The notes under the pieces: generated by a model
The model's input: the letters and a program-made list of their open reading frames with translations, nothing else
The model's database searches: none
What the model was told of the DNA's origin: nothing
Part shown: positions 1 through 64,000 of the stretch, piece by piece
How positions within the stretch are numbered: position 1 is the stretch's first letter
Layout of the letters: each line of letters opens with the position of its first letter
Program-made: the position numbers and the translations under genes
Source: an uncultured beta proteobacterium
GTDB taxonomy: Bacteria; Pseudomonadota; Gammaproteobacteria; Burkholderiales; Burkholderiaceae_F
Assembly (NCBI GenBank): GCA_963829995.1
Contig: CAWHKW010000031.1
Span: 238,358 to 302,357 of the forward strand
Reading direction: 5' to 3'
DNA: 64,000 nt

Positions 1-972
1 GAGCGGGTCGCCGTACTTCAGCGCGCGGGTCTTTTCGAGCAACAGCTCGACGAAACGGTCGGCCACCTTTTGCTGCACCAGCATCCGCTTGACTGCCGTG
101 CAGCGCTGCCCCGAGTTCTTGTACGAGCCGCTCGCCGCAAGGCTCGCTGCTTCCTCCAGATCGGCGTCTTCCATCACGATGATCGGATCGTTGCCGCCGA
201 GCTCGAGAACCTGCCGCTTGTAGACCGCCTTGGCAGCGATCGCCTTGCCGACGGCGACGCCGCCGGTAAACGTCACCAGATCGACGTGTGCATTGGTCAA
301 CAGCTCATCGGCGATCTCGCGCGGATCGCCGGTGACGACCGACAACATCGGTGGCGGCAACCCCGCTTCGTACAGAATGTCTGCAAGCGCGTAGGCCGCG
401 AGCGGTGTCTTCTCGCTGGGCTTCAACACGACCCGATTGTTGGTTGCAATCGCAGGCGCAACCTTGTGGATCACCTGATTCAGCGGATGGTTGAACGGCG
501 TGATCGCCGTGATAACGCCGAGCAGCGGCTCACGCATCGTGTAGACCTTGCGCTTGCGCCCATGCGGGGTGACGTCGCACGAGAACACCTGGCCGTCGTC
601 TACCAGCGCCTGGTTCGCGGAGAACAGCAGCACGTCGCTGGCGCGACCGACTTCGTACAGCGTGTCCTTCAGGCACAGGCCGGACTCGAGCGTGATCAGC
701 CGCGCCAGTTCATCCCGGCGCTTGGCGATGATTTCGCCGGCCTTCATCAGAATGCGATAGCGGTCGTGCCGTGTCAGCGAGCTGCGAAACTTTGCGCCGA
801 GTTCGATCGCGCGGCGTACTTGCTGCACCGACGCGCTCGGAACGACTGCAATCACGTCGCCGGTATACGGGTAGCGGACTTCGAAGTGCCGATCGCCCGC
901 CACCTTGTCGCCGGCGATGCGGAGTGATTCGGTTCGAACCGGAGCACGTGGCGAATCCATGAGTGCGTTCAT
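1..972 (-). CDS. phnY: Aldehyde dehydrogenase family protein, probable phosphonoacetaldehyde dehydrogenase PhnY; start at 972, 3' end runs off the window
   Basis: Minus-strand translation from ATG 970-972 reads MNALMDSPRAPV...ELGGNDPIIV...SGQRCTAVKR, with ALDH motifs. It lies directly downstream of phnA (5-nt gap). The +strand ORF 70-927 is antisense noise. Confidence 0.7.
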   Translation of the reverse strand, partial: MNALMDSPRAPVRTESLRIAGDKVAGDRHFEVRYPYTGDVIAVVPSASVQQVRRAIELGAKFRSSLTRHDRYRILMKAGEIIAKRRDELARLITLESGLCLKDTLYEVGRASDVLLFSANQALVDDGQVFSCDVTPHGRKRKVYTMREPLLGVITAITPFNHPLNQVIHKVAPAIATNNRVVLKPSEKTPLAAYALADILYEAGLPPPMLSVVTGDPREIADELLTNAHVDLVTFTGGVAVGKAIAAKAVYKRQVLELGGNDPIIVMEDADLEEAASLAASGSYKNSGQRCTAVKRMLVQQKVADRFVELLLEKTRALKYGDPL

Positions 973-976
973 GCCT

Positions 977-3007
<2,031 letters not shown>

Positions 3008-3018
<11 letters not shown>

Positions 3019-3043
3019 TCAGCAAAAAACAATTGACAGTCAA
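3008..3043. promoter_or_regulatory. Two palindromes (ATTGTCGACAAT at 3008-3019; TTGACAGTCAA at 3033-3043) in the divergent gntR/phnS intergenic region; candidate GntR operator sites
   Basis: Perfect dyad symmetry of the GT-N-AC type typical of GntR/FadR operators, lying between divergent promoters. Confidence 0.35.
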
Positions 3044-3153
3044 AATCGAGCTTGCCTAGACTGCAAGCGATTTGCGTAACTCTCATTTCTGTCACCATCG
3101 CGTCAATCTTGAAACCTAGCCTGTTCGGTCGTCCGCAACACAAGGAGAAATCG

Positions 3154-4185
3154 ATGAAATTCGTTTCCACCACGGCCGGCAAGCTGCTTGCGGCCGCTGC
3201 ACTTTCTGTTTTCGCCGTCGGCGCCTACGCGCAGAAGACGCAGCTCAGCGTTTACACCGCGCTCGAAACCGATCAACTGAAGGCCTACAAGGAAGGATTC
3301 GAAAAGGCCAACCCGAACATCGAGATCAACTGGGTGCGCGACTCGACCGGCATCGTCACCGCGAAGCTGCTCGCCGAAAAGGCAAACCCGAAGGCCGATG
3401 TCGTGATGGGGCTTGCCGCGACGAGCCTGGCGATCTTCAGTACCGAAGGCATGCTGGTGCCCTACGCACCGGCCGGATTGAGCCGCGTCGCCGCGCAGTA
3501 TCGCGACCCGAGTAATCCGCCGGCATGGGTCGGAATGGACGTCTGGGGTGCAACCATTTGCTACAACACGACCGAAGGCGCGAAGCGGAATATCCCGAAA
3601 CCCGAGACGTGGCGTGATCTCACGAAGCCGGTTTACAAGGGTCAGATCGTGATGCCGCACCCGGCGTCGTCCGGCACCGGGTTCTTCGACGTCTCCGCTT
3701 GGCTGCAGTTGTGGGGCGAAGCCGAAGGCTGGAAGTACATGGACGGCCTGCACGAAAACATCGCGCAGTACATGCATTCGGGTTCGCGCCCGTGCGCGGC
3801 GGCGGCGGCCGGTGAATACGTGGTCGGCATTTCGTTCGAATATCGCGCCAACCGCGAGAAAGCGCGCGGCGCACCGATCGAGCTGGTGTTTCCGAAAGAG
3901 GGACTCGGCTGGGATCTGGAGGCCATTGCGATCCACAAGGGCACGAAGAACCTGGCCGCGGCGCAGAAGCTACTCGACTGGGCGGTCAGCGACGAGGCGA
4001 TGGCGTTGTATGCGAATAACTTCGCGATCGTCGCGGTGCCGGCAATGTCGAAGCCGCTGCCGAACGTGCCGAGCGATTACGCAAGCCGCCTGGTGAAGAA
4101 CGACTTTGCATGGGCCGCGAAGAACCGCGATCGGATTCTCGCCGAGTGGAGCAAGCGTTACGAATCGAAGGCTGCTCCGAAGTAA
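3154..4185 (+). CDS. phnS: 2-aminoethylphosphonate ABC transporter periplasmic substrate-binding protein
   Basis: RBS AGGAGA at 3144-3149 and a signal peptide (MKFVSTTAGKLLAAAALSVFAVGAYA). Iron/AEP-type SBP fold, first gene of the transporter operon. Confidence 0.8.
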   Translation: MKFVSTTAGKLLAAAALSVFAVGAYAQKTQLSVYTALETDQLKAYKEGFEKANPNIEINWVRDSTGIVTAKLLAEKANPKADVVMGLAATSLAIFSTEGMLVPYAPAGLSRVAAQYRDPSNPPAWVGMDVWGATICYNTTEGAKRNIPKPETWRDLTKPVYKGQIVMPHPASSGTGFFDVSAWLQLWGEAEGWKYMDGLHENIAQYMHSGSRPCAAAAAGEYVVGISFEYRANREKARGAPIELVFPKEGLGWDLEAIAIHKGTKNLAAAQKLLDWAVSDEAMALYANNFAIVAVPAMSKPLPNVPSDYASRLVKNDFAWAAKNRDRILAEWSKRYESKAAPK

Positions 4186-4238
4186 CGTTGTTCCGGACGG
4201 CTCAGCCGCCGGAATAACTCGCCGGGTTCGAACGCACG

Positions 4239-5537
4239 TTGGCGTTCAACCCGGCGTTTTTGTTGCAGACTTCTGCCGTGACCGACGATAGCGCCTCAGT
4301 TCGTCTTGAAGGCATCAACAAAACGTTCGGCAGTTTTGTTGCTCTCAGATCCATCGATCTGGCGATCAACCCGGGAGAGCTGGTCTGCTTTCTCGGGCCG
4401 TCGGGCTGCGGCAAGACGACGTTGCTGCGAATCATTGCGGGTCTCGAGCAGCAAACCACTGGCCGCATCTGGCAAAACGGCGTCGATGTGTCGAACGCGC
4501 CGCCCGCCGCACGCGACTACGGAATCGTTTTTCAGTCGTATGCATTGTTTCCCAATCTGACGATCGCTGAGAACGTCGGCTATGGGCTGGTCAATCGGCG
4601 CAAGGGGCGCGCGGAGCTGACGGCGCGCGTTAACGAGCTGCTGTCGCTGGTCGGGCTGCCGGATGCGGGCGCGAAGTATCCGAGCCAGATGTCGGGCGGG
4701 CAGCAGCAGCGCGTGGCGCTCGCGCGCGCGCTGGCAACGTCACCGAGCCTGCTGTTGCTCGACGAGCCGCTTTCCGCGCTGGATGCCAAGGTCAGAGAGC
4801 GCCTGCGCGGCGAGATCAAGCAGCTGCAGCGCAGACTGCGCGTGACGACGATCATGGTGACGCACGACCAGGAAGAAGCGCTGTCGATGGCCGATCGCGT
4901 CGTCGTGATGAATGACGGGGTGATCGAGCAGGTCGGCTCGGCCAGCGAAGTCTACGAACGGGCCGCGACGCCGTTCGTTGCGGATTTCCTCGGCAAGGTC
5001 AACGTCCTGAAAGCCACATCGCTTGGTGGCGGGCGATATCGAGTCGGCCAGGTCGACCTGACCTTGCCGGTCAATGGCAATGCGGGCAATGCGGCCGGCG
5101 AGGCGGTGCGCATCTACATGCGACCCGAAGACCGGCATGTCGAAGGCGATATCGCAAGCCTGCCGAATCGCCTGCGCGGACGTATCGTTCGCATCGATTA
5201 TCTCGGCACGTTCTGCCTCGCTGAGCTGCGCAGTGACGCGCTCGGCCAGCCGATGATGATTTCGTATTCGCTGAACCAGCTGCATGACCTGGGGGTGCGT
5301 GAAGGAGCGGAAGTCGACATCGCACTAAGAGTCGACCGGGTTCGCGTGTTTGCCGACAACACTGCCGGCGCGAGCGAGCGCCATGAATTCGATTGCGCTG
5401 CCGGCCCGCAATGTCGGCGCACCTTCGCGCTTTGCGCTCGCCGGCGAAGCACTGGCTGCGCGCGGCGGCATCCTGTTGCTGGCGCTTGCCCTGTTCGTCT
5501 TTCTGACGGTGCCGCTCGCAATGATCTTTGCGCGTAG
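4239..5537 (+). CDS. phnT: AEP ABC transporter ATP-binding protein; the ORF is about 70 aa longer than expected and overlaps phnU, so the natural stop is probably lost to an indel
   Basis: Walker A GPSGCGKTT, signature LSGGQQQRVALARAL, Walker B LLLDEPLSALD. The C-terminal 70 aa read like out-of-frame phnU sequence. Confidence 0.75.
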   Translation: MAFNPAFLLQTSAVTDDSASVRLEGINKTFGSFVALRSIDLAINPGELVCFLGPSGCGKTTLLRIIAGLEQQTTGRIWQNGVDVSNAPPAARDYGIVFQSYALFPNLTIAENVGYGLVNRRKGRAELTARVNELLSLVGLPDAGAKYPSQMSGGQQQRVALARALATSPSLLLLDEPLSALDAKVRERLRGEIKQLQRRLRVTTIMVTHDQEEALSMADRVVVMNDGVIEQVGSASEVYERAATPFVADFLGKVNVLKATSLGGGRYRVGQVDLTLPVNGNAGNAAGEAVRIYMRPEDRHVEGDIASLPNRLRGRIVRIDYLGTFCLAELRSDALGQPMMISYSLNQLHDLGVREGAEVDIALRVDRVRVFADNTAGASERHEFDCAAGPQCRRTFALCARRRSTGCARRHPVAGACPVRLSDGAARNDLCA

Positions 5538-7114
5538 CGTTGAAGATCGCGCCGGCACTTTCGTCGGGTTGACCAACTTTGCGCAGTACGTGCAGTCACC
5601 GGCGCTGGCTCAGTCGACCTGGAACACGCTCACGTTCGCGGTGCTGACGACGCTGGTCACGGTGCCGCTCGCGTTCATATTTGCCTATTCGATTCAGCGC
5701 AGCTGCATTCCGTGGAAAGGATTGTGGCGCAACGTTGCGATGATTCCGATTCTGGCGCCGTCGCTGCTGGCGGCGATTTCTTTTATCTACCTGTTCGGCA
5801 ATCAGGGTGCATTCAAATTCATGCTCGGCTGGGTCGGTCTGCAATCGATCTACGGCATGCCGGGCATGGTGCTGGCGATGACCTTTGCATCATTCCCGCA
5901 TGCGGTGATGATCCTGATGGCCGCGCTCGCCTTGTCCGACGCCCGGCTGTATGAAGCCGCCGATTCGCTCGGCACCAGCGAGCGCCGCAAGTTCATGACG
6001 ATCACCCTGCCGGGTGCCAAGTACGGACTGATCTCCGCAAGCATGGTCGTGTTCACGATGGCGGTTTCCGAGTTCGGCGTGCCGAAGGTGATCGGCGGCA
6101 ACACGAACGTGCTTGCGGTTGATATCTACAAGCAGGTGATCGGCCAGCAGAACTTCTCGATGGGCGCGGTGGTTGGCCTGGTGCTTGCTGCTGCCGGCGG
6201 TGGTCGCGTTCATCATCGACCATAACGTGCGGCGCCGGCAGAAAGCTCTGTTAACCGCGCGCAGCGTGCCGTATCAGGCCAAGCCCGCGCGCGGGCGCGA
6301 TCGCATCCTGCTCGTGTTCGTCGTGCTGATGTCGGCGCTTTGCTGCTGACGGTCGTCGGCATGGCTGCCTTTGGTTCGTTCGTCAAGTTCTGGCCGTACA
6401 ACCTGTCGCTGACGCTGAACCATTACACGTACGGCTTTGCCGAATTCGGCATCGAGCACGCGTATCGCAACAGCCTGACCATGGCGCTGTGGTGCGGCGT
6501 GCTCGGTGCGGCCATTACCTTTGCCGGCGCCTACTGGCTTGAAAAGACGCGTGGTGCGGAACTGGCTGCGGCCGGCAATCCGCATGCAGGCGATGCTGCC
6601 GATGGCGGTGCCCGGCCTGGTGCTCGGTATCGGCTATATCCTTTTCTTCAACCAGGCCGCCAATCCGTTGAACTTCCTGTACGGAAGCATGGCGATTCTG
6701 ATTCTGTCGACCCTGGTGCACTTCTATTCATCAAGCCATTTGACCGCGGTTACTGCGTTGAAGCAGATTGATGGCGAGTTCGAATCCGTATCGGCGTCGC
6801 TGAAGGTCCCGTTCTACAAGACGTTCTGGCGCGTGACCGTGCCGGTCTGCCTGCCGTCGATCCTGGATATCGGCCGCTACTACTTCGTCAACGCGATGAC
6901 GACCATATCGGCGGTCGTGTTCTTGTATTCGCCGCAGACGACACTGGCGGCGATATCGATCCTGCAGCTCGACGAGGCCGGCGCCATCGGCTCGGCGGCG
7001 GCAATGGCGACCCTGATCGTGATCACTTCGGCAGGCGTCACGGCGTTACTGTTCGCCATCGAGTGGCTCTTGATCAGGCGCACGCAAAAGTGGCGCAACA
7101 CGGCGAAAACGTAG
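5383..7114 (+). pseudogene. phnUV: Fused PhnU/PhnV-type AEP ABC transporter permease, interrupted by at least 3 frameshifts near 6190, 6340 and 6560
   Basis: Three ORF pieces (5350-6225, 6340-6771, 6506-7114) carry permease TM segments. Alternate frames splice into one continuous permease (…LLPAVVAFIIDHNVRRRQKALLTARSV… and …RNWLRPAIRMQAMLPMAVPGLVLGIGY…). Confidence 0.7.
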
Positions 7115-7123
7115 GAGAACACG

Positions 7124-8265
7124 ATGATTCGCGGCAATGATCCGATTCTGCTGACGCCCGGTCCGCTGACCACGTCACTTCGCACGAAGCAGGCGATGCT
7201 CAACGATTGGGGTTCGTGGGACGCAGCGTTCAATTCGATCACCGCCAGTATCCGGCGTGATGTGGTCGAGATCGTTAACGGAGGTGACGACTACACGTGC
7301 GTTCCGCTTGCAGGGCAGCGGAACTTTTTCGGTCGAAGCGGCGATCGGCACGCTGGTGCCAGCGCGACGGAAAAGTGCTGGTGCCGAACAACGGAGCGTA
7401 TTGCGCGCGCATCGTTCGCATCTGCAAATATTTGAACCGCACGGTCGTTGACCTCGCGGTGCCCGAAGATCAGCCGACCACCGGCGCCATCGTCGAGGCG
7501 GCACTCGCTGCTGATCCGTCGATCACGCATGTGGCGCAGGTGCATTGCGAAACCGGCGCCGGAATGGTGAACGACTTGACCGGCGTCGCGCAAGCCTGCC
7601 GCAAACACGGCAAGGGCTTGATCGTCGACGCGATGAGCTCGTTTGCCGCACTGCCGGTCGACGTGCGCACGACTCCATTCGATGCGCTGGTCGCCGCCAG
7701 TGGTAAATGCCTGGAAGGCGTGCCGGGCATGGGCTTCGTGATCGTCAAGAAGGCGTTGCTCGAGAGCCGCGCGGGCAACGCGCACTCGCTGGCGATGGAT
7801 TTGCACGATCAGTACGTCTACATGGAGAAGACGACGCAGTGGCGCTACACGCCGCCGACGCATGTCGTCGCGGCATTGCGCGTTGCAATCGATCAGTTCA
7901 AGGAAGAGGGTGGTCAGCCTGCGCGCCTCGCTCGGTACACAGCAAACTGTGCAGCACTGATCGAAGGCATGGGCAAGCTTGGCTTTCGAACCTTCCTGGC
8001 ACCGGCAGTGCAGGCGCCGATCATCGTCACGTTCCATGCGCCGGCCGATGCGGCATACAGCTTCAAGACGTTCTACGAAATGACGCGTGACCGTGGGTAC
8101 ATTTTGTATCCGGGCAAGCTGACGCAGGTCGAAACGTTTCGGGTCGGATGCATTGGGGCGATCGATGCGAACGAAATGCGAAATGTCGTTAGTGCGGTTG
8201 AGCAGACGTTGAGAGTGATGGGTATTAAGCAGGTGGCACCGGTTGGTCAAAGGAAAGCCGCTTAG
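7124..8265 (+). pseudogene. phnW: 2-aminoethylphosphonate-pyruvate transaminase, disrupted by 2 frameshifts near 7310 and 7365
   Basis: N-terminus [18 protein letters not shown]; the middle [20 protein letters not shown] is in a second frame; the remainder (…[16 protein letters not shown]…[10 protein letters not shown]…) is in a third. Class-V aminotransferase family. Confidence 0.75.
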
Positions 8266-8271
8266 GCGCGG

Positions 8272-8450
8272 TGCGCAAGCGTTGGGCGGAGCTGGCCTGC
8301 CTGGGCGTCGGGCACTGAAGTGCCGACCACTGCGGTACTCACAACGCCGGCGCGAAATAAGGCTAAAGCGTTATTTCGCTCAACTGCCCCGGCGTTGCTC
8401 CGTTCCTCGGGCGACGCCCCGAAGGCAGGTCAGCTCCGCCCAACGCTTGC
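8272..8450. repeat. Long imperfect palindrome (about 29-bp terminal inverted repeats plus an inner dyad), MITE/REP-like, just 3' of phnW
   Basis: GCGCAAGCGTTGGGCGGAGCTGGCCTGCC at 8272-8300 has its reverse complement at 8420-8448 with one mismatch. The inner GGGCGTCG…CGACGCCC is also palindromic. Confidence 0.5.
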
Positions 8451-8567
8451 GCTTGAGACAGTCTCACTTGGTGTGGGGAAGGGAAAAAAACACCTCGTGC
8501 GAGGCGGTGTCGCGACAGCAGTGCGCGCTGCGCCAGCTGCCTGCCACCTTACGCAAATGCTTTCGCG

Positions 8568-10205
8568 TTACATGAAATCTTCTGGCGCCAGCGGACCGAG
8601 CAGCTCGACTTGCATGCGGCGCCAGAAGGTTGCGGGCTCACTGCGCAACGTGCTGGTTTCTTTCGCGTCGGTCGAGATCCAGGCCAGACCGCTTTCGTCG
8701 TAAGCCATCTTCCACACACGGTCGCTGGATGTCACCGCATCGAATGCTCGGACCACTTGTGCTGCAAGCTCCGGACTTTCCACCAGTATTCCCAGTTCAC
8801 TGTTGTACCAAGCTGAGCGTGGGTCGAAGTTCATCGAGCCGATCAGCACGGTGCGTTGATCCATGACGAAGGCCTTTGCATGCAGGCTTGCTTCGCTGTT
8901 GGGCGCGAGCCGCGCCGAACCGCGGCTCGCGCCGATGTCCGGCGCCGCGGTTGGCTTCAACTCGTAGATCGTCAGGCCGTGCTTGAGCAGGGCGGGCCGG
9001 TATTTCGCATAGCCCGCATGTACCAGCGGCACGTCGGTGGCACTCAGCGAATTGGTCAGCACTCGCACCTTCACACCACGGTCGACGAGGCTCTTCAGTA
9101 ATTCGGTACCGCTTTGGCCTGGTACGAAATAGGGCGACACCATCAGCAATGACTGGCGCGTCGCTCGTAGCTGCTCGGCAACCTCCGTCAAAACATAGCT
9201 TTCGACTTCCGGCGTCTTGTCGGCGTCGAACTTCGAAACCGGATCGACCACTGCGTGCGCAGTCGCCCATACGATGGCGCGCCGACCCGCAAGCAAGTCT
9301 CCGATCGGGTCGCTCTTATTCAACGAAATCCCGTAAGTCGTTGTCTTGGTCTGCTCGATCCGGCCAGCAAGCTCGGCCAGGCGTGCCGGCACTTTCTCCT
9401 TAGCGGCGCCATCGGGCGGCGTGATCGGCAACGCCCATTCGCTATTCCAGTACCGATCGAAGCTGCGGGAAATCTCGCGCGTCACGGGGCCCAGCGTCAA
9501 CACGTCGAGATCGGCAAACAGAGTTTCGCTCGGGCCGCTGAAATACTTGTTGCCTAGATTGCGGCCGCCGATGATTGCGCCGACGTTATCGGCAATCCAC
9601 GCCTTGTTGTGCATGCGGCGATTCAGACGCTCGCCGTCGGCGATGAACTCGAGCAGGCGCGCCGGGCCAAAGCCGCGTCCGGCGAACGGATTGAACACGC
9701 GCACCTCGATGCCAGGAATTGAAGCCAGCAGAGCCAAGTCAAGGCCGTCCCCCGACGCGTGCAGATCATCGACCAGAAGGCGAACACGAATCCCGCGACG
9801 AGCGGCATCGATCAGCTCGCCCATCAACAAGATGCCGCTTTCGTCGTTGAAAACCGCGTAGTACTGAACGTCCAGCGTGCGCGTGGCGCGCCGTGCAAGC
9901 CCAACGCGCGTGGAGAACGCTTCAACGCCCTGGCCGAGCAGGAACAGACCCGATTGGCCCGCGCTCGCGGTGCGCGGACGCAGCTTCGCCACTTGCCGGC
10001 CCAGCGGTGTCGCGTCCGGCGCGCTGAGCACGTACGACGGAGTCGGCGGCTCTTTCGGCTTCGGTGTGGTCGTGCAAGCCGTCAGCGTCGCTGCCAGCAT
10101 CGCGACGCAGAACGCAGAAGTCTTCAGGCGCAGCACGTTGTCATCTAGTGTGTGGAGTATCGATGGAAGGGGCGCGCTCGCCCGCCCGGCTTGTACCGAA
10201 CGCAC
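8568..10205 (-). CDS. Phospholipase D-family lipoprotein (two HKD motifs, cardiolipin-synthase-like)
   Basis: Lipobox LTAC, and HNKAWIADN plus a second HxK…D motif (LHAKAFVMD). The start codon is uncertain (10205 or the downstream Met). Confidence 0.75.
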   Translation of the reverse strand: MRSVQAGRASAPLPSILHTLDDNVLRLKTSAFCVAMLAATLTACTTTPKPKEPPTPSYVLSAPDATPLGRQVAKLRPRTASAGQSGLFLLGQGVEAFSTRVGLARRATRTLDVQYYAVFNDESGILLMGELIDAARRGIRVRLLVDDLHASGDGLDLALLASIPGIEVRVFNPFAGRGFGPARLLEFIADGERLNRRMHNKAWIADNVGAIIGGRNLGNKYFSGPSETLFADLDVLTLGPVTREISRSFDRYWNSEWALPITPPDGAAKEKVPARLAELAGRIEQTKTTTYGISLNKSDPIGDLLAGRRAIVWATAHAVVDPVSKFDADKTPEVESYVLTEVAEQLRATRQSLLMVSPYFVPGQSGTELLKSLVDRGVKVRVLTNSLSATDVPLVHAGYAKYRPALLKHGLTIYELKPTAAPDIGASRGSARLAPNSEASLHAKAFVMDQRTVLIGSMNFDPRSAWYNSELGILVESPELAAQVVRAFDAVTSSDRVWKMAYDESGLAWISTDAKETSTLRSEPATFWRRMQVELLGPLAPEDFM

Positions 10206-10268
10206 AGACTAGCAACCTGGAAGACCGCGGCGAGAACCGGCTGGCACAACCGGCTCGCCCGGCCATCG

Positions 10269-11120
10269 CTAGGTTGCCTTCAACGCCATGACTCCGATGA
10301 CAACTGCGCCCACTCCCGCCCAGCGGCGCGCAGTTAATCGTTCTTTCAGCAGTCGGGCGCCGATCAGTGTTGCGAACAGCACCGATGTTTCCCGCAGCGA
10401 TGCGACCAGTGCAACCGGGGCCTTCGTCATCGCCCAGACCGAGATGGCATACGCGCCGGCCGACAGTGCGCCTCCGATAAGCCCGTGCCGGCGCCGCTCG
10501 ATCAATGCAACCACGAACGCTCGCTTTCGCGTTGCCAGCATGTAAATCGAGAACGGGAGCGCATCCAGCACAAACAACCACACGATGTATGACCAGGGGT
10601 TGCCGGCAAGCCGTGCGCCGGTGCCATCGATGATCGTGTAGACGGCGATAACCGCCGCGTTACCGAGCGCGAAGCCGACGGCGCGCCCATGACCCAACAG
10701 CACAGGTGCATGGCCCGTCGGGCGCAGTGCCAACGCAATGACGCCGAGGGAGATCAGCAGCATGCCGGCCCAACTTAGCGGCGCCGGTAGCTCGCGCAGC
10801 CAGACAATGCCGAGCACCGCCGTGATCAGCGGCGCTACTCCACGCATCAGCGGATACACCAGCGACAACTCGCCGGTGCGGTACGCGTTGACCATCAGAA
10901 AGTAGTAGGCAAGGTGCGTGATGATTGAGCCAAAGATGTACGGCCAGCTGGCGGCATTCGGCAGCGGGACGACGAAAAGGAAGGGAAAGGCGATCAGGCC
11001 GGCGCCGGCGACGATCGTCGCCGTGTCGAGCAGCACGTCGCTGCCGCCTTTGATCATCGCGTTCCACGACGCGTGCAGCAGCGCTGCGAGCAGCACCGCG
11101 AGGGTGATCTCCAAGCTCAA
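10269..11120 (-). CDS. EamA/DMT-superfamily transporter
   Basis: Ten predicted TM helices with two EamA repeats; 283 aa. Confidence 0.75.
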   Translation of the reverse strand: MSLEITLAVLLAALLHASWNAMIKGGSDVLLDTATIVAGAGLIAFPFLFVVPLPNAASWPYIFGSIITHLAYYFLMVNAYRTGELSLVYPLMRGVAPLITAVLGIVWLRELPAPLSWAGMLLISLGVIALALRPTGHAPVLLGHGRAVGFALGNAAVIAVYTIIDGTGARLAGNPWSYIVWLFVLDALPFSIYMLATRKRAFVVALIERRRHGLIGGALSAGAYAISVWAMTKAPVALVASLRETSVLFATLIGARLLKERLTARRWAGVGAVVIGVMALKAT

Positions 11121-11144
11121 AGCGCGGGACTCAAGGCGCAGGGT

Positions 11145-12263
11145 TCAAGGCGGGAGCACGGCGTCGGCGGCGGTGTACGAAAGGTTCAGCGCCTTGGCGA
11201 CCGCTTTGTACGTGACTTTGCCCGCGGCGATGTTAAGTCCTTCCTTCAGGTATCTGTTTTCTGAAAGCGCGCGCCGCCAGCCCTTGTCCGCGAGCTGCAA
11301 TGCAAACGGGAGCGTTGCGTTGTTCAGTGCGTAGGTCGATGTGCGCGGCACCGCGCCCGGCATGTTGGCCACCATGTAGTGAACGACGCCATCGATGACG
11401 TACGTCGGGTCGGCATGCGTGGTCGGGCGCGACGTTTCGCAGCTGCCGCCCTGGTCGATTGCCACGTCAACTATCACCGAGCCGCGCTTCATCTGCGGCA
11501 GCATCGCGCGCGTAACGAGCTTTGGTGCCTCGGCGCCCGGAATTAACACGCCGGAAATCACCAGATCGGCGCGCAATACTTCGCGCTCGACGTTGTCACG
11601 ATTCGAAAATATCGTCTTCACGCGTGCACCGAGCATCGAATCCATGCGGCGCAAGGCGTCGATCGAGATGTCGATGACGACGACTTCGGCGCCAGTGCCT
11701 ACGGCCATCTGTGCTGCGTTGATGCCGACCATGCCGGCGCCGAGAATCACGATGCGGCCCGGCGGCACGCCGGCAACGCCTCCGAGCAGCATTCCCATGC
11801 CGCCGGCGGACTTTTCGAGGCAACGCGCGCCCGCTTGCACCGACAAACGCCCCGCCACCTCCGACATCGGCGCCAGCAGCGGCAAGCCGCCGGTTGCTGC
11901 AGTCACTGTTTCATAGGCGATGCAAATAGCGCCGCTCTTCAACAGATCGGCCGTTTGCTCGGGGTCGGGCGCCAGGTGCAGGTACGTGAACAGAATCTGC
12001 CCGTCGCGCAGCATCGCGCGCTCGATCGGCTGCGGCTCCTTGACCTTGACGATCATCTCGGCGCGCTTGAATACATCTTCGGCGCTGGCAGCGATCTCGG
12101 CACCGGCGCGCCGATAGTCGTCGTCGGTCGCGCCGATGCCTTCACCGGCGCCGGTCTGCACCAGCACCACATGGTTGTGCATCGTCATTTCGCGCACCGA
12201 AGATGGCGTCAGGCCGACGCGATATTCGTGAACCTTGATCTCCTTCGGGACCCCGACCAGCAT
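11145..12263 (-). CDS. ald: Alanine dehydrogenase
   Basis: MLVGVPKEIKVHEYRVGLTP…, with a GAGMVG NAD-binding site and the typical ~370 aa length. Confidence 0.85.
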   Translation of the reverse strand: MLVGVPKEIKVHEYRVGLTPSSVREMTMHNHVVLVQTGAGEGIGATDDDYRRAGAEIAASAEDVFKRAEMIVKVKEPQPIERAMLRDGQILFTYLHLAPDPEQTADLLKSGAICIAYETVTAATGGLPLLAPMSEVAGRLSVQAGARCLEKSAGGMGMLLGGVAGVPPGRIVILGAGMVGINAAQMAVGTGAEVVVIDISIDALRRMDSMLGARVKTIFSNRDNVEREVLRADLVISGVLIPGAEAPKLVTRAMLPQMKRGSVIVDVAIDQGGSCETSRPTTHADPTYVIDGVVHYMVANMPGAVPRTSTYALNNATLPFALQLADKGWRRALSENRYLKEGLNIAAGKVTYKAVAKALNLSYTAADAVLPP

Positions 12264-12271
12264 TTGTTCTC

Positions 12272-14794
12272 CTAGCTTTTTATTTGGCGCGATTCCGGAT
12301 CGTAAGGCGCTTTGAGTGAGACGGCCGCCGCGTAGCGCTCGCCGGCCAGATCAATCTCGTATTCGCCGCCGTCGATCCACGCACGGTCGGCCGCACCGTT
12401 GGGATGGGTTACCAACCCGAGTGCGACCGGTTTGCCAATCGTGTGGCCGAAAGCCGCCGAGGTAATGGAGCCGACGGGTTCGCCGTTGCGCAGGATCAGC
12501 TCATTGCCCCATACGTTCGTGTGCGGCGCATCGATCACCAGCGAAACGATGCGGCGCCTCAAGGTGTCGCGATCGAGCGCGGCCAGCGCATCGCGGCCGC
12601 GGAAGCCGCCCGGTTTGCCGAGCTTGACTGCGAATCCGAGTCCCGCTTCGTAGGGGGTGATGTCGGGCGAAAGCTCGCGGCCCCATGCGCGATAGCCTTT
12701 TTCGAGACGGAGCGAATCGATCGCGTAGTAGCCCGCGTTCGCGATACCGAGGTCGCCGCCGGCCGCAAACAGTGCCTCGTAGACACCGACTGCGAACTCG
12801 ACAGGAACATAAAGCTCCCACCCGAGCTCGCCCACGTACGTCAAGCGGGTCGCGCGCACGGTCGCGTAACCGACGTCGATCACACGCGATGCGCCGAACG
12901 GGAAGCTGGGCGGCGAAAAATCTGCGGTCGACACACGCTGTAGCAGCTTGCGGGCCAGCGGACCCATCACCGCGATGACAGCAAACATCGACGTGATATC
13001 GAATACTTCGCAGCGCGGCGCGTCGGGCAACGCAGCGAACGCGCGCTCGATCACATCGCGATCGCGCACCGCCTGTGCGCTGCCGGTCACGACCATGTAT
13101 TCGTTGTGGTCGAGCAGCGTGACCGTAAAGTCACTCTCGTAGCCGCCGCGATCGTTCAGCATGCCGGTGTAGACGGTGCCGCCGACTTCGGACGGCACCT
13201 CGTTGGCAATGATCGAGTTCAGCGCGTGCTGCGCGTCCGGACCTTTGATCAGCAGCTTCGCAAACGAGCTCATGTCGAAGACGGCGACACGCTCGCGGCA
13301 CGCGCGATGTTCTTCCGCGACCCATCGGTGCCAGTTCTGATGACCCCATGAATACTCGATCTGCGCATGCTCGCGAGATGGCGCAAAGAAATTCGCGCGC
13401 TCCCATCCCATCTTCGAGCCGAAGCACGCGCCGGCATCGCGCAGCAGCGCGTACAACGGCGAGCGCCGAAACGGCCGTGCGCTTTCGAGCTCGCGATTCG
13501 GCCACGGCATCTTGTAGTGCATGCCGAGCACTTCTCCGATGCGATCGGGCAGCCAGTTTTCGTTCGCGTTGAACTGGTTGAAGCGGCGAATGTCAACCGG
13601 CCATAGATCGAGCGTCGGTTCGCCCTGCACGATCCATTCGGCAAGCGCCCGGCCGGCGCCGCCGGCTGACGCGATTCCCATCGAGTTAAAGCCGCAACCG
13701 ACGTAAAAATTTTCGAAGCCAGGCGCGGGCCCGACGATGAAGTTGTTGTCCGCGGTAAATGATTCGGGGCCGTTGTAGAACTGCTTGACCTGCGCAGTTT
13801 CGAGCGCTGGCACGCGAATCATCGCGTTATCCAGCAGGATCTGAAACGCATCCCAGTTATCGGGAAGCAACTGGAACTCAAAATTTTCCGGAATGCCCCC
13901 GCGGTGCTGCGCGCTTTGCAGCCACGGCGTCGCGTTCGGTTCGAAGCCGCCCATCAGCAAGCCGCCGACTTCCTCCTTGAAGTAAATGTATCCGTCCGGA
14001 TCGCGCAGCACCGGCAGATCGCGATGCACGCCTTCGATGCGATCGGTGACGATGTAGAAGTGCTCGCAGGAGAAGAGCGGCACCGTGACGTCAATCTGGC
14101 GCGCAACCGCGCGCGACCATTGGCCGCCGCACAGCACGATGATTTCGGCGTCGATCACGCCTTCGTCGCCCGCTTTGTTGCGCCAGCTCAAACTCGAAAC
14201 ACGTTTGGTGCGCGTTGAAGAAGAAACTTTCAACCCTGCCGCTCGCACGTTCTCGAAGATCTTTACGCCGCGATTGCGCGCACCTTTTGCGAGCGCGAGC
14301 GTCAGGTCGGCGGGGTTCGCCTTGCCGTCACCGCGCAACCACACCGCACCCTGCAGGTCTTCGGTCGCCATGATCGGATAGAGCTTCGCTGCATCGGCCA
14401 CCGAGATCACATCGCAATCGACGCCGTGCGCGCGCGCCACTGCGGCCGTGCGCTTCAGTTGAATCATTCGGTCCGCGGTGCGCGCAACTGCGAGTGAGCC
14501 GCATTGCTTCCAGCCGGTACCCAGTCCCGTTTCCGCTTCGAGTTTCGAGTACAGCTCGGTCGAGTATCGAATCAGCCGAGTCATGCTCTCGTGAGCGCGC
14601 AGTTGCCCTACTAGTCCGGCGGCATGCCACGTCGTGCCCGACGTCAGGCGTCCCTGTTCGAGCAGCACAACGTCTGTCTCGCCGAGTGCGCTCAGGTGAT
14701 AAGCAAGCGAGCACCCCATGATGCCGCCGCCGATGATGACGATGCGTGCGGCAGCGGGGGGCGCGGACGCTGCGCTCAGGCGCTCGGAGCTCAA
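12272..14794 (-). CDS. FAD-dependent oxidoreductase fused to an aminomethyltransferase (GcvT) domain; dimethylglycine/sarcosine dehydrogenase-like
   Basis: N-terminal GGGIMG dinucleotide fold and a C-terminal GcvT-like folate-binding domain; 840 aa. Confidence 0.75.
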   Translation of the reverse strand: MSSERLSAASAPPAAARIVIIGGGIMGCSLAYHLSALGETDVVLLEQGRLTSGTTWHAAGLVGQLRAHESMTRLIRYSTELYSKLEAETGLGTGWKQCGSLAVARTADRMIQLKRTAAVARAHGVDCDVISVADAAKLYPIMATEDLQGAVWLRGDGKANPADLTLALAKGARNRGVKIFENVRAAGLKVSSSTRTKRVSSLSWRNKAGDEGVIDAEIIVLCGGQWSRAVARQIDVTVPLFSCEHFYIVTDRIEGVHRDLPVLRDPDGYIYFKEEVGGLLMGGFEPNATPWLQSAQHRGGIPENFEFQLLPDNWDAFQILLDNAMIRVPALETAQVKQFYNGPESFTADNNFIVGPAPGFENFYVGCGFNSMGIASAGGAGRALAEWIVQGEPTLDLWPVDIRRFNQFNANENWLPDRIGEVLGMHYKMPWPNRELESARPFRRSPLYALLRDAGACFGSKMGWERANFFAPSREHAQIEYSWGHQNWHRWVAEEHRACRERVAVFDMSSFAKLLIKGPDAQHALNSIIANEVPSEVGGTVYTGMLNDRGGYESDFTVTLLDHNEYMVVTGSAQAVRDRDVIERAFAALPDAPRCEVFDITSMFAVIAVMGPLARKLLQRVSTADFSPPSFPFGASRVIDVGYATVRATRLTYVGELGWELYVPVEFAVGVYEALFAAGGDLGIANAGYYAIDSLRLEKGYRAWGRELSPDITPYEAGLGFAVKLGKPGGFRGRDALAALDRDTLRRRIVSLVIDAPHTNVWGNELILRNGEPVGSITSAAFGHTIGKPVALGLVTHPNGAADRAWIDGGEYEIDLAGERYAAAVSLKAPYDPESRQIKS

Positions 14795-15486
14795 GACGCG
14801 CTTTCTGTCACGCGGAATCTCTGTCTAAATGCTCGCTCGCCAGCTGGTGAAAAGGTCACCACCCGAGAATCCTTTGCGCGCCGAGCCCAGCCGAGTTCGT
14901 AACATCGGTCCAATAGCGCCGCACCGGCGGCGCCTGCAAGATGATGCCGGCGCTCGCTCCAGTCGAGGCAGGTGCGCGACAAACGGCGGCGTTGCGAAGC
15001 CAGCGTTTCAAAGTCGATTCCGATTTCGGCGAAAAACCGCTTGCCGGCGCGCGTAAAAGTGAGTCCGTCGGCGTCGCGTCGCACATAACGACTGTGCTCG
15101 AGGCTGTCTAGCGCGAGCACGCCCAGCTCCCCGGCAAGATGGTCATAGCAAACGCGCGCCTTTCTCAACGCGGGTTCGCGCGGGCTTGAGCGAACCCGGA
15201 CGGCGCCGGTGCGGTACGCCACGCCCATCAGGCTTTCAAGAAGGTGTGCCACGTCGCGGTCTGCGAGCCGAAAGTACCGGTGCCGTCCCTGGCTCTCGAC
15301 GACGATCAACCGCGCATCAAGCAACTTGGCCAGATGTGAGCTGATCGTCTGCTTGGTCAGGTTGGCGACCCCCGCAAGCTCCGTCGCGGTCAGCGCCTCG
15401 CCTCCCACCAGAGCCGTCAGAATCTCGGCACGGGCGTGGTCACCGACTAGAGCGGCGATGCGAACGATGCTTGGGCCGTCTTTCAT
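14791..15486 (-). CDS. ArsR/SmtB-family transcriptional regulator
   Basis: Winged HTH (ILTALVGGEALTATELAGVANLTKQTISSHLAKL). The likely start is MKDGPS. Confidence 0.7.
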   Translation of the reverse strand: MKDGPSIVRIAALVGDHARAEILTALVGGEALTATELAGVANLTKQTISSHLAKLLDARLIVVESQGRHRYFRLADRDVAHLLESLMGVAYRTGAVRVRSSPREPALRKARVCYDHLAGELGVLALDSLEHSRYVRRDADGLTFTRAGKRFFAEIGIDFETLASQRRRLSRTCLDWSERRHHLAGAAGAALLDRCYELGWARRAKDSRVVTFSPAGERAFRQRFRVTESAS

Positions 15487-15559
15487 GGTTCGATCGTAGT
15501 CGAACCATCGCGGCACGGCAAGGCGCTATCGTCGTGCCTTGCGAACACGGCGAGACAAC

Positions 15560-15880
15560 ATGAAGATCACCTGCTTTATCCGTTACGAGATCGACCCGTT
15601 CCAGCGCGATGCATTCAAGCAGTACGCGGACACCTGGGCGCGCATCATTCCGCGCTGTGGCGGCGACCTGGTCGGCTACTTTCTGCCGTACGAAGGAACG
15701 AACAACGTCGCGTGGGGATTGATCGCGTTCGACAGCCTCACCGCCTACGAAGCGTATCGGGCGAGACTGAAAGCCGATCCAGAAGGTCGCTCGAACTTCG
15801 CGTTCGCGCAGGAAAAACGGCTAATCCTGCGCGAAGAACGTACCTTTCTGGAAGCGGTCGAGAGTACGTTTCGTGCGTGA
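15560..15880 (+). CDS. NIPSNAP-family protein
   Basis: [35 protein letters not shown]… is typical of NIPSNAP. Confidence 0.7.
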
Positions 15881-16074
15881 TGGGCATGTCGGTGTAAAAG
15901 TTTCGACGTTGGCACTCTTAGCAGGTGCACACCGTGGGTAAACGAGAACTGCTGGAACAGGTGCTTAAGTTGGATCCGACCCAACGATGGCTCGAGAGCG
16001 CTCGTGGTCGTAGCGCGGCGGCGGGGGCGTGCCGCCGCGAAGAGTCTTGAAGCAACTGCGAAGTAGAGTCAAAC

Positions 16075-16599
16075 ATGCTCGCTCAGTTCCAGGCATTCGT
16101 CGAACAACTATTGCAGAGTCAGGGCACGCTCCCGGAGCTAACCCAAGCGGAATTGCTGTCTATTGCCGAGAATTTGTGCGCCTTATGCGAGACCATTGAC
16201 TGGGGCGCCCTGCAACTTCCAGCAGCAAATCCTGGGCAGGAAGTCTTGCACGAACTGGCAGTGAGTTCGCCGGCCGGGCCCTCGGCATATCTCGTCTCCG
16301 ACGGCATCGGAGTTACAAGCCCGCCACACGAACACCGAACTTGGGCGGTAATTGTTGGCATTCGCGGAACGGAGATGCATACCAAATACAAAGTTGCTCC
16401 GGGCGATTCTCGGGAAGTTACTGTCGACACTTCAATCAGCGTTGGAGCTGGCGAAGTGCTCATGCTGGCAAGTTCAGATATTCATTCAACGAAAGTTGTT
16501 GGCGACGAGCCGACTTATCACGTGCATCTCTATGGGACCGCCTTTTCATCGTGGCCCGCTTTTTCTGCCCGTCGCTATAAGGCGAAGAATGCGACGTAA
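16075..16599 (+). CDS. Cupin protein, cysteine-dioxygenase type I-like (thiol dioxygenase family)
   Basis: Cupin motifs SPPHEHRTWAVIVGIRGTE and HVHLYG. Local GC (~52%) is well below the flanks. Confidence 0.5.
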   Translation: MLAQFQAFVEQLLQSQGTLPELTQAELLSIAENLCALCETIDWGALQLPAANPGQEVLHELAVSSPAGPSAYLVSDGIGVTSPPHEHRTWAVIVGIRGTEMHTKYKVAPGDSREVTVDTSISVGAGEVLMLASSDIHSTKVVGDEPTYHVHLYGTAFSSWPAFSARRYKAKNAT

Positions 16600-16797
16600 C
16601 CGATCATTCGGGCGCGCCACTGACATGCGGCCGCCGCGGCCAGGAGCGGACCTCGCCGCTTCCGCCCGACTATCCGAAAAGCGGACGGCCGAGTAGTCAG
16701 TTGCATCGTAGCTATACTGCATTGCATAAGCGACGCAGCCTGCGTCTCGGTCAGCGACCCCAGCGCTTCCTCTGGGAAACATCCGGAGGAAGTCGCA

Positions 16798-17043
16798 ATG
16801 CACATTTTTGCAAGGGCCCTTGCCCTCATCTTCGTAGTCGGCGGTCTCGGTGTGATCTACGCGCCCAAGGCTCTCGCTGCCGACGAGCCCATTATTGTCG
16901 TTGTGCGACTCTTCCCCGCGGAGGGACGCGAGGACGAAGCGCAGGCGCGGCTTGCTAAGTTGGTGAAGTTCGTCCCAGCGAACAACCCGGGCGTGACCTT
17001 CCGACTTCATCGCTCGACGAAGAAACGGTCGTGTTCCTTCTAG
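16798..17043 (+). CDS. Small exported protein, probably the frameshifted N-terminal part of an ABM-like monooxygenase domain protein
   Basis: Signal peptide followed by IIVVVRLFPAEGREDEAQARLAKLVKFV… The next frame continues …DEETVVFLLV…. Confidence 0.3.
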   Translation: MHIFARALALIFVVGGLGVIYAPKALAADEPIIVVVRLFPAEGREDEAQARLAKLVKFVPANNPGVTFRLHRSTKKRSCSF

Positions 17044-17965
17044 TTCCGTTCCAGCAGCGAAAACCTACAAGACCGTTCACGACCATATCGACGACTGAGG
17101 ATGACTGGTCGATCGCTCGCTTCTCGATGCTGCGCGATCTGCTGGGCGAGAGCCATCAGGTAGAAGCGCGAGACCGCATCACGGATGAAAGAGGCGATGA
17201 CGTCGATCTTGCCGGCGGGAGCGATCTACCTTTCGACCAGATCTGGATGTTCGCAGTTGACGCGACCAATGCGCTGACGGCGGCCGACATCGCCGGCATC
17301 GAAGCGTTTCGGCGCCGAGGCGGGGGGCTTCTTTTGACGCGCGATCACTTCGACCTCGGGAGCGGTCTCTCGAAGCTCTCCGGCATCGGGGCCGCTCATC
17401 ATTTCCACAACGTCAACCCAGAGACGGAGCCCGAACGCCGTACGCGTGACGAAACGTTCCCGACGCAAGCCGCATTGGCAAACTACAGTCAGCCCAAGAC
17501 GGCTACTATCAGGAGATCGAAACGATCACGCCCGTCCATCCGTTGCTGCGCCGGGCGGACGGCGGAGCGATTCGTTACCTGCCAGCGCATCCTCACGAAG
17601 GCGCAGTGAGCGCGCCGACGGGGTTGGGAAGCGCTGCACGGGTGGTTGCGCGGGGTACGAGCAGAGTGACGGGACGACCCTTCAATCTGATGGTGGCGAT
17701 GGATCGCTATCGGCACGATGGGGCAGATCTCGGCCGCGCGGTCGCCGAGGCGACTTTCCATCGCTTCGCGGACTACAACTGGAATACCGCCGCGGGCTGC
17801 CCAAGTTTTGTCAATGAGCCGCCCGGCAACGGGTTGGAGCGCGAGCCTAGGGCGCTAAACGACACGCGCGACTATGCCGCGTTCGTCAAGGAGCACGGAG
17901 CAACGCCGGAGGGTTTGTGGGCACAGCCAAATGAGGTCCAGCTTTATCGCATGATGACCGACTAG
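17031..17965 (+). pseudogene. Hypothetical protein split across two frames (shift near 17480-17540)
   Basis: ORFs 17031-17609 and 17543-17965 read as one continuous polypeptide (…FHNVNPETEPER… / …LLRRADGGAIRYLPAHPHEG…). No confident family assignment. Confidence 0.35.
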
Positions 17966-18174
17966 GTTTCGCCAGCGTCAATATCGTTATCGGATCGCTG
18001 GCGACCTCAATGTCGTCTAAGGGTCGAAAGCGGAAGCTACGCAAACCTTGCGCCGCGAAGCAGACATTGCAGCAACTCTGACGATGAACAGAGTTTGCCT
18101 GTGATCAGCGAGATGCTAAGTACTCGTCGCTGTTCAATTGTTGCGTTCGCGAAACTCTGACTTTGCTTACTGGC

Positions 18175-19542
18175 CTAGGCGCTTTTCAGGTGCCACGCTT
18201 TCGGTCGTGTAAACGCCTCGATGCCGTAGGTCGACAGCGTAAGCCCCATACCGGAGTGTCCAACGCCGCTCCAGGGCAATCGCGGGCTGACGCGGTCGCA
18301 GCAGTTCCAGTACACAGAGCCTGCGCGTAGTTGCGACAGTATCGACTGCGCGCGTTGCTCGTTCGTCGTATATACCCCCGCCGTGAGCCCGTATTCCGTG
18401 TCGTTCATCAGACGCACCGCTTCCTCGTCGTTTGCAACACTCTGAATGCCGATGATCGGGCCAAAGCTTTCCTCGCGCATCACGTCCATCGAATGATTGA
18501 CTTGGGCCAGTACCGTAGGCGCGAACCAATTGCCCGGTAGTGGCAAGCGAGCACCACCGAGAACGAGCTTGGCACCTTTGGCCACGGCGTCGGCGACTTG
18601 CTTTTCGAGCACTTCGATCTGTGGCGCGCGGGTCAACGGGCCGATGTAGGTGTCGTCAGCGGCCGGATCGCCACGCTTGAAGCCCGCCACTTCCTTGCCG
18701 AACGCGTCAACGAAATCTTCGTAAATCGTTTGATGCACATAGATGCGCTCGACCGAGCAGCAGCTTTGACCGGTGTTGTACATCGCGCCGTCTGCGAGCG
18801 ACGCTGCGGCCGCAGCGACATCGACGTCTTCGCGCACGTAGATCGGGTCCTTGCCACCGAGCTCTAGCTGCAGCTTCACCATGCGCGGCCCGAGTTCGCG
18901 CGCGATGCGCTGGCCGGTTGCGTACGAGCCAGTAAAAAACACGCCGTCAACCGGTTGTTTGATCAGCTCTGCGCCGGCAGTGCCATCGCCGATCACGACC
19001 GAAAAAACATCGGCAGGGACACCGCACGCTTGCATCCGCTTGCCGATCTCCAGGCCAGTCAGTGCCGCGAACTCGGACGGCTTGTACAGAACCGCGTTGC
19101 CGGTCAGCAGCGCCGGCACAAACACGTTGCCGCCGACGAAGTACGGATAGTTCCACGCGGAGATGTTGGCGATGACACCGAGCGGTTCGTGCGAAATCTG
19201 TTCGCGCATGCCGCCTGCGTTGTGCACGTCGCGCGCGGCGATCGCCTTTTCGGTCTCAGCTAGAAAAAAGTCAATCCGCGCGGGCAGGCCTTTGATCTCG
19301 TTTCTCGACTGCTGAATCGGCTTGCCGGTTTCCGACGTGAGGACGGCAGCGAGGTGCTCGATGTCGTCAGTCAGCGTGCTGCGGAATCTGCGCAGTGTGT
19401 CGAGCCGCACCGCTAACGGTGTTGCAGCCCAGGCAGGCTGCGCTGTGCGCGCGGATCTGTACCTTGCAGCGATCGACTGCGCATCATCTTGTGGCAGTTC
19501 CGCGATCGTCGATCCCGTGGCGGGATTTCGAACCGTCAGCAT
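18175..19542 (-). CDS. Aldehyde dehydrogenase family protein
   Basis: ALDH motifs ELGGKDP and GQSCCSVER. The likely start is MLTVRNPATG at 19542. Confidence 0.85.
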   Translation of the reverse strand: MLTVRNPATGSTIAELPQDDAQSIAARYRSARTAQPAWAATPLAVRLDTLRRFRSTLTDDIEHLAAVLTSETGKPIQQSRNEIKGLPARIDFFLAETEKAIAARDVHNAGGMREQISHEPLGVIANISAWNYPYFVGGNVFVPALLTGNAVLYKPSEFAALTGLEIGKRMQACGVPADVFSVVIGDGTAGAELIKQPVDGVFFTGSYATGQRIARELGPRMVKLQLELGGKDPIYVREDVDVAAAAASLADGAMYNTGQSCCSVERIYVHQTIYEDFVDAFGKEVAGFKRGDPAADDTYIGPLTRAPQIEVLEKQVADAVAKGAKLVLGGARLPLPGNWFAPTVLAQVNHSMDVMREESFGPIIGIQSVANDEEAVRLMNDTEYGLTAGVYTTNEQRAQSILSQLRAGSVYWNCCDRVSPRLPWSGVGHSGMGLTLSTYGIEAFTRPKAWHLKSA

Positions 19543-20324
19543 GCTTGCTTGCTCTGATTGGCCCCGGTGGCCGCCAGAAATTCCTTCAGGATCGGATCGC
19601 CCGACAGTGTCTCGCTGCTCTTCCAATCGAGAAACTCAGGGTGCCACTGGACGGCGTTCACGTACGAGCCGCCGGTCCAGCGCATCGCCTCGATCATTCC
19701 GTCGTCGGGCGACGTCGCCTCTACTGTGAAGCCTTCGGCAAGCTTCTTCACGCCTTGATGATGGACACTGTTCACGCGCGCGCGAGAAACGCCCGGGTAA
19801 AGATCGGCCAGGAGCGTGTCCGGCACGAATTCGATCTCGTGAAAATTCTGGTCGTAGAGCGCGGCGTCGCGGTGCGTGCCGCTGTCCGGCTGCTGCGTCG
19901 CGATGTCCTGGTACAGCGTGCCGCCGAATGCGACGTTGATCACTTGCAGGCCGCGACAAATTCCGAGCACAGGCTTGCCCGCATCGATGAACGCACGCAA
20001 CAGTTCGATCTCATACTCGTCGCGCACGCGGTCGCCGCTCCATTCGGGCTTCAGCGGCTCTTCGCCGTAGCTGCCGGGCCAGACGTCGGATCCGCCGTGC
20101 AGCACCAGCCCGTCGAGCATTGCCGCGTAATCGTGCAGCGTCACGTCGCCGCGCTTCGTTTCACCTTCCGGCGAAGGAATCACGAGCGCGAGAGCGCCGG
20201 CCGATTGCACCCAGTGAACGATCGACTGCTCGACGTACTGCAGCGTCTTGCCGGTGAAAATCGGACGCTTCGCGTCGGCGTGAAAGAAACACACCGAGAT
20301 CCCGATGCGCGGCCTCGTTTTCAT
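19536..20324 (-). CDS. puuD: Gamma-glutamyl-gamma-aminobutyrate hydrolase family protein (class I glutamine amidotransferase-like, peptidase C26)
   Basis: GICRGLQVINVAFGGTL…HH…WHPE catalytic triad context. The start MKTRPRIG at 20324 overlaps the upstream stop. Confidence 0.75.
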   Translation of the reverse strand: MKTRPRIGISVCFFHADAKRPIFTGKTLQYVEQSIVHWVQSAGALALVIPSPEGETKRGDVTLHDYAAMLDGLVLHGGSDVWPGSYGEEPLKPEWSGDRVRDEYEIELLRAFIDAGKPVLGICRGLQVINVAFGGTLYQDIATQQPDSGTHRDAALYDQNFHEIEFVPDTLLADLYPGVSRARVNSVHHQGVKKLAEGFTVEATSPDDGMIEAMRWTGGSYVNAVQWHPEFLDWKSSETLSGDPILKEFLAATGANQSKQAC

Positions 20325-20334
20325 GCTCTGGCCT

Positions 20335-21468
20335 TCACATCGCCTGCTCGAAAAAGCGGGTGAAATCATCGCGCGAGCAGGGGCGCGGATTGGTCTGGTG
20401 GCAGATGTCCTTTTCGGCGATGTCGACCAGCGCAGGTATCTGGGTCGGCTTCACGCCGACCGCCGAGAGCGATGGCGCGATACCAATCTCTCGCTTCAGT
20501 CGCATCAGCCACGGCACGAAATCTTCTGCGCCGCCCGCACCGACGACGTGCGCAAGCTCGGCAAACTTGGTGCTGCGCGGTGTTCAGATTGAACCGCATC
20601 ACCGGCTCGAGCATCAGCGCGTTCGCCAGCCCGTGATGCAGATCGCACACGGCGCCCAGCGCGTGCGCACACGAGTGCACGGCGCCGAGATCTTTCTGAA
20701 ACGCGATCGCGCCCATCATCGACGCCATCATCATGTCGGCACGCGCAGTCAGATTGCGACCGTCCTTGACCGCGGTCGGCAACGCGCGCGCGGCGATCCG
20801 CACACCTTCAAGCGCTATGCCGTCACATAGTGGATGAAACGCAGGCGACAGATACGACTCGATGTTGTGCGTCAGCGCATCCATGCCGGTTGCTGCGGTG
20901 ACGGCGGGCGGCAAGTCGATGGTCAGTTCTGGATCGGCGAATACTGCTTTGGCAAGCAGCTTCGGCGAGAAGATCACTTGCTTGACGTGCGTTGTGTCGT
21001 CGCTCACCACGCTCGAACGCCCGACTTCGGAGCCGGTGCCGCTGGTCGTTGGCACTGCGACGATGTACGGCAACTCGGTCGTGATCGGCCGCACGCGGGG
21101 ATGGTCCCACGCGTATTCGATAACGTCGCCGTCGTGCACCGCCATCAGCGCCACGACCTTGGCAACGTCAAGCGCCGCACCGCCTCCTATCCCGATCACG
21201 CAATCGGCGCGATGCGCGCGAAACGCGTCACGGCCCTGCATCGCCTGCGACGCAGCCGGGTTGCCGTGCACGCCCGAAAACACGTTGGCATCTAACCCAG
21301 CGCCAAGACTGGCAACGAAATTCTTAAGCACCGGCAGCGCGGCGAGGCCTTTGTCGGTCACGACAATCGGCCGCTTGAAGCCGCGCTCACGCAGATGATC
21401 TCCAACCAGCTTGCTCGCGCCAGGACCGAACTGAATGTCGGTAGGAAAGGAAAAGCGTGAAACGGTCA
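20335..21468 (-). pseudogene. Iron-containing alcohol dehydrogenase with one frameshift near 20580
   Basis: The main ORF (20366-21544) ends in arginine-rich junk. The true C-terminus (…PWLMRLKREIGIAPSLSAVGV…) is in ORF 20335-20517. Confidence 0.7.
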
Positions 21469-23034
21469 TTTGATAGTCACCCAACGCAACTCGAGCACAT
21501 CGCTGGGCCATTGCACGACATCGATGTTTGGCCGCATCACCCACGTTAGCTTGCGCCGATACAGCGGCACCAGCGGGAGGTCGGCGTTAATGATGCGCAG
21601 CGCATCGCCGGTTAGCGTGCGACGCTTTGCAATATCCGGCTCAACGCGAATCGCATCGATCAGCGCATCGAGCTTGGAGTTCGAATAGCGGCCGCCGTTG
21701 AACGCGCCGCTGCCGGCACCATCCCAGCTGCGAATGACGTTGTTGAGCATCGCCCACGGGTCGGTGCCGGGCGTCCAACCGAACTCGAAGAAGCTCGATG
21801 TCGCCTGGGTCAGCTTCGGAAAGAAGATCGAACTCGGCGATGGCTGAAACGAAACGCGGATGTCGATTTGCGCCAGCATCGCGCTGATAGCCTGGCACAC
21901 CGCCGCACGGTAGGTAACGTTGACGCAATCGAGCGCGACTTCGAAGCCGTGTGCATAGCCGGCTTCCCTCAGCAACGCGCGCGCCGCTGCAGGGTCGTAA
22001 CGCAAACGCTTGTCGAGTTCGGGCACATAGCCGTCGACCAGAGGTGACAGGTGCGTCCCGATCGGCGTCGCCTGTCCGCGCAACACTTTGGCAATGATCG
22101 TGTCAATGTCGATCGCGTGATACACCGCGCGTCGCACGCGCAGGTCCTTGAACGGATTGCGTCCTTTAATATTTGAGAACTGCAGTTCATTGCGCGACTG
22201 ATCAAAGCCCAGATACTGCATGCCGATGTCGCTGGTCTCGACCGACTTCAACGCTTTGTCGCGCTTGATCCGCGCCACGTCCTGAAACGGCGGATCGATG
22301 ACAAAGTCGACTTCGTTCGACGCCAGCGCGGCGAGCCGCGTCGCGTCGGCCTGAATGACGGTGTAAGTGGCTTCGGTCACGTTGCCGATGCCGTTGCCAC
22401 TTTTGCCCCACCAATTCGGATTCGCGGTCAACACCAGCCGCCGGTCCTGCTCATACGTTTTCAACACGAAGGGCCCGGTGCCGTTGGCGTTGCGCACTGC
22501 GTAGGTTTCCTGCTTGCCGTTGTAGTCCTGCGGCAGCAATACGCCGTGCTTTTCCGCCCAAGCCTTGCTCATCATCGCGATCAGCCAAAGCTTGTCGGGC
22601 AGTACGGCATCGGGCGCCGAAAGCTGCACGTCGATCGTCAGGGAATCGACCTTGCGAACCCCGGTGACGCCGCGCAGCTGGCTGGCGCGCTGCGAAGTCT
22701 TCGCCAGCGCGCGCTCGATCGAAAAAACGGCATCGTCCGCGGTGAACGGCGCGCCATCGTGAAACTTCACATCCGGCCGCAGCTTGAAGCGCCAAACCGT
22801 GGGCGACGTCGCTTGCCAGGACACCGCGAGCGACGGCTCGAGCTTGAAGCTCTGATCGCGATTGACCAGGCCTTCATAGATCTGAGTGACGACTCGCGTT
22901 TGATACAGCAGGGCGAGTGAATGCGGGTCGAGCGAGTTGGGGTCGAACGCGCTGGCGAAGCGCAGGGTCTTTGCGAATACAGGTGCCGACGCCAGCAAGG
23001 ACAACAGCACCAGGGCGATCAATCGTGCAAGCAT
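21466..23034 (-). CDS. ABC transporter substrate-binding protein, family 5 (peptide/opine/nickel type); orphan, no cognate permease or ATPase nearby
   Basis: Signal peptide and family-5 SBP fold (522 aa). 4-nt overlap with the downstream ADH. Confidence 0.75.
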   Translation of the reverse strand: MLARLIALVLLSLLASAPVFAKTLRFASAFDPNSLDPHSLALLYQTRVVTQIYEGLVNRDQSFKLEPSLAVSWQATSPTVWRFKLRPDVKFHDGAPFTADDAVFSIERALAKTSQRASQLRGVTGVRKVDSLTIDVQLSAPDAVLPDKLWLIAMMSKAWAEKHGVLLPQDYNGKQETYAVRNANGTGPFVLKTYEQDRRLVLTANPNWWGKSGNGIGNVTEATYTVIQADATRLAALASNEVDFVIDPPFQDVARIKRDKALKSVETSDIGMQYLGFDQSRNELQFSNIKGRNPFKDLRVRRAVYHAIDIDTIIAKVLRGQATPIGTHLSPLVDGYVPELDKRLRYDPAAARALLREAGYAHGFEVALDCVNVTYRAAVCQAISAMLAQIDIRVSFQPSPSSIFFPKLTQATSSFFEFGWTPGTDPWAMLNNVIRSWDGAGSGAFNGGRYSNSKLDALIDAIRVEPDIAKRRTLTGDALRIINADLPLVPLYRRKLTWVMRPNIDVVQWPSDVLELRWVTIK

Positions 23035-23037
23035 GTG

Positions 23038-23877
23038 TCAGTTTCGCTTCTTCGTTTGGGGCGGTCCGGCGGTACCCAGTCCGACGCGCGCCGCTTCCGT
23101 ATCGATGATCGAGGATGCAGGCACGTTGGCGAGGTTCACATCCGGTCCCAGCGCAACGATCAATGCCTTCTTGATGTCTTCGATGTCGCAGCTTCGCACG
23201 TCGCTGATCCACGGGCCGGGTAATTCGATCATCACGCGCGACATGTCGAGCGACCGCGTCAGAAGGTCGATCGTGCGCGTGCGCAGCTTGCCTCTTTCGA
23301 TCAGCTCGGCGGCTTCCACCAGCACGAGTGCGGCACCCGCGTCGAAGCAGGTCTCCGCCTGGCCGATCAGCAGCGCGGGCTTGCTCAGCGTTTCTTTGGA
23401 TCCGACCTCACCGAAGACGATCAGTCCTGCGGCCGCTGCATTGCGAATCTGCGAGCGGCGCTGCGTGGCTGTGAGTGGCACGACATTGTCGGATATCTCG
23501 ATCGCCTTGAAGCCGAGCGCGAGCGCCTCGGCGTAGTACGTAGGCAATGCCCTCGCGCCTTGAGTGGCGAACACGTATTCGTGGAACTGCCCTCCAAGAA
23601 AAGGCTGGATGCGATTGCGCCGATACAGCCGCAGCTTCTCGAGTAAAACCGAACGCGGGTAAAGCCGCGCAGTGCCGGTCTTGATCTTCGCAAGGTCAAT
23701 GTAGTCACCGGCCAGGGCAACGAGGTCGCGCGTATAGGCAAGAGGCAGTCCGTCGTCCAGCACCATCGTCTGCCCGGATCGCCGCGGCTTGCGCGTGGAG
23801 CGTTCGCGCGGCAGCGGAACAAATTCGAAGGGCGCGCGTTGTGTGGGTTTGGCCGCAGGCATATTGGTGAGTATCAA
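23038..23877 (-). CDS. (2R)-phospho-3-sulfolactate synthase (ComA) family protein
   Basis: Family-typical motifs (…YIDLAKIKTGTARLYP…KAIEISDNVVPL…) and length ~260-280 aa. It is the first gene of the minus-strand operon. Confidence 0.6.
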   Translation of the reverse strand: MILTNMPAAKPTQRAPFEFVPLPRERSTRKPRRSGQTMVLDDGLPLAYTRDLVALAGDYIDLAKIKTGTARLYPRSVLLEKLRLYRRNRIQPFLGGQFHEYVFATQGARALPTYYAEALALGFKAIEISDNVVPLTATQRRSQIRNAAAAGLIVFGEVGSKETLSKPALLIGQAETCFDAGAALVLVEAAELIERGKLRTRTIDLLTRSLDMSRVMIELPGPWISDVRSCDIEDIKKALIVALGPDVNLANVPASSIIDTEAARVGLGTAGPPQTKKRN

Positions 23878-23915
23878 GTCAGCTATATAGTACTGAGAGA
23901 CCTTGTCGAGGAAAG

Positions 23916-25368
23916 ATGGCTGTGTCCGCTCGCAATCTGCTGGTGATCATGTCCGACGAGCACAACCCGAAAGTGCTCGGCAGCGCGGGGCACCCGATCA
24001 TTCACACGCCGAACATCGATGCACTAGCCGCGCGCGGGACTTCGTTTAGCTCCGCCTACACCACCAGCCCAGTGTGCATTCCGGCGCGCGCAGGTTTCGC
24101 GTGCGGCAAATATATTCACCAGATCGGCTTCTGGGACAACGCCGACGCGTATGACGGCTCGGTGCCGTCATGGCATCACCTGCTGCGCGACCGCGGTCAT
24201 CGCGTGGTGTCGATCGGCAAGCTGCATTACCGGCTCGCCGGCGAAGATCATGGGTTCAGCGAAGAACAGATCGCGATGCACATTTACCAGGGCAAGGGAG
24301 ACCTGCTCGGCTTGATTCGCGACGACATGCCTGCGCGCGGCAACTCGAAGAAGATGATCGCGATGGCCGGGCCCGGAGAGTCGACCTACACGTTCTACGA
24401 CAAGGACATCTGCTCGCGCGCGCAGGTGTGGCTGCGCGAGGAGGGTGTACGCAAGGCGGATAAGCCGTGGGCGCTGTTCGTGTCCTTCGTGGCGCCCCAT
24501 TTTCCGCTGACGGCCCCGCCCGAGCACTATTACCGCTACTGGAACCAGGAGCTGCCGCTGCCCAAGCAATACGCGCGCGAGCAGCGCCCACGCCACCCGT
24601 ATCTCGTCGACTACAGCAACAACTTCAATTACGACGATCACTTCGAGTCGCCGCGGGACGTGAAGAAAGCGCTGGCGGGATATTTCGGGTTGGTGTCGTA
24701 CCTGGATGAAAACATCGGCAAGGTACTTGCGACGCTGCGCGATGCCGGGCTCGAGGATGACACGGTCGTGATGTACACCAGCGACCATGGCGACAACCTC
24801 GGCGCACGCGGTCTGTGGGGCAAGTCGACGATGTATGAAGAGGTTGCCGGCGTGCCGTTGATTCTGGCCGGCGCAGGCGTTCCGGCGGGCCGCCGTATTC
24901 CTACGCCGGTCAGCCACGTCGATGCTTTTCCTACACTGCTCGAACTTGCCGGTGAGAAGATGCCGGAGGGTTTTCCGGGCGTGTCTCTGATCGACATCGC
25001 GCACGGCGCGAAGCCAAAACGCGCGGTGCTATCCGAATACCATGGCATGGGATCGAGCACCGGCGTGTTCGCGATCCGCATGAACCAATGGAAATACGTG
25101 TACTACGTCGGCTACCCTGCCCAGCTATTCGACCTCGACGAGGATCCGGAGGAGTTGCGTGACGTTGCCGACGATGCGGCGTATGCCGATGCGTTGGAGC
25201 AATGCCGCCGCGCTCTGTTCGCGATCTGCGATCCGAACGAGGTGGATCGGCGCGCGCACGCGACGGCAGGCCGAGCTAATAGCGCTTAACGGCGGGCGCG
25301 CCGCGGTGATCGAGCGCGGCGATTTCGGCTTTACCCCGGCACCGGGCACGGTGGCAGATTTTCAGTAG
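23916..25368 (+). pseudogene. Sulfatase (formylglycine-dependent; motif CIPARAG), frameshifted near 25250
   Basis: N-terminal MSDEHN with C-x-P-x-R. The C-terminal …ELIALNGGRAAVIERGDFGFTP… lies in a shifted frame (ORF 25159-25368). Confidence 0.7.
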
Positions 25369-25377
25369 GAGAAAAAA

Positions 25378-26352
25378 ATGATTCGCATACTTTTCGTGGC
25401 AATGATCTCGCTGTTTCTGTCCAGCGCACCCGCGCAGGCGCAGGAATGGCCGACCAAGCCGGTGCGCTTCATCGTCGGCTACCCGGCCGGCGGCGGTCAT
25501 GACTTCGTTGCCCGTACCGTCGCACAGCGGATGTCCGAGACAGTTGAAGCAGACCTTCGTTGTTGAGAACCGCTCCGGCGCGTCGGGCGCGATTGGCACT
25601 GACCACGTTGCCAAGAGCGACCCCGATGGCCATACCTTGCTGATTGCCTCACCCGCCGAAGTGCTGGTCGGGCCGATCGCCGGACAGAAAGTGCCGTACG
25701 ACCCGGCGAAGGACCTGGTGCCTGTGGCGTTGATCGGCGAGACGCCGCTCGCGGTCGGCCATCCACCCATCGGTACCTGCGAACACGATGCAGGAACTAC
25801 TGGCGCTTGCGAAGCGTTCGCCGGGCAAGTTGTCTTACGGCACTCCTGGAACCGGCAGCTCGCATGCAGTTTGCAGGGGAATCGATCAAAGCGATTGGCG
25901 ACGTATTCATCGTTCACATTCCCTATCGAGGTGCCGCGCCGGCGGTGACCGATCTTCTTGGCGGGCAGGTAGAAATCGGTATTGCCGGCATGCCGCCGGT
26001 CATCGGCCACCACAAGTCGGGCAAACTAAAAATCATCGCGGTCACCAGCGCCAAACGATCGTCAGCCACGCCGGAGATCCCGTCCGTAGCCGAAGTGCCG
26101 GGCTTCGCCGGCTTTCACTTCACGAACTGGCAGGGCGTGTACGCCGCTGCGAAAACGCCGCCCGCAGTAATCCAGCGCATCGCGGCGGAGATCGCCAACG
26201 CGGTGCGCGACCCCGCCACGCGACAACGGCTGTTGACCGCGGGCGTCGATCCACTCGGGCTGGGACCCACCGAGTTTTCCGCGTTCCTGGCTCGCGAGCA
26301 CGCCACTTACTCGAAGGTCGCGAAGGATCGCAACATCAAGCTCGGCGAGTAA
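25378..26352 (+). pseudogene. Bug-family (TctC-like) tripartite tricarboxylate transporter substrate-binding protein with at least 3 frameshifts
   Basis: The three ORF pieces (25378-25566, 25499-25948, 25807-26352) concatenate into a Bug-family protein (…FIVGYPAGGGHDFVAR… / …FVVENRSGASGAIGTDHVAKS… / …YGTPGTGSS…MQFAGE…). Confidence 0.65.
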
Positions 26353-26395
26353 ACAGTGGAAACGTACCTGCGACACATCCGTTTATCATCAAGGG

Positions 26396-26830
26396 ATGGC
26401 TGACCTCGCCGACATTCGTCTTGCCAACACCACCGCGCTCTTCGATGAGTTCAAAAGCACTGCCGTGGTCGGCCCGGCAGGCGACGAGCTAAAGGGACTC
26501 GAAGCGCGTTTTGCGGAGCAGCTGCGGATATCCGCGTCGTACTGGAGCCAGCTCAAAAGCCGCAACCGCCATATTGGCGAAACGCTGGCGCGGCAGTTCG
26601 AGGCGCATTGCGGTAAGCCGCAGGGCTGGCTGGACCAAAAGCAGGCCGTGCCGCAGGAACCCAGGACGGCGTCCGTGCCGGCGAGCGACAACGAACGGTT
26701 TCTCGTGCAGATGTTGCTGACCTGCTATCGATTGAATCCGGATGGGGTCAAGCAGCGGATGCTGGAGCTGATGGAAGGCGAGTTGGCAAAGGCGCAACAG
26801 CGTAAGCGAAAGAAGACCAACGGCGCTTGA
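26396..26830 (+). CDS. XRE/Cro-CI-type HTH DNA-binding protein (phage-repressor-like)
   Basis: …ASYWSQLKSRNRHIGETLARQFEAHCGKPQGWLD… resembles XRE-family phage regulators. Confidence 0.45.
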   Translation: MADLADIRLANTTALFDEFKSTAVVGPAGDELKGLEARFAEQLRISASYWSQLKSRNRHIGETLARQFEAHCGKPQGWLDQKQAVPQEPRTASVPASDNERFLVQMLLTCYRLNPDGVKQRMLELMEGELAKAQQRKRKKTNGA

Positions 26831-26889
26831 CTTTGCTAAATGGCTCTTTATCATCCGCATTCCTAGAAATTTGCGTAAGTCACTAAAAA

Positions 26890-27126
26890 GTTTGGAAATG
26901 AACTCAAGTCGCTCCTATCGCATCAGTTCGCCACGGCAATCTGCCGCGGCGTGCCTGCGCGCGCTTTCTTTCGAGAAAGCGGGCGGGGATGCGTCCGAGC
27001 ATAAGCAGCCAGTGAATCGCGATACGAACACACTCGATCCGGGCGGAGGTGCAAGCGCATAGCGCTTCCTCCGTTTGACGGCCCAAAGGCCCGGATCGCG
27101 CAAGCATCCGGGCCTTTTTGCTTTGT
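26890..27126 (+). ncRNA. Candidate small RNA: a lower-GC segment with a possible promoter (TTGCGT…TGGAAAT) ending in a strong stem-loop plus a rho-independent terminator
   Basis: Hairpin CGGAGG-tgc-AAGCGC ATA GCGCTT CCTCCG is followed by GGCCCGGATcgcgcaagcATCCGGGCC and TTTTTGCTTT (27085-27126). No convincing ORF. Confidence 0.25.
27085..27126 (+). terminator. Rho-independent terminator
   Basis: 9-bp GC-rich stem GGCCCGGAT/ATCCGGGCC followed by a T5 tract. Confidence 0.6.
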
Positions 27127-27465
27127 GCAATTAAGCGGGCCGGCGCAACGGCGCAGTGTCCGAAGTTCTTTAACAACTTGATAGCAACAACAGACTGGCC
27201 ACCGGTGGCGGGTGTGCGAACGCGCATGCCCGTCGCCGGTGGCGAGGCTGACATTCGTCACCTGCTTGAACATCAGGAGCAGGCGCGTGACGAATGCGCC
27301 CTTCGAGCCAGATGCGACGGCGCTCGCCTTGTAAGCGAGAGAAGACCAGGTTGGATTCCGTGGGAAGGGCGCCAAACAGCATCACACCTCGTCCGGTGGA
27401 TCCGGCGTTGCGGCTACGAACCGCGACTACTGATGTTCGATTCATCAACGAGGTGCCAATTTCAA

Positions 27466-27539
27466 AAGGGCGTAGTTCAACAGCAGAGCCTCGGCCTCCA
27501 AAACCGATGATGGGGATGCAACTTCCTCCGCCCTTGCCA
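27466..27539 (+). tRNA. tRNA-Trp (anticodon CCA)
   Basis: Hand-folded cloverleaf. Acceptor AAGGGCG/CGCCCTT, D-arm GTTC/GAGC, anticodon loop CTCCAAA, T-arm GGGGA-TGCAACT-TCCTC, 3' CCA. One C-A mismatch in the anticodon stem. Confidence 0.65.
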
Positions 27540-27543
27540 GCAT

Positions 27544-27618
27544 TGACCCGTGGCGTAACGGCAGCGCAGCGGTCTCTTAAACCGTCAGGTCTTGGTTCAA
27601 GTCCAAGCGGGTCAACCA
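27544..27618 (+). tRNA. tRNA-Lys (anticodon CTT)
   Basis: Acceptor TGACCCG/CGGGTCA, anticodon loop CTCTTAA, T-arm CTTGG-TTCAAGT-CCAAG, 3' ACCA. Confidence 0.75.
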
Positions 27619-27631
27619 GTTTTCAGATCAT

Positions 27632-27707
27632 TCCGCGATGGCCGACACGGCAAGGCAGCGCACTGTTAATGCGCTCGATAGTGGTTCGAATCCACTTCGC
27701 GGAGCCA
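27632..27707 (+). tRNA. tRNA-Asn (anticodon GTT)
   Basis: Acceptor TCCGCGA/TCGCGGA, anticodon loop ACTGTTAAT with stem GCGCA/TGCGC, T-arm AGTGG-TTCGAAT-CCACT, 3' GCCA. Confidence 0.75.
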
Positions 27708-27821
27708 GTTTCCTCCCGGGATGAAAACGCCACGGACGGCGCATTCCGGTTTCGCAGGCGCAGGCCTGTCTGCGAAGCAGCGGTCCGGCGTCGCATGCGA
27801 TGGCTGCAGGGCTTCGACATT

Positions 27822-27897
27822 CAGGGTGTAGCTCAGCTGGAAGAGTGCCGGCGTCGGAAGCCGGAGGCCGCTGGATCGTATCCAGCCACCCTGACCA
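27822..27897 (+). tRNA. tRNA-Pro (anticodon CGG)
   Basis: C1-G72 acceptor CAGGGTG/CACCCTG, D-arm TAGCTCAGCTGG, anticodon stem CCGGC/GCCGG with loop GTCGGAA, T-arm GCTGG-ATCGTAT-CCAGC, 3' ACCA. Confidence 0.75.
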
Positions 27898-27906
27898 ATA
27901 AATGAT

Positions 27907-27982
27907 GGCGATCGTGGTGTAGTGGTCTGCATCGCGTGCTGTGAACGCGCTGGTCCCGGATCGAAACCGGGCGATCGCCCCA
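27907..27982 (+). tRNA. tRNA-His (anticodon GTG) with the extra G-1:C73 pair
   Basis: 8-bp acceptor GGCGATCG/CGATCGCC, anticodon loop CTGTGAA, T-arm CCCGG-ATCGAAA-CCGGG, 3' CCA. Confidence 0.7.
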
Positions 27983-27991
27983 AAGTTTCAA

Positions 27992-28071
27992 CCCCAACTG
28001 ACGGGAATCTCGGCATACCTCGCTGTCTCAGAAACAGCGGCTTCTGCGTTCGAATCGCAGGTTGGGGACCA
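27992..28071 (+). tRNA. Non-canonical tRNA-like gene with anticodon CAG (Leu) but a class-I (short variable loop) architecture and an over-long 21-nt D region; possible pseudo-tRNA or indel-affected
   Basis: Perfect acceptor CCCCAAC/GTTGGGG, anticodon stem GCTGT/ACAGC with loop CTCAGAA, T-arm CTGCG-TTCGAAT-CGCAG, 3' ACCA. The D-arm cannot be folded canonically. Confidence 0.35.
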
Positions 28072-28073
28072 AT

Positions 28074-28148
28074 TGCAGGCGAGAGGGCTGGGTCCTCAGC
28101 GGTTTCATAAGCCGCGCTCGCTCGGTTCGATTCCGAGGCCTGCGACCA
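28074..28148 (+). tRNA. tRNA-Met (anticodon CAT; elongator type, or tRNA-Ile2 if lysidinylated)
   Basis: Acceptor TGCAGGC/GCCTGCG (U1-G72), D-arm GAGG/CCTC, anticodon loop TTCATAA, T-arm CTCGG-TTCGATT-CCGAG, 3' ACCA. Confidence 0.7.
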
Positions 28149-28263
28149 ATCGTTCGAATTGGAGCCAAAGGCGATCCATTTAATCGCGCCGCAATTCCGA
28201 ATCTCGCAACTAGCCGGCTCGAGCTCGCCGTATATCCAGGTGTACTCGCGGAGGACACTGCAA

Positions 28264-28596
28264 ATGGAAAACGGCAAGCATGTTTGGAAGGCTTTACTGT
28301 TGGGCGCGATTCTGGCGGGCAACCTGTCAGCGGCCCGCGCAGATGAACCGGTCGCCACTGGCACCCGCGGCGATCGAATCGACCTGTACGACGAGCAGGG
28401 TCCGGTCTGCCCCGAGGGTTTGAAGCGAGCGGTTTATACGTACCTGCTGCCGAACGGGCTCTCGGGTGAAACAGTCGAGGGCTGTTGGCGCGCGGATAGC
28501 ACGCTTGTTTTCATGGCGTTTGCCGATGGTGATCGCGGCGCAGTGGAGTTGGATGTTTTTACCTGGCGTCGGAGTCCTACCGGTCAACAGCTGTGA
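28264..28596 (+). CDS. Small secreted hypothetical protein embedded within the tRNA array
   Basis: Start MENGKHVWKALLLGAILAGNLSAARA (signal peptide). Followed by hairpin TTGCATCGCGagcCGCGATGCAA. Confidence 0.5.
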   Translation: MENGKHVWKALLLGAILAGNLSAARADEPVATGTRGDRIDLYDEQGPVCPEGLKRAVYTYLLPNGLSGETVEGCWRADSTLVFMAFADGDRGAVELDVFTWRRSPTGQQL

Positions 28597-28689
28597 ACTT
28601 TCTTGCATCGCGAGCCGCGCGATGCAACGTTGATCTTCGGTAAGCCAGCTCAACGCCGACATCTGAGTCGGCTTCGTCGAATCAAACAC

Positions 28690-28783
28690 GGTAGGTTGGC
28701 CGAGTGGCAAGGCACTCCTCTGCTAAGGGAGCGAGTTGTCGATCAGCGATGACGCGCGCGTTCGATCCGCGCACCTACCTCCA
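28690..28783 (+). tRNA. tRNA-Ser (anticodon GCT), class II with a long variable arm
   Basis: Acceptor GGTAGGT/ACCTACC, D-arm GCC-GAGTGGCAA-GGC, anticodon loop CTGCTAA, 22-nt variable arm, T-arm GCGCG-TTCGATC-CGCGC, 3' TCCA. Confidence 0.7.
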
Positions 28784-28789
28784 ATAACT

Positions 28790-28884
28790 GGAAGCGCAAA
28801 CCGATTGGCGACGGTGCCCGCCTTGAAAGCGGTGTGAGCTGCTATCAGCAGCCTTGGGCGTTCGACTCGACCCCGCTTCCGCCA
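28790..28884 (+). tRNA. Irregular tRNA-Ser-like gene (anticodon TGA); the acceptor pairs perfectly but the D and T arms do not fold cleanly
   Basis: Acceptor GGAAGCG/CGCTTCC with 3' GCCA, anticodon loop CTTGAAA, hairpin variable arm GCTGC…GCAGC. The T region GGGCGTTCGACTCGACCCC is imperfect. Confidence 0.35.
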
Positions 28885-28888
28885 ACTC

Positions 28889-28963
28889 GAACCGCTTGAC
28901 TTCTGGTGAGGTCACTAGGCCTTCAACCTAGCAAGACGGGTTCGATCCCCGTGCGGTTTACCA
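28889..28963 (+). tRNA. tRNA-Glu (anticodon TTC)
   Basis: Acceptor GAACCGC/GCGGTTT, D-arm GACT/GGTC, anticodon stem CTAGG/CCTAG with loop CCTTCAA, 4-nt variable loop, T-arm ACGGG-TTCGATC-CCCGT, 3' ACCA. Confidence 0.75.
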
Positions 28964-28965
28964 AC

Positions 28966-29042
28966 TGCGGCGTCGCCAAGTGGCCCAAGGCACCTGGCTC
29001 TGAACCAGGTATTCGTAGGTTCGACTCCTACCGCCGCTGCCA
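28966..29042 (+). tRNA. tRNA-Gln (anticodon CTG)
   Basis: Starts UGCGGCG like E. coli tRNA-Gln, D-arm GCC-AAGTGGCCCAA-GGC, anticodon stem CCTGG/CCAGG with loop CTCTGAA, T-arm GTAGG-TTCGACT-CCTAC, 3' GCCA. Position 1-72 is U-U. Confidence 0.7.
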
Positions 29043-29058
29043 ATTGATTCTTGATATC

Positions 29059-29134
29059 GCATCCCAAGCTGACCAGGTGGCAGCGCCGGTTTGAAGCACC
29101 GGAGGGTGTGGCTCGATACCACAGGGATGCACCA
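29059..29134 (+). tRNA. tRNA-Phe (anticodon GAA)
   Basis: Acceptor GCATCCC/GGGATGC, D-stem GCTG/CAGC, anticodon stem CCGGT/ACCGG with loop TTGAAGC, T-arm TGTGG-CTCGATA-CCACA, 3' ACCA. Confidence 0.75.
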
Positions 29135-29226
29135 AACACGGCGCATTGACGTAGACGGATGCGTACCCGGCTGTCGACCGGAGGAGAGCGGATCAATGCC
29201 GCTATGCGCCGCCACTAAAATCTTAG

Positions 29227-30447
29227 ATGGAGAACATCATGGATCTCAACGCATTGAACAACGTCCGCGCCTGGACGAATGGCGTGGAGGTCGAGTACGA
29301 CGCGGTCGCGCAGGTCAAGAACATTGCATCGCTGCCGATCGTCGCGGGACACGTCGCGATCATGCCGGACGTGCATCTCGGGAAGGGCGCGACGGTGGGT
29401 TCGGTGATTCCGACCCGGGGCGCAATCATTCCGGCGGCCGTAGGCGTCGACATCGGTTGCGGTATGTGCGCGGTGCGCACAGTGTTGACGGCGAACGATC
29501 TACCGGATTCTCTGGGCAAGATTCGCTCGGCAATCGAAGCACGCGTTCCGGTCGGGTTTTCCGCGCACGACAAGCCGGTCAGCACGCATAGTGATGGCCT
29601 GTTCGGTATGGCGCTGAAGCGCAAGGGCGAAGAACTGCACGATCGCTACAACTCGCTTCGCATCATGGATCGGGTCGGCAAGTTCGATCACAAGCGCGTC
29701 TGGAATCAGGTCGGCACGCTCGGCGGCGGCAACCACTTCGTCGAGCTCTGCCTCGACGAATCGGACGCCGTGTGGATCATGCTGCACTCGGGTTCACGCA
29801 ACGTCGGTAAGACGATCGGCGAAACTGCGATTGGGATGGCGCGCGAGATGGCCGTCAAGCACCACCGTCATCTGCCGGATCGTGACCTGGCATGGCTGGA
29901 CGAAGGCTCGCCGGAATTCGACGAATACGTCGAAGGGCTGCGTTGGGCGCAGGAGTATGCGGCGCATAACCGCAACCAGATGCTGCACGCGGTGCTGAAG
30001 TCGCTGCGCGAGGAGTTCGGGCGCGAGATTGGCACGAGCGAGCACGCAGTCAACTGCCACCACAACTACAGCTCGCTCGAGGAACACTTCGGCGAGCAGG
30101 TGTGGATCACGCGCAAGGGTGCGGTGTCGGCACGCGCCGGTGAGCTCGGCATCATTCCGGGCAGCATGGGTGCGCGTTCGTTCATCGTGCGCGGCAAGGG
30201 AAACGCGGATGCGTATCACTCGTGCTCGCACGGGGCAGGGCGTCGTTTGTCGCGCAATGCGGCCAAGCGCAAGTTCACGCTCGATGATCTGCGCAAGCAG
30301 ACCGAAGGCGTCGAATGCCGCAAGGACGCGGGCGTGCTCGACGAAATCCCGGGCGCATACAAGGACATCGACGCAGTGATGGCCGCGCAGGCCGATCTGG
30401 TCGAAGTCGTGCACACGCTGAAGCAGATCATGTGCATCAAGGGCTAA
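29227..30447 (+). CDS. rtcB: RNA-splicing ligase RtcB (3'-phosphate/5'-OH RNA ligase)
   Basis: Near full-length colinearity with E. coli RtcB (…HVAIMPDVHLGKGATVGSVIPT…GGGNHFVELC…CHHNY…SCSHGAGR…AYKDIDAVMAAQADLVEVVHTLKQIMCIKG). No rtcA or rtcR adjacent. Confidence 0.9.
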   Translation: MENIMDLNALNNVRAWTNGVEVEYDAVAQVKNIASLPIVAGHVAIMPDVHLGKGATVGSVIPTRGAIIPAAVGVDIGCGMCAVRTVLTANDLPDSLGKIRSAIEARVPVGFSAHDKPVSTHSDGLFGMALKRKGEELHDRYNSLRIMDRVGKFDHKRVWNQVGTLGGGNHFVELCLDESDAVWIMLHSGSRNVGKTIGETAIGMAREMAVKHHRHLPDRDLAWLDEGSPEFDEYVEGLRWAQEYAAHNRNQMLHAVLKSLREEFGREIGTSEHAVNCHHNYSSLEEHFGEQVWITRKGAVSARAGELGIIPGSMGARSFIVRGKGNADAYHSCSHGAGRRLSRNAAKRKFTLDDLRKQTEGVECRKDAGVLDEIPGAYKDIDAVMAAQADLVEVVHTLKQIMCIKG

Positions 30448-30573
30448 GCGTCGTCGTGAATATTCAGTAGCACAGCCGCAGAACGGTCGGCGGCGCACGC
30501 CGACCGTTCGCCCTACCGTGCAGCCCGTGAAAGCTCGCTACGAGCCATCCTGTTTCAAACGTAAGAATCCGGG

Positions 30574-30840
30574 ATGGCATCGGAAATGATTGCGTTGCGA
30601 GCGTTCTTCACGATGAACATCATTGAACACAAAAGAGGCATCGCCATGAGACATGCTCAAGACAACCTGAAACCCGCCAGCCGGTTGCTGGACCTCCGGT
30701 TCAATTACATCCCTGCGGCGGCGACCGATATCGCGGCGACATGGAAGCGCTTCGGATTCGATCCGCACGCTAACAAGCAACGGCGTGAGCAGCTTAGGAA
30801 CAGCATCACCGGCCCTGCGGCTGCACTAATCGCATCGTAA
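30574..30840 (+). CDS. Small hypothetical protein (88 aa)
   Basis: ORF only; no recognisable domain. Confidence 0.25.
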   Translation: MASEMIALRAFFTMNIIEHKRGIAMRHAQDNLKPASRLLDLRFNYIPAAATDIAATWKRFGFDPHANKQRREQLRNSITGPAAALIAS

Positions 30841-30985
30841 GTATTCAGATCCGCTATTGCGGATCCACCTAATTCTCTCGGCAAGCTGCCGTCAGCGGGC
30901 CAGCCTCGTGAGTGCTGCCTGGTGCGCGCGCCCGTCCCGTACGTCGGACGCGCGCATACCGCGGCAAGGCGCTGAGTGAATGCAT

Positions 30986-31070
30986 CGTGATTTGGCGCAG
31001 AGGTAGCGCACGCGTCTCATCGAGAAAATGAAAACGCGAGGTGAAGGTTCGACTCCTTCAATCACGACCA
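30986..31070 (+). ncRNA. tRNA-Met-like element with an 11-nt insertion in the anticodon loop (CTCAT-cgagaaaatga-AA); aberrant tRNA, pseudo-tRNA or tRNA-like ncRNA
   Basis: Otherwise canonical: acceptor CGTGATT/AATCACG, D-arm GCGC-AGAGGTA-GCGC, anticodon stem CGCGT/ACGCG, T-arm GAAGG-TTCGACT-CCTTC, 3' ACCA. Confidence 0.4.
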
Positions 31071-31144
31071 CTCCCTAGCTCAGTGGGTAGAGCAACGGTC
31101 TGATAAGCCGTCAGTCGCGGGTTCGACTCCCGCGGGATATCCCT
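31069..31144 (+). ncRNA. tRNA-Ile(GAT)-like element with a defective acceptor stem (only 4 of 7 bp) and no 3' CCA; it abuts the previous element
   Basis: D-arm TAGCTCAGTGGGTAGAGC, anticodon stem ACGGT/GCCGT with loop CTGATAA, T-arm GCGGG-TTCGACT-CCCGC. 5' CACTCCC versus 3' GGGATAT. Ends in the palindrome GGGATATCCC. Confidence 0.35.
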
Positions 31145-31433
31145 GGAAGGGCTTGCTTCACAACCGGGAAGGCCTCGGCGCCCGATCGTGAATTGCACTT
31201 CGGTGCGATGAGCGAGACGGCCGCACCGCCCGCTCGGCCTGCGCTCCGGCAGCGCATCACTTCGAAACGGTTCCCGTTGATTGGCACGTCGCTCACCGAG
31301 CTTGCTCGCGCATCGCTCGGCAATGCGCCGTGGCGTCGGCGCGTCCGACTTCCTCGTGATGCAAAACCGCAGCCCGCCGTTCGGCCGGGAGGCCCACTCC
31401 CATTTTTATCAATCGTTCTTTAGGAGAAAAACC

Positions 31434-32567
31434 ATGTTCCGCAAGTTCCTGATCAAGAAGGACGAACGCGGACTGCTGTTTCGCAAGGGTGACTTCGTCA
31501 CTGTGCTGCACGCGGGAGAGCACCGTTACTTCGATCCGTTTATGCGTCTGACTGTCGAAAAGTATCCGCTCGCGAAGACCGCGTTCGACCATCGTCTGGC
31601 CGACTACCTGCGTCATGCAGAGCCGGCGCTGATTGAACGCGAGTTCCATGTTGTCGAAGTGGGTCCGACCGAAGTCGGGCTGCGCTACGAAAACCGTCTG
31701 CTCGTCGAAGTCATTGCGCCGAATACGCACCGCCTGTACTGGAAGGGCTACATCGACGTACGCGTAGCGCGCATCGACATCAGCGAAAACTTCGTGCTGC
31801 CGCATAGCCTGACGCTGCAGCTCGGAACCGCAACCGGCCGCGCGAAGGTGATCGGCGCCGAGCACGTGCTCGCGGTCCAGGTGCCGCAGCATCACGTCGG
31901 CCTGCTGTTCGTCGACGGCAAGGTGCATCAGATGCTGCAGCCGGGTCTGCACGCGTTCTGGAAGTTCAACCGCGATCTGCGCGTTGAGCTGGTTGATCTG
32001 CGCATGCTGCCGCTCGAAGTCGCTGGCCAGGAAATCCTGACCAAGGACAAGGTGGCGCTGCGCATCAATTTGAACGCCGGCGTGCGCTTCATCGACGTGC
32101 TGGCCGCGTTCGCGCAGCAGGCCAAGCCGCTCGACTACCTGTACCGCGAGCTGCAGTTCGGGCTGCGTGCGGCTGTTGGCACACGCACGCTCGACGAGCT
32201 GCTCGAAGACAAGGGGTCAATCGACCGCACTGTTGCCGAGCACATCGGTGCACGCGCGCGTGCTGCCGGAATGGAAGTCGCAAGCGTCGGGGTGAAGGAC
32301 ATCATCCTGCCGGGCGAGATGAAGACCATCCTCGCTCGCGTGGTGGAAGCCGAAAAGGCTGCGCAGGCCAACGTGATTCGTCGTCGTGAAGAAACGGCGG
32401 CGACGCGCAGCCTGCTCAACACCGCGAAGGTGATGGAAGACAACCCGATTGCGCTGCGAATGAAGGAGCTGGAAACGCTGGAAAAGGTCACCGAGAAGAT
32501 CGACAAGATCAGTGTCTACGGTGGACTCGACAGCGTGCTGAAGGATCTGGTGAAGATCCGCGCGTAG
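31434..32567 (+). CDS. SPFH/band-7 (slipin/stomatin-like) domain protein
   Basis: RBS and MFRKFLIKKDERGLLF… with SPFH core and a coiled-coil tail. The last 74 nt of the gene are duplicated at 33824-33897. Confidence 0.75.
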   Translation: MFRKFLIKKDERGLLFRKGDFVTVLHAGEHRYFDPFMRLTVEKYPLAKTAFDHRLADYLRHAEPALIEREFHVVEVGPTEVGLRYENRLLVEVIAPNTHRLYWKGYIDVRVARIDISENFVLPHSLTLQLGTATGRAKVIGAEHVLAVQVPQHHVGLLFVDGKVHQMLQPGLHAFWKFNRDLRVELVDLRMLPLEVAGQEILTKDKVALRINLNAGVRFIDVLAAFAQQAKPLDYLYRELQFGLRAAVGTRTLDELLEDKGSIDRTVAEHIGARARAAGMEVASVGVKDIILPGEMKTILARVVEAEKAAQANVIRRREETAATRSLLNTAKVMEDNPIALRMKELETLEKVTEKIDKISVYGGLDSVLKDLVKIRA

Positions 32568-33897
32568 TTAGAAGGTCTCGCACGCTCCTCGCTGCTGCAT
32601 GGTGGCGAGGAGCAGCTGCGAGGGTGGTGTCATTTCGGAGGCAGTGGCTTGATAAACCCGCCCTTTCCCATCAGGTCGCCAAAGCCCGGATTCGGTGGAG
32701 GCGCAGGTTTCACCGCGGGCGATGGCCCTGTAGCCTGTTGTTTGTCGCGGTGATGGCTCCATAGGCCGAATTCATAGTCGCCTGAGCAACCCTGACTTCT
32801 TCCGCCATGAATTTGTTACCAGTCTCCGTTACCCTAAACCGAACGATCCCGCCAGTGACAGTGCTGAAGCTGTGGGATAAGAGGAACTGCCTCACAGTCT
32901 CCCTGAACGCTTTCGTCCTTGCGGTCGGCGGGTTGGCCCATGACTCCTTCTTCACAACGGTTGGAGGTACGCAGACGTCCAGGATGTACTGGCCGGAAAT
33001 GCGAGGCTTCGGGGCATCGGGACCGCGCATGAGGTCCTTCAGGACTGCATGGAGATGCATTTTGTCCCCGGGGCCTTGCGTGACCGGAGTGGATGAGGAC
33101 TGCCAGCCGGCGACCGGGATCGCCCGGTCGTTTGGGCCAAGTGCCACCGTGAACCTCTTCGGTGGGCCGTACTGCTTGCTATATGAATTGGGATACAAAC
33201 CCTGCGTCGGTTCCCAGACGATCGATGCAGGAATCAGAACGCCCTTCGGACATTTGTGCTGCGGGTCTTTCCCGTTCACTCGGTACTTGTAGTTCTCCCC
33301 TCCTACGCACAGATGAAAGCGGGACGTCGCAACGCCGCTGGGCGGGCGAATCTTGACCGCGCCCGTGACGCCGGTTGAGTCGGTAAACACAAAAGCCAGA
33401 TGCAGCGGGAAGCTTTGGAAACTGAACAGATTGTTCGGCGCATAGAACTGCGAAAAAACGAGCTTGCACTTTCCAGGTTCAACCCGGTGCCAGTACTCGA
33501 TCATCCAAAACTCGTCGGTGAAGCCGAAGTCCTTATAGGCGACCGCCACAAGCACCTTGATCTGGCCTTGGTTGCAGACTTCCGCGTGATAAAGCTCATT
33601 CGGTTGTCCGGCGTAGTCATATTGTGGGGCGGCCCACAGGCGCGCAGCGGGCAGTAGAAGCAACGTGGTCAGCAGCGCGATCCGGATAGGGCTCACTTGG
33701 CCTCCCTGTCTCTCCGGGCAACGCCTGAACCACTTCGAACCTGACCCGGCTAACTAAACAGAATGCGCTTGGCAGCCGCAGCGTGTCAATGCAGGTTGGA
33801 TTCGGGCCAAGCGCAGCATACCCAGAAGATCGACAAGATCAGCGTGTACGGTGGACTCGACAGCGTGCTGAAGGATCTGGTGAAGATCCGCACGTGA
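32494..33897. mobile_element. Cassette-like insertion at the 3' end of the SPFH gene: a 1256-bp lower-GC segment (32568-33823) bracketed by imperfect 74-bp direct repeats of the SPFH gene 3' end
   Basis: Direct repeats at 32494-32567 and 33824-33897 differ at ~5 of 74 positions. The second copy is followed by the presumed original terminator. Insert GC ~52% versus ~64% flanks. No integrase or transposase inside. Confidence 0.45.
32710..33696 (-). CDS. Secreted hypothetical protein carried on the insertion
   Basis: Signal peptide MSPIRIALLTTLLLLPAARLWAAP. Cysteine-containing, no recognisable domain, lower GC. Confidence 0.5.
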   Translation of the reverse strand: MSPIRIALLTTLLLLPAARLWAAPQYDYAGQPNELYHAEVCNQGQIKVLVAVAYKDFGFTDEFWMIEYWHRVEPGKCKLVFSQFYAPNNLFSFQSFPLHLAFVFTDSTGVTGAVKIRPPSGVATSRFHLCVGGENYKYRVNGKDPQHKCPKGVLIPASIVWEPTQGLYPNSYSKQYGPPKRFTVALGPNDRAIPVAGWQSSSTPVTQGPGDKMHLHAVLKDLMRGPDAPKPRISGQYILDVCVPPTVVKKESWANPPTARTKAFRETVRQFLLSHSFSTVTGGIVRFRVTETGNKFMAEEVRVAQATMNSAYGAITATNNRLQGHRPR

Positions 33898-33898
33898 A

Positions 33899-33936
33899 GA
33901 AACCCGCTTCTCAATGAGAAGCGGGTTCTTCTTGAA
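33899..33936 (+). terminator. Rho-independent terminator (original SPFH-gene terminator)
   Basis: 12-bp stem AACCCGCTTCTC/GAGAAGCGGGTT with loop AAT, then CTTCTT. Confidence 0.5.
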
Positions 33937-34797
33937 ACAAACTTCCGATACGAAGCGGCTTGGCCAGTGACATGCAACCGCGTAAGTCACACATCGGCTG
34001 GCGCGTAGCAGCGCCGCTCACTTCTTCTCTCCCGCTGCAACTACCACCTTGCGGTCTTTCCAGCTCGCGTCGTCGTGAGAAGCGCCAGCGTGCTCCGCAT
34101 TGCTGAAGCTGCTCGCGTACTCGACGAATTCGGCCAAAAAGCTGAACCGGAAAACCACTAACGTGGCGATTACTACAACGGCGTAAAGGAAGTCCCCTGT
34201 CTTACTACATCGATCCCAGTGCCTCATGACGATCTCCATTGGGTTAAGACTGCACAAACAAAAAAGCCCGGAGGCGTTCACGCGATCCGGGCTTCCGTTG
34301 GCAGCAGGGTCCAACTACATCTCTGGACCTCCACTAGAACCCATCGTCAGCACGGACACACTAGACAGCGTCGCCCCGGCGCAAGACGTGACGATGCCGA
34401 CTGCCGACACCGCGCGCCCGACGCCCACCGCCGCGAAGTTCATTCGCGACGAGGTTGGTTGGCTACTGCCCAGGTTGAACATCTCAAGACCTCCACAAAC
34501 CGGCGTTATCGCCGGGGAACGAAATATAAGAAGCGTAGGTGATACAGGTCAATGAAATTCGCGCGTGAATTTTCGTAGTGTTGCGCGTTTGCAGCGCGAA
34601 TACTCCAGATGAAAGTTCCCCAAGGCTAGGCCGAGCCACTGCAGCGAGGCAAGCGGTCGCGGAGTCGGTAGGCCGGCCGTGATCGAAAGCTAAAGGCGCC
34701 TACGTGATTCTTGCGCTCCAATCTGTCGGTATCGCGACATCAAGCAGCTTTTGCGCAATACTTGCGCGAGCAGGAGAACCGTCGGAGGGGAGTCAAT

Positions 34798-35247
34798 ATG
34801 AAAAGAGCAATTCTGATCGTCGCGGCGCTTGGTTCACTGGTGCTCGCGGGTTGTGCGCACCGCTTTTCCATCATCGATCCGGCTCGGCCGCAGGTGTTTG
34901 TTTCGGAGGGTAGGATCGTGGTCAATCAGGAGCCGGTGATCGTGAAGCGGCCCGGCACCATCACATGGACGGTGCCCTGGGGTTCGAATGTCCGCTTTGC
35001 CGACAACGGCATTACGGTGGATGCATTCGTCAAGCCACTGCCAACGCGTGACGGAAGGCCACAGCCGCGCCCAGTCACCCGCGACACGAGTCGGGCCTCT
35101 CTGTTCAAGTGCGAACCCAACAAGGAGAGAACCGAGTTCTCCTGCAATGTGCCGCAAGAGGTCCAACCGGGCTTCTATGCCTACACGATTCGCGTGCTCG
35201 CCGACGGCAAGCCGGTCGAACTGGATCCGACGGTCATGGTCGAGTAG
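34798..35247 (+). CDS. Lipoprotein, hypothetical
   Basis: MKRAILIVAALGSLVLAGC lipobox, preceded by AGGAGG-like RBS context. Confidence 0.55.
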   Translation: MKRAILIVAALGSLVLAGCAHRFSIIDPARPQVFVSEGRIVVNQEPVIVKRPGTITWTVPWGSNVRFADNGITVDAFVKPLPTRDGRPQPRPVTRDTSRASLFKCEPNKERTEFSCNVPQEVQPGFYAYTIRVLADGKPVELDPTVMVE

Positions 35248-38014
35248 CAGCCAACCAGCGGCGCGCCCGCTGCGTTGCTTCGTCGTAGCCGACGGAGCGC
35301 CCGACGGATTCGCGCTCCAGTGCCATCGGACCGAGTGCTGCGCGCGCCCGCGCAATCGCTGCTGATAGAAAGGCCTGGTCGGCCGGATCACGGCGCAGTT
35401 CGCTGCGGTCGGCCTGCGCCTCGGCTGCTCCGAAGAACTCGGCGCCGAGGGGAAGGTCGCATTCGGCCACAGCCAGGCCTGCACAGACCTCTAGAAGACT
35501 TTGGCCCATCGCCTTTGAGCCGGTGCGGTCGACGATCGTCAGAACTTCCTCGAGCAGTCGTCTTGCCTCCGAAGGTTGATCGCGAAGCACTGCGACCATG
35601 GCTAGATTGAGCAATCCGATTGCCACGCTCTCGTCGTCGCACAGTTCACGCGCGAGAGACAGGAACTCGGTATACAGCGGGCACGCGCGATCAAGCACTC
35701 CCTGAGCCCTTAGCACCTGCGCCTGAGTGTTCATTGTTGCCGCCAGCGTGCGTTTGTTGCTGGCGGTGCGCGCAAGCGCGACGGCCTCTTCGCAACACGC
35801 AAGCGCGGAGTCGGGGTTTCCGAGCGCGAGCTCGACCATGCCGAGCAATTGCAAAACCGCCACTACGCGGGAACCATCGTTGAGCTCGCGTGCAATCGAA
35901 AGGCTCTGCTGCAGGAGTTCGTGCGCCTCGGTATAGCGACCCATGAAGTAGCAGATCTGACCCGCGTCCGCGAGCCCGCGGCAGCGCGACAGCGTTCGGC
36001 TCTGGGCATGGGGCCGAGCCAGCGCTTCGCTCGTGACTCGATATCCCAGACCGAGAAGTCCGCGGTTCAGCCAATAGAACTTCAGGGCGAACACCATGCG
36101 CAGATCGGTCTCAGCGCCGCGGTCACTTCGGTCGCACCACGCATGGGCAGCGAGGATGTTCTCGCGTTCACGGTCAAGTATGGTCATGCACGTGCCTTGC
36201 TCTGGCCCGAGCATTCTCGGTCGCAGCTGCTCGACGAACTGCGAGTAGAAATCGAGATGACGCTGGCGGGCGGCTGCGTTATCGCCAAATGCGTCGAGCT
36301 TCTCCAGCGCGTAATGCCGCACGGTGTCCAGCATCCGGTACCGCTCCCCGCTCACTTCCATCACGACCAGCGACTTTTCGACCAGCTGCGACTGCAGGTC
36401 GACGACGTCGCTGGCTTCGATCGGGCCGCCCGCACAGATCGCTTCAGCGCCCTCCAGCGTCCAGCCGCCCGCGAACACTGCGAGCCGCTGGAAAGCCGCG
36501 CGCTCGCGTTCGTCGAGCAGGTCGTAGCTCCAGTCGATCAATGCGCGCAGCGTGCGCTGGCGCGGCAACACGGTCCTGTCGCTGGTTACCAGCAGCTTGA
36601 AGCGGTCGTTCAGCCGCGCAGCGATGTTCTCGACCGACAGCGCGCGTGCACGCGCGGCCGCGAGCTCGATCGCGAGCGGGATGCCGTCCAGCTGATGGCA
36701 GATGTCGGCGACCGCTGTGGCGTTGCCGCCCGTAAGCACGAACTCCGGACGGGCCGCAGTCACGCGGTCGATGAACAGGCGTACGGCTTCGTGCTGCGGC
36801 TAGCGCCGAGAGCGACTCCTTTGCCTGCGGGTCGGGCGCGCTCAGCGTCGGCACGTGGTAGGTCGTTTCCCCAGCGACCTGCAGGTAGTCGCGACTCGAG
36901 GTCAAGCACTTTCACGCCGGACCCGGCCTGCAGTAGCTGTTTGGCCAGGTCAGCGCACGCATGAACGACGTGCTCGCAGTTGTCGAGCATGACCAGCACG
37001 CGCTAGTCGCGCACGTACTTCAGTCAGCGCTTCGATCACCGGCCGGCCGGCTTCTTCCTTGACGCCGAGCACCGAGGCCACCGCCTGCGGCACCAACCGC
37101 GCATCGGTCAGCGGCGCAAGCTCGACAAACCAGACGCCGTCGGGGAAGTCGTCGAGTACTTCGGCCGCGAGCTGCATCGACAGCCGCGACTTGCCGATGC
37201 CACCCATCCCAAGCAGCGTCACTAGCCTGTTCGACGCGAGCATGTCCCTGATCTCCGAAAGCTCGCGTTCGCGGCCGATGAACGAGTTCAGCTGTTGCGT
37301 GAGGTTGTTCGGCGTCCCTTCCAGCGATCGCAACGCGGGAAAATCGGCGCGCAGTTGCGGGTGCAGCAGTTGGAAGATGTGCTCCGGGGTCGACAGGTCG
37401 CGGAGTCGCACCGCGCCCAGGTCCCGTAGCGATGCGCCATCCGGGAGCATTCCGTTAACTTGATCAGCCACCGCCTTCGAAAGCAACATCTGGCCACCAT
37501 GGGCAGCGCACATGATCCGAGCTGCGCGATTAACCGACCGGCCATAAAAGTCGCCGTCGCGTCGCTCGTCAATTCCGGCATGCAGTCCGCAACGCAACGG
37601 TAGCGGCAAGCCGTCTGCGGTTTCTGCTGTCGATAGCTGTTGCTGGATCTCCAGAGTGGCGATCAATGCATCGAGCGGGCGGTCAAACGCGGCATGTATG
37701 CCATCGCCGGTCATCTTCACGATCGTTCCACGGTTGCGTTCGACCGCGCTCTTCGAGATCGCGTCATGCCGCGCCATTACCAGTGGCATCCGCGCGGACT
37801 CCTGCTCCCAGAGTCGGGTGCTGCCCTCGATATCTGTGAAAAGAAATGTGACTGGAGACTGTTCAGACACGTTGGTAATGTGCCGAGCCAAGGCAGAGCC
37901 GGATGTTACTGCGGAGTCGATTCGCAACGGCGCCGCGCTCTGCCGCCTGTGCGCGAGTTGGCTTACGCTAACGCGAACCGGACGATTCCATGGGTACCAG
38001 CGATTCGAAGCCAA
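35234..38014 (-). pseudogene. Adenylate/guanylate cyclase (CHD) + NB-ARC/AAA ATPase + TPR (STAND-type) protein, broken into 3 or more frames with in-frame stops around 36760-37000
   Basis: Cyclase motifs FLFTDIEGST…VKMTGDGIHAAF, P-loop GMGGIGKSRL, NB-ARC LDNCEHVV in a second frame (36760-36999), and TPR-rich C-terminal ORF 35234-36763. Confidence 0.65.
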
Positions 38015-38370
38015 TCTTGAAGTGGGCAGCTCCGGTCCTCGCTTCGCTGGACATCGAGCGGACCATCTCGTTTTATTGCTCGCGCCTCGGATTTGCCCGC
38101 GTGTACGCAGACCCGGGCGTGTGGGCCATCGTGTCGCGCGATGATGTTTACATCCACTTTTGGGCTTGTTCAGAAAAGCACATCGCCGAAAACACGAGCT
38201 GCCGCGTCTATGTCACTGGAGTTGAAGGGCTCTACAACGAGATGCAGGCGCAAGGTGTCGTTCATCGAAACGCTCCGTTGCAAGACAAGCCGTGGGGTGC
38301 GCGTGAGTTTGGCGTCCTTGATGAGGACGGCAACCTCATCACGTTCGCCGAGCGCATGGACGTCGCTTGA
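37990..38370 (+). CDS. VOC/glyoxalase-bleomycin resistance family protein
   Basis: VOC fold (…DIERTISFYCSRLGF…). 4-nt overlap with the downstream methyltransferase. Confidence 0.65.
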   Translation: MGTSDSKPILKWAAPVLASLDIERTISFYCSRLGFARVYADPGVWAIVSRDDVYIHFWACSEKHIAENTSCRVYVTGVEGLYNEMQAQGVVHRNAPLQDKPWGAREFGVLDEDGNLITFAERMDVA

Positions 38371-38996
38371 AACTCAGTCCGTCCGATCTGGAAAAGATCT
38401 CGACCCTAACGCTGGAGCACTACAACCAGCGCGCTGAGGATTTTCGCGAAGGCACGAGCGATCACGATGTCAGTCAGAACATCGCCGCCTTGTTGCGCCA
38501 TATCGAATCCGCACCTCCTTTCACGATTCTTGATTTTGGATGCGGACCCGGGCGCGATCTGAAGACGTTTGCCGCGCTTGGCCATGTTCCGATTGGACTC
38601 GAAGGCGCCGCGCGGTTCGTCGAGATGGCACGCACCGACACCGGGTGTGAAGTGTGGCAACAGGACTTCCTGCGACTCGACCTTCCGGATGCACGGTTCG
38701 ATGGTGTGTTCGCGAATGCGTCGCTGTTTCATGTGCCATCCGAGCAGCTGCCGACAGTGCTACGGCAGTTGCACGACACATTGAAGCCGGGTGGGGTGCT
38801 TTTCAGCTCAAATCCGCGCGGTGAGAATGAAGAAGGGTGGAATCGCGGCCGGTACGGTAGGTACCACGACCTCGCTGCGTGGCGCGGCTGGATGACGAAT
38901 GCCGGCTTCATCGAGCTGGAGCACTATTACCGGCCCGCGGGACTGCCGCGCGCACAGCAGCCGTGGCTGGCAAGCGTGTGGCGGCGGCCTGCGTAG
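38367..38996 (+). CDS. Class I SAM-dependent methyltransferase
   Basis: Motif I ILDFGCGPGRDL and post-I ARFDGVFANASLFHV. Confidence 0.7.
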   Translation: MKLSPSDLEKISTLTLEHYNQRAEDFREGTSDHDVSQNIAALLRHIESAPPFTILDFGCGPGRDLKTFAALGHVPIGLEGAARFVEMARTDTGCEVWQQDFLRLDLPDARFDGVFANASLFHVPSEQLPTVLRQLHDTLKPGGVLFSSNPRGENEEGWNRGRYGRYHDLAAWRGWMTNAGFIELEHYYRPAGLPRAQQPWLASVWRRPA

Positions 38997-39000
38997 TGAG

Positions 39001-39834
39001 TTAGATGTCCGTGGTCAGGACATCAGCGCTGAACGTCAGCTCCTGGCTCGAGTGCCGCTCGAAGCGGCTTAAGGTCGGAACGTAGTCCCAGCGCTCGACC
39101 GTGCAGCGGCGCGGCGACTGGGCGCCGTCGCAACGGATCAAGTTCACCGAGTTGGTAATGCCTTCGCGGATACGCGACGAAACCGCGGTGCCCGCCTGCA
39201 CCGTCCAGATGTCGCGCGGCAAAGCGCCGAACGTGGTGCGCAGCGAGCGCACGTACGGCAGGTGAATGTGCCCGCCCATGATGATGTCGCCACCGGCGGC
39301 AGCCCACGCCGGCACGGCCTGCCGATGCCCGTCGAGCAAGTTGTCTTCGTCGCTCGGGCGAATCGCCAGAACTGGTTGGTGCACGACCACGATGCGGAGC
39401 TGCGAAGCGTCAGCACTCTTCAATCGGTGGCTCACACGCTCGATCTGTTGCGGGGAAAGCTCGCCATCCTTGTGCCTGCGCGGACGCGTCGTATTGACTC
39501 CGATCACCAGCAGGTGCGCGGATTCGAACACGGGCTCCAGGTCGTCGCCGAACGCGCGCGAGTAGTTCGCGTAAGGAGCGAACGCACGCAACGCAAGATT
39601 GAACAACGGAATGTCGTGATTACCCGGAATTGCAAGGAACCCGGCAGGGTTCAACTGATCGATAAACGCACGCGCAGCGGCGAACTGGTGGCGCCGGGCG
39701 CGCTGCGTAATGTCACCGGACATCACCACCAGGTCGGGGATTTCACTTTTCGCCAATTGCATTAGTGCCTGCACCACCGGCGGTTGCTCGGTGCCGAAGT
39801 GCGCGTCTGAAATCTGCAAGAGCGTCGTCATCAA
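39001..39834 (-). CDS. Metallophosphoesterase (calcineurin-like)
   Basis: MPE motifs (QISDAHF, MSGDIT, GNHD, GGHIHLP). Confidence 0.75.
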   Translation of the reverse strand: MMTTLLQISDAHFGTEQPPVVQALMQLAKSEIPDLVVMSGDITQRARRHQFAAARAFIDQLNPAGFLAIPGNHDIPLFNLALRAFAPYANYSRAFGDDLEPVFESAHLLVIGVNTTRPRRHKDGELSPQQIERVSHRLKSADASQLRIVVVHQPVLAIRPSDEDNLLDGHRQAVPAWAAAGGDIIMGGHIHLPYVRSLRTTFGALPRDIWTVQAGTAVSSRIREGITNSVNLIRCDGAQSPRRCTVERWDYVPTLSRFERHSSQELTFSADVLTTDI

Positions 39835-40769
39835 TGTGCGGTTTCGGGAACGGCGTCGATCGGCTTCAGTAACAGCAACGGCTCGGGTGCGACGCTGAAT
39901 TCAATCGGCGTCCGCATCCATTGGATCTCTCCGTCAGTCGCTATCTTCACTCGCCGCACGTAGCGGCTCGATGGTGCAACGGTGATGCTCGAGAACGCAA
40001 AGTGCCGGACGCCGGGCTCGCGTCCCAGTCCTCCCATCGCGCCACGAGCTGCCAGCTCGAGAAGCTTTAGCGTCGGCACCGGGGACAGCACGATCGCAGC
40101 AAGCTTGCCGTCTTCGACGATCTCCGATTCAGCGAGCCCGATCTGTTCGAGCTGCAAACGGTTGTTGCCGATAAACAGGGTCAGCGTTCGCAACTCGTGC
40201 GTGCGGCCTTCATGTTGCAGCTTGATCAGCATCGGCTGGTAGTCGCGAAAAATCGTAACCAGACCGGCCCAAGCTGCCACCAATCGGCTGCGCCCGTGGC
40301 GCTGCTTCTGGTCCTCGCGGTCTTCCAGTAGTTGTGGATACAAACCGAGACTCGCATTGACCAGAAATACATTGCCATTGACGATCCCCACCTGCACCGG
40401 TTGCACGCGAGCGCTTAACAGCGCGCGAGTGGCTTCGGCCGTATCGGACGAGATGCCGTGCGTACGACCGAAGTAGTTAAACGTTCCCTGCGGAATCACG
40501 CCGAAGGGGCAATTGCTACGCAATGCGACTTGCGCCACCGTGTTCAGTGTCCCGTCGCCGCCGGCTGCGACGACGATGCCGTCGTTCTGCTTTGTTTTTG
40601 CGACGGCCTGTGTGGCAATCTGATGCAGCCGCTTTGGATCATCAACGCGCAAAATCTCGTGCGTCCGCCCCGCCGAGTTCAATATCTCCGCAATCGTGTC
40701 GGACACCGTGTCGGTGTCGCTGTGACCCGAACCGGCGTTCAGGACAATGTACAAGGGCGCGTCAGGCAT
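39831..40769 (-). CDS. Diacylglycerol-kinase catalytic-domain lipid kinase (YegS/BmrU-like)
   Basis: DAGK_cat motif VVAAGGDGTLN. 4-nt overlap with the downstream metallophosphoesterase. Confidence 0.7.
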   Translation of the reverse strand: MPDAPLYIVLNAGSGHSDTDTVSDTIAEILNSAGRTHEILRVDDPKRLHQIATQAVAKTKQNDGIVVAAGGDGTLNTVAQVALRSNCPFGVIPQGTFNYFGRTHGISSDTAEATRALLSARVQPVQVGIVNGNVFLVNASLGLYPQLLEDREDQKQRHGRSRLVAAWAGLVTIFRDYQPMLIKLQHEGRTHELRTLTLFIGNNRLQLEQIGLAESEIVEDGKLAAIVLSPVPTLKLLELAARGAMGGLGREPGVRHFAFSSITVAPSSRYVRRVKIATDGEIQWMRTPIEFSVAPEPLLLLKPIDAVPETAH

Positions 40770-40817
40770 GGTTGCCGCAAAGAAAATGGTGCGAGAGCGT
40801 AAACGAAGAGGTTATCT

Positions 40818-41714
40818 ATGACGCTGAAGTTAGTCATCGAACAACGCCAGCGTGATCTTGGCGGATTCGAAGTCGGACGCGTGCTGCCGTTTGCGAAGCA
40901 CCGCATGATCGGCCCATTCATTTTCTTCGACCATTTCGGGCCCGCACATTTTCAGCGCGGGATTCCGCGCACCGTCGACGTGCGGCCGCATCCGCATATC
41001 GGCCTGTCCACCGTCACGTATTTGTTCGACGGCGAGATCATGCATCGCGACAGCGTGGGCTCCGAGCAGGCGATTCGACCCGGTGAAGTCAACTGGATGG
41101 TCGCCGGCCGCGGCATCACGCACTCCGAGCGCTTCGAGAAGGCACGCGCCGAAGGTGGGCCGATGCACGGCATTCAAGCCTGGGTCGCGCTGCCGCGCGA
41201 GGACGAAGAAACGGCGCCGGACTTCGCCAACTATTCGGGTGATGCATTGCCGACTCATCAACAAGACGGGGTGTGGATGAGGTTGATTGCCGGCGAAGCC
41301 AACGGGATGCGAGCGGGTGCCAGGACGCATTCGCCCATGTTCTACGCGCACGCGACGCTCACGCAGGGGGCAACGTTGTCGTTGCCGAACGAGTACGACG
41401 AGCGCGCCGCCTTTGTCGTGTCCGGCAGTGTCGCCGTCGACGGGCGCGACTATGGCACCGGGCAGATGCTCGTTTTCGAGCCGCGCAGCGGCGCAGTCAT
41501 TGGCGCAAACACGGCGGCGACTTTGATGATCCTCGGCGGCGAACCGCTCGGCGAGCGCTACATCGAATGGAACTTCGTGTCGTCATCCAAGGAAAGAATC
41601 GAGCAGGCCAAGTCCGATTGGCGCGCCGGTCGAATGAAGCTGCCTGATCTCGATCACGACGAATTCATTCCGTTGCCGCCGGATCCGCCGCCGCCGGCAA
41701 ACCCGATTTCCTAG
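40818..41714 (+). CDS. Pirin-family protein
   Basis: Bicupin pirin motifs (HPHIGLSTVTYLFDGEIMHRDS…). Confidence 0.8.
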   Translation: MTLKLVIEQRQRDLGGFEVGRVLPFAKHRMIGPFIFFDHFGPAHFQRGIPRTVDVRPHPHIGLSTVTYLFDGEIMHRDSVGSEQAIRPGEVNWMVAGRGITHSERFEKARAEGGPMHGIQAWVALPREDEETAPDFANYSGDALPTHQQDGVWMRLIAGEANGMRAGARTHSPMFYAHATLTQGATLSLPNEYDERAAFVVSGSVAVDGRDYGTGQMLVFEPRSGAVIGANTAATLMILGGEPLGERYIEWNFVSSSKERIEQAKSDWRAGRMKLPDLDHDEFIPLPPDPPPPANPIS

Positions 41715-41734
41715 CCGCCAATCTTTGCAAAGGC

Positions 41735-42263
41735 CTAGCGCGGCCGGAGCGCTGCGGCCAATCGATCGTAGGCTGGGGCCGAATAGCCCTGAACGCGCCG
41801 CTCGCCGGCCACGAGCAACGGCACGCCGCCGCTGCCACCGGCACCGATAAATGCGCGCATGCCGTCAACATTCTCTATGTCGTATTCAATGTAGTTGATC
41901 TGCGCTGCGGCCAGGTGCGCTTTCGCTCGTTTGCAATGGCCGCACCACACCGCGGTGAAAAGTGCCACGTCGCCGGTGCGCGGTGCGCGTGCGGCGCTGA
42001 TCCGCCCCTTGAGCGCTCTTTTCGAGCTGCTCCCGGAAGCGCAACACTTCCGCAGGTAACGGGCTGGACGGCAGATTGCGAAATTCCAGCGTATTGGTAC
42101 GCGCCCGATCGGCCGGTGGTTTGTCGCTGTAAGTAATCTCACCATCGGGACCGACCGCCTTGTAAACGGTATCGGCGCTCGTAGACATCGCGAGTGCCAG
42201 TGTGATGACGAACACGGCGCTGCGCCGAACCCACATCGTTGTCATTCCGCCTGGCGTTGCCAC
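41735..42263 (-). pseudogene. DUF4124-glutaredoxin domain protein, single frameshift near 42000
   Basis: N-terminal part (42263-41886): signal peptide plus YKAVGPDGEITYSDKPP. C-terminal part (42145-41735): VALFTAVWCGHCKRAK thioredoxin-fold CxxC. Confidence 0.55.
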
Positions 42264-42676
42264 TCGTCGAGCTGCTGTTCGGTCGGCAAAATCGGCTTGT
42301 CACGGTCCTTGCTGACCAAGCATAAAAAACCGAGCGCGCTGTCGGGCGCGGCGTAAAACTGGTGCCACGTCAGAGGATCGACGGTCACAAGATCGTGCTC
42401 GGCGATCGGCTGCACTTCGGTCCCGATGCGAACCGTACCCCGGCCGCGCAGGATCAGCACGGCGTGGGTGTGCCGGTGCTGTTCGAGCGTCGAATACCCG
42501 CCGGGCGCGATTTCGAAGTAACGCAGTTCGCTCGCGTGGTCCGGTTGCGAGAACAGTACCTGCCGCGTGATGTCCTTGAACGGCGCGCTGCCTTCGGCTT
42601 TGTATTGAAGCCGGTCGACGTCCTGCCAGCCGAAGGCGCCGGATGGATCGTTCAGGAGTCTGCGGATCGTGCTCAT
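42242..42676 (-). CDS. Cupin domain protein
   Basis: RYFEIAPGGYSTLEQHRHTHAVLILRGRG cupin motif. 4-nt overlap with the upstream RLP. Confidence 0.65.
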   Translation of the reverse strand: MSTIRRLLNDPSGAFGWQDVDRLQYKAEGSAPFKDITRQVLFSQPDHASELRYFEIAPGGYSTLEQHRHTHAVLILRGRGTVRIGTEVQPIAEHDLVTVDPLTWHQFYAAPDSALGFLCLVSKDRDKPILPTEQQLDEWQRQAE

Positions 42677-43788
42677 GCGGTAACCGTCTCGGCCGCCATC
42701 GCGACCGCGTTGACGAACTCGGTGCTGCGCGCGGCCAGTTGTTCGCGCGCCGACAACAATGCACCGCCTATCAGCAGCATCGAGTCACGACCGTACTCAC
42801 CGACCATCTCTGCCGCGCGGTCCACACTCATGCCTCCGGCCGGAGTAGGCAGCGCCGGCTTCAAGTCGTGCCATGGTTGGGTGTTGTTTTTGGCAATGGC
42901 GCGGCATGCCTCGCGCGAATACGAGAAGCGGCCACCATGATTCGGAAATATCACTGCGTCGGCGCCGAACAGCCGAAAGAGTTTTCCGAACAGTGCCTCG
43001 GGCGCAATGCGAAGGCCGCCCAGTGAGGGGTGAGCGATGAACATCATGTCCTCGAACTCGCGTTTCAGACCAACCAAAGTTGCGACGCCGCACACCATCG
43101 GCGCAATCAGCACCAGTCGCACACCCTCGCTGAGTGCCAGTTCAATTTGCGCGCGCATCTGGTCGTGATGGCCGTACAGACTGGGCGCGTACAACGTGCG
43201 GCCGCCGCGGGCGGCGTTGGACTCGCTGACGGCCTGCTGGCACGCACGTACGCGCTCGGCGAACGGCGCACTGCGTTGATTGGCCCACCCATGATCATCC
43301 TTGATCACGTCGATGCCGGCGCCTGCGAAAACTTTGCATAGGTGCACCAGCGACTCGATCGTCGAACCAATCGGCTTCAGTGCGGTGCACGTCAGCGGGC
43401 GCTCCAGCGCGCCCGTGTGGCGGCGCAGTCCGGCGATGCCCTGATTCGGGCCGCCCCAGACGCGAGCGAATGCCGCCGGCACTTCGACATCGATCAGCTC
43501 GACGTCGGGCTGCAGCGAGGCGTTGCCGAAGAGCATGTTCATCAACTGTCCGGCATCGTCGCCGATCGTTTCAGCGCTCAAGGCCAGGCGCGCCGTGTGC
43601 GTACCGTCGTTGTTGGAGGTCACCTCGTCCACACGTGCGACGATCGTGTCGAGTACATGCGAATCGCTGACTGAAGTCGCAAGCATCTCGATGCTTTGCT
43701 CGAGAGCGAGTTGCTGCGCTCGATGGGCGGCGTCGGGGCCTGTTACCCGCAGCCGGTACGTGGCACTGATGCGCAGCGGATCGGTCAT
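42673..43788 (-). CDS. RuBisCO-like protein (form IV RubisCO large-subunit family)
   Basis: RubisCO core (…GIDVIKDDHGWANQ…, …PSLGGLRIAPEA…). The likely start MTDPLRISATY at 43788 is 6 nt after the GS-like stop. Confidence 0.75.
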   Translation of the reverse strand: MTDPLRISATYRLRVTGPDAAHRAQQLALEQSIEMLATSVSDSHVLDTIVARVDEVTSNNDGTHTARLALSAETIGDDAGQLMNMLFGNASLQPDVELIDVEVPAAFARVWGGPNQGIAGLRRHTGALERPLTCTALKPIGSTIESLVHLCKVFAGAGIDVIKDDHGWANQRSAPFAERVRACQQAVSESNAARGGRTLYAPSLYGHHDQMRAQIELALSEGVRLVLIAPMVCGVATLVGLKREFEDMMFIAHPSLGGLRIAPEALFGKLFRLFGADAVIFPNHGGRFSYSREACRAIAKNNTQPWHDLKPALPTPAGGMSVDRAAEMVGEYGRDSMLLIGGALLSAREQLAARSTEFVNAVAMAAETVTA

Positions 43789-43793
43789 GCCAG

Positions 43794-45188
<1,395 letters not shown>

Positions 45189-45273
45189 TCCTTCGTTGGC
45201 GGTCAGTCTGAATCAGCACGCGCCAAATGTCCAAGCCCTACAATTGCGCGTTTTTTGTCTCGCTGAGAGTGCA

Positions 45274-45726
45274 ATGCCGATTTACGCATACAAGTGCGCC
45301 GAATGCAGCCACCAAATGGATGTGATCCGGAAGGTGTCTGACCCGCCGCTGCTCGATTGCCCCAACTGCGGCAAGCCCGCGCTCGTCAAGCAAGTCACCG
45401 CGGCCGGGTTTCAGTTGAAAGGGGCCGGTTGGTACGTCACCGATTTTCGTGACCAGGGGTCGGGCAAGAAAAAAGACGGCGCCAAGCCTGACGAAAAGGC
45501 GACGACCGAACAGGCGGCGGATTCGAAGAGCGAATCAAAGACCGAGGCCAAGAGCGATACGGGCGCCGATGCAAAAACCGCGGCGAAATCCGACGCCAAG
45601 ACCGAATCGAAATCGGATTCCAAATCCGAATCAAAAACCGAATCAAAGACAGAGAGCGGGAGTAAGTCTGCGCCTGCTCCCGCAGGACCGCCGGCGCCCA
45701 AGGGCACGTCGAGCGGTACAGGGTGA
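45274..45726 (+). CDS. FmdB-family zinc-ribbon protein with a low-complexity KTESK/SKSE repeat tail
   Basis: MPIYAYKCAECSH…CPNCG zinc ribbon. The start is internal to ORF 45172. Confidence 0.65.
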   Translation: MPIYAYKCAECSHQMDVIRKVSDPPLLDCPNCGKPALVKQVTAAGFQLKGAGWYVTDFRDQGSGKKKDGAKPDEKATTEQAADSKSESKTEAKSDTGADAKTAAKSDAKTESKSDSKSESKTESKTESGSKSAPAPAGPPAPKGTSSGTG

Positions 45727-45735
45727 CGCTGGCGC

Positions 45736-46413
45736 ATGTTCAAAAAATATCTAATCGCCGGGTTGCTGGTGTGGATCCCGCTGGCGATCACCTTTTGGCT
45801 GCTCGATGTGATTATCAGCACGATGGATCAGACGCTGCTGTTGCTGCCCACAAGCTGGCGGCCGGACGCGCTGTTGCCGTTTCATATCCCTGGCATCGGG
45901 TTGCTGTTGTCGCTGCTGATCGTGCTGGCGACCGGCGTGCTCGCCGCCAACATCATCGGCGAGCGGCTCCTGCGCTGGTGGCACGGCTTGCTGAACCGGA
46001 TCCCGATCGTGCGCTCGATTTATTCGAGCGTGAAACAGATTTCGGACACGCTGCTGGCGACGCGCGGCCAATCGTTTCGCAAAGTCGTGATGATCGAGTT
46101 TCCGCAGCGTGGCCAGTGGACACTCGCCTTCGTCGTCGGATCTCCCGGTCCCACGATTGTCGCGGCGACGGCGGCGGACGCAATCACTGTGTATGTGCCG
46201 ACGGCGCCGAATCCGACGTCGGGATACGTGCTGGTAGTCCGTCCGGAAGAGGTGCGCGAGGTCGACATCAGCGTGGACGATGCACTGAAGTTCCACGTCT
46301 CGCTCGGCGTGGTGCCGCCGCGGTTGAGCGCCCGTACGCAGCGCTCGGCGTTAACCGCGGCGGGGCCGCCAACCAAGCCGGCGGCGGTTGAGACAACCAG
46401 CCATCTTGATTAA
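45736..46413 (+). CDS. DUF502 membrane protein
   Basis: MFKKYLIAGLLVWIPLAITFWLL… is typical of DUF502. Confidence 0.7.
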   Translation: MFKKYLIAGLLVWIPLAITFWLLDVIISTMDQTLLLLPTSWRPDALLPFHIPGIGLLLSLLIVLATGVLAANIIGERLLRWWHGLLNRIPIVRSIYSSVKQISDTLLATRGQSFRKVVMIEFPQRGQWTLAFVVGSPGPTIVAATAADAITVYVPTAPNPTSGYVLVVRPEEVREVDISVDDALKFHVSLGVVPPRLSARTQRSALTAAGPPTKPAAVETTSHLD

Positions 46414-46603
46414 GCTGCGGGCCATGTCGACGAAAATACGTTTCACGCTGGCCGTCGCTTCGAATCGAAACCGCTAGGGTCGGACGGCCAGCGACCGTTC
46501 GACCCGCGTGCCGCCCGGCACGCAACACGCTGCAAACCCACAACCAAGTTGCCGGACCGCGAAGCGGGCCGGCTCCCTGAATATTTAACCGGCTCCCCTG
46601 ACC

Positions 46604-48415
46604 ATGAAGAGAACCGAATACGCGGGCCTGGTGGACGCCAAGTTCATCGGCCAAACGATCACCCTGTTTGGCTGGGTCCATCGACGACGTGACCATGGCG
46701 GCGTCATTTTCATCGACCTCAGAGATCGCGAAGGATTGCTGCAGGTCGTGTGCGATCCCGATCGAGCCGAAGTGTTTGCATCGGCCGAGAAAGTGCGCAG
46801 CGAATACTGCCTGCAGATCGTCGGAACGGTGCGCCGCCGTCCCGAGGGAACCGTCAACACGGCGTTGACGTCGGGTGAGATTGAAGTCTTGTGCGAGCAG
46901 CTCACGATTCTCAACTCCTCGGTGCCGATCCCGTTTCAGCTCGATGACGACAATCTGTCGGAAACCACGCGGCTGACTCATCGCGTGCTCGATCTGCGGC
47001 GGCCGGAGATGCAGAAAAACATGATGCTGCGTTATCGCGTCACGATGGCGGTGCGCAAGTATCTGGACGCTGCGGGCTTTATCGACATCGAAACGCCGAT
47101 GCTGACCCGCAGCACGCCCGAGGGCGCCCGCGACTATCTGGTGCCGTCGCGCGTTCATCCGGGGGCGTTTTTCGCGCTGCCCCAGTCGCCGCAGCTTTTC
47201 AAGCAACTGCTGATGGTCGCGGGCTTCGACCGCTACTACCAGATCGTCAAATGCTTTCGCGACGAGGACTTGCGCGCCGACCGCCAGCCCGAGTTCACGC
47301 AGATCGATATCGAGACTTCGTTTTTGGACGAAGCCGAGGTTCGCGCCACGATGGAGCAGATGATCCGAGCGGTGTTCGAAGAGGTGCTCGCGGTCAAGCT
47401 GCCGCAGCCGTTTCCGGTGATGACGCACGCGGATGCGATGCGGCTGTACGGCTCCGACAAGCCCGATCTTCGGATCGGCTTGCAGCTAACGGAACTGACC
47501 GACGTGATGCGTGACGTCGAGTTCAAGGTGTTCAAGGCGGCCACCGAGATGAAGGACGGCAGGGTCTTCGCTTTGCGCATCCCCGGCGGCGGCGAGTTGC
47601 CGCGCTCGGAGATCGACGGCTACACGGACTTTGTGAAGATTTACGGCGCCAAAGGTCTTGCTTACATCAAAGTCAATCAGGCGGCGCAAGGGCGGGCCGG
47701 ACTTCAAAGCCCGATCATCAAGAATCTGCACGATGCTGCGCTGACGGAGATCATCAAACGCACCGGTTCGAAAGATGGCGACCTGATTTTCTTTGGCGCT
47801 GACCGTGCCAAGGTCGTCTTCGACGCGCTCGGTGCGCTGCGCACGAAAATCGGACACAGCGAGTTCGGGCGCGACCGCGGGCTGGCGAGCGAAGGCTGGC
47901 AGCCGCTCTGGGTGGTGGACTTTCCGATGTTCGAGTTCGACGAGGAGGCGCAGCGCTACGTGGCCGCGCATCATCCGTTTACGAGTCCGAAGGATGGGCA
48001 CGAAGACTATTTGGCGACCGATCCCGCGCAAGCGCTCGCCAAGGCGTATGACTTCGTGCTCAACGGCTGGGAAATCGGCGGCGGCTCAATCCGGATTCAT
48101 CGCGAGGAGGTTCAAAGCAAAGTGTTCCGCGCGCTGAAGATCGGCGCCGAAGAGGCGGGCGCCAAGTTCGGGTTTCTGCTCGACGCGCTGCAGTATGGCG
48201 CGCCGCCTCACGGCGGCGTCGCGTTCGGACTGGACCGGCTGGTTGCCATGATGGCCGGCGCCGAATCGATTCGCGATGTGATCGCGTTTCCAAAGACGCA
48301 ACGCGCTCAGGACTTGCTGACGCAGGCGCCCAGCACGGTCGATGAGAAGCAGCTGCGCGAACTTCATATTCGGGTGCGCGGCGAAGCGAAGGCGGCGGAG
48401 CCACGAATCGCGTAG
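46604..48415 (+). CDS. aspS: Aspartate--tRNA ligase
   Basis: Colinear with E. coli AspS (…FIDLRDREG…[29 protein letters not shown]…GGGSIRIH…FGLDRL…); 603 aa, intact. Confidence 0.9.
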
Positions 48416-48435
48416 TGCGCGCCGTCAACGCGCCA

Positions 48436-48885
48436 ATGAAGATTCCGGAGTCGGTGCTGGTGGTTGTCTACACGCCGGCACTCGATGTGCTCATCATCGA
48501 GCGTGCCGATCATCCAGGATTCTGGCAGTCGATCACCGGAAGCAAGGCGACCTTCGACGAGCCGCTGCGCACGACCTGCGTGCGTGAGGTGGCCGAAGAG
48601 ACGGGCCTTACGGTGTCAGAGGGGCAGCTCGAAGACTGGGAAGTCAGCCATAGTTTCGTCATTTACGAACACTGGCGTCATCGCTACGCGACGGGCGTTA
48701 CCCATAATACGGAGCATGTCTTTGGACTCTGCCTGCCGCACCGCTTCGAGCCCCACCTCAATCCGGTCGAACACATCCGACATCGATGGCTCGACTGGCG
48801 CGCCGCGGCCGATGCGTGTTTTTCGTGGACCAATGCCGAGAGCATCCGGCGGCTGGGGCAACTGGAGACGAATCGCAGCGCTTAG
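48436..48885 (+). CDS. nudB: NUDIX hydrolase, dihydroneopterin triphosphate diphosphatase-like
   Basis: Nudix box TTCVREVAEETGL. Position downstream of aspS as in enterics. Confidence 0.7.
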   Translation: MKIPESVLVVVYTPALDVLIIERADHPGFWQSITGSKATFDEPLRTTCVREVAEETGLTVSEGQLEDWEVSHSFVIYEHWRHRYATGVTHNTEHVFGLCLPHRFEPHLNPVEHIRHRWLDWRAAADACFSWTNAESIRRLGQLETNRSA

Positions 48886-48886
48886 C

Positions 48887-49483
48887 ATGTCGCTGGCAGG
48901 TTTTTTCGGTTCGCCATCAAGCGGGGTTGCGCAGCAGTTGCCGATCGTGACCGTCGAGCGTGAAGGCGACACGTTCTACGTGCGGGCACGCGCGAGCGTG
49001 GCGGTCGATCCACGCGTTGCCTGGGACACGATCACCGACTACGAGCATATGCGCGACTTTCTGCCGAACATCGAGCGGTCCAAGGTGATCGCGCGCAGCG
49101 GCACGCGCATGACCGTCGAACACGTGGGGCAATTTCCACTCTTCTTTTTCGATGTTCCGGTTCGGGTGCGCCTCGTGGTCGTGCAGCAGCCGTTCGAGCG
49201 CATCGTCGCGCGCTCCGAGCCCGGCGAGGTAGACGGGGCGCCGCAAACATTGCGCTCGTTTATGGGCCGCTACGACCTGGCGGTGATCAGTATCGAACGC
49301 CGTGCCGGGGTGCGGTTGGAGTACGAATCGCAATTCGAACTGGCCGAGCCTTTGCCGCCGATCATCGGCGACCTGTTCGGCACCGCGATGGTTACGAAGA
49401 CTGTGCGCCTGCAGTTCGAGGCGATGGTGCGCGAGATGGTGCGGCGGCAGGCGGGCCGTCCTTCAATCGAAAAGTCGCAGTGA
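48887..49483 (+). CDS. SRPBCC (polyketide cyclase/dehydrase-like) lipid-binding protein
   Basis: SRPBCC fold (…AWDTITDYEHMRDFLPNI…). ORF 48464-49483 is a spurious N-terminal extension. Confidence 0.6.
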   Translation: MSLAGFFGSPSSGVAQQLPIVTVEREGDTFYVRARASVAVDPRVAWDTITDYEHMRDFLPNIERSKVIARSGTRMTVEHVGQFPLFFFDVPVRVRLVVVQQPFERIVARSEPGEVDGAPQTLRSFMGRYDLAVISIERRAGVRLEYESQFELAEPLPPIIGDLFGTAMVTKTVRLQFEAMVREMVRRQAGRPSIEKSQ

Positions 49484-50940
49484 GTCGGATGGCAGCGGGC
49501 GTCGCCGTAAGCCGGTCCATGCTGCTCGCGCTGGCGGTTGCACTAGCCGGCTGCGCGAGCGTAGATCCCTACGCAGCGCCACCGATGGTGCATCACTTGC
49601 AGCGCGATGACGTGCTCGGCTACTGCGCGAGGCTGTTCGCCGACATTGATCGCCGCATCGACTCCCTCGGAGTACGCGACGCCGAAGCGCGGCGGATCGC
49701 CGGATTTCCGTATCTGCGTATCGACCGCTTTAACGCGGTGCTTGGGCAGCGTGCGACGGGCGCGGCGCAAGATCAAGCGTGGCGCGCCCGACTGCAACAG
49801 CTCGATGAAGCGGCCCGCGCCACCGAGCTGGCCAACGCCGCGTTGAGCATCGAGGATCTGCCGCGATGCCGAGGCTTGCTTGGCACGGCCGATGCAGCCG
49901 CCTTTGGAGAGCTGCGCGGGTCGGCTCAAGTGCCGGACGACTACAGCATCAGCATGCGGACGCTCGGTCTGTATCCGCTTACCCGCCTGCCTTTTGCGGC
50001 GGGCATCGCGCGCTGGCATGCTGAAACCCGCTCGGCGTTTGCGACGCCGATCGAAACGCTGCCGATCCGGGGCCAACTGCGGCGTTATGGCCCGCCGCCA
50101 AGCGGTTCAAAACCGGCGCCACAGCCGAGCCTCGATGCGCTCGGCGTTCCCGTTTTCTCCGCAGCGCAGGCAGCGGCTCTCTTTCTCCGGCACGCGCCGA
50201 TGCTGGAGATCGACGTAGCCGGCGAGTTCGACCGCATGGGTGCGCTGACTCTTGGTGTTGACGATCAAGTCATCGTCGACGCGGCTGCGCCCATCGTCTA
50301 CACGCGCCTGGCCTACACGCTGCTCGGGGGCTTGATTCATCCGCAGTTGGTCTACACATTCTGGTTCAGCGAGCGTCCGCCCTCGTCCGACGGCGCGTTC
50401 GACCTGCTGGCGGGCAAACTCGACGGGGTCGTTTGGCGCGTGACGTTGGATTCGGCCGGCGAGGCGCTGGTATATGACAGCATGCACGCGTGCGGCTGTT
50501 ATCACCTGTTCTTTCCGACTGAGAAAGTGGTGGCGCGTGATTTGCCTGAAACCCTCGATGAAACTCTGTTCGTTCCGCAAGCCGCACCGCCCGCGCAGCC
50601 AGGTGAGAAAGTCGTGCTGCGATTGGAGTCCGGTACACACTACCTGCAGCGTGTGTCAATGACACCCGAAACACGAACAGCCGATGCGGTGACCTACCAG
50701 CTGCAGGACGAGCGGATGCTGACGACCTTGCCGCGCCGCGGCGGAGGCTCTCGAAGTGTCTACGACTTCGATGGCTTGATTCCCGGCAGCGAGCGCGCCG
50801 AGCGCTGGTTTTTCTGGCCGATGGGCATTGAATCGGCTGGGCAGATGCGCCAATGGGGGCGCCACGCGACGGCGTTCATCGGCCGGCGTCATTTCGACGA
50901 CCCCCTGCTTTTCGACGCTTACTTCGAAGTCCGCCGCTGA
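49480..50940 (+). CDS. Conserved hypothetical lipoprotein
   Basis: Lipobox LAGCAS; 486 aa, no assigned domain. Confidence 0.55.
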   Translation: MSRMAAGVAVSRSMLLALAVALAGCASVDPYAAPPMVHHLQRDDVLGYCARLFADIDRRIDSLGVRDAEARRIAGFPYLRIDRFNAVLGQRATGAAQDQAWRARLQQLDEAARATELANAALSIEDLPRCRGLLGTADAAAFGELRGSAQVPDDYSISMRTLGLYPLTRLPFAAGIARWHAETRSAFATPIETLPIRGQLRRYGPPPSGSKPAPQPSLDALGVPVFSAAQAAALFLRHAPMLEIDVAGEFDRMGALTLGVDDQVIVDAAAPIVYTRLAYTLLGGLIHPQLVYTFWFSERPPSSDGAFDLLAGKLDGVVWRVTLDSAGEALVYDSMHACGCYHLFFPTEKVVARDLPETLDETLFVPQAAPPAQPGEKVVLRLESGTHYLQRVSMTPETRTADAVTYQLQDERMLTTLPRRGGGSRSVYDFDGLIPGSERAERWFFWPMGIESAGQMRQWGRHATAFIGRRHFDDPLLFDAYFEVRR

Positions 50941-50979
50941 GAGAATAGAAATCCGCTGTAGCGAAAAAAACACGCATCC

Positions 50980-51792
50980 ATGAAGATTCGAGTCGCGACT
51001 TACAACATTCACAAGGGCGTCAGCGGCAGCTTGCGCAAAAGAGTGCGCATTCACGACGTGAAGCTCGCGCTGCATTCGATGGACGCCGATATCGTGTTCC
51101 TGCAGGAAGTGCAGGAAAAGAACGACCGCATGTCCAAGCACAACGGCTATCCCCAAGGTACTCAGCTCGACTTCTTGTGCACCGGCAGTTACTTGCATCG
51201 AGCGTATGGGATGAACGCGGTGTACCCGCACGGCCATCATGGCAACGCAATCGTTTCGCGCCACGCGATCGGCCGCCATCTGAATCACGACATTTCGGAC
51301 CACGCGCTTGAAAGACGTGGGTTGCTGCACGCGATATCGCATTTCGAAACAAGCAAGGGCGCCCTCGATGTGCATCTGATCAATACGCACTTTGGTCTGA
51401 TCAAGCGCAGCCGGGTGCGGCAGGCCGAGTTCCTGATTGACTTCGTCAGGTCGGAAGTGCCGAAGGGAGCACCACTGATCATTGCCGGCGATTTCAACGA
51501 CTGGCAGCGTGGGGTTGACGAAGTGCTGCATAGCGAGCTCGACGTGTTCGAGGCGGCATCCGAATTCAATCGCCGCCAGTCGAAGCCGCGGCTACGCGAC
51601 CGGCTCGTGCCGTGGCGCGAGCTGCCACGCTCGCACACGGCACGCACGTATCCGAGCATGATGCCGTGGCTGCAACTGGACCGCATTTACGTGCGTGGCT
51701 TCAAGATCAACGATGTGCGTGTGCCCAAGGGGGTTGAATGGGCACAGCGCTCCGACCACATGCCACTGATCGCGGACATGGAAGTGGCGTGA
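50980..51792 (+). CDS. Endonuclease/exonuclease/phosphatase (EEP) family protein
   Basis: MKIRVATYNIHKG…DIVFLQEV…IAGDFN…SDHMPL. Confidence 0.75.
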   Translation: MKIRVATYNIHKGVSGSLRKRVRIHDVKLALHSMDADIVFLQEVQEKNDRMSKHNGYPQGTQLDFLCTGSYLHRAYGMNAVYPHGHHGNAIVSRHAIGRHLNHDISDHALERRGLLHAISHFETSKGALDVHLINTHFGLIKRSRVRQAEFLIDFVRSEVPKGAPLIIAGDFNDWQRGVDEVLHSELDVFEAASEFNRRQSKPRLRDRLVPWRELPRSHTARTYPSMMPWLQLDRIYVRGFKINDVRVPKGVEWAQRSDHMPLIADMEVA

Positions 51793-51868
51793 GGTTTCCG
51801 CGTCGCCACATGAGCCCGGTGGGCGGGACTGCGCACAGCGCCAAGGGTGCGTCCGTCGGCTTATCGAA

Positions 51869-53140
51869 ATGAACGACGAGGCGTTGCGCGAGCCGCTGCC
51901 CGTTGCGCGGCGTGCGCAGCGCGCGCTTCGAAAACTGTCGACCAGCACCCGGCCGCTCGTCTATGGCGGCAATCGAATCGAACTGCTGAAAAATGGCGAG
52001 CAATACTTCCCGCGCCTGCTAGCCGCGATCGACAGTGCCAGGCAGTCGATCTACATCGAAACCTACATTTTCGAGCTCGATAACGTTGGAGAGAAAGTCA
52101 GCGATGCCCTGGCAGCAGCGGCGCAACGCGGCGTCGCGGTGCATCTTCTTATCGATGGGTTCGGATCGCAAACTACCGCCGACGCGCTGATTGCGCGGCT
52201 GAAGCCGCACGGCGCGAAGGTGATCGTATTCCGGCGCACCCGATGGTGGCGGCTGGACCGGCGGCTTCTACGCCGGCTGCACCGCAAAGTCGCCCTGTTC
52301 GACGATCGGGTGGCATTCATCGGCGGCATCAACATCATCGACGATCATCATCATCCGGATCCCGAGCCGGTGCGCGCCGGTCTCGGTCCCCGCTTCGACT
52401 TTGCGGTCGCGTGCGAAGGCCCGCTAGTGGCGGCGGTTTCCTTTACGGTGACGAGGCTCTGGTGGACGGTGTCGGTGCTGCAGTTGAAGCGCAGGCCCGC
52501 CACACGGCCCGAACCGGTGCGGCCCGAGTTGATTGAGCCGGTAGCGGGCGAACAAACGGGCGTCCGCGCTGCGCTGTTGTTGCGCGATAACCTGCGCAAC
52601 CGCCGCACGATCGAGCGCGCCTACCTGGATGCATTCGCGCATGCTCGGCACGATGTGCTGATTGCAAATGCGTACTTTCTTCCGGGCAGGAAGTTTCGCG
52701 ACGCGTTGTGCGATTTGGCACGAGGTGGCGTGCGGGTGCGGCTGCTGTTACAGGGCCGAGTCGAGTACCGGTTGCAGCACTACGCACAGCAGGCGCTCTA
52801 TGGGGACTTGGTCAAGTTCGGAATCGAAATATACGAATACACGCCGAGCTACTTGCACGCCAAGGTCGCGGTCGTCGATCAAAAGTGGGCGACGGTCGGA
52901 TCGAGCAATATCGACCCGTACAGCCTTTTGTTGGCGCGTGAGGCGAACGTGGCGGTGTACGACGAAACCTTCGCAGGCGACCTGCAACGTGCACTCGAAG
53001 AGGCCATCGCCAATGATTCCAGTGTGGTCGATGCCGCGGCGTGCGCTCGGCGCAGCCGCTTGCAGCAAGCGTTGAGTTGGGCGGCGTATCAACTGGTACG
53101 GGTGCTGACGATGGTCGCTACGCGCCGCGCCGACGGTTAG
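51869..53140 (+). CDS. Phospholipase D/cardiolipin synthase ClsB-like (two HKD motifs)
   Basis: HRKVALFDD… and HAKVAVVDQKWATVGSSNID. Confidence 0.75.
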   Translation: MNDEALREPLPVARRAQRALRKLSTSTRPLVYGGNRIELLKNGEQYFPRLLAAIDSARQSIYIETYIFELDNVGEKVSDALAAAAQRGVAVHLLIDGFGSQTTADALIARLKPHGAKVIVFRRTRWWRLDRRLLRRLHRKVALFDDRVAFIGGINIIDDHHHPDPEPVRAGLGPRFDFAVACEGPLVAAVSFTVTRLWWTVSVLQLKRRPATRPEPVRPELIEPVAGEQTGVRAALLLRDNLRNRRTIERAYLDAFAHARHDVLIANAYFLPGRKFRDALCDLARGGVRVRLLLQGRVEYRLQHYAQQALYGDLVKFGIEIYEYTPSYLHAKVAVVDQKWATVGSSNIDPYSLLLAREANVAVYDETFAGDLQRALEEAIANDSSVVDAAACARRSRLQQALSWAAYQLVRVLTMVATRRADG

Positions 53141-53155
53141 CCTTCCGCTGTTTAG

Positions 53156-54193
53156 TTGCAAATGACCGAAGCTCCGCTGATCGTCGCCCGTCCCCAGGGG
53201 CTGTACTGCCCGCCGGGCGACTTCTATATCGATCCCTGGCGCGAAGTCGACCGGGCGGTTATCACGCACGCCCATGGCGATCACGCACGCCCGGGGCACG
53301 CAAGTTACCTGGCGGCGACTGCAGCCGAACACGTTCTGCGTACGCGGCTTGGCGCAATCACGCTGCAGACAATCGACTACGAAGATCCGATCGACATCAA
53401 CGGCGTGCGAGTGTCGCTGCATCCCGCCGGACATGTGCTCGGCTCCTCGCAGGTCAGAGTCGAACACGGCGGGCGGGTGTGGGTGGCTTCGGGCGACTAC
53501 AAACTCAATCCGGACGCAACGTGCCTTCCGTTCGAGCCCGTCCGTTGCGACACGTTCATCACCGAATCGACCTTCGGACTGCCGATCTATCGCTGGGATG
53601 ATTCCGCGCGGATCTTCAGCGACATCAACGCGTGGTGGAGCGCCAACGCAGACAGTGGGCGTGCATCGGTGCTGTTCTGCTATGCGTTCGGCAAAGCCCA
53701 ACGCATCTTGTCCGGGGTGGATGCGAGCATCGGCCGCATCGTCGTGCATGGTGCGGTCGAACCTTTGAATCGCGCGTACCGCGCCAGCGGTGTAGCACTG
53801 CCACCGACCCAACTCGTGTCGGAAACCGAGCCGGCCGATCTGGCGCGCGCGCTCATATTGGCGCCGCCGTCTGCGCAAGGCTCGCCGTGGCTGCGCCGCT
53901 TCGGCGATTACTCCGACGCGTTCGCTTCGGGCTGGATGCGATTGCGCGGCACGCGCCGCCGGCGCGCACTCGATCGCGGTTTCGTATTGTCGGATCACGC
54001 CGATTGGCCGGGATTGCTGCAGGCGGTCGACGCCACCGGCGCGCAACAGGTGATCGTTACGCACGGGCAGGTTCCGGTACTGGTGCGCTGGCTCAGCGAG
54101 CACGGGCGCGACGCCTCGGCATTCGAAACCGAGTACGGCGATGAGGAGGCGGGCGACGCGGTGGCAGCGGAGCATTCATCCGAGTTGGCATGA
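53156..54193 (+). CDS. Ligase-associated DNA damage response exonuclease (metallo-beta-lactamase fold)
   Basis: HAHGDHA MBL motif, and the first position in the conserved exonuclease-ligase-helicase module. Confidence 0.7.
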   Translation: MQMTEAPLIVARPQGLYCPPGDFYIDPWREVDRAVITHAHGDHARPGHASYLAATAAEHVLRTRLGAITLQTIDYEDPIDINGVRVSLHPAGHVLGSSQVRVEHGGRVWVASGDYKLNPDATCLPFEPVRCDTFITESTFGLPIYRWDDSARIFSDINAWWSANADSGRASVLFCYAFGKAQRILSGVDASIGRIVVHGAVEPLNRAYRASGVALPPTQLVSETEPADLARALILAPPSAQGSPWLRRFGDYSDAFASGWMRLRGTRRRRALDRGFVLSDHADWPGLLQAVDATGAQQVIVTHGQVPVLVRWLSEHGRDASAFETEYGDEEAGDAVAAEHSSELA

Positions 54194-55836
54194 AGCGCTT
54201 CGCAAGACTCTTCAATGAGCTCGACACTTCGACATCGACCCGCTCCAAGGTCGATGCGCTGAAGCGTTACTTTGCGATCGCCGACGCTGCCGATGCCGCC
54301 TGGGCTGTCTACTTTCTGGCCGGCGGAAAGCCGCGGCAGGCGATCAATTCACGCGTGTTGCGCGAGTTCGCGATCAGCGCCAGCGGCCTGCCCGATTGGT
54401 TGTTCGAAGAAAGCTATCAAGCCGTCGGCGACCTGGCCGAGACGATCGCGCTGCTGTTGCCGCCTCCCGTCCGGGCAAGCGATGGCTCGCTTGCGTTCTG
54501 GATCGAAGAACGATTGTTGCCGCTGCGTGGCCGCGCGCCGGCTGACGTGCTGGCAGCACTGCGCGACTACGTCGAAGAACTCGATACACCTGAGCGGTTC
54601 CTGCTGATCAAGCTGATCGGCGGCGGGTTTCGAGTCGGCGTGTCGAAATTGCTCGTGACGCGTGCGCTCGCAGAGCATTCGGGTATCGACGCGAAACTGG
54701 TTGCACAGCGGATGATCGGGTACACCGATGTCACGCTGGCGCCGACGCCCGAGCGGTACTCGGCGCTGATAAATACCGGCCAGCACGTCGTCGCCGATGG
54801 TCATCCTTATCCGTTTTTTCTTGCGCACTCTTTGACGCTGCCGGTCGAGCGCTTCGAGCAAGAGTTGGGGTCCCCCGCCCGGTGGCTGATCGAATGGAAG
54901 TACGACGGCATTCGCGCGCAACTGGTCCGTCGCGTTGGCAAAGCCTGGCTCTGGTCGCGCGGCGAGGAATTGATCACCGAACGTTTTCCGGAAGTCGTCG
55001 AGCGTGCGCGCCCCGTGCCCGACGGCACGGTGCTCGACGGCGAAATTCTGGTCTGGCGGGGCGATCGGCCGCAGCCGTTTGCGCTGCTGCAGAAACGTGT
55101 CACTCGCAAAAGTGTGACGGCGCAGGTATTGCGCGAGGCGCCTGCGGTGTTCATGGCGTACGACTTGCTGGAAGACGGCGGCGAAGATTTGCGAATGCGC
55201 CCGCAGCGAGAGCGGCGAGCAGCGCTCGAACGACTGGGCGCCGCGCACGACCTGCTGATCTCGCCGCGGCTCACGGGCGAGTCGTGGGAGCAACTTGCGT
55301 TGCTGCGCGAGCAGTCGCGCGATCGCGGCGTCGAAGGCTTGATGATCAAGCATCTTGAGTCGACCTATCGCGTGGGCCGCACCAAGGAGGCGAGTGCCAA
55401 CTGGTGGAAGTGGAAAATCGATCCGTATGCGGTCGACGCGGTGCTGGTCTACGCGCAGCGCGGCCACGGCCGCCGCGCCAGTTTGTATTCCGACTACACG
55501 TTCGCGGTCTGGGCTTCGGACTCGGGAACGCCCGCGCGTGCGTTGGTGCCGTTTACCAAGGCGTATTCGGGACTCACCGATGAAGAGATACGCAAGGTCG
55601 ACGCTGCAATTCGCCGCACGACGATCGAGAAGTTCGGGCCGGTGCGCAGCGTGACGCCGACGATGGTGTTCGAAATCGGCTTCGAGGGCATCCAGCGCTC
55701 GCCGCGGCACAAGAGCGGAATCGCAGTCCGGTTCCCGCGCATGCTGCGTTGGCGTCAGGACAAGCCGGTTGACGAAGCCGATACGCTGTCGGCGTTGCAG
55801 TCGCTGCTGGACCGCGCAGCCAGCGCGCAGGGGTAG
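54190..55836 (+). CDS. ATP-dependent DNA ligase (ligase-associated damage response, LigC-like)
   Basis: Adenylation motif EWKYDGIR (KxDG), plus motifs III-VI; 548 aa. 4-nt overlap with the exonuclease gene. Confidence 0.8.
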   Translation: MKRFARLFNELDTSTSTRSKVDALKRYFAIADAADAAWAVYFLAGGKPRQAINSRVLREFAISASGLPDWLFEESYQAVGDLAETIALLLPPPVRASDGSLAFWIEERLLPLRGRAPADVLAALRDYVEELDTPERFLLIKLIGGGFRVGVSKLLVTRALAEHSGIDAKLVAQRMIGYTDVTLAPTPERYSALINTGQHVVADGHPYPFFLAHSLTLPVERFEQELGSPARWLIEWKYDGIRAQLVRRVGKAWLWSRGEELITERFPEVVERARPVPDGTVLDGEILVWRGDRPQPFALLQKRVTRKSVTAQVLREAPAVFMAYDLLEDGGEDLRMRPQRERRAALERLGAAHDLLISPRLTGESWEQLALLREQSRDRGVEGLMIKHLESTYRVGRTKEASANWWKWKIDPYAVDAVLVYAQRGHGRRASLYSDYTFAVWASDSGTPARALVPFTKAYSGLTDEEIRKVDAAIRRTTIEKFGPVRSVTPTMVFEIGFEGIQRSPRHKSGIAVRFPRMLRWRQDKPVDEADTLSALQSLLDRAASAQG

Positions 55837-55881
55837 ACTTTCGGCGTCGCAAATTGCGCGATACATTCAAGGAGGCATTCG

Positions 55882-56130
55882 ATGAAGCGTTACGTTTCTG
55901 TTGCGGCAGCGCTCATGCTGTTCATGAGCGCCGCATTTGCCAATAGCTGCCCCACCATGATGAAAAAGATCGACGACGCGATGGCAGCGAAGCCGAAAAT
56001 GACCGACGCGCAAATGGCGGATGTCAAAAAGTACCGCGCTGAGGGCGAAACAATGCACAAGGCCGGCAAACACAAGGAATCGGAAGCCGCGCTGACCAAG
56101 GCGATGGCAATAATGAACATCAAGCCATAG
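55882..56130 (+). CDS. Small periplasmic protein (signal peptide, Lys/Ala-rich)
   Basis: [20 protein letters not shown] signal. Followed by a terminator. Confidence 0.5.
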
Positions 56131-56136
56131 GAGAAG

Positions 56137-56176
56137 TTGCAACGACAACACGCCGCCCATGGGCGGCGTGTTGTTT
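56137..56176 (+). terminator. Rho-independent terminator
   Basis: ACACGCCGCCCATGGGCGGCGTGT perfect hairpin followed by TGTTTTTCG. Confidence 0.7.
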
Positions 56177-58780
56177 TTCGCGTCCTGCCTTGTGACTTAC
56201 AGAGGTTTACCGCCTGGGCCTAACGTCGGAACGCAGTTACGCGCGTTGCGTGCAAAAAAGGCGCGCGCGGATCGCGAAACGGCGATCGCGGGCGAGCCAA
56301 GGCGTACCGCGCTTCCTGATCCGGGTAAAGGCACGCAGCTCGTGTTGCCGAGCGCCGACGGTTGGTTTGCGGGGCACGGCTGGCAGCCGTTCGAATTTCA
56401 GCGTGATGTGTGGCGGCACGTGGCCGAAGGCCGCTCGGGACTGTTGCATGCGAGCACGGGATCGGGCAAGACATACGCTGTCTGGTTCGCATTGCTGAGT
56501 CGCGCGCTTGCCGGCCAAGTTCGCGCTGGTGGTCTGCGCTTGTTGTGGTTGACGCCGATGCGCGCGCTGGCAGCCGACACTGCGCGTTCACTCGCTGCCC
56601 CTCTGGATGATATGGGGCTGGCGTGGAGCGTCGGTGTTCGTACAGGAGACACCGACTCGGGCGAGCGTGCGCGGCAATCGAAGCAGCTGCCCGAAGTCCT
56701 GATCACGACGCCCGAGTCGCTGAGCCTGATGCTTTCGCGCGCAGAGAGTCGGGAGCAGTTGTCTGACCTGGCGATGATCGTCGTAGATGAATGGCATGAG
56801 TTGATCGGCTCCAAGCGCGGCGTGCAGTTGCAGCTTGCGCTGGCGCGGCTGCGCCGCTGGGCGCGCGGGCCGATGCCGGTGTGGGGTTTGTCAGCCACCT
56901 TGGGTAATACCGAACACGCGATGCAGGTCCTGCTCAACCGCGACGACGGCGTGCTGGTGCAGGGGCGGATCGACAAGACGCTGATCGTCGACACGTTGCT
57001 GCCCGACGAGCCCGGGCGGTTTCCGTGGGGCGGGCATCTCGGCATCAAGATGCTGCCGGCGGTCGTAACCGAGATCGCGTCGTCTTCGACGACGTTGATA
57101 TTTACCAACACCCGCTCGCAGGCCGAGCTTTGGTATCAAGCCATCCTCGAAGCCAAACCCGCGTGGGCGGGGCTGATTGCGCTGCATCACGGCTCGTTGG
57201 CGCGCGAGGTGCGCGACTGGGTCGAGCTCGGACTGAAGGAAGGCCGCCTGAAAGCAGTGGTGGCGACGTCGAGTCTCGACCTCGGCGTTGATTTCCTGCC
57301 GGTCGAACGTGTGCTGCAGATCGGCAGTCCGAAAGGTGTTGCGCGGCTGCTGCAGCGCGCCGGTCGTAGCGGTCATGCACCGGGACGTGCATCGCGAGTC
57401 ACTTTGGTGCCGACCAACACGCTGGAGCTTGTTGAGGCGGCCGCGGCAAGGAGCGCGCTACGTGAAGGCCGCATCGAATCGCGGCGTGCGCCCGAGCGCC
57501 CGCTTGATGTGCTGGTTCAGCACCTGGTGACAATTGCGCTTGGCACCGGGTTCATCGAGCACGAGCTACTCGCCGAAGTGCGTGACACATGGAGCTATCG
57601 CGCGCTTTCTGATGACGACTGGAACTGGACGCTCGATTTTGTCGGCCGCGGCGGCGAGGCGCTGCGCGCATATCCGGACTATCAGCGCGTCAGCCGCGAC
57701 GCGGAAGGTGTGTACCGCGTCGACAACGCGCGCATCGGACAGCGGCATCGGATGTCGATCGGCACCATCGTGTCCGACGCGTCGATGCTGGTGAAGATGA
57801 TGAACGGCCGCGATGTCGGCGTGATCGAGGAATCATTCATCGGCCGGCTGCGCAAGGGCGATACGTTTCTGTTCGGCGGCCGAATGCTTGAGCTGACGCG
57901 CGTGCACGAGATGACGGCGTATGTCCGTGTGGCAAAGAATCGCAGTGGCGCGGTGCCGCGCTGGGCCGGCGGCAAGATGCCGCTGTCGAGCGAGATGGCC
58001 GACGCCGCACTGCGCGAGCTCGAGGGTGCGCTCGCGGGAAACTATCACGCGCCTGAAATGAAGCTGGCGCGGCCGTTGATCGAGTTGCAGGCCAAATGGT
58101 CGAAGGTGCCTACCCGGGACACCCTGGTGGTGGAGTCGATGCGCTCGCGCGAAGGCCGGCACTTGTTCGTCTATCCATTTGCCGGGAGGCATGTCCACAT
58201 CGGGCTCGGCTCGCTGCTTGCGTACCGCATCGGCCAGGCAACGCCGTCGACGTTTTCGATTTCGATGAACGACTACGGCTTCGAGCTGCTGTCGCCGGTG
58301 GAGGTGGACTGGATGGGCGCATGGCAGCGCCGCAGCGATGCGCTGCTCACCTCCGATAACCTGCTCGAAGACGTATTGGCGAGCTTGAACGCCGGTGAGC
58401 TGGCGCTACGGCGCTTTCGAGAGGTGGCGCGGATATCCGGTTTGATTTTCCAGGGGTACCCGGGGGCTCCGAAGTCGACTAAGCAGCTGCAGGCCAGCTC
58501 CGGGCTGTTCTATGAGGTGTTTCGCAAATACGACGCCGGCAACAAACTGCTGGCGCAAGCCGAGCGTGAAGTGCTCGAGCAGGAGCTCGACATCGAACGG
58601 CTGCGCAGCGCGCTGCAACGGATGCGCGCGCAGCGGATTGTCTACCGGTTGCTGGCGCGCCCGACGCCGTTTGCCTTCCCGCTGATGATCGAGCGGCTCC
58701 GCGAACAGGTGACCACCGAAAAACTCGGAGCGCGCATCGAGCGGATGATCGCCGATCTGGAGCGTGCAGCGGCGGCTTGA
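56159..58780 (+). CDS. Ligase-associated DNA damage response DEXH-box helicase (Lhr-like)
   Basis: Motif I GSGKT, DEWH (motif II), [11 protein letters not shown]. The annotated ATG lies inside the upstream terminator, so the true start is probably the in-frame GTG at ~56342. Confidence 0.8.
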
Positions 58781-59043
58781 CCGCGACACGACTACCAGAT
58801 GTTGTGTCCACGGCGGCGTAAGGCCTATTTCTTGTATAGCTCTCGTGCGCGTTGCAGATGTCGATCAGGGCCGCTCAGAGGGGAAAGCGCGTTGCTGACA
58901 CGCAATTCTCCTCTGGAAAGTTGTTTTTCCCTCTTGTAATTCACTCTGATTCGCTTAGGATCGCGTCACGCAACGAGAGTGCTCTCTATAAATTAGGAGT
59001 GAGAACCCTGTCGCTGTGCCTCAACCCGAGAAGGAGCAAACCA

Positions 59044-59427
59044 ATGGCAATGAAGAAGGCAAAGAAAGCCGGAAAGAAATCAGCCAAGAAGGCGCCGGCG
59101 AAGAAAAGCGTTAAGAAGACTGCGAAGAAGTCGGTAAAAAGAGCGCCGGCCAAAAAAGCTGCAAAGAAGAGAACCGCACGCAAGCCGAACGCGGCATTCA
59201 TGAAGCCCATGATGCCGACAGGCCCGTTGGCAGCGATCCTGGGCTCGACCCCGATGCCACGCACCGAAGTCACCAGTCAGATCTGGAAGTACATCAAGAA
59301 GAACAACCTGCAGGACAAAGCCAACCGCCGCATGATCAATGCGGACGACAAGCTGCGCGCTTTGTTTGGCAAGGCGCAGGCGTCGATGTTCGAACTGACG
59401 AAGTACGTCAGCAAGCATTTGCGGTAA
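59044..59427 (+). CDS. SWIB/MDM2 domain protein with histone H1-like Lys/Ala-rich N-terminus
   Basis: KKAxKKxAKK repeats followed by SWIB core (…LAAILGSTPMPRTEVTSQIWKYIKKNNLQD…). Confidence 0.7.
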   Translation: MAMKKAKKAGKKSAKKAPAKKSVKKTAKKSVKRAPAKKAAKKRTARKPNAAFMKPMMPTGPLAAILGSTPMPRTEVTSQIWKYIKKNNLQDKANRRMINADDKLRALFGKAQASMFELTKYVSKHLR

Positions 59428-59857
59428 AGCTCAGCAGCGAGAAAAAGGCCACGCTTGCGTGGCCTTTGTTTTGCCCGCCGTCAGCCCGCTAGGAGACGGC
59501 CAAAGCGGGAACTCGGTGAGGAAATGCCCGCTGCGCGCGCGCTACCGCATCCGCGCCGCACGCCGACGGCCTATCTTGCTCGGTGCGCTGCGATTCCGGC
59601 GCCATCTGCGGTGACCCGTCAACGAGCACCAGAGCGGCGACAATGACGATCGCAGCAGCGATGCGCGCCGGGAAGCCGCACGGCGTTTGCGCGCGCTGCC
59701 CTCCGTCATCGATCCCGACCGGCCACTGCGAAGTCATTTGCATTCTCCATCGGACCGACTGCCGATCCGCTGGAGAACGATAGATGGTGCAGTCCCAAGC
59801 TTGAGTGGAATGATCAGTGCACCGCGCGTCGACAATTCGACAACGCGGGTGTCGGCT

Positions 59858-60439
59858 TTACTGCGCCCAGCGCGAGTGCCGCGGCAGCGAAGCCTGCAAA
59901 AACATCATCTGATCAGCCAGGATGCGGCGATTGCTCAGGATGAAGCCTTCGTTGCGGCATACCGCGTACGGTACGTAGCTGAGCGGCATGTTCGCTTCTT
60001 CCGGCCGGCGGTTGCCTTTGCGGGTATTGCAGGAGCGGCACGCGGTGACCACATTGGTCCATTCGTGACGCCCGCCGCGTGAAACCGGCACGATGTGCTC
60101 TACGGTCAGATCCGTTTCCGTAAAGCGATTGGCACAGTACGCGCAGATCTGGCGATCGCGCACGAACAGGCGGTGCTTCGTGAGCCCGACGTGCGCATGG
60201 CCAAATGGAATGCGATGCCGGCCGCGGATCATCACGATCGAACTGGTAACGAACTCTGAACGCGCACCGGTCGCCTCCTGCACGCCACCGGCCATTCCGA
60301 ACAGATTTTCGCCGAGCTCGGTAATAACTTTCCCTGCCGCGTAATAACGCGCGGCGCGCTGCATCAACGCCCAGCGAACCGGCTGCCCGTGGGAATCAAT
60401 GACCAGAATCTTGGCGGTGATATCGGACCCGTACAACAT
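59858..60439 (-). CDS. HNH endonuclease family protein
   Basis: HNH signature (CAYCANRF…TVEHIVPVSRGGRHEWTNVVTACRSCNTRKG). Confidence 0.7.
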   Translation of the reverse strand: MLYGSDITAKILVIDSHGQPVRWALMQRAARYYAAGKVITELGENLFGMAGGVQEATGARSEFVTSSIVMIRGRHRIPFGHAHVGLTKHRLFVRDRQICAYCANRFTETDLTVEHIVPVSRGGRHEWTNVVTACRSCNTRKGNRRPEEANMPLSYVPYAVCRNEGFILSNRRILADQMMFLQASLPRHSRWAQ

Positions 60440-60501
60440 AGCGGCACGAATTGTGCCACGGGCCCCGTGTGAGCAAGACACGTAGTTAAGGCAGAAACAA
60501 G

Positions 60502-60996
60502 CTAGTCGTTGCGGCCGCCATTTTGGATTGCCCACGGGTCAAGACCAGTTTCAGTTCGCTTGACCACACCGGCCGGATCGAAATAGATAAACATCGCCGC
60601 CTTGAACCCGCCGTAGGTGAAGTAACGATACATCCACGCGCTTTCGTTGCGCAGCTTGTAAAAGAACGTGTCGGCCGGTCGCCCGAAGTCGCGTAGCACA
60701 TCGTTTTGAGTGTCCTTGCCGGACTGCACTTTCGAGAACGCCGCGTCGCTCATCATCTGCTCGACGCGCGCAAGCCGGCCCTGCGCGTCAAAGTCAGCGT
60801 TCCACACCGACTGATCGAACGGCTGGTTGGAGTACTGAAGGCGCGTACCTCCTCCGGTTAGCGAATAGCTGCTAGTCGGATTGCCGAGCTTCGCGCGCGC
60901 TTGGTCTAGCGTAGTGCCCGGCGCGAGTGATGGTGGCGTCGCGCATGCTGCCAGCATCGAAGCGGCGGCCGCCAATAGCATTTTTGCTGGATTCAT
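60502..60996 (-). CDS. Hypothetical lipoprotein
   Basis: Lipobox LAACAT. Confidence 0.5.
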   Translation of the reverse strand: MNPAKMLLAAAASMLAACATPPSLAPGTTLDQARAKLGNPTSSYSLTGGGTRLQYSNQPFDQSVWNADFDAQGRLARVEQMMSDAAFSKVQSGKDTQNDVLRDFGRPADTFFYKLRNESAWMYRYFTYGGFKAAMFIYFDPAGVVKRTETGLDPWAIQNGGRND

Positions 60997-61072
60997 AACC
61001 TACCTTCCTGCATTGCTCTCGCGAGAATAGTCCAATGCAGGCGCCGCCGCGCGCGGCAGCTATTGCCCCCGC

Positions 61073-61264
61073 CTATTGCGTTGCAGTTTGGCGCTTCAGC
61101 GGCAGATTCATCCAGACAACTTCGGTGCCATATCTTTTCGCGGCAAGTTCAACGGCGGTGATGTAAAGGTAGTCGACGTTGTCTTCCGGAGCCTGCGCCA
61201 TCTGAACTGAGCTGCAGCCGGCCATGAACGACACGGCGAGAGCTGCGATTAGTGCCTTTCTCAT
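61073..61264 (-). CDS. Small lipoprotein (63 aa)
   Basis: Lipobox MAGCSS; short ORF only. Confidence 0.35.
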   Translation of the reverse strand: MRKALIAALAVSFMAGCSSVQMAQAPEDNVDYLYITAVELAAKRYGTEVVWMNLPLKRQTATQ

Positions 61265-61443
61265 GATGCCTCCATAGGTGCCCGACGCAGCCTTTCTGCG
61301 CTGCCGGGAACTTTACGCCGGCCGCCGTCAGCCGCAATACCCTTGTGACGAACTCGGCAAAGGCACGACGAACGGGCTTAGTCATCAACCGTGACCGGGG
61401 CGGTCGATAAACTGACCGATGCTCCAGCTGCAGATTCGCATCG

Positions 61444-62946
61444 ATGCCGACAGCCGAACCCACAGAGACGGAACTCAAACTCCAGCTTGCTCCGAGGCAC
61501 GTTGAGCGCTTCAAGCGCAGTCCCGTTCTGTCGAAGTTTGCACGTACAGAAGTGGCTATCGACAACGTCTACTTCGACACGCCTGATCGTTTGCTGCAGC
61601 GCCACCGAATGGCGCTGCGAGTCAGGAAAATTGGCGGACGCTGGCTGCAGACGCTGAAATCGGCCGGCAAAACGAGCGGTGCGCTCACCCATCGCGGCGA
61701 GTGGGAAACGCCGGCGCGTGCGGTGCGCGGCCAGGGGCAGCTGGATCTCGAGCTGCTGTCCGCGTCACCGCTGCCGGAACTACTAGCGCGGCAGAAGCAC
61801 CCGGTTGCATTGCAGCCCGTCTTTCGCACGCGGGTTCGCCGAACGCTGTGGGTCATCGAGCGCGCCGATGTAACGATCGAAGTGGCACTCGATATCGGTG
61901 AGATCAGCGCCAAGGGCGAGCGCACAACGTTGCGCGAACCGATTTGCGAAGTAGAACTGGAGCTGAAGGAGGACAAGAGTCAGGGCGGGGCCGCGGCCCT
62001 GATCGATCTCGCAATCGACCTGCTCGACGCGGGCGGCAAACAGCCATTAGCGCTGACGCCCATAGCACGCAGCAAGGGCGAGCGCGGCTATCAGCTTACG
62101 GCGCAGAGCCTGCCGACAGCGGTTAAGGCGTCGGCCAAGGGATTTGTCCAAGACATCACGGCAAAGGCAACAACGGCGCATGCCCTTCGAATGGTGGTGG
62201 CGCACGGCCTCGCAGTGTTGACCGCGAACATCGAGTTGCTGTTGCGCAACGACGATCCGGAGTATGTGCATCAGGCGCGCGTCGCGTTACGCCGCGTTCG
62301 GTCCGCTATCCGGCTCTTCGATCGCGAACGGCGGGACCTGCCGCAATCGCTGGCAGGCGAGCTGCGATGGTTTGCGCGCGCCTTGGGCGAAGCGCGAGAC
62401 TGGGACGTGATCGCCGACGAAACGCTGCCTTCGCTGACCGAAGGCATTGGTGCGGATGCGGTCAAGGCGCTGGTCGCGAAAGCCGATGCGCGACGCCGAC
62501 AGGCGCGCGCGGACATTCGCAAAGCCGCGCGCTCGACGCGCTATGCGGCGCTCGTGCTGAATGGCGAGCGTTGGTGCCTGACTCCTGCGCCGGCGGGCGC
62601 CGAACTGCTGGCGGATGCCGCGCAGCCCGCGCTGCAAAGCGCGTCGAAGAAGCTCTTGAAAGCGGCGCGCTTCTTCTCGGCGCTGACAGCGCCGCGGCGG
62701 CACGAGGTGCGAATCCTTGCGAAGCGATTGCGCTACGCACTCGATCTGTTCGCCGTTGCATTGCCGAAGCAGGCGACTACGCGTTACACGGAAGCGTTGT
62801 CCGAATTGCAGGACGTGCTCGGCTTGCTCAACGACGCTTCGGTTGCGAAGACGGTGTTGCCGCAGCTGACGAGATCGGCGCGACTGAAGAAGTCGGCGCA
62901 AGCGTGGTTTGCCGAGCATCGAGCCGGATCGCGTGCACGACGTTGA
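61444..62946 (+). CDS. CYTH (triphosphate tunnel metalloenzyme) and CHAD domain protein
   Basis: CYTH ExExK (ETELKLQLAP) at the N-terminus and a helical CHAD domain in the C-terminal half. Confidence 0.7.
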   Translation: MPTAEPTETELKLQLAPRHVERFKRSPVLSKFARTEVAIDNVYFDTPDRLLQRHRMALRVRKIGGRWLQTLKSAGKTSGALTHRGEWETPARAVRGQGQLDLELLSASPLPELLARQKHPVALQPVFRTRVRRTLWVIERADVTIEVALDIGEISAKGERTTLREPICEVELELKEDKSQGGAAALIDLAIDLLDAGGKQPLALTPIARSKGERGYQLTAQSLPTAVKASAKGFVQDITAKATTAHALRMVVAHGLAVLTANIELLLRNDDPEYVHQARVALRRVRSAIRLFDRERRDLPQSLAGELRWFARALGEARDWDVIADETLPSLTEGIGADAVKALVAKADARRRQARADIRKAARSTRYAALVLNGERWCLTPAPAGAELLADAAQPALQSASKKLLKAARFFSALTAPRRHEVRILAKRLRYALDLFAVALPKQATTRYTEALSELQDVLGLLNDASVAKTVLPQLTRSARLKKSAQAWFAEHRAGSRARR

Positions 62947-63083
62947 GCGTCGCTTGCTGAAACTTGTCGACGATGCAGATGCCGTGGAAGTAGAAGGCCC
63001 GCCGTTGTCGCTTCAGCGCGGCGCAAGCGCTAGTCCGCGCCCCGCTTTCCGTAGAAAACGCCGCGGCGCGCTGAGCGTGCGCG

Positions 63084-63581
63084 TCAGAAACTGACCGTGA
63101 GCTGCAAAGTTTCCGAGTAATTGCCAGCCGGAACGAACTGCGCGGAAGGTGCGACGCCGGTCATCGTTTGATTCACTGCAAACGAGTTGTTGCCGGTAAT
63201 GCCGAAGGAGCCTGAGGGAAATGTCCCGCAGCCCGCGTTTCCCCAGACGGTGCTCGTCGCGTTCTGATAAATGTTGTAACCGATGGTCGCATCGAGCGCC
63301 GGCTGGCGTCGCATCGTGCGTCCGGTAGCGCCCACACAGGTGCCCGACGAGCCATTCGTGAGCTGCATCGACCAATTAACAGTGGCGCTACCCGGTGGCG
63401 GACTGTTCTGACAGTTGAGCGTCACGGTCACCGTGGCATTCGCCGCCGAAAGCGGGTCATAGGTCATGAAGTTCATCGCGCCGGTGGTCGAGACCGAGCA
63501 GCTGACGGCCGCGCTGGCAGGCAGCGTTGCAACGAACAGAGCAGCGGCGAGCAGACCCTGAAGTACCCGCGCGGCGATCAT
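63084..63581 (-). CDS. Spore-coat-U (SCPU/Csu-type) pilus subunit
   Basis: Signal peptide plus SCPU domain (…AVSCSVSTTGAMNF…TVTLNCQN…). Confidence 0.65.
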   Translation of the reverse strand: MIAARVLQGLLAAALFVATLPASAAVSCSVSTTGAMNFMTYDPLSAANATVTVTLNCQNSPPPGSATVNWSMQLTNGSSGTCVGATGRTMRRQPALDATIGYNIYQNATSTVWGNAGCGTFPSGSFGITGNNSFAVNQTMTGVAPSAQFVPAGNYSETLQLTVSF

Positions 63582-64000
63582 TTGACCTCCGTGCACACGA
63601 ACGGGCCGAGCGTCGGAATCGCCTCTTTGGGCGGCGCGGTATAGCCGGCGATGAAACTGCAGCGCCCATTCGCGAGCTGCGCGGTGTAGCGCGCCGATGG
63701 CGGCAGGTCCGGTACGAAGATTTCGCCGTTGTGGCCCGACACGAAACTTTGCACGACGTCATGCGACCGAACCGTGATACCCGCCGGCAACGGCGAGCCG
63801 TCAGCAAGGCGGACTGCGAGCACCGCGCCGATCCGTCGGCGCGCTTCGTAGTCGGCGAGGGTGCCGGCGCGGTAGCTCGGCACGACCTGCAGGTCGCGGT
63901 GCCTGATCGTCACATCCATCGGCAGATCGCGCTCGTCGATCGTGATGCGGTTGGCGGAGTATGGACTCAGCCGCGGCAAGACAATCATGCCTTCTTCGTT
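63578..64000 (-). CDS. Fimbrial usher protein, C-terminal fragment; the gene continues beyond the window
   Basis: PapC-like C-terminal domain (…AVLAVRLADGSPLPAGITV…). Precedes the SCPU subunit in the operon. Confidence 0.5.
   Translation of the reverse strand, partial: NEEGMIVLPRLSPYSANRITIDERDLPMDVTIRHRDLQVVPSYRAGTLADYEARRRIGAVLAVRLADGSPLPAGITVRSHDVVQSFVSGHNGEIFVPDLPPSARYTAQLANGRCSFIAGYTAPPKEAIPTLGPFVCTEVK

Follow-up and report, generated by a model that had tools for sequence, protein, structure and literature searches.

Does the clustering of a ComA-like gene with alcohol and aldehyde dehydrogenase genes mark a route for the desulfonation of C3 sulfonates? This question is raised by positions 18175 to 25368 of the window (the whole stretch of 64,000 nucleotides that was analysed), where the preliminary description proposed a single operon of the DHPS/sulfolactaldehyde/sulfolactate type. 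The evidence makes it likely that the interval is instead the junction of two functionally independent modules, which adjoin each other in just a single clade of uncultivated soil Burkholderiaceae. Module A comprises the ComA-like gene, a divergent sulfatase and a TctC binding protein, and module B comprises a block of four further genes and their distal partners.

Gene content of the interval

The seven genes are all found at the places, and by Pfam in the families, given in the preliminary description. Five of them are on the minus strand. The ComA-like TIM-barrel enzyme (23038-23862, 274 aa; PF02679, E = 1.9e-53) starts at the ATG at 23862 and not at the TTG at 23877. It is followed by a family-5 periplasmic solute-binding protein with a signal peptide (SBP5; SBP_bac_5, 21466-23034, E = 1.9e-78), an iron-containing alcohol dehydrogenase (20335-21469; Fe-ADH and ADH_Fe_C, E = 1.5e-44), a PuuD-like gamma-glutamyl amide hydrolase of the Peptidase_C26 family (C26; 19536-20324, 262 aa; PF07722, E = 4e-58) and an NAD(P)-dependent aldehyde dehydrogenase (ALDH; 18175-19542, 455 aa; Aldedh, PF00171, E = 2e-131), the last two with starts corrected to 20324 and 19542. 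The plus strand carries a cytoplasmic, Cys-type, choline-sulfatase-like sulfatase (23916-25368; Sulfatase and SGSH_C), whose end after frameshift correction is the end of the interval, 25368. Downstream lies a TctC/Bug periplasmic binding protein of the tripartite tricarboxylate transporter (TTT) type (25378-26352), read as ORF fragments in three frames.

The junctions read from the sequence bear out the tight packing of the minus-strand genes. A gap of 3 nt separates the ComA stop from the SBP5 start, SBP5 and Fe-ADH share an ATGA overlap, Fe-ADH and C26 are 10 nt apart, and C26 and ALDH overlap by 7 nt. The ALDH falls below every NCBIfam equivalog cut-off, the best being succinic semialdehyde dehydrogenase (378 bits against 521). 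The C26 protein displays the GICRG and HPE catalytic motifs and scores 105 bits with the PuuD model (cut-off 266).

A distinct clade of ComA-like enzymes

The ComA homologue is a real one: it passes Pfam, its predicted fold matches 1QWG (Foldseek TM 0.74/0.81), and it keeps the family-invariant acidic residues, which include E122, E152, E183, E186 and E213. With the phosphosulfolactate (PSL) synthases ComA/YitD/XcbB (EC 4.4.1.19; 1QWG and 1U83) the clade shares the Pfam family, the TIM barrel (TM 0.74-0.84, about 30% identity) and an invariant core of Asp, Lys and Glu. The differences are plain in the sequence. The clade lacks the 6-residue RESGxG loop that the two solved PSL synthases share, as well as four residues after the GSK motif, and a conserved 11-residue insertion, PWIxxxxxxD, follows the ELPGP strand. 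The score with the NCBIfam model arch_ComA, 154 bits, also stays below the equivalog cut-off of 280. Loss of the conserved Mg/sulfite-binding residues had been named beforehand as evidence against the proposed chemistry; the outcome is mixed, as the acidic core is conserved and the RESGxG loop is gone. By its sequence, the enzyme is placed in a separate clade within PF02679 and, since the loop is absent and the insertion present, its substrate probably differs from that of the PSL synthases. The setting of the genes differs as well, with ester hydrolases and the binding protein of an importer as neighbours and no ComB, ComC, ComDE or Xcb-type gene among the annotated neighbours of the ComA-like loci.

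Conserved partners of the ComA-like gene

The neighbourhoods were surveyed in 54 GTDB species-representative loci, and the counts come from the 33 in which both flanks reach 4 kb or more; these loci belong to related, mostly MAG, genomes and are not phylogenetically independent. A sulfatase lies within 6 kb of ComA in 22 of the 33, and a DUF3604-like, PHP-like hydrolase (740 aa) within 3.5 kb in 9. One or the other stands beside ComA in 31 loci and both together in none, and a background control found no sulfatase gene in 234 kb of more distant flanks. TctC is located within 3.5 kb of ComA in 26/33 loci; the adjacency expected from local gene density is 0.33, which gives a binomial P of about 1e-7 if the loci, not phylogenetically independent, are counted singly.

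The partnership persists while the gene orders differ between loci, for example sulfatase-TctC-sulfatase divergent from ComA, ComA-TctC-sulfatase-sulfatase-TctC, or, between housekeeping genes, a LysR gene divergent from DUF3604-like-ComA-TctC-TctB-TctA. A complete TctCBA importer adjoins the ComA-like gene in locus L040. Allopusillimonas soli has the order GntR-TctC-ComA-DUF3604-like with TauD nearby, and in Bradyrhizobium an NMT1/SsuA-like binding protein is found near the ComA-like gene. Module A is thus a separate conserved unit of uptake protein plus two enzymes, and the combination of ComA-like enzyme, hydrolase and TctC appears to be undescribed so far.

The trio of ComA-like enzyme, sulfatase and uptake protein recurs across soil bacteria.

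Two modules side by side

The proposed joint work of ComA with the alcohol and aldehyde dehydrogenases is not supported by this distribution. The SBP5/ADH/C26 block is near ComA in only 2 of the 33 well-flanked loci, the ComA-like genes of the other 31 standing without it, and other Burkholderiales and a Gemmatimonadota MAG have the block itself but no ComA with it. ComA and the SBP5/ADH/C26/ALDH block are adjacent only in one clade, in which the ComA proteins are at least 87% identical to that of the window.

Within this clade the two modules are probably co-transcribed, because ComA and SBP5 are spaced by only 3 nt and the window has no terminator-like site above chance between them. L005 and L008-L013 show the same ComA-SBP5 arrangement, which six or more species-level MAGs retain, so a functional link specific to the window's clade is conceivable. 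The originally proposed model would be one catabolic operon for a C3 or amino sulfonate, with a gamma-glutamyl conjugate oxidised by Fe-ADH and ALDH, deglutamylated by C26 and desulfonated by the ComA-like enzyme running in reverse. This would agree with the five tightly packed genes and their conserved arrangement, and the combination of a glutamine-synthetase-like (GS-like) enzyme, ADH, ALDH and C26 could in principle act on a sulfonated amino alcohol. Nevertheless, the block occurs together with its GS-like gene where ComA is missing, ComA-like genes mostly lack the block, a kinase that could supply a 2-phospho substrate is absent, and the GS-like gene of the window is 20 kb away. A single sulfonate operon is therefore very improbable.

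Possible chemistry of module A

A catabolic or scavenging role of the ComA-like enzyme is plausible because nearly all the genomes examined place its gene beside those of ester hydrolases and of a binding protein for uptake. From these neighbours we infer three steps. A carboxylate-bearing organic ester would be imported by a TTT transporter with TctC as its receptor. A cytoplasmic ester hydrolase, the sulfatase here and the PHP-like DUF3604-like protein in other lineages, would then de-esterify the import. Finally, the Mg-binding acidic core of the ComA-like enzyme could support an enolase-type alpha-proton abstraction with beta-elimination, or the corresponding addition; its C3 acid substrate would presumably differ from phosphosulfolactate. 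Most plausibly, sulfite would be set free and scavenged as a source of sulfur.

The best model for the sulfatase is choline sulfatase (choline-O-sulfatase, BetC), and the protein carries the C-I-P-A-R formylglycine motif of the Cys type. Its chol_sulfatase score (311.7) is nonetheless under the BetC cut-off of 433, and no betaine genes are linked to the sulfatase in relatives. TctC is a standard Bug-family receptor of TTT importers (TctCBA/SlcHFG-type). Such receptors bind carboxylates, and choline sulfate is not a carboxylate.

The hydrolases also leave room for a biosynthetic module. The DUF3604-like protein shows the PHP-like motifs DLHGQ and NSDGH, and PHP-type enzymes are known as phosphoesterases rather than sulfatases; therefore a phosphatase partner, analogous to ComB in biosynthesis, is no worse a fit than desulfation. 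The sulfatase too matches the Phosphodiest and PehA models weakly, so that both alternative partners come from families containing phosphoesterases. With a ComA-like fold and acidic core, the enzyme could then be a true PSL synthase and the sulfatase- or PHP-fold hydrolase a non-homologous ComB replacement, the module making sulfolactate or trapping sulfite. This is distinctly unlikely: the most constant neighbour is an uptake binding protein, extended to the full TctCBA in L040, and biosynthesis needs no importer. The missing RESGxG loop and the score under the equivalog cut-off argue in the same direction, and the formylglycine motif of the sulfatase is typical of sulfate-ester hydrolases.

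Another reading takes the ComA-like clade out of sulfur chemistry, with an enolase- or lyase-type reaction on a de-esterified hydroxy acid that the sulfatase merely prepares. It draws on the loop deletion and the insertion, which are common to all clade members (30-69% identity), and on one distant member encoded directly downstream of an amidase gene at a single locus. The recurrent sulfur-related neighbours (sulfatases in 22/33 loci, TauD in A. soli, the NMT1/SsuA-like protein in Bradyrhizobium) and the lack of positive evidence for any other substrate make it unlikely.

Module B as a probable gamma-glutamylation pathway

The C26 hydrolase had earlier been taken as a hint of gamma-glutamyl intermediates, and this is strengthened by the relatives, where a GS-like gene stands at the head of the SBP5-ADH-C26-ALDH block. 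In L062 the one-strand order is GS-like-SBP5-FeADH-C26-ALDH-DAO/GCV_T-AlaDH-EamA, and in the Gemmatimonadota MAG L064 it is SBP5-FeADH-C26-ECH-ALDH and then DAO/GCV_T-AlaDH, in both cases without ComA; L063 has a similar layout. The SBP5 orthologs, 73-77% identical, stand after the GS-like gene in L062 and first in the block in L064, again without ComA. The distal genes follow ALDH in unchanged order in L062, L063, L064 and L009.

Orthologs of all these genes are present in the window at 70-84% identity. Its distal part of module B (10269-15516, minus strand) encodes, by Pfam, an ArsR-type regulator (14791-15516), a DAO/FAO_M/GCV_T oxidoreductase of the N-demethylating type (12272-14794), an alanine dehydrogenase (11145-12263) and an EamA transporter (10269-11120). 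The GS-like gene (43797-45182, minus strand; Gln-synt_C), of the gamma-glutamyl-amine synthetase type, lies 20.8 kb from SBP5. Its product scores under the GlnA and PuuA equivalog cut-offs and shares 80% identity over 466 aa with the orthologous L062 protein, whose gene directly precedes SBP5.

From this gene content we infer that module B handles a primary amine bearing an alcohol group by gamma-glutamylation. The GS-like enzyme would join the amine to glutamate, the amino alcohol thus protected would be oxidised by Fe-ADH and ALDH to give a gamma-glutamyl amino acid, and C26 would free glutamate and the amino acid, which the downstream oxidase and alanine dehydrogenase may then process. The Puu/Pau polyamine pathway (PuuA, PuuB, PuuC, PuuD) likewise has a GS-like synthetase, an ALDH and a C26 hydrolase. 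In module B, however, an iron alcohol dehydrogenase stands in for the amine oxidase PuuB, which points to an alcohol and not a second amine on the substrate. All its proteins score below the Puu equivalog cut-offs, and the family-5 binding protein, the DAO/GCV_T oxidase and the alanine dehydrogenase are additions.

The same logic, from GS-like ligase through alcohol and aldehyde dehydrogenases to an amidohydrolase that yields glutamate and an amino acid, is found in the published model of ethanolamine use in Streptomyces coelicolor (GlnA4, SCO1611, SCO1612 and SCO1615), a gamma-glutamylation route also predicted in Chromohalobacter salexigens (PMC6529630, PMC9397018). The last hydrolase there belongs to the formylglutamate amidohydrolase family (PMC6529630), whereas that of module B is a Peptidase_C26. 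To judge from the alanine dehydrogenase and the N-demethylase-type oxidase attached to module B, its substrate may be something other than plain ethanolamine.

Frameshifts in three genes

Comparison with four relatives reveals five window-specific 1-nt insertions in three genes. The Fe-ADH insertion, near 20570-20574, puts the last ~80 codons out of frame, so the Pfam match stops at residue ~330 and the C-terminus runs on in another frame. The sulfatase has one near 25258-25262, with the last ~35 codons out of frame, and TctC has three, near 25539, 25756 and 25866, which spread it over three reading frames. As read here, these shifts in the sulfatase and TctC mean that module A may be inactive in this organism.

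The three genes could be genuine young pseudogenes, with both modules decaying, or the insertions could be consensus errors of a long-read MAG assembly. Decay is possible but somewhat doubtful. It accords with the number of insertions over three genes and their clustering in TctC, where three fall within 330 bp, with sites outside homopolymers, and with ComA, SBP5, C26, ALDH, the GS-like gene, DAO/GCV_T and AlaDH, in which none were seen. Against it, the window is part of a MAG contig of 517 kb, and genes are fragmented in a similar way in related contigs from metagenomes and MAGs. The genes also show no damage beyond the single inserted bases. Deletion of one base per site restores full-length Fe-ADH (377 aa), sulfatase (483 aa) and TctC (323 aa), which are 93%, 96% and 93% identical to the proteins of the close relative L005, where TctC is intact with 326 aa.

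Gene Content and Organization of the Locus

The locus probably consists of two independent modules placed side by side. Module A comprises the ComA-like gene and a divergent sulfatase gene followed by a TctC gene, and module B comprises the genes that follow the ComA-like gene on the minus strand. The seven genes named in the preliminary description were recovered by ORF listing and Pfam scans. The minus strand encodes the ComA-like protein (23038-23862), a family-5 binding protein with a signal peptide (SBP5, 21466-23034), an Fe-alcohol dehydrogenase (Fe-ADH, 20335-21469), a Peptidase_C26/PuuD-like hydrolase (C26, 19536-20324) and an aldehyde dehydrogenase (ALDH, 18175-19542). In this order, the ComA-like and SBP5 genes are separated by 3 nt, SBP5 and Fe-ADH overlap by 4 nt, 10 nt lie between Fe-ADH and C26, and C26 and ALDH overlap by 7 nt. 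On the plus strand are the genes for the sulfatase (23916-25368), whose formylglycine motif reads C-I-P-A-R, and for the TctC/Bug binding protein (25378-26352). None of these proteins attains an NCBIfam equivalog cut-off.

The start codons of the ComA-like and sulfatase genes are separated by 53 bp (23863-23915; 20-70 bp in relatives), which leaves almost no space for two divergent promoters. Neither a sigma-70-like site nor an inverted repeat was found in this interval, the promoter and terminator scan gave nothing exceeding shuffle expectation and the repeat scan gave nothing notable. The 2.3 kb between the ALDH gene and a NIPSNAP gene (15880-18175) contain no ORF with a Pfam match. This stretch is missing in the close relative L005, where the NIPSNAP gene comes straight after ALDH.

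The ComA-like Protein

Phosphosulfolactate (PSL) synthase converts PEP and sulfite to (2R)-phospho-3-sulfolactate and, to our knowledge, ComA is known only as a maker of sulfonates, in coenzyme M and sulfolactate biosynthesis. The window protein matches Pfam family PF02679 with 181.9 bits (cut-off 25.2) and scores 154 bits against the NCBIfam model TIGR03849 (arch_ComA), below the equivalog cut-off of 280. It is about 30% identical to the solved PSL synthases 1QWG and 1U83. These are also the top natural Foldseek matches of its AlphaFold model (mean pLDDT 70), with TM values of 0.74-0.82 (1QWG, E = 9e-18, TM 0.74/0.81; 1U83, E = 3e-15), and the protein is predicted to adopt their (beta/alpha)8 fold.

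Only 922 relatives were found among 1.84 billion cluster representatives. The window protein and 15 of these relatives (30-69% identity) were aligned with the M. jannaschii and B. subtilis enzymes. Residues D36, D56, K59, K76, E95, E122, E152, E183, E186, E213 and R259 are invariant in all 18 sequences; such positions are reported to serve as Mg or substrate ligands (Wise et al. 2003). The RESGxG loop common to both solved PSL synthases is absent in the window protein, where the site reads EAAE-(6-residue gap)-L, and in all 15 other aligned members. All aligned clade members also lack 4 residues after the GSK motif and carry 11 inserted residues after ELPGP. The invariant core, taken with the lost loop, the deletion and the insertion, suggests that the clade probably keeps the enolase-type catalytic machinery and differs in substrate recognition. 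The preliminary description had made its reading depend on the conserved residues of this protein: the acidic/lysine core is kept and the RESGxG loop is gone.

A biosynthetic role for module A, in which a PSL synthase would act with a phosphatase analogous to ComB, agrees with the retained core and appears rather improbable. Pfam annotation of the neighbouring genes, in the window and in the related loci L001, L002, L005, L036, L040, L043, L053 and L054, revealed no ComB, ComC, ComDE or Xcb coenzyme M genes.

Genomic Context of the ComA-like Genes

Homologs with 76-98% identity are numerous in uncultivated soil Burkholderiales. The gene order of the window recurs in L005 (ComA-like identity 96%), with an enoyl-CoA hydratase gene added between C26 and ALDH. 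This crotonase/enoyl-CoA hydratase family gene (L005, 12441-13361) occupies the same place in the Gemmatimonadota MAG locus L064 (7081-7980) and is absent in the window, L008, L009 and L012. Relatives with about 79% ComA identity have only a sulfatase-TctC-sulfatase set divergent from the ComA-like gene, and their downstream genes are unrelated.

A scan of species-representative genomes yielded 54 ComA-like loci, and counts were made on the 33 that are flanked on each side by 4 kb or more; neighbouring genes in this high-GC DNA were located by tblastn anchoring and Pfam scans of hand-picked ORFs. TctC lies within 3.5 kb of the ComA-like gene in 26 of the 33 loci, and 22 loci have a sulfatase within 6 kb. 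A DUF3604-like protein of about 740 aa is encoded within 3.5 kb in nine loci, never together with a sulfatase, so that one or the other hydrolase is present in 31 of 33. The more distant flanks, 234 kb in all, contained no sulfatase gene. The background density of TctC is 0.058 per kb, giving an expected adjacency of 0.33 and a binomial P of about 1e-7, which overstates independence since the loci are phylogenetically related. The preliminary description had proposed conservation of the neighbourhood as a check of its operon, and the outcome goes against it: SBP5, Fe-ADH and C26 accompany the ComA-like gene in only two of the 33 loci, both in the clade whose ComA identity is 87% or more.

The replacement of the sulfatase by the DUF3604-like protein looks like non-homologous displacement. 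In L043 the order is ComA-TctC-sulfatase-sulfatase-TctC on one strand. In L040 a LysR gene is divergent from DUF3604-like-ComA-TctC-TctB-TctA, with housekeeping genes on either side. Allopusillimonas soli (L036) carries GntR-TctC-ComA-DUF3604-like with a TauD gene nearby, and Aquabacter sediminis (L054) carries Metallophos-ABC permease-DUF3604-like-ComA-unknown-TonB receptor. The partnership of ComA-like protein, hydrolase and TctC outlasts rearrangement. NCBIfam typing assigned the LysR and GntR regulators adjoining ComA-like genes to no specific family. The contexts of distant clade members lie mostly on contigs of 1-3 kb; one was informative, with an amidase gene directly upstream of the ComA-like gene.

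Partner Proteins and Possible Function of Module A

The sulfatase matches PF00884 with 155.8 bits, and its C-x-P-x-R motif lies within SPVCIPARAG of the translation. Against the choline sulfatase model TIGR03417 (BetC) it scores 311.7 bits, below the equivalog cut-off of 433.45. The DUF3604-like proteins (L036, 10824-13070; L040, 7672-9924; L054, 7662-9995) have about 740-780 aa, match DUF3604 weakly, have no solved relative by sequence and contain the PHP-type metal-site motifs DLHGQ and NSDGH. TctC receptors bind carboxylates. The TctC of the window, once repaired, shows an N-terminal signal sequence and is 93% identical to the PF03401-annotated TctC of L005. TctA and TctB are not adjacent to it in the window, and both are present in the L040 operon.

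In the likeliest of the models for module A, itself tentative, import would be followed by de-esterification and elimination. A tripartite tricarboxylate transporter (TTT) would take up an organic ester bearing a carboxylate, the sulfatase or its PHP-like analogue would de-esterify it in the cytoplasm, and a beta-elimination of the ComA type would follow, most plausibly freeing sulfite for sulfur scavenging. An unlikely alternative is that the module performs non-sulfur chemistry; the changed loops of the ComA-like clade would fit it, and the sulfatase that accompanies the ComA-like gene in most counted loci speaks against it. Release of an amino alcohol by the sulfatase, as a feed for module B, was set aside because the sulfatase, ComA-like and TctC genes mostly occur without module B and TctC receptors bind carboxylates.

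Ester sulfates and sulfonates make up most of soil sulfur. The association of ComA-like protein, hydrolase and TctC, and the loop-variant clade itself, were found nowhere described in the searchable literature. The link of this clade to importers and ester hydrolases, among the 54 species-level loci of soil bacteria (33 counted), suggests an unexplored turnover reaction of organosulfur or organophosphate compounds. More speculatively, the clade that lost RESGxG and gained the 11-residue insertion could form, with an interchangeable sulfatase or DUF3604-like hydrolase and a TTT importer, an unrecognised two-enzyme pathway by which soil Beta- and Alphaproteobacteria import an anionic C3 organosulfur ester and cleave it. 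In this pathway the ComA fold would serve as a sulfite-releasing lyase instead of a synthase. In the clade of the window, the module would moreover have become attached to a gamma-glutamyl amino-alcohol operon at its promoter-proximal end. That the sulfatase and the PHP-like protein exclude each other as partners also gives a handle on the function of the DUF3604-like protein.

Module B, a Probable Gamma-Glutamylation Block

Homologs of C26 at 68-75% identity occupy loci without ComA. The Burkholderiales locus L062 carries GS-like-SBP5-Fe-ADH-C26-ALDH-DAO/FAO_M/GCV_T-alanine dehydrogenase-EamA on one strand, and L063 is similar. L064 carries SBP5-Fe-ADH-C26-ECH-ALDH, with DAO/GCV_T-AlaDH further on. 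Downstream of ALDH, the window has the same distal genes as these ComA-free loci, namely EamA (10269-11120), AlaDH (11145-12263), DAO/GCV_T (12272-14794) and an ArsR-type regulator.

The GS-like gene of the window (Gln-synt_C, 43797-45182) encodes a protein 80% identical over 466 aa to that of L062. There it directly precedes SBP5, and in the window the two are about 20.8 kb apart. Genes for a zinc-ribbon protein and DUF502 lie upstream of the GS-like gene in the window, and since the same DUF502 gene is found upstream in L062, the 20.8 kb came between GS-like and SBP5 in the lineage of the window. Within it lie the ComA/sulfatase/TctC module, an array of tRNA genes with an RtcB gene, and a RuBisCO-like gene. 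The latter (42673-43863, minus strand) is immediately downstream of GS-like, where L062 has SBP5; its product matches RuBisCO_large, and its 156 bits against the MtnW enolase model fall short of the cut-off (409).

C26 matches PF07722 with 197 bits and has the GICRG and HPE motifs of a Cys-His-Glu triad; its score against the NCBIfam PuuD model is 105 bits, below the equivalog cut-off of 266. The block resembles the Puu pathway in its GS-like ligase, ALDH and C26 hydrolase. ALDH and Fe-ADH are both present for the oxidation steps; no PuuB-type oxidase occurs in the block, and Fe-ADH occupies its place. The ethanolamine route of S. coelicolor combines GlnA4 and an amidohydrolase with two oxidising enzymes, a dehydrogenase and an aldehyde dehydrogenase (PMC6529630, PMC9397018). 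It follows the same pathway logic and likewise has a dehydrogenase in the oxidase position (PMC6529630). By this analogy, module B would oxidise an amino alcohol to an amino acid under gamma-glutamyl protection, a family logic that is well supported. The earlier suggestion that C26 points to gamma-glutamyl handling is supported by the GS-like/C26/ALDH block of the ComA-free relatives. Module B is a further member of the known gamma-glutamylation pathways, and the ADH/C26/ALDH block should be annotated as gamma-glutamyl amine catabolism, not as sulfonate metabolism.

The single ComA-led operon for desulfonation through alcohol, aldehyde and acid, as first proposed, largely fails, because the block occurs elsewhere without ComA and the ComA-like genes mostly occur without the block. 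This reading is very unlikely, and it retains some weight from the gap of only 3 nt between ComA and SBP5 and from the fusion of the two modules, which is kept in at least six species-level MAGs. Tight packing in one genome can thus merge unrelated modules, a caution for annotation.

Frameshifts in the Fe-ADH, Sulfatase and TctC Genes

The family match of Fe-ADH ends near residue 330, and its C-terminus goes on in another frame. Alignment with four relatives placed window-specific 1-nt insertions near 20574 (Fe-ADH), near 25258-25262 (sulfatase) and near 25539, 25756 and 25866 (TctC); none was seen in ComA, SBP5, C26 or ALDH. Deletion of one base per site gives proteins of 377, 483 and 323 aa for Fe-ADH, sulfatase and TctC, respectively, 93-96% identical to those of L005; the 483-aa sulfatase is 96% identical to its intact ortholog. 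The window's proteins are found on a 517-kb MAG contig (NCBI/ENA), and fragmented genes also occur in related metagenome and MAG contigs. We lean slightly towards assembly error over recent pseudogenisation. Candidate frameshifts elsewhere in the window, seen as overlapping same-strand ORFs, were dismissed as ordinary ORF over-extension.

Other Features of the Window

The tRNA array spans 27386-31137 on the plus strand. ARAGORN predicts 11 tRNAs between 27386 and 29134, and a tRNA-Ser(AGA) at 30986-31070 is followed by an Rfam tRNA-like match at 31072-31137. The array brackets the RtcB RNA-ligase gene (29227-30447), and in L005 an RtcB fragment lies beside TctC. On the minus strand lie an adenylate/guanylate cyclase domain whose N-terminus is a STAND NTPase (36950-38014) and, after it, a TPR-rich ORF (35234-36763) together with an ORF that overlaps it (34834-35484); the ORFs at 34834-38014 may belong to one large signalling protein, possibly split. 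Two PLDc_2 phospholipase-D-family proteins are encoded at 8568-10205 (minus strand) and 51869-53140 (plus strand). A gene at 56159-58780 encodes a ligase-associated DEXH-box helicase, named after the NCBI entry of a cluster member.

What the first reader, a model, noticed from the sequence alone, without database searches (positions are those of the whole stretch)
26396..31145. Dense 12-gene tRNA array coupled to a stand-alone RtcB RNA ligase and an XRE regulator
Twelve tRNA genes are packed into about 1.7 kb: Trp-CCA, Lys-CTT, Asn-GTT, Pro-CGG, His-GTG, a CAG Leu-like, Met-CAT, Ser-GCT, a TGA Ser-like, Glu-TTC, Gln-CTG and Phe-GAA. A small secreted-protein gene is embedded, and rtcB (tRNA/RNA repair ligase) follows immediately.

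Nearly all anticodons carry C or G at the wobble position, so the array would decode exactly the G/C-ending codons a high-GC host uses most. Arrays like this are characteristic of phages, plasmids and islands rather than core chromosome.

An array paired with RtcB suggests a module that buffers or repairs the tRNA pool against anticodon nucleases (PrrC/colicin/VapC-type toxins, phage-defence tRNases). The XRE regulator and the sRNA candidate at the 5' edge, plus the lower local GC, fit horizontal acquisition. No rtcA or rtcR is present.
Basis: partly seen in the sequence, partly recalled or inferred. Interest (0 to 1): 0.8.

Follow-up and report, generated by a model that had tools for sequence, protein, structure and literature searches.

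The report
Transferable tRNA-array and RNA-repair cassette
A 6.2-kb gene cassette in a soil Burkholderiaceae chromosome combines a repressor-like regulator, 15 unusual spare tRNA genes, the RNA ligase RtcB, two tRNA mimics and a Band-7 protein; it joins two already described systems that are thought, without experimental proof, to rescue translation when tRNAs are damaged.

Summary
The array has 15 tRNA genes on one strand (27298-29214), not 12. rtcB starts 12 nt after the last tRNA.

RtcB is not stand-alone. Downstream lie two abutting tRNA-like RNAs (30985-31140) inside a roughly 520-nt structured RNA, then a Band-7/SPFH gene. This is the RtcB/Band-7/"b7a-tRNA" system predicted by Burroughs and Aravind (2016).

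The upstream 144-aa ORF has no Pfam match but is a Cro/CI-type HTH by profile and fold. It is followed by a conserved promoter, leader, terminator and boxA-like motif.

The unit from ORF144 to Band-7 recurs in related metagenomic genomes, once in a different genomic context, with tRNA gains and losses. Stems keep pairing through compensatory changes. Several tRNAs are atypical: a short tRNA-Leu, and six T-loops that are not TTC.

The cassette RtcBs group next to phage RtcBs that sit beside tRNA arrays. Local GC is not low, and no mobility genes are present.

Long tRNA arrays next to rtcB are already published, so this is a new variant of known kinds. The anti-nuclease/translation-rescue function remains inferred.

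The parts
26396..26830 (+). ORF144: 144-aa Cro/CI-type HTH protein, the candidate regulator and first gene of the cassette
   Evidence: No Pfam or NCBIfam hit. The family has 68 clusters, all from metagenomes or MAGs. A profile search against PDB hits the PaaR2/phage CI N-terminal domain (E = 2e-6), Cro-like proteins and the SPC32H repressor. The AF2 model has pLDDT 77. Foldseek top hits are nearly all Cro/CI/XRE HTH proteins, best E = 4e-3. Homologues occupy the same position in L001, L162, L165 and L166.
26827..26854 (+). Sigma-70-like promoter (TTGACT-16-TATCAT) overlapping the ORF144 stop codon
   Evidence: 10 of 12 consensus matches. TTGAC and TATCAT are conserved in window, L162, L165 and L166. 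This is a consensus match only; no transcription data exist.
26860..27124 (+). Conserved leader RNA ending in an intrinsic terminator (stem 27088-27114, T-run 27115-27119). Invariant GATCCGGGC at 27037-27045 could pair with the terminator's 5' arm as an antiterminator.
   Evidence: Alignment and alifold of 5 loci. The terminator and the preceding GGCGGAGG/CCTCC hairpin are conserved even in L001 and L164. Frameshifting indels argue against a coding region. The attenuator reading is inference.
27165..27176 (+). boxA-like motif GTTCTTTAACAA (rrn-type antitermination box)
   Evidence: TCTTTAACAA occurs once in the 64-kb window against 0.03 expected. It is present at the homologous position in L162, L165 and L166. 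The resemblance to E. coli rrn boxA (TGCTCTTTAACAA) is from established knowledge.
27298..27374 (+). tRNA-Thr(TGT), with a weak T-stem and T-loop TTGGATT
   Evidence: Found by ARAGORN only at a relaxed threshold. Its orthologue in L166 (10977-11053) is found at 95% of the default threshold (-ps95). The sequence is conserved in L162, L165 and L166.
27386..27707 (+). tRNA-Arg(ACG) 27386-27458, Trp(CCA) 27466-27539, Lys(CTT) 27544-27618, Asn(GTT) 27632-27707
   Evidence: ARAGORN. Rfam tRNA scores: Lys 62.4, Asn 57.2, Trp 47.0 bits; Arg is not reported at E <= 1. Compensatory stem changes are seen against orthologues.
27708..27821 (+). Conserved 114-nt non-tRNA spacer element
   Evidence: 84-93% identical in L162, L165 and L166. 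88% identical in L164, where no tRNAs exist. A three-hairpin consensus is predicted. Function unknown.
27822..28148 (+). tRNA-Pro(CGG) 27822-27897, His(GTG) 27908-27982, short class-I-like Leu(CAG) 27992-28071, Met(CAT) 28074-28148
   Evidence: ARAGORN. The short Leu is orthologous to genes that ARAGORN calls tRNA-Leu: L005 70-148 (79 nt), and L002 CAA and TAA (78 nt each). Covariation supports the stems.
28264..28596 (+). 110-aa ORF with a signal-peptide-like N-terminus, followed by a hairpin at 28603-28627
   Evidence: ORF list. No family hit. Genes of 110 aa and 121 aa are called at the corresponding position in L162 and L165. Absent in L005.
28690..29214 (+). tRNA-Ser(GCT) 28690-28783, Ser(TGA) 28790-28884, Glu(TTC, C33) 28889-28963, Gln(CTG) 28966-29042, Phe(GAA) 29059-29134, Asp(GTC) 29140-29214
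   Evidence: ARAGORN and Rfam. Orthologues of the Glu gene in L005 and L165 have the canonical U33.
29227..30447 (+). RtcB 3'-phosphate/5'-OH RNA ligase (406 aa)
   Evidence: Pfam PF01139 E = 1.5e-127, profile positions 1-426 of 426. Aligns end to end with T. thermophilus and P. horikoshii RtcB, with the conserved blocks around DIGCG, GGNHF, HSGSR, HHN and HGAGR matched to the T. thermophilus sequence.
30574..30840 (+). ORF88, a doubtful small gene
   Evidence: No family hit. Intact in L162; the match splits into two separate HSPs in L005 and in L165, suggesting frameshifts.
30887..31405 (+). Structured RNA of about 520 nt upstream of Band-7. It comprises a 5' two-hairpin domain, a closing helix, tRNA-like unit 1 (30985-31070; 18-nt 'anticodon' loop; ends ACCA), tRNA-like unit 2 (31071-31140; the b7a-tRNA proper; 4-bp acceptor, no CCA), a small hairpin and a long 3' domain.
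   Evidence: Rfam tRNA hits of 57.8 and 53.8 bits; ARAGORN. Unit 2 across 12 loci: 99.5% of cells paired, 7 pairs with double changes, 0 of 500 shuffles reach the observed paired fraction or covariation score. Flanking domains across 6 loci: 89 pairs, 41 with double changes against 16.3 +/- 3.0 in shuffles (0 of 500) and 7-12 in slid controls. No Rfam family other than tRNA.
31431..32567 (+). Band-7/SPFH protein (378 aa from the ATG behind AGGAGA), last gene of the cassette
   Evidence: Pfam Band_7 E = 4.8e-24. Homologues lie next to RtcB in 14 of 80 genomic loci, most of them preceded by a tRNA-like RNA. L166 homology ends exactly at 32567.

Best explanation
The feature is a compact cassette of about 6.2 kb (26369-32567) that has been transferred horizontally but is now chromosomally resident. 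It fuses two known modules. The first is a long tRNA gene array ('L-array') with an RtcB ligase of a phage-allied lineage. The second is the RtcB-associated Band-7 protein with its tRNA-like 'b7a' RNA.

Proposed working, with each step marked shown or inferred:
1. A Cro/CI-type HTH protein (ORF144) sits directly upstream of a conserved promoter (gene order and fold similarity shown; repression inferred).
2. Transcription passes a structured leader with an intrinsic terminator and a boxA-like site, so read-through into the array is probably conditional (sequence elements shown; regulation inferred).
3. The array supplies 15 sequence-divergent tRNAs for the host's most used codons. The RNAs are kept foldable by selection (shown by compensatory changes). 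That they are aminoacylated and used in translation is inferred.
4. RtcB reseals tRNAs, and possibly rRNA, that carry the 2',3'-cyclic phosphate and 5'-OH ends left by anticodon or T-loop nucleases. The enzyme family and its motifs are shown; the substrates are inferred.
5. The tRNA mimics in the Band-7 leader, together with the Band-7 protein, act as cofactor, decoy or sensor for that repair. The association is shown; the role is unknown.

Net function: keep translation running during tRNA damage or translational stress.
For: Composition and order.

The same ORF144-to-Band-7 block occurs in other loci:
- L165: same neighbourhood but different immediate flanks.
- L162: same synteny, with part of the cassette deleted.
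- L166: unrelated flanks (arginase on one side, LigD on the other; hao genes nearby).
- L001: a reduced form with a single tRNA-Gly and an HNH gene.

Array content varies among close relatives. L165 also has Tyr, Gly-TCC, Ile-GAT and Val-TAC.

Across the 14 tRNA genes tested (all but Thr-TGT), 328 predicted pairs show 20 compensatory and 22 one-sided changes, with only 8 broken cells.

tRNA arrays lie beside RtcB relatives in 6 of 80 genomic and 14 of 80 viral loci. In an NJ tree the cassette RtcBs form one clade, and the adjacent large group (after four array-poor Burkholderiales MAG sequences) is phage RtcBs, many next to 9-28 tRNAs.

The Band-7 gene and tRNA-like RNA are linked to RtcB in Burkholderia, Ralstonia, Lysobacter and other taxa. 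Unit 2 shows strong covariation.

Anticodons match the most used codons.

Literature: L-arrays spread by HGT, have rtcB in their neighbourhood and are co-induced with rtcB under translational stress (PMC8421152). The TrcR regulon contains the trn operon, rtcB, an HNH gene and a slipin (PMC10272220). The RtcB/Band-7/b7a-tRNA prediction is summarised. A Band-7 gene sits inside the P. aeruginosa rtc locus (PMC13086221).
Against: - No expression, aminoacylation or phenotype data exist for this cassette or any close relative.
- The host's full tRNA set is unknown, so redundancy is unproven.
- Several tRNAs carry features that might impair function: C33 in Glu, non-T54 T-loops, a weak T-stem in Thr, and low or absent Rfam tRNA scores for 7 of 15.
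- L162 shows anticodon point changes and a deletion that removes b7a and half of Band-7, so the cassette can decay.
- No tRNase toxin gene was recognised in the window.
- No mobility gene or att-like repeat marks the cassette ends.
- The NJ tree has no support values.
Confidence: 0.6

Rival explanations
1. It is an ordinary housekeeping tRNA cluster of this lineage that happens to lie next to an RNA-repair operon. The tRNAs would be the cell's main or only copies.
For: The locus is embedded in core chromosome (aspS, GS-like and metabolic genes) with no mobility genes. It sits at the same site in two close relatives. Its composition and codon usage match the host.
Against: - tRNA content differs among relatives whose shared DNA is about 78-98% identical to the window, and the whole block occurs in a different context in L166.
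- The array covers only 15 anticodons.
- Rfam tRNA scores are at most 62 bits, and 7 of 15 genes have no tRNA-model hit at E <= 1. Eight stand-alone tRNAs in other loci score 57-73 bits.
- Atypical features include a tRNA-Leu without a long variable arm and six non-TTC T-loops.
- No tRNA in the plasmid/chromid or phage collections gave a reported blastn match (E <= 1e-5) to the array.
Confidence: 0.08
2. It is a remnant of a phage or prophage tRNA-plus-RtcB region. It once served phage translation or counter-defence and now persists without benefit to the host, either neutral or decaying.
For: The nearest non-cassette RtcBs outside Burkholderiales MAGs are on viral contigs rich in tRNAs. rtcB shares 65-71% nucleotide identity with jumbo and phiCbK-like phage rtcB. 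Signs of decay are present in L162, in the Glu C33 change and in ORF88.
Against: - There are no phage structural, replication or integration genes in 64 kb.
- The cassette carries Band-7 and b7a, which are absent from all 80 viral RtcB loci.
- The block is conserved across lineages, with compensatory changes in the tRNAs and in both leaders. This indicates ongoing selection.
Confidence: 0.12
3. The array RNAs are not mainly translation substrates. Instead they act as decoys or sponges for tRNA-targeting nucleases, or as sensors or substrates feeding the RtcB/Band-7/b7a pathway.
For: The locus already contains undoubted tRNA mimics that cannot decode: unit 1 has loops of about 4-18 nt, and unit 2 lacks CCA. 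Many array tRNAs have non-canonical T-loops or D-loops. The sponge idea has been raised for Anabaena (PMC8421152).
Against: All 15 genes keep 7-nt anticodon loops, distinct sensible anticodons matched to host codon usage, an encoded CCA, and plausible identity elements: a G preceding the His acceptor with C at the discriminator position, and A at the discriminator position of Leu.
Confidence: 0.15

Closest known systems
Long horizontally transferred tRNA gene arrays ('L-arrays'), e.g. the Anabaena PCC 7120 trn operon, with co-regulated rtcB and the TrcR repressor (PMC8421152, PMC10272220)
   Same: Many different tRNA genes on one strand with short spacers. Patchy distribution. rtcB in the neighbourhood. 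A small dedicated repressor-type regulator. A slipin/Band-7 gene and an HNH gene in the same regulon or family of loci. The proposed role in translational stress.
   Different: Here rtcB and Band-7 are physically fused to the array in one 6.2-kb block. The regulator is a Cro/CI-type HTH of an undescribed family, not the ribbon-helix-helix TrcR. The array is shorter (15 against 26 genes). The HNH gene is not adjacent. The host is a betaproteobacterium. Expression is untested.
   Same: RtcB lies next to a Band-7 protein whose gene is preceded by an RNA that strongly resembles tRNA.
   Different: In this clade the tRNA-like RNA is a tandem pair inside a structured RNA of about 520 nt. The system has no RtcR/sigma-54 control and no RlaP, both of which are present in the Burkholderia versions. 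A tRNA array is inserted in the same operon-like block. I could not check whether the tandem form and the large leader were already noted in the 2016 paper.
Phage tRNA arrays next to RtcB (phiCbK-like Caulobacter phages, BcepSauron, jumbo-phage contigs)
   Same: Dense arrays of divergent tRNAs beside rtcB. The RtcB lineage is closest to these.
   Different: There is no phage backbone here. Band-7 and b7a are present here but absent from the viral loci (0 of 80).
RtcR-regulated rtcBA operon of E. coli and rsr-yrlBA-rtcBA of Salmonella (PMC7790460)
   Same: An RtcB ligase is linked to a tRNA-mimicking ncRNA. The presumed trigger is damaged tRNA.
   Different: There is no RtcR, no RtcA, no Ro60/Rsr and no YrlA. 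The tRNA mimic is of the b7a type.

Membership tests
L-array (long horizontally transferred tRNA gene array) | Ten or more tRNA genes, same orientation, close enough to be co-transcribed | tested here: met
   15 genes on the + strand between 27298 and 29214. Spacers are mostly 2-16 nt, with five longer ones (81-541 nt), the largest being the 541-nt one that holds a small ORF.
L-array (long horizontally transferred tRNA gene array) | Non-periodic, many different isoacceptors | tested here: met
   15 different anticodons. The repeat search found no repeated unit within the array.
L-array (long horizontally transferred tRNA gene array) | Sporadic phylogenetic distribution, or different genomic contexts, indicating HGT | tested here: met
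   The cassette has unrelated flanks in L166 compared with the window, L162 and L165. Arrays occur in only 6 of 80 RtcB-relative genomic loci. tRNAs are gained and lost between close relatives.
L-array (long horizontally transferred tRNA gene array) | Adds supernumerary, redundant tRNA genes to a complete housekeeping set | not testable with these tools
   Only this 64-kb window is available. It holds no other tRNA, and the exact RtcB sequence is not on record in the assembly index.
L-array (long horizontally transferred tRNA gene array) | Silent in normal growth, induced by translational stress | not testable with these tools
   Needs expression data. Only a promoter, terminator and boxA arrangement is seen.
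RtcB / Band-7 / b7a-tRNA repair system | RtcB-family ligase with intact catalytic motifs | tested here: met
   Pfam RtcB E = 1.5e-127 over the full length. The metal and GMP-histidine motifs align with solved RtcBs.
RtcB / Band-7 / b7a-tRNA repair system | Band-7/SPFH protein encoded adjacent to RtcB | tested here: met
   The Band_7 domain protein at 31431-32567 lies 984 nt downstream of rtcB. The same pairing is seen in 14 of 80 genomic loci.
RtcB / Band-7 / b7a-tRNA repair system | tRNA-like ncRNA directly associated with the Band-7 gene | tested here: met
   Two tRNA-like units at 30985-31140. The unit 2 cloverleaf is 99.5% paired with 7 covarying pairs across 12 loci.
RtcR-regulated rtcBA operon | RtcR (CARF + sigma-54 activator) adjacent | tested here: not met
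   tblastn with the Burkholderia RtcR (Pfam-confirmed) finds 24 of 80 loci but nothing in the window.
RtcR-regulated rtcBA operon | RtcA RNA 3'-phosphate cyclase in the operon | tested here: not met
   No RTC-cyclase domain among the Pfam-scanned ORFs of the window. No dedicated RtcA query was run, and a few small ORFs were not scanned.
Rsr (Ro60) / Y-RNA (YrlA) module | TROVE-domain Ro60 protein and a YrlA-type RNA | tested here: not met
   No TROVE domain in the scanned ORFs (same calls). The Rfam scan at E <= 1 reports only tRNA-clan hits and weak chance hits.
XRE/Cro-CI HTH regulators | Recognisable HTH_3-type domain by family profile | tested here: not met
   No Pfam or NCBIfam match even at E <= 10 and E <= 1 respectively.
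XRE/Cro-CI HTH regulators | Cro/CI-like helical DNA-binding fold | tested here: inconclusive
   A family profile hits the PaaR2/CI N-domain at E = 2e-6. The AF2 model (pLDDT 77) retrieves almost only Cro/CI/XRE proteins, but with weak E-values (best 4e-3, TM about 0.4). DNA binding is untested.
Prophage / integrative element | Integrase, phage or conjugation genes, flanking att repeats | tested here: not met
   None among the annotated ORFs of the 64-kb window. No flanking repeats at the cassette ends.

The most novel reading that the evidence does not exclude
The cassette may be a self-contained, transferable immunity module against tRNA-cleaving toxins, with three cooperating parts.
1. Divergent tRNAs whose altered T-loops, D-loops and anticodon loops make them poor substrates for tRNases. 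Examples are the non-T54 T-loops and a tRNA-Leu without a variable arm.
2. A phage-derived RtcB that reseals what does get cut.
3. A previously undescribed riboregulator of about 520 nt carrying two tRNA mimics. It would act as the damage sensor: cleavage or RtcB-dependent religation of the mimics, or their binding by the nuclease, would switch Band-7 translation. An attenuator-type leader under a Cro/CI-like repressor would switch the array.
Probability: 0.2. Interest if true: 0.8.

Novelty: new variant of a known kind. Interest (0 to 1): 0.55.

Why it matters
Long tRNA arrays and the RtcB/Band-7/b7a system are each widespread, yet neither has an established function. Here the two are welded into one small block with its own regulator and leaders. 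That argues they act in a single pathway.

The block is compact enough (6.2 kb) to clone and move into a tractable Burkholderia or E. coli strain. There one could test directly whether spare divergent tRNAs plus RtcB protect against anticodon or T-loop nucleases, CDI toxins, phage-defence tRNases or ribosome-targeting antibiotics.

The locus also offers three candidate structured RNAs that are not in Rfam, and an unusual class-I-like tRNA-Leu for tRNA-identity studies.

Tried and rejected
- **Intron-containing tRNA.** I considered that 30986-31070 is a tRNA-Met with an 11-nt intron spliced by RtcB. Rejected: the 11-nt insert is present in the window and L165 but absent in L005, and other orthologues have loops of about 4-6 nt with unrelated sequence. 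It is a variable loop of a tRNA mimic.
- **Allo-tRNA geometry.** I considered that the odd CAG tRNA is an 8/4 'allo-tRNA'. Rejected: ARAGORN on orthologues, and alifold, give a normal 7/5 cloverleaf with a large D-loop and a 5-nt variable region.
- **Leader peptide.** I considered a leader peptide in 26871-27062 and a small peptide in the 27708-27821 spacer. Rejected: single-nucleotide indels between orthologues break the frames.
- **Y-RNA/Ro module.** Rejected: there is no TROVE protein and no YrlA hit.
- **Searches that led nowhere.**
  - blastn of the region against plasmid and phage collections matched only rtcB.
  - An exact-protein lookup of RtcB found nothing on record.
  - Burroughs and Aravind 2016 could not be read, so its details are second-hand.
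  - Pfam on genes flanking the arrays in L029, L051 and L002 showed no shared regulator.
  - An alifold of five Burkholderia b7a leaders was too conserved to add covariation.
- **GC evidence.** GC content and skew give no island signal.

Full report

Yes. ARAGORN at default settings reports 11 tRNA genes on the + strand between 27386 and 29134, plus one odd call at 30986-31070. An Rfam scan at E <= 1 adds three tRNA-like hits: 28888-28960, 29140-29211 and 31072-31137.

The array therefore holds 15 genes in 1.92 kb: Thr-TGT, Arg-ACG, Trp-CCA, Lys-CTT, Asn-GTT, Pro-CGG, His-GTG, Leu-CAG (short), Met-CAT, Ser-GCT, Ser-TGA, Glu-TTC, Gln-CTG, Phe-GAA and Asp-GTC. All encode CCA. rtcB (29227-30447) begins 12 nt after tRNA-Asp and is a full-length RtcB (Pfam E = 1.5e-127). 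The conserved blocks align with the solved T. thermophilus RtcB.

The claim of lower local GC is not borne out. The region is 0.596-0.611 against 0.58-0.65 across the window, and GC3 of cassette genes is 0.76-0.80, like their neighbours.

**2. What else is there?**

RtcB is not stand-alone. Two abutting tRNA-like units lie downstream.
- Unit 1 (30985-1070, i.e. 30985-31070) has a good acceptor, D-arm and T-arm. Its 'anticodon' arm is a hairpin with an 18-nt loop, and it ends in ACCA.
- Unit 2 (31071-31140) has invariant D- and T-arms and a 7-nt loop, but only a 4-bp acceptor and no CCA.

A Band-7/SPFH gene (31431-32567) follows.

The same trio of RtcB, tRNA-like RNA and Band-7 is found in L001, L002, L005, L034, L061, L165 and L166. 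It is also found in Burkholderia and Ralstonia loci, where a divergent rtcR and a sigma-54 promoter precede it and RlaP follows it.

[quoted passage not shown]. I could not read the original paper. A Band-7 gene inside the rtc locus is also noted for P. aeruginosa.

Unit 2 across 12 loci is 99.5% paired. Seven pairs show changes on both sides, and 0 of 500 shuffles reach the observed paired fraction or covariation score.

The two units sit inside a larger conserved RNA (30887-31405). It has a 5' two-hairpin domain, an 8-bp helix that closes around both units, a small hairpin and a long 3' domain that ends just before the Band-7 ribosome-binding site. Outside the tRNA-like units there are 89 predicted pairs, 90.9% paired. 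Of these, 41 show double changes, against 16.3 +/- 3.0 in shuffles (0 of 500) and 7-12 in slid controls. Two caveats apply: only six sequences were used, three of them close, and the structure was derived from the same alignment. Rfam 15 has no family for this RNA.

**3. The upstream end**

ORF144 (26396-26830) has no Pfam or NCBIfam match. It belongs to a family of 68 clusters, all unnamed and all from metagenomes or MAGs. A profile of the family hits the PaaR2/phage CI N-terminal domain (E = 2e-6), Cro-like YdaS and the SPC32H repressor in the PDB. An AlphaFold model (pLDDT 77) retrieves almost exclusively Cro/CI/XRE HTH proteins, though with weak statistics (best E = 4e-3).

Several conserved elements follow ORF144:
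- A promoter-like site (TTGACT-16-TATCAT, 26827-26854) overlaps its stop codon. It is conserved in four loci.
- A conserved leader follows, ending in an intrinsic terminator (stem 27088-27114 plus T-run).
- An invariant GATCCGGGC (27037-27045) could alternatively pair with the terminator's 5' arm. This is an attenuator-like layout, and that reading is inferred only.
- A boxA-like GTTCTTTAACAA lies at 27165-27176. It is the only copy in the window (0.03 expected) and is present at the homologous place in L162, L165 and L166.

No RtcR, RlaP, RtcA or TROVE protein is present in the window.

**4. Comparative evidence that this is one cassette**

- L162 (a Burkholderiaceae MAG) shares about 89.5% DNA identity over 9.3 kb and has the same synteny: SBP_bac_5, ComA, sulfatase, TctC, ORF144, array, RtcB.
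- L165 has the same wider neighbourhood but lacks ComA, sulfatase and TctC, so ORF144 abuts the SBP gene. It carries a different insert after Band-7.
- L166 has the block in an unrelated context: arginase, then the cassette, then LigD, with hao genes nearby. Homology stops exactly at the end of Band-7.
- L001 has a reduced version: ORF144-like gene, leader, one tRNA-Gly, RtcB, HNH, b7a pair, Band-7.
- L164 has only ORF144, the leader, the 114-nt element and Band-7.

The unit is therefore ORF144 to Band-7 (26369-32567).

Array content is fluid. L165 additionally has Tyr, Gly-TCC, Ile-GAT and Val-TAC. L005 has an extra degenerate unit and lacks the small ORF. L162 has anticodon point changes (Pro CGG to AGG; Gln CTG to CGG) and a deletion that removes b7a and the 5' half of Band-7.

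**5. Are the tRNAs functional RNAs?**

Orthologue alignments were made for 14 of the 15 tRNAs (all except Thr-TGT). Across 328 predicted pairs there are 20 compensatory and 22 one-sided changes, with only 8 broken cells. Examples are the Lys T-stem (CTTGG/CCAAG against CTCCG/CGGAG) and the completely replaced but still paired variable arm of Ser-GCT. This indicates selection on the fold.

The tRNAs are nevertheless atypical.
- Rfam tRNA scores are 40-62 bits for eight of them. The other seven have no tRNA-model hit at E <= 1; three of these score only against the tRNA-Sec model, below its threshold. Eight stand-alone tRNAs in other loci score 57-73 bits.
- Six T-loops lack the usual TTC: Trp TGC, Pro ATC, His ATC, Asp ATC, Phe CTC and Thr TTG.
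- Trp also lacks the D-loop GG.
- Glu has C33 in this window only.
- tRNA-Leu(CAG) is 80 nt with a 5-nt variable region. The same short type is seen as CAG in L005, and as CAA and TAA in L002.

The wobble argument holds only for the informative cases. Lys-CTT, Gln-CTG, Pro-CGG and Leu-CAG read the most used codons (69%, 71%, 63% and 48%), and Arg-ACG covers CGC/CGT (68%).

**6. Origin**

RtcB relatives have tRNA arrays of at least 3 genes nearby in 6 of 80 genomic loci and 14 of 80 viral loci. Band-7 occurs in 14 of 80 genomic and 0 of 80 viral loci. RtcR occurs in 24 of 80 genomic and 0 of 80 viral loci.

In an NJ tree without support values, the cassette RtcBs (window, L165, L162, L166, L001, L029, L002) form one clade. 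Four array-poor Burkholderiales MAG sequences join it next. The adjacent group after that is 15 viral contigs, seven of which carry 9-28 tRNAs near RtcB. The Burkholderia RtcR/Band-7 RtcBs are distant.

In L002 the array lies between rtcB and b7a rather than upstream of rtcB. In L029 and L051, arrays flank rtcB together with an HNH gene and no Band-7.

The simplest reading is that a phage-type 'array plus RtcB' unit became combined with the bacterial b7a/Band-7 pair.

The window itself is ordinary chromosome. It contains aspS, a GS-like gene, transporters and an Lhr/ligase repair cluster, with no integrase, transposase or phage genes. No att-like repeats mark the cassette ends.

**7. How it most likely works**

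- Shown: the gene content, the conserved order, the selection on RNA folds, the intact RtcB motifs, and the recurrent array-RtcB and RtcB-Band-7-tRNA-mimic linkages.
- Inferred: ORF144 represses the promoter next to it. The leader, terminator and boxA make entry into the array conditional. The tRNAs are processed, charged and used when the normal pool is damaged or when translation is stressed. RtcB reseals cut tRNA. The b7a RNA and Band-7 assist or sense this.

This parallels Anabaena, where the trn L-array, rtcB, an HNH gene and a slipin gene belong to one repressor regulon and are induced by ribosome-targeting antibiotics.

From my own knowledge, not tested here: the set Arg-ACG, Tyr, His, Asn, Asp, Lys, Met, Gln and Glu overlaps the known targets of colicins D and E5, PrrC, VapC and related tRNases. 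In addition, some Burkholderia CDI toxins cut the T-loop or the acceptor stem. That makes the altered T-loops suggestive, but this is speculation.

**8. Verdict**

The association between tRNA arrays and RtcB, and the repair/buffer idea, are already in the literature, as is the RtcB/Band-7/b7a system. The following appear new, within the limits of what I could search:
- The compact fused cassette.
- Its Cro/CI-like regulator family.
- The promoter/attenuator/boxA leader.
- The tandem tRNA mimics inside a 520-nt structured RNA.
- The odd tRNAs.

I rate this a new variant of known kinds, of moderate interest. Its value is mainly as a tractable test bed.

Noticed in passing
window 30887-31405: The b7a tRNA-like pair is embedded in a conserved structured RNA of about 520 nt. 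It has a 5' two-hairpin domain, a closing helix around both units and a long 3' domain reaching the Band-7 RBS. Outside the tRNA-like units, 41 of 89 pairs show compensatory changes (0 of 500 shuffles). It is not in Rfam 15. Burkholderia versions show a broadly similar layout behind a sigma-54 promoter.
   Followed up: partly
window 26827-27176: Between ORF144 and the array lies a conserved promoter, leader, intrinsic terminator (27088-27124) and boxA-like GTTCTTTAACAA (27165-27176). An invariant GATCCGGGC (27037-27045) can pair with the terminator's 5' arm, which makes this a possible attenuator.
   Followed up: partly
window 27708-27821; L164 10808-10910: The 114-nt spacer between tRNA-Asn and tRNA-Pro is as conserved as the tRNAs (84-93%). 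It also occurs in L164 (88%), where an ORF144 homologue, the leader and this element sit directly upstream of a Band-7 gene with no tRNAs, RtcB or b7a. Three hairpins are predicted. Function unknown.
   Followed up: partly
window 27992-28071; L005 70-148; L002 7010-7168: tRNA-Leu genes of 78-80 nt lack the long variable arm that bacterial tRNA-Leu normally has. They have A at the discriminator position and a large D-loop. They occur with CAG, CAA and TAA anticodons in related arrays.
   Followed up: partly
window 32490-32565 and 33820-33895: A 76-nt direct repeat (95% identical) duplicates the 3' end of the Band-7 gene. It brackets a 1.33-kb insert carrying a DUF1036-like gene (32710-33696, minus strand). 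L162 lacks the insert and L165 has a different insert, so the site downstream of Band-7 seems to be an insertion hot spot.
   Followed up: partly
window 25378-26352: The TctC/Bug-family receptor gene just upstream of the cassette is split over three reading frames (at least two frameshifts). It is intact (322 aa) in the close relative L162. This is either a pseudogene or a sequencing error.
   Followed up: partly
window 59858-60535 (minus strand): An HNH_5 endonuclease gene is 42% identical to the HNH gene inside the L001 cassette and similar to those next to the arrays of L029 and L051. HNH genes are typical companions of L-arrays. Here it lies 29 kb away, beside SWIB and BamE-like genes.
   Followed up: no
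L162 11421-11496 and 12470-12548: In a close relative, two orthologous tRNAs carry anticodon point changes (Pro CGG to AGG; a Gln-type body with CGG instead of CTG). The same MAG has a 1.1-kb deletion that removes b7a and the 5' half of Band-7. This could be decay, anticodon shifting or assembly error.
   Followed up: no
window 53156-58780: A DNA-repair-like cluster contains an ATP-dependent DNA ligase (54190-55836) and an Lhr-type helicase (56159-58780), preceded by PLD-like and exo/endonuclease/phosphatase-family genes. It is unrelated to the finding.
   Followed up: no
window 35234-38014 (minus strand): Adjacent genes encode a TPR protein and an adenylate/guanylate-cyclase plus STAND-type NTPase protein, 3 kb downstream of the cassette. 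A TPR gene also follows the cassette in L165. No link to the cassette was tested.
   Followed up: no

What the first reader, a model, noticed from the sequence alone, without database searches (positions are those of the whole stretch)
32494..33897. 1.26-kb lower-GC cassette inserted into the 3' end of the SPFH gene, flanked by 74-bp direct repeats that rebuild the gene end
The last 74 nt of the SPFH ORF (32494-32567) recur at 33824-33897 with ~5 substitutions, including a different stop codon (TAG vs TGA). The second copy is followed by a clean rho-independent terminator and is presumably the ancestral gene end.

The intervening segment has ~52% GC versus ~64% in the flanks. It encodes a single secreted protein of unknown function on the opposite strand.

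This is the signature of site-specific integration into a gene 3' end, with the element supplying a replacement end, as seen for integrative elements and some phage moron cassettes. Here no integrase is present, so either a trans-acting recombinase or a decayed island is implied.
Basis: seen in the sequence. Interest (0 to 1): 0.65.

Follow-up and report, generated by a model that had tools for sequence, protein, structure and literature searches.

The report
Gene cassette inserted into SPFH gene end
A 1.3-kb gene cassette with no recombinase gene, which carries its own copy of the last 76 bases of a membrane-protein (SPFH) gene, has inserted into that gene's end, keeping the gene intact and leaving the original end as a decaying fragment; this is a small, well-documented case of a known kind of event.

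Summary
A 76-nt direct repeat (32490-32565 and 33820-33895, 72/76 identical) flanks a 1.25-kb segment that encodes one secreted protein.

- **Same site, different contents.** About ten relatives are occupied: some carry the secreted-protein gene alone, others also carry a small ORF and an AraC regulator. Their second copy ranges from about 10 nt to a 75-nt block plus further fragments reaching about 200 nt upstream.
- **The cassette carries the gene end.** At two loci without an adjacent SPFH gene (L094/L096/L099 and L097), the secreted-protein gene keeps the same hairpin and a roughly 72-76-nt SPFH-end block. The block always starts at SPFH nt 1057-1059.
- **No mobility genes.** Pfam found no integrase or transposase in about 46 ORFs of the window, and the cassette has no homologue in phage or plasmid collections.
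- **Corrections.** The GC dip is 58.5% against 61.7%, not 52% against 64%. The window's copy of the gene is frameshifted.

The best reading is single-crossover (Campbell-type) insertion through the 76-nt arm. Host homologous recombination is favoured. A recombinase acting in trans is not excluded.

The parts
31434..32567 (+). SPFH/Band_7 gene, intact, ending in TAG. This is the target gene.
   Evidence: Pfam PF01145, 85.8 bits. It is 93-98% nt identical to the orthologues in L001, L082, L083, L093 and L098.
32490..32565 (+). Repeat copy 1, the last 76 nt of the working SPFH gene. After the recombination its 3' side, including the TAG at 32565-32567, is joined to cassette DNA.
   Evidence: In occupied alleles the sequence reads CGCGCGT|AGTYAAGAAAG...; in the empty allele it reads CGCGCGT|GAAGAAACCC.
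32575..32625 (.). Hairpin 1, an imperfect stem of about 20 bp between the convergent SPFH and secreted-protein genes. It belongs to the cassette and probably acts as a terminator in both directions.
   Evidence: -33.8 kcal/mol. The same hairpin and flank follow the secreted-protein gene at loci without an adjacent SPFH gene (L094, L096, L097, L099).
32630..33696 (-). Secreted-protein gene (referred to as 'sec'): signal peptide, DUF1036-like N-terminal domain, and conserved PGFGDL..GGFIKPLP tail. In the window it is broken by a 1-nt frameshift near 32783-32790, so the ORF as read is 32710-33696.
33697..33819 (-). Upstream (promoter) region of the secreted-protein gene. The cassette's right end lies at about 33815-33819 (...GCGCAGCAT|).
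   Evidence: Homology with L089, L091 and L083 ends at 33817, 33815 and 33805 respectively, in different contexts.
33820..33895 (+). Repeat copy 2, the displaced ancestral SPFH gene end (stop TGA at 33895-33897). It is non-coding and decaying.
   Evidence: It is contiguous with the terminator and right flank exactly as in the empty site L093. Its substitutions are mostly private to each lineage.
33896..33932 (+). Terminator 2, the ancestral intrinsic terminator of SPFH.
   Evidence: -25.2 kcal/mol. It is near-identical in L093, L001, L082, L083 and L089.

Best explanation
The repeat is the scar of a single-crossover (Campbell-type) insertion of a small gene cassette that has no recombinase gene.

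**The cassette.** It is about 1.33 kb and consists of:
- a 76-nt copy of the SPFH gene end;
- a TAG stop;
- a hairpin with a stem of about 20 bp;
- the secreted-protein gene in convergent orientation;
- about 120 nt of that gene's upstream region.

**The event.** Recombination between the cassette's 76-nt arm and the chromosomal SPFH 3' end leaves SPFH complete. SPFH now ends in the cassette's TAG and hairpin. The original end (TGA plus intrinsic terminator) is pushed 1.33 kb downstream, where it survives as a non-coding fragment and decays.

**Shown.** The insertion polarity, the precise empty site, the cassette carrying the gene-end block at other loci, and the absence of mobility genes.

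**Inferred.** That the crossover was made by host homologous recombination (RecA-type) on a circularised or tandem-derived cassette rather than by a dedicated recombinase. Also inferred: that later events at the same spot produced the long allele (AraC, small ORF, secreted-protein gene), the various truncations of copy 2 and the frameshift seen here.
For: 1. Empty site L093 has tRNAs, SPFH, TGA, terminator 2 and the same right flank, with nothing inserted.
2. In occupied alleles the junction falls exactly after the T of the stop codon.
3. In the SPFH tree L093 is sister to all occupied alleles.
4. At the glyoxalase-TctBAC/ABC-transporter locus (L094, L096, L099), and in an IS-rich contig (L097), the secreted-protein gene is followed by the same hairpin, a TAG and a 72-76-nt SPFH-end block. 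The block is 77-94% identical to SPFH (E about 1e-24). tblastn found no SPFH coding sequence anywhere in the fetched L094 and L096 loci; in L097 and L099 the gene next to the block is not SPFH. In every case the block starts at SPFH nt 1057-1059, the same boundary as window copy 2.
5. The cassette's right end (...GCGCAGCAT) coincides in the window and in the unrelated LemA context L091.
6. Pfam found no integrase or transposase in about 46 window ORFs or in any occupied allele.
7. There is no homologue in viral contigs or plasmids.
8. Circularisation of incoming linear DNA followed by recA-dependent single-crossover integration is documented in E. coli (PMC3240628).
Against: 1. L089, the closest relative, has an extra SPFH fragment (gene nt 934-967, 88.6% identical) left of its 75-nt copy 2. 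A cassette arm that starts at nt 1057 does not predict this fragment. It calls for a second event or a longer original duplication.
2. The long alleles keep only 35 nt of copy 2, yet by the SPFH tree they are not basal to the short alleles. The locus history therefore involves recombination that I could not resolve.
3. Homologous recombination cannot explain how the cassette, with the same left end, reached loci that have no SPFH homology (L097, inside a truncated transposase gene; the Tct/ABC locus).
4. A 76-nt arm is short for RecA-mediated crossover.
5. No circular form or excision product was observed.
Confidence: 0.55

Rival explanations
1. Site-specific integration by a recombinase encoded elsewhere in the genome. 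The 76-nt SPFH end, or a core near nt 1057, is an att site, and the cassette is a minimal element mobilised in trans.
For: - The block's left boundary is the same (nt 1057-1059) in the window's copy 2, in L097 and in L094/L096/L099.
- The cassette's right end is also shared between two contexts.
- The cassette sits at sites with no SPFH homology.
- In L096 a second secreted-protein cassette sits exactly at the TAG/hairpin junction.
Against: - No recombinase gene in the cassette, in the 64-kb window or in any occupied contig.
- No direct repeat of the block or the target flanks the cassette at the other loci.
- The length of copy 2 differs by lineage, from about 10 nt to a 75-nt block plus upstream fragments.
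- I saw no dyad-symmetric core at the boundary when reading the sequence.
Confidence: 0.2
2. One-ended homologous plus illegitimate recombination (HFIR) of linear DNA from a relative in which SPFH and the secreted-protein gene were already neighbours. The illegitimate joint landed about 200 nt upstream of the stop in the recipient's SPFH. This left a long duplicated gene end that was later trimmed differently in each lineage.
For: - L089 keeps SPFH nt 934-967 as well as the last 75 nt.
- L098 shows SPFH-TAG-hairpin-secreted-protein gene with no second copy and a different right flank, which is a possible donor-type layout.
- HFIR has been proposed to explain displaced 3' remnants at T6SS effector and Rhs loci (PMC5361080).
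Against: - It does not explain why the block starts at nt 1057-1059 at three unrelated places.
- It does not explain why the cassette's right end abuts copy 2 directly in the window.
- HFIR is reported to be very rare (3e-10 per recipient in E. coli conjugation, PMC3240628).
Confidence: 0.15
3. The repeat is a chance match, an assembly artefact, or a local tandem duplication with no foreign DNA involved.
For: None beyond the fact that the source is probably a metagenome assembly. Frameshifts occur in the secreted-protein gene and in the neighbouring cyclase-STAND-TPR gene.
Against: - E-value about 1e-29.
- The same layout occurs in independent assemblies from several projects.
- An empty site exists.
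- The intervening gene has paralogues at other loci.
Confidence: 0.02

Closest known systems
e14 and phage 21 integration into the E. coli icd gene (from my own knowledge, not re-read here)
   Same: Insertion into the 3' end of a protein-coding gene. The element supplies a replacement gene end so the gene stays intact. The displaced original end remains as a pseudo-fragment at the far junction, so the insert is flanked by direct repeats.
   Different: Those elements are prophages that encode a tyrosine integrase and have a short att core. Here the insert is 1.3-2.6 kb, has no recombinase, is absent from phage collections, and the two copies differ little (72/76).
Genomic islands integrated at tRNA or tmRNA gene 3' ends
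   Same: The target is a gene's 3' end, direct repeats rebuild the gene, and related genomes differ in presence or absence.
   Different: The target here is a protein-coding gene, there is no integrase, and the payload is tiny.
Minimal mobile elements of Neisseria (from my own knowledge): gene cassettes without mobility genes, exchanged by homologous recombination in conserved flanks
   Same: No mobility genes. Alternative contents occur at one chromosomal site between conserved flanks: empty, the secreted-protein gene alone, or that gene plus a small ORF and AraC. The internal gene's history is decoupled from its flanks.
   Different: Minimal mobile elements use two homologous flanks and leave no duplicated gene end. 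Here a single 76-nt arm gives a Campbell-type duplication, and the same cassette also occurs at unrelated loci.
Displaced 3' remnants at T6SS effector-immunity, Rhs and CDI loci, attributed to HFIR (PMC5361080)
   Same: Incoming DNA anchored by a conserved gene segment leaves the previous 3' part stranded downstream. The payload is a hypervariable secreted protein.
   Different: There the incoming DNA replaces the toxin's C-terminus. Here the host gene's coding sequence is unchanged, and the payload is a separate convergent gene with no recognisable toxin or immunity domains.
Integron gene cassettes
   Same: A single-ORF unit followed by an imperfect palindrome. Tandem cassettes occur at L096 and L097.
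   Different: No intI gene. No conserved RYYYAAC/GTTRRRY core at the hairpin flanks (the flank reads GTAGTCAAG or GTAGTTAAG). The window's cassette includes about 120 nt of its own upstream region.

Membership tests
Integrase-mediated integrative element at a gene 3' end (icd/e14 type, tRNA-island type) | Direct repeats of the target gene's 3' end flank the insert, and the gene stays intact | tested here: met
Integrase-mediated integrative element at a gene 3' end (icd/e14 type, tRNA-island type) | An empty site with a precise junction exists in relatives | tested here: met
   L093
Integrase-mediated integrative element at a gene 3' end (icd/e14 type, tRNA-island type) | The element carries its own copy of the target sequence (attP-like) when it lies outside the target | tested here: met
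   A block of 72-76 nt sits next to the hairpin and the secreted-protein gene in L094, L096, L097 and L099
Integrase-mediated integrative element at a gene 3' end (icd/e14 type, tRNA-island type) | A tyrosine or serine recombinase gene lies inside the element | tested here: not met
   The insert encodes only the secreted protein (plus a small ORF and AraC in long alleles). Pfam found no recombinase in about 46 window ORFs
Integrase-mediated integrative element at a gene 3' end (icd/e14 type, tRNA-island type) | Excision to a circular form | not testable with these tools
   This needs read-level data or an experiment
Insertion sequence or composite transposon | Terminal inverted repeats, a short target duplication and a transposase | tested here: not met
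   No inverted repeats at the insert's ends and no transposase in the window. IS fragments flank the cassette only in L097
Integron cassette | attC with conserved core sites and an intI gene nearby | tested here: not met
   The hairpin flanks lack a conserved GTTRRRY or RYYYAAC motif, and Pfam found no integrase
Minimal mobile element (recombinase-free cassette exchanged by homologous recombination) | Alternative cassettes or an empty state at one site between conserved flanks, with no mobility genes | tested here: met
   Empty (L093), short (window, L089) and long (L001, L082-L088, L090) alleles
Minimal mobile element (recombinase-free cassette exchanged by homologous recombination) | Transfer by natural transformation and RecA | not testable with these tools
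   The organism is known only from metagenome bins
HFIR product | One homologous junction and one illegitimate junction with microhomology | tested here: inconclusive
   The left junction shares GCGYGT with the cassette flank (L096). The right junction shares AGAAG. Both are also compatible with a single crossover
SPFH/Band_7 (target gene) | Pfam PF01145 above the gathering score | tested here: met
   85.8 bits against 23.6
DUF1036 (payload protein) | Pfam PF06282 above the gathering score | tested here: inconclusive
   22.1 bits against a cut-off of 23, covering the N-terminal 50 residues only. Some homologues carry a precomputed PF06282 hit

The most novel reading that the evidence does not exclude
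The cassette may be a minimal element without autonomy whose 76-nt mimic of the SPFH end is a functional part of it. In one version the block is the recognition site of an unlinked recombinase that moves the cassette with fixed ends between SPFH and other loci. In another version the block is an antisense segment in the secreted-protein gene's 3' region that pairs with SPFH mRNA when the cassette sits elsewhere. The fixed nt 1057-1059 boundary at three unrelated places, and the retention of the block at loci without an adjacent SPFH gene, are not excluded as signs of such a function.
Probability: 0.12. Interest if true: 0.7.

Novelty: new variant of a known kind. Interest (0 to 1): 0.4.

Why it matters
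This locus shows, with an empty site and about ten occupied alleles, how a single accessory gene can enter a conserved gene's 3' end without disrupting it and without carrying a recombinase. The cassette simply carries a short copy of that gene end. If the mechanism is common, such gene-end mimics could explain small accessory-gene insertions that island-finding tools miss because they look for integrases.

The payload is a hypervariable secreted protein of unknown function, found so far only in environmental metagenome and MAG contigs. Between close relatives its C-terminal half is 73-85% identical while the flanks are 98-99% identical, so it may be under diversifying selection.

Tried and rejected
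- **Phage moron or plasmid cargo.** No homologue of the secreted protein in IMG/VR viral contigs or in PLSDB plasmids.
- **Integrase or transposase nearby.** Five Pfam scans covering about 46 ORFs spread across the window found none.
- **Known RNA element in or near the insert.** Rfam found only tRNAs in 26-36 kb.
- **Compositional island.** The GC difference is about 3 points and the right flank is equally low.
- **Hairpin 1 as the ancestral SPFH terminator.** I first thought so because L002 has a similar stem. I dropped the idea when the same hairpin was found attached to the secreted-protein gene at loci without an adjacent SPFH gene.
- **Copy 2's left edge as a random deletion endpoint.** The AGAAG microhomology with L089 suggested this. 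It was weakened by the recurrence of the same boundary in L094, L096, L097 and L099.
- **IS21 insertion at nt 1056 in L097.** Rejected because the adjacent rve-domain ORF appears, from my reading of its sequence, to be truncated at its N-terminus, so the junction would lie inside the transposase gene rather than at an IS end.
- **Direct repeats around the cassette at other loci.** None found.
Full report
**1. The observation**

The window holds a 76-nt direct repeat at 32490-32565 and 33820-33895. It is 72/76 identical, with spacing 1330. The blastn E-value is about 1e-29, and no further copy exists in the 64 kb.

Copy 1 is the end of a Band_7/SPFH gene at 31434-32567. Copy 2 runs into a strong hairpin at 33896-33932 (-25.2 kcal/mol).

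Between the copies lies a second, longer hairpin at 32575-32625 (-33.8 kcal/mol) and one minus-strand gene for a protein with a signal peptide. That gene is frameshifted in the window. The ORF as read stops at 32710, but the neighbouring frame down to 32630 encodes GDYEFGLWS...PGFGDLMGKGGFIKPLPPK. This is the conserved C-terminus of the family.

The reported GC contrast is not there. The insert is 58.5% GC, the window 61.7%, SPFH 61.1% and the right flank 57.2%.

**2. Relatives: an empty site and several occupied forms**

A scan of species-representative genomes with the SPFH protein gave L001, a Betaproteobacteria MAG with about 93% nt identity in the flanks. There the same site holds a different 2.6-kb segment. 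It contains a homologue of the secreted protein that is only 55% identical, a 96-aa ORF and an AraC-family regulator.

Homologues of the secreted protein number 62, all from environmental metagenomes or MAGs. Looking up their contigs gave the following.

| Allele or context | Loci | Content to the right of SPFH |
|---|---|---|
| Long | L082-L088, L090 (and L001) | Secreted-protein gene, small ORF, AraC, then a 35-nt copy 2 ending in TGA, then terminator 2. In L001 the remnant is shortened by a 25-nt internal deletion |
| Short | Window, L089 | Secreted-protein gene only. L089 has a 75-nt copy 2 plus an extra SPFH fragment (gene nt 934-967) further left |
| Occupied, no copy 2 | L098 | Secreted-protein gene, then a different right flank |
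| Empty | L093 | TGA, terminator 2 and the same right flank, with nothing inserted |

L093 came from a metagenome scan for 'SPFH end contiguous with terminator 2'. It was the only hit: a 2.9-kb contig with tRNAs, a complete SPFH (93.2% nt identical), TGA, terminator 2 and the same right flank.

More distant SPFH genes (L003-L019) also end in a stop codon followed directly by an intrinsic terminator. Copy 2 plus terminator 2 is therefore the ancestral gene end. In occupied alleles the foreign DNA starts right after the T of the stop codon: CGCGCGT|AGTYAAGAAAG..., against CGCGCGT|GAAGAAACCC in the empty site.

In a tree of SPFH genes the empty allele is sister to all occupied alleles. The right flank gives a different tree, so recombination has shuffled the locus.

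**3. The cassette carries the gene end**

Paralogues of the secreted protein occur at other chromosomal places:
- between a glyoxalase-TctBAC cluster and an ABC transporter (L094, L096, L099);
- in a 2-hydroxyacid dehydrogenase/ferredoxin context (L081, L095);
- next to LemA/DUF2207 (L091, L092);
- in an IS-rich contig (L097).

In L094, L096, L099 and L097 the gene is followed by the same hairpin 1 and flank, a TAG, and a 72-76-nt block. The block is 77-94% identical to the SPFH 3' end (E about 1e-24). tblastn found no SPFH coding sequence anywhere in the fetched L094 and L096 loci. In L097 and L099 the gene next to the block is not SPFH.

The block begins at SPFH nt 1057-1059 in every case. 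This is the position where window copy 2 begins.

- **L097.** The block abuts an rve-domain transposase ORF that appears truncated at its N-terminus, so the junction is not an IS end.
- **Right end.** The cassette's other end (...GCGCAGCAT) is shared between the window and the LemA context L091.
- **L096.** Two secreted-protein cassettes lie in tandem. The first retains hairpin 1 and only the last 8 nt of the block plus TAG.

Together these show a discrete unit, window 32490-33819, made of the block, TAG, hairpin 1, the secreted-protein gene and its upstream region.

**4. Mechanism**

A circle of that unit crossing over once with the chromosomal SPFH end gives exactly the window's structure. 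SPFH is intact and ends in the cassette's TAG and hairpin. The cassette's upstream end is joined to the start of a second block. That block runs into the original TGA and terminator.

Neither the cassette, nor any occupied allele, nor about 46 ORFs spread across the window encodes an integrase or transposase. The secreted protein has no homologue in viral contigs or plasmids.

I therefore favour host homologous recombination. Circularisation of linear DNA followed by recA-dependent single crossover is documented in E. coli (PMC3240628).

This step is inferred, not shown, and three facts do not fit it cleanly:
- L089 has an extra SPFH fragment upstream of nt 1057.
- The long alleles have a shorter copy 2 although they are not basal.
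- The cassette, with the same left end, is present at loci that offer no homology.

The last point is the best argument for a recombinase acting in trans, which I rate at about 0.2. One-ended homologous plus illegitimate recombination, as proposed for displaced 3' remnants at T6SS and Rhs loci (PMC5361080), is a third possibility.

**5. The payload**

The gene is strikingly mosaic. Between the window and L089 the flanks and the N-terminal part are 98-99% identical, the middle 85% and the C-terminal part 73%. At the Tct/ABC locus the neighbouring glyoxalase gene is 90-96% identical while the secreted-protein gene is 70-82% identical.

Several copies are truncated or frameshifted (window, L001, L090, L091).

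In the long allele the order is AraC, then divergently the small ORF and the secreted-protein gene. This looks like a regulated two-gene operon. The window has lost the regulator and the small ORF and carries a frameshift, so its copy is probably decaying.

**6. Verdict**

The GC argument and the phage analogy are wrong, and site-specific integration remains unproven.

This is a small variant, without a recombinase gene, of a known kind of event. It is moderately interesting mainly because the cassette's gene-end mimic is seen at several loci with a fixed boundary.

Noticed in passing
window 27386-31137: There is an array of 11 tRNA genes (27386-29134), then RtcB RNA ligase (29227-30447), then tRNA-Ser with the unusual anticodon AGA (30986-31070), all directly upstream of SPFH. 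A further tRNA-like Rfam hit (31072-31137, 53.8 bits) was not called by ARAGORN. The array's composition differs between relatives: 13 tRNAs in L001, 14 in L013, 8 in L018. Odd anticodons (AAT, ATT, ATC) sit just before SPFH in several of them. Long tRNA arrays next to rtcB are described in PMC8421152.
   Followed up: partly
loci L013, L021-L078: SPFH and RtcB are neighbours across many Proteobacteria, including Pseudomonas, Variovorax, Erwinia, Proteus and Citrobacter. There RtcB usually lies directly downstream of SPFH. In the window's clade RtcB is upstream. This looks like a conserved two-gene module that I did not pursue.
   Followed up: no
window 35234-38014 (-): The adenylate cyclase-STAND ATPase-TPR regulator is split into two ORFs (36950-38014 and 35234-36763). 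In L090 it is one 884-aa gene. This is either a frameshift or pseudogene, or a sequencing error. Its TPR part is only about 53-55% identical to L001 and L090, while the cyclase part is 84-92% identical.
   Followed up: no
window 34711-35247 (+): The putative lipoprotein gene just right of the locus is only 34% identical in protein to the gene at the same position in L001, and it does not align in DNA with L001, L082, L083 or L089 (L093 gives only a weak partial hit, 66.7% over 159 nt). This is a second variable spot next to the first.
   Followed up: no
window 32783-32790: A 1-nt frameshift in the secreted-protein gene removes its conserved C-terminal tail. Truncations or frameshifts also occur in L001, L090 and L091/L092, the last in two independent assemblies.
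   Followed up: yes
L097 1-5154: Here the cassette (block, hairpin, secreted-protein gene) lies between a truncated rve-domain (IS21-like) transposase ORF and fragments that look like IS630 and IS3 transposases. A second GTGCGTAGTCAAGA motif lies about 35 nt upstream of the gene's start, as in a tandem cassette array.
   Followed up: partly
SPFH gene nt 1057-1059 (window 32490-32492): This is a recurrent breakpoint. The window's copy 2, L089's well-preserved block, L097 and the three Tct/ABC-locus copies all start within 3 nt of each other. A single origin of the cassette's end would explain most of these but not L089's internal discontinuity.
   Followed up: partly
window 25807-26352: The TctC-family ORF bordering the tRNA array matches only the C-terminal half of the Pfam model (positions 119-273 of 274). 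It may have been truncated when the array was acquired.
   Followed up: no
window 53156-58780: A gene cluster encodes an ATP-dependent DNA ligase and an Lhr-type helicase, with a separate HNH endonuclease at 59858-60535. These look like ordinary DNA-repair genes unrelated to the finding.
   Followed up: no
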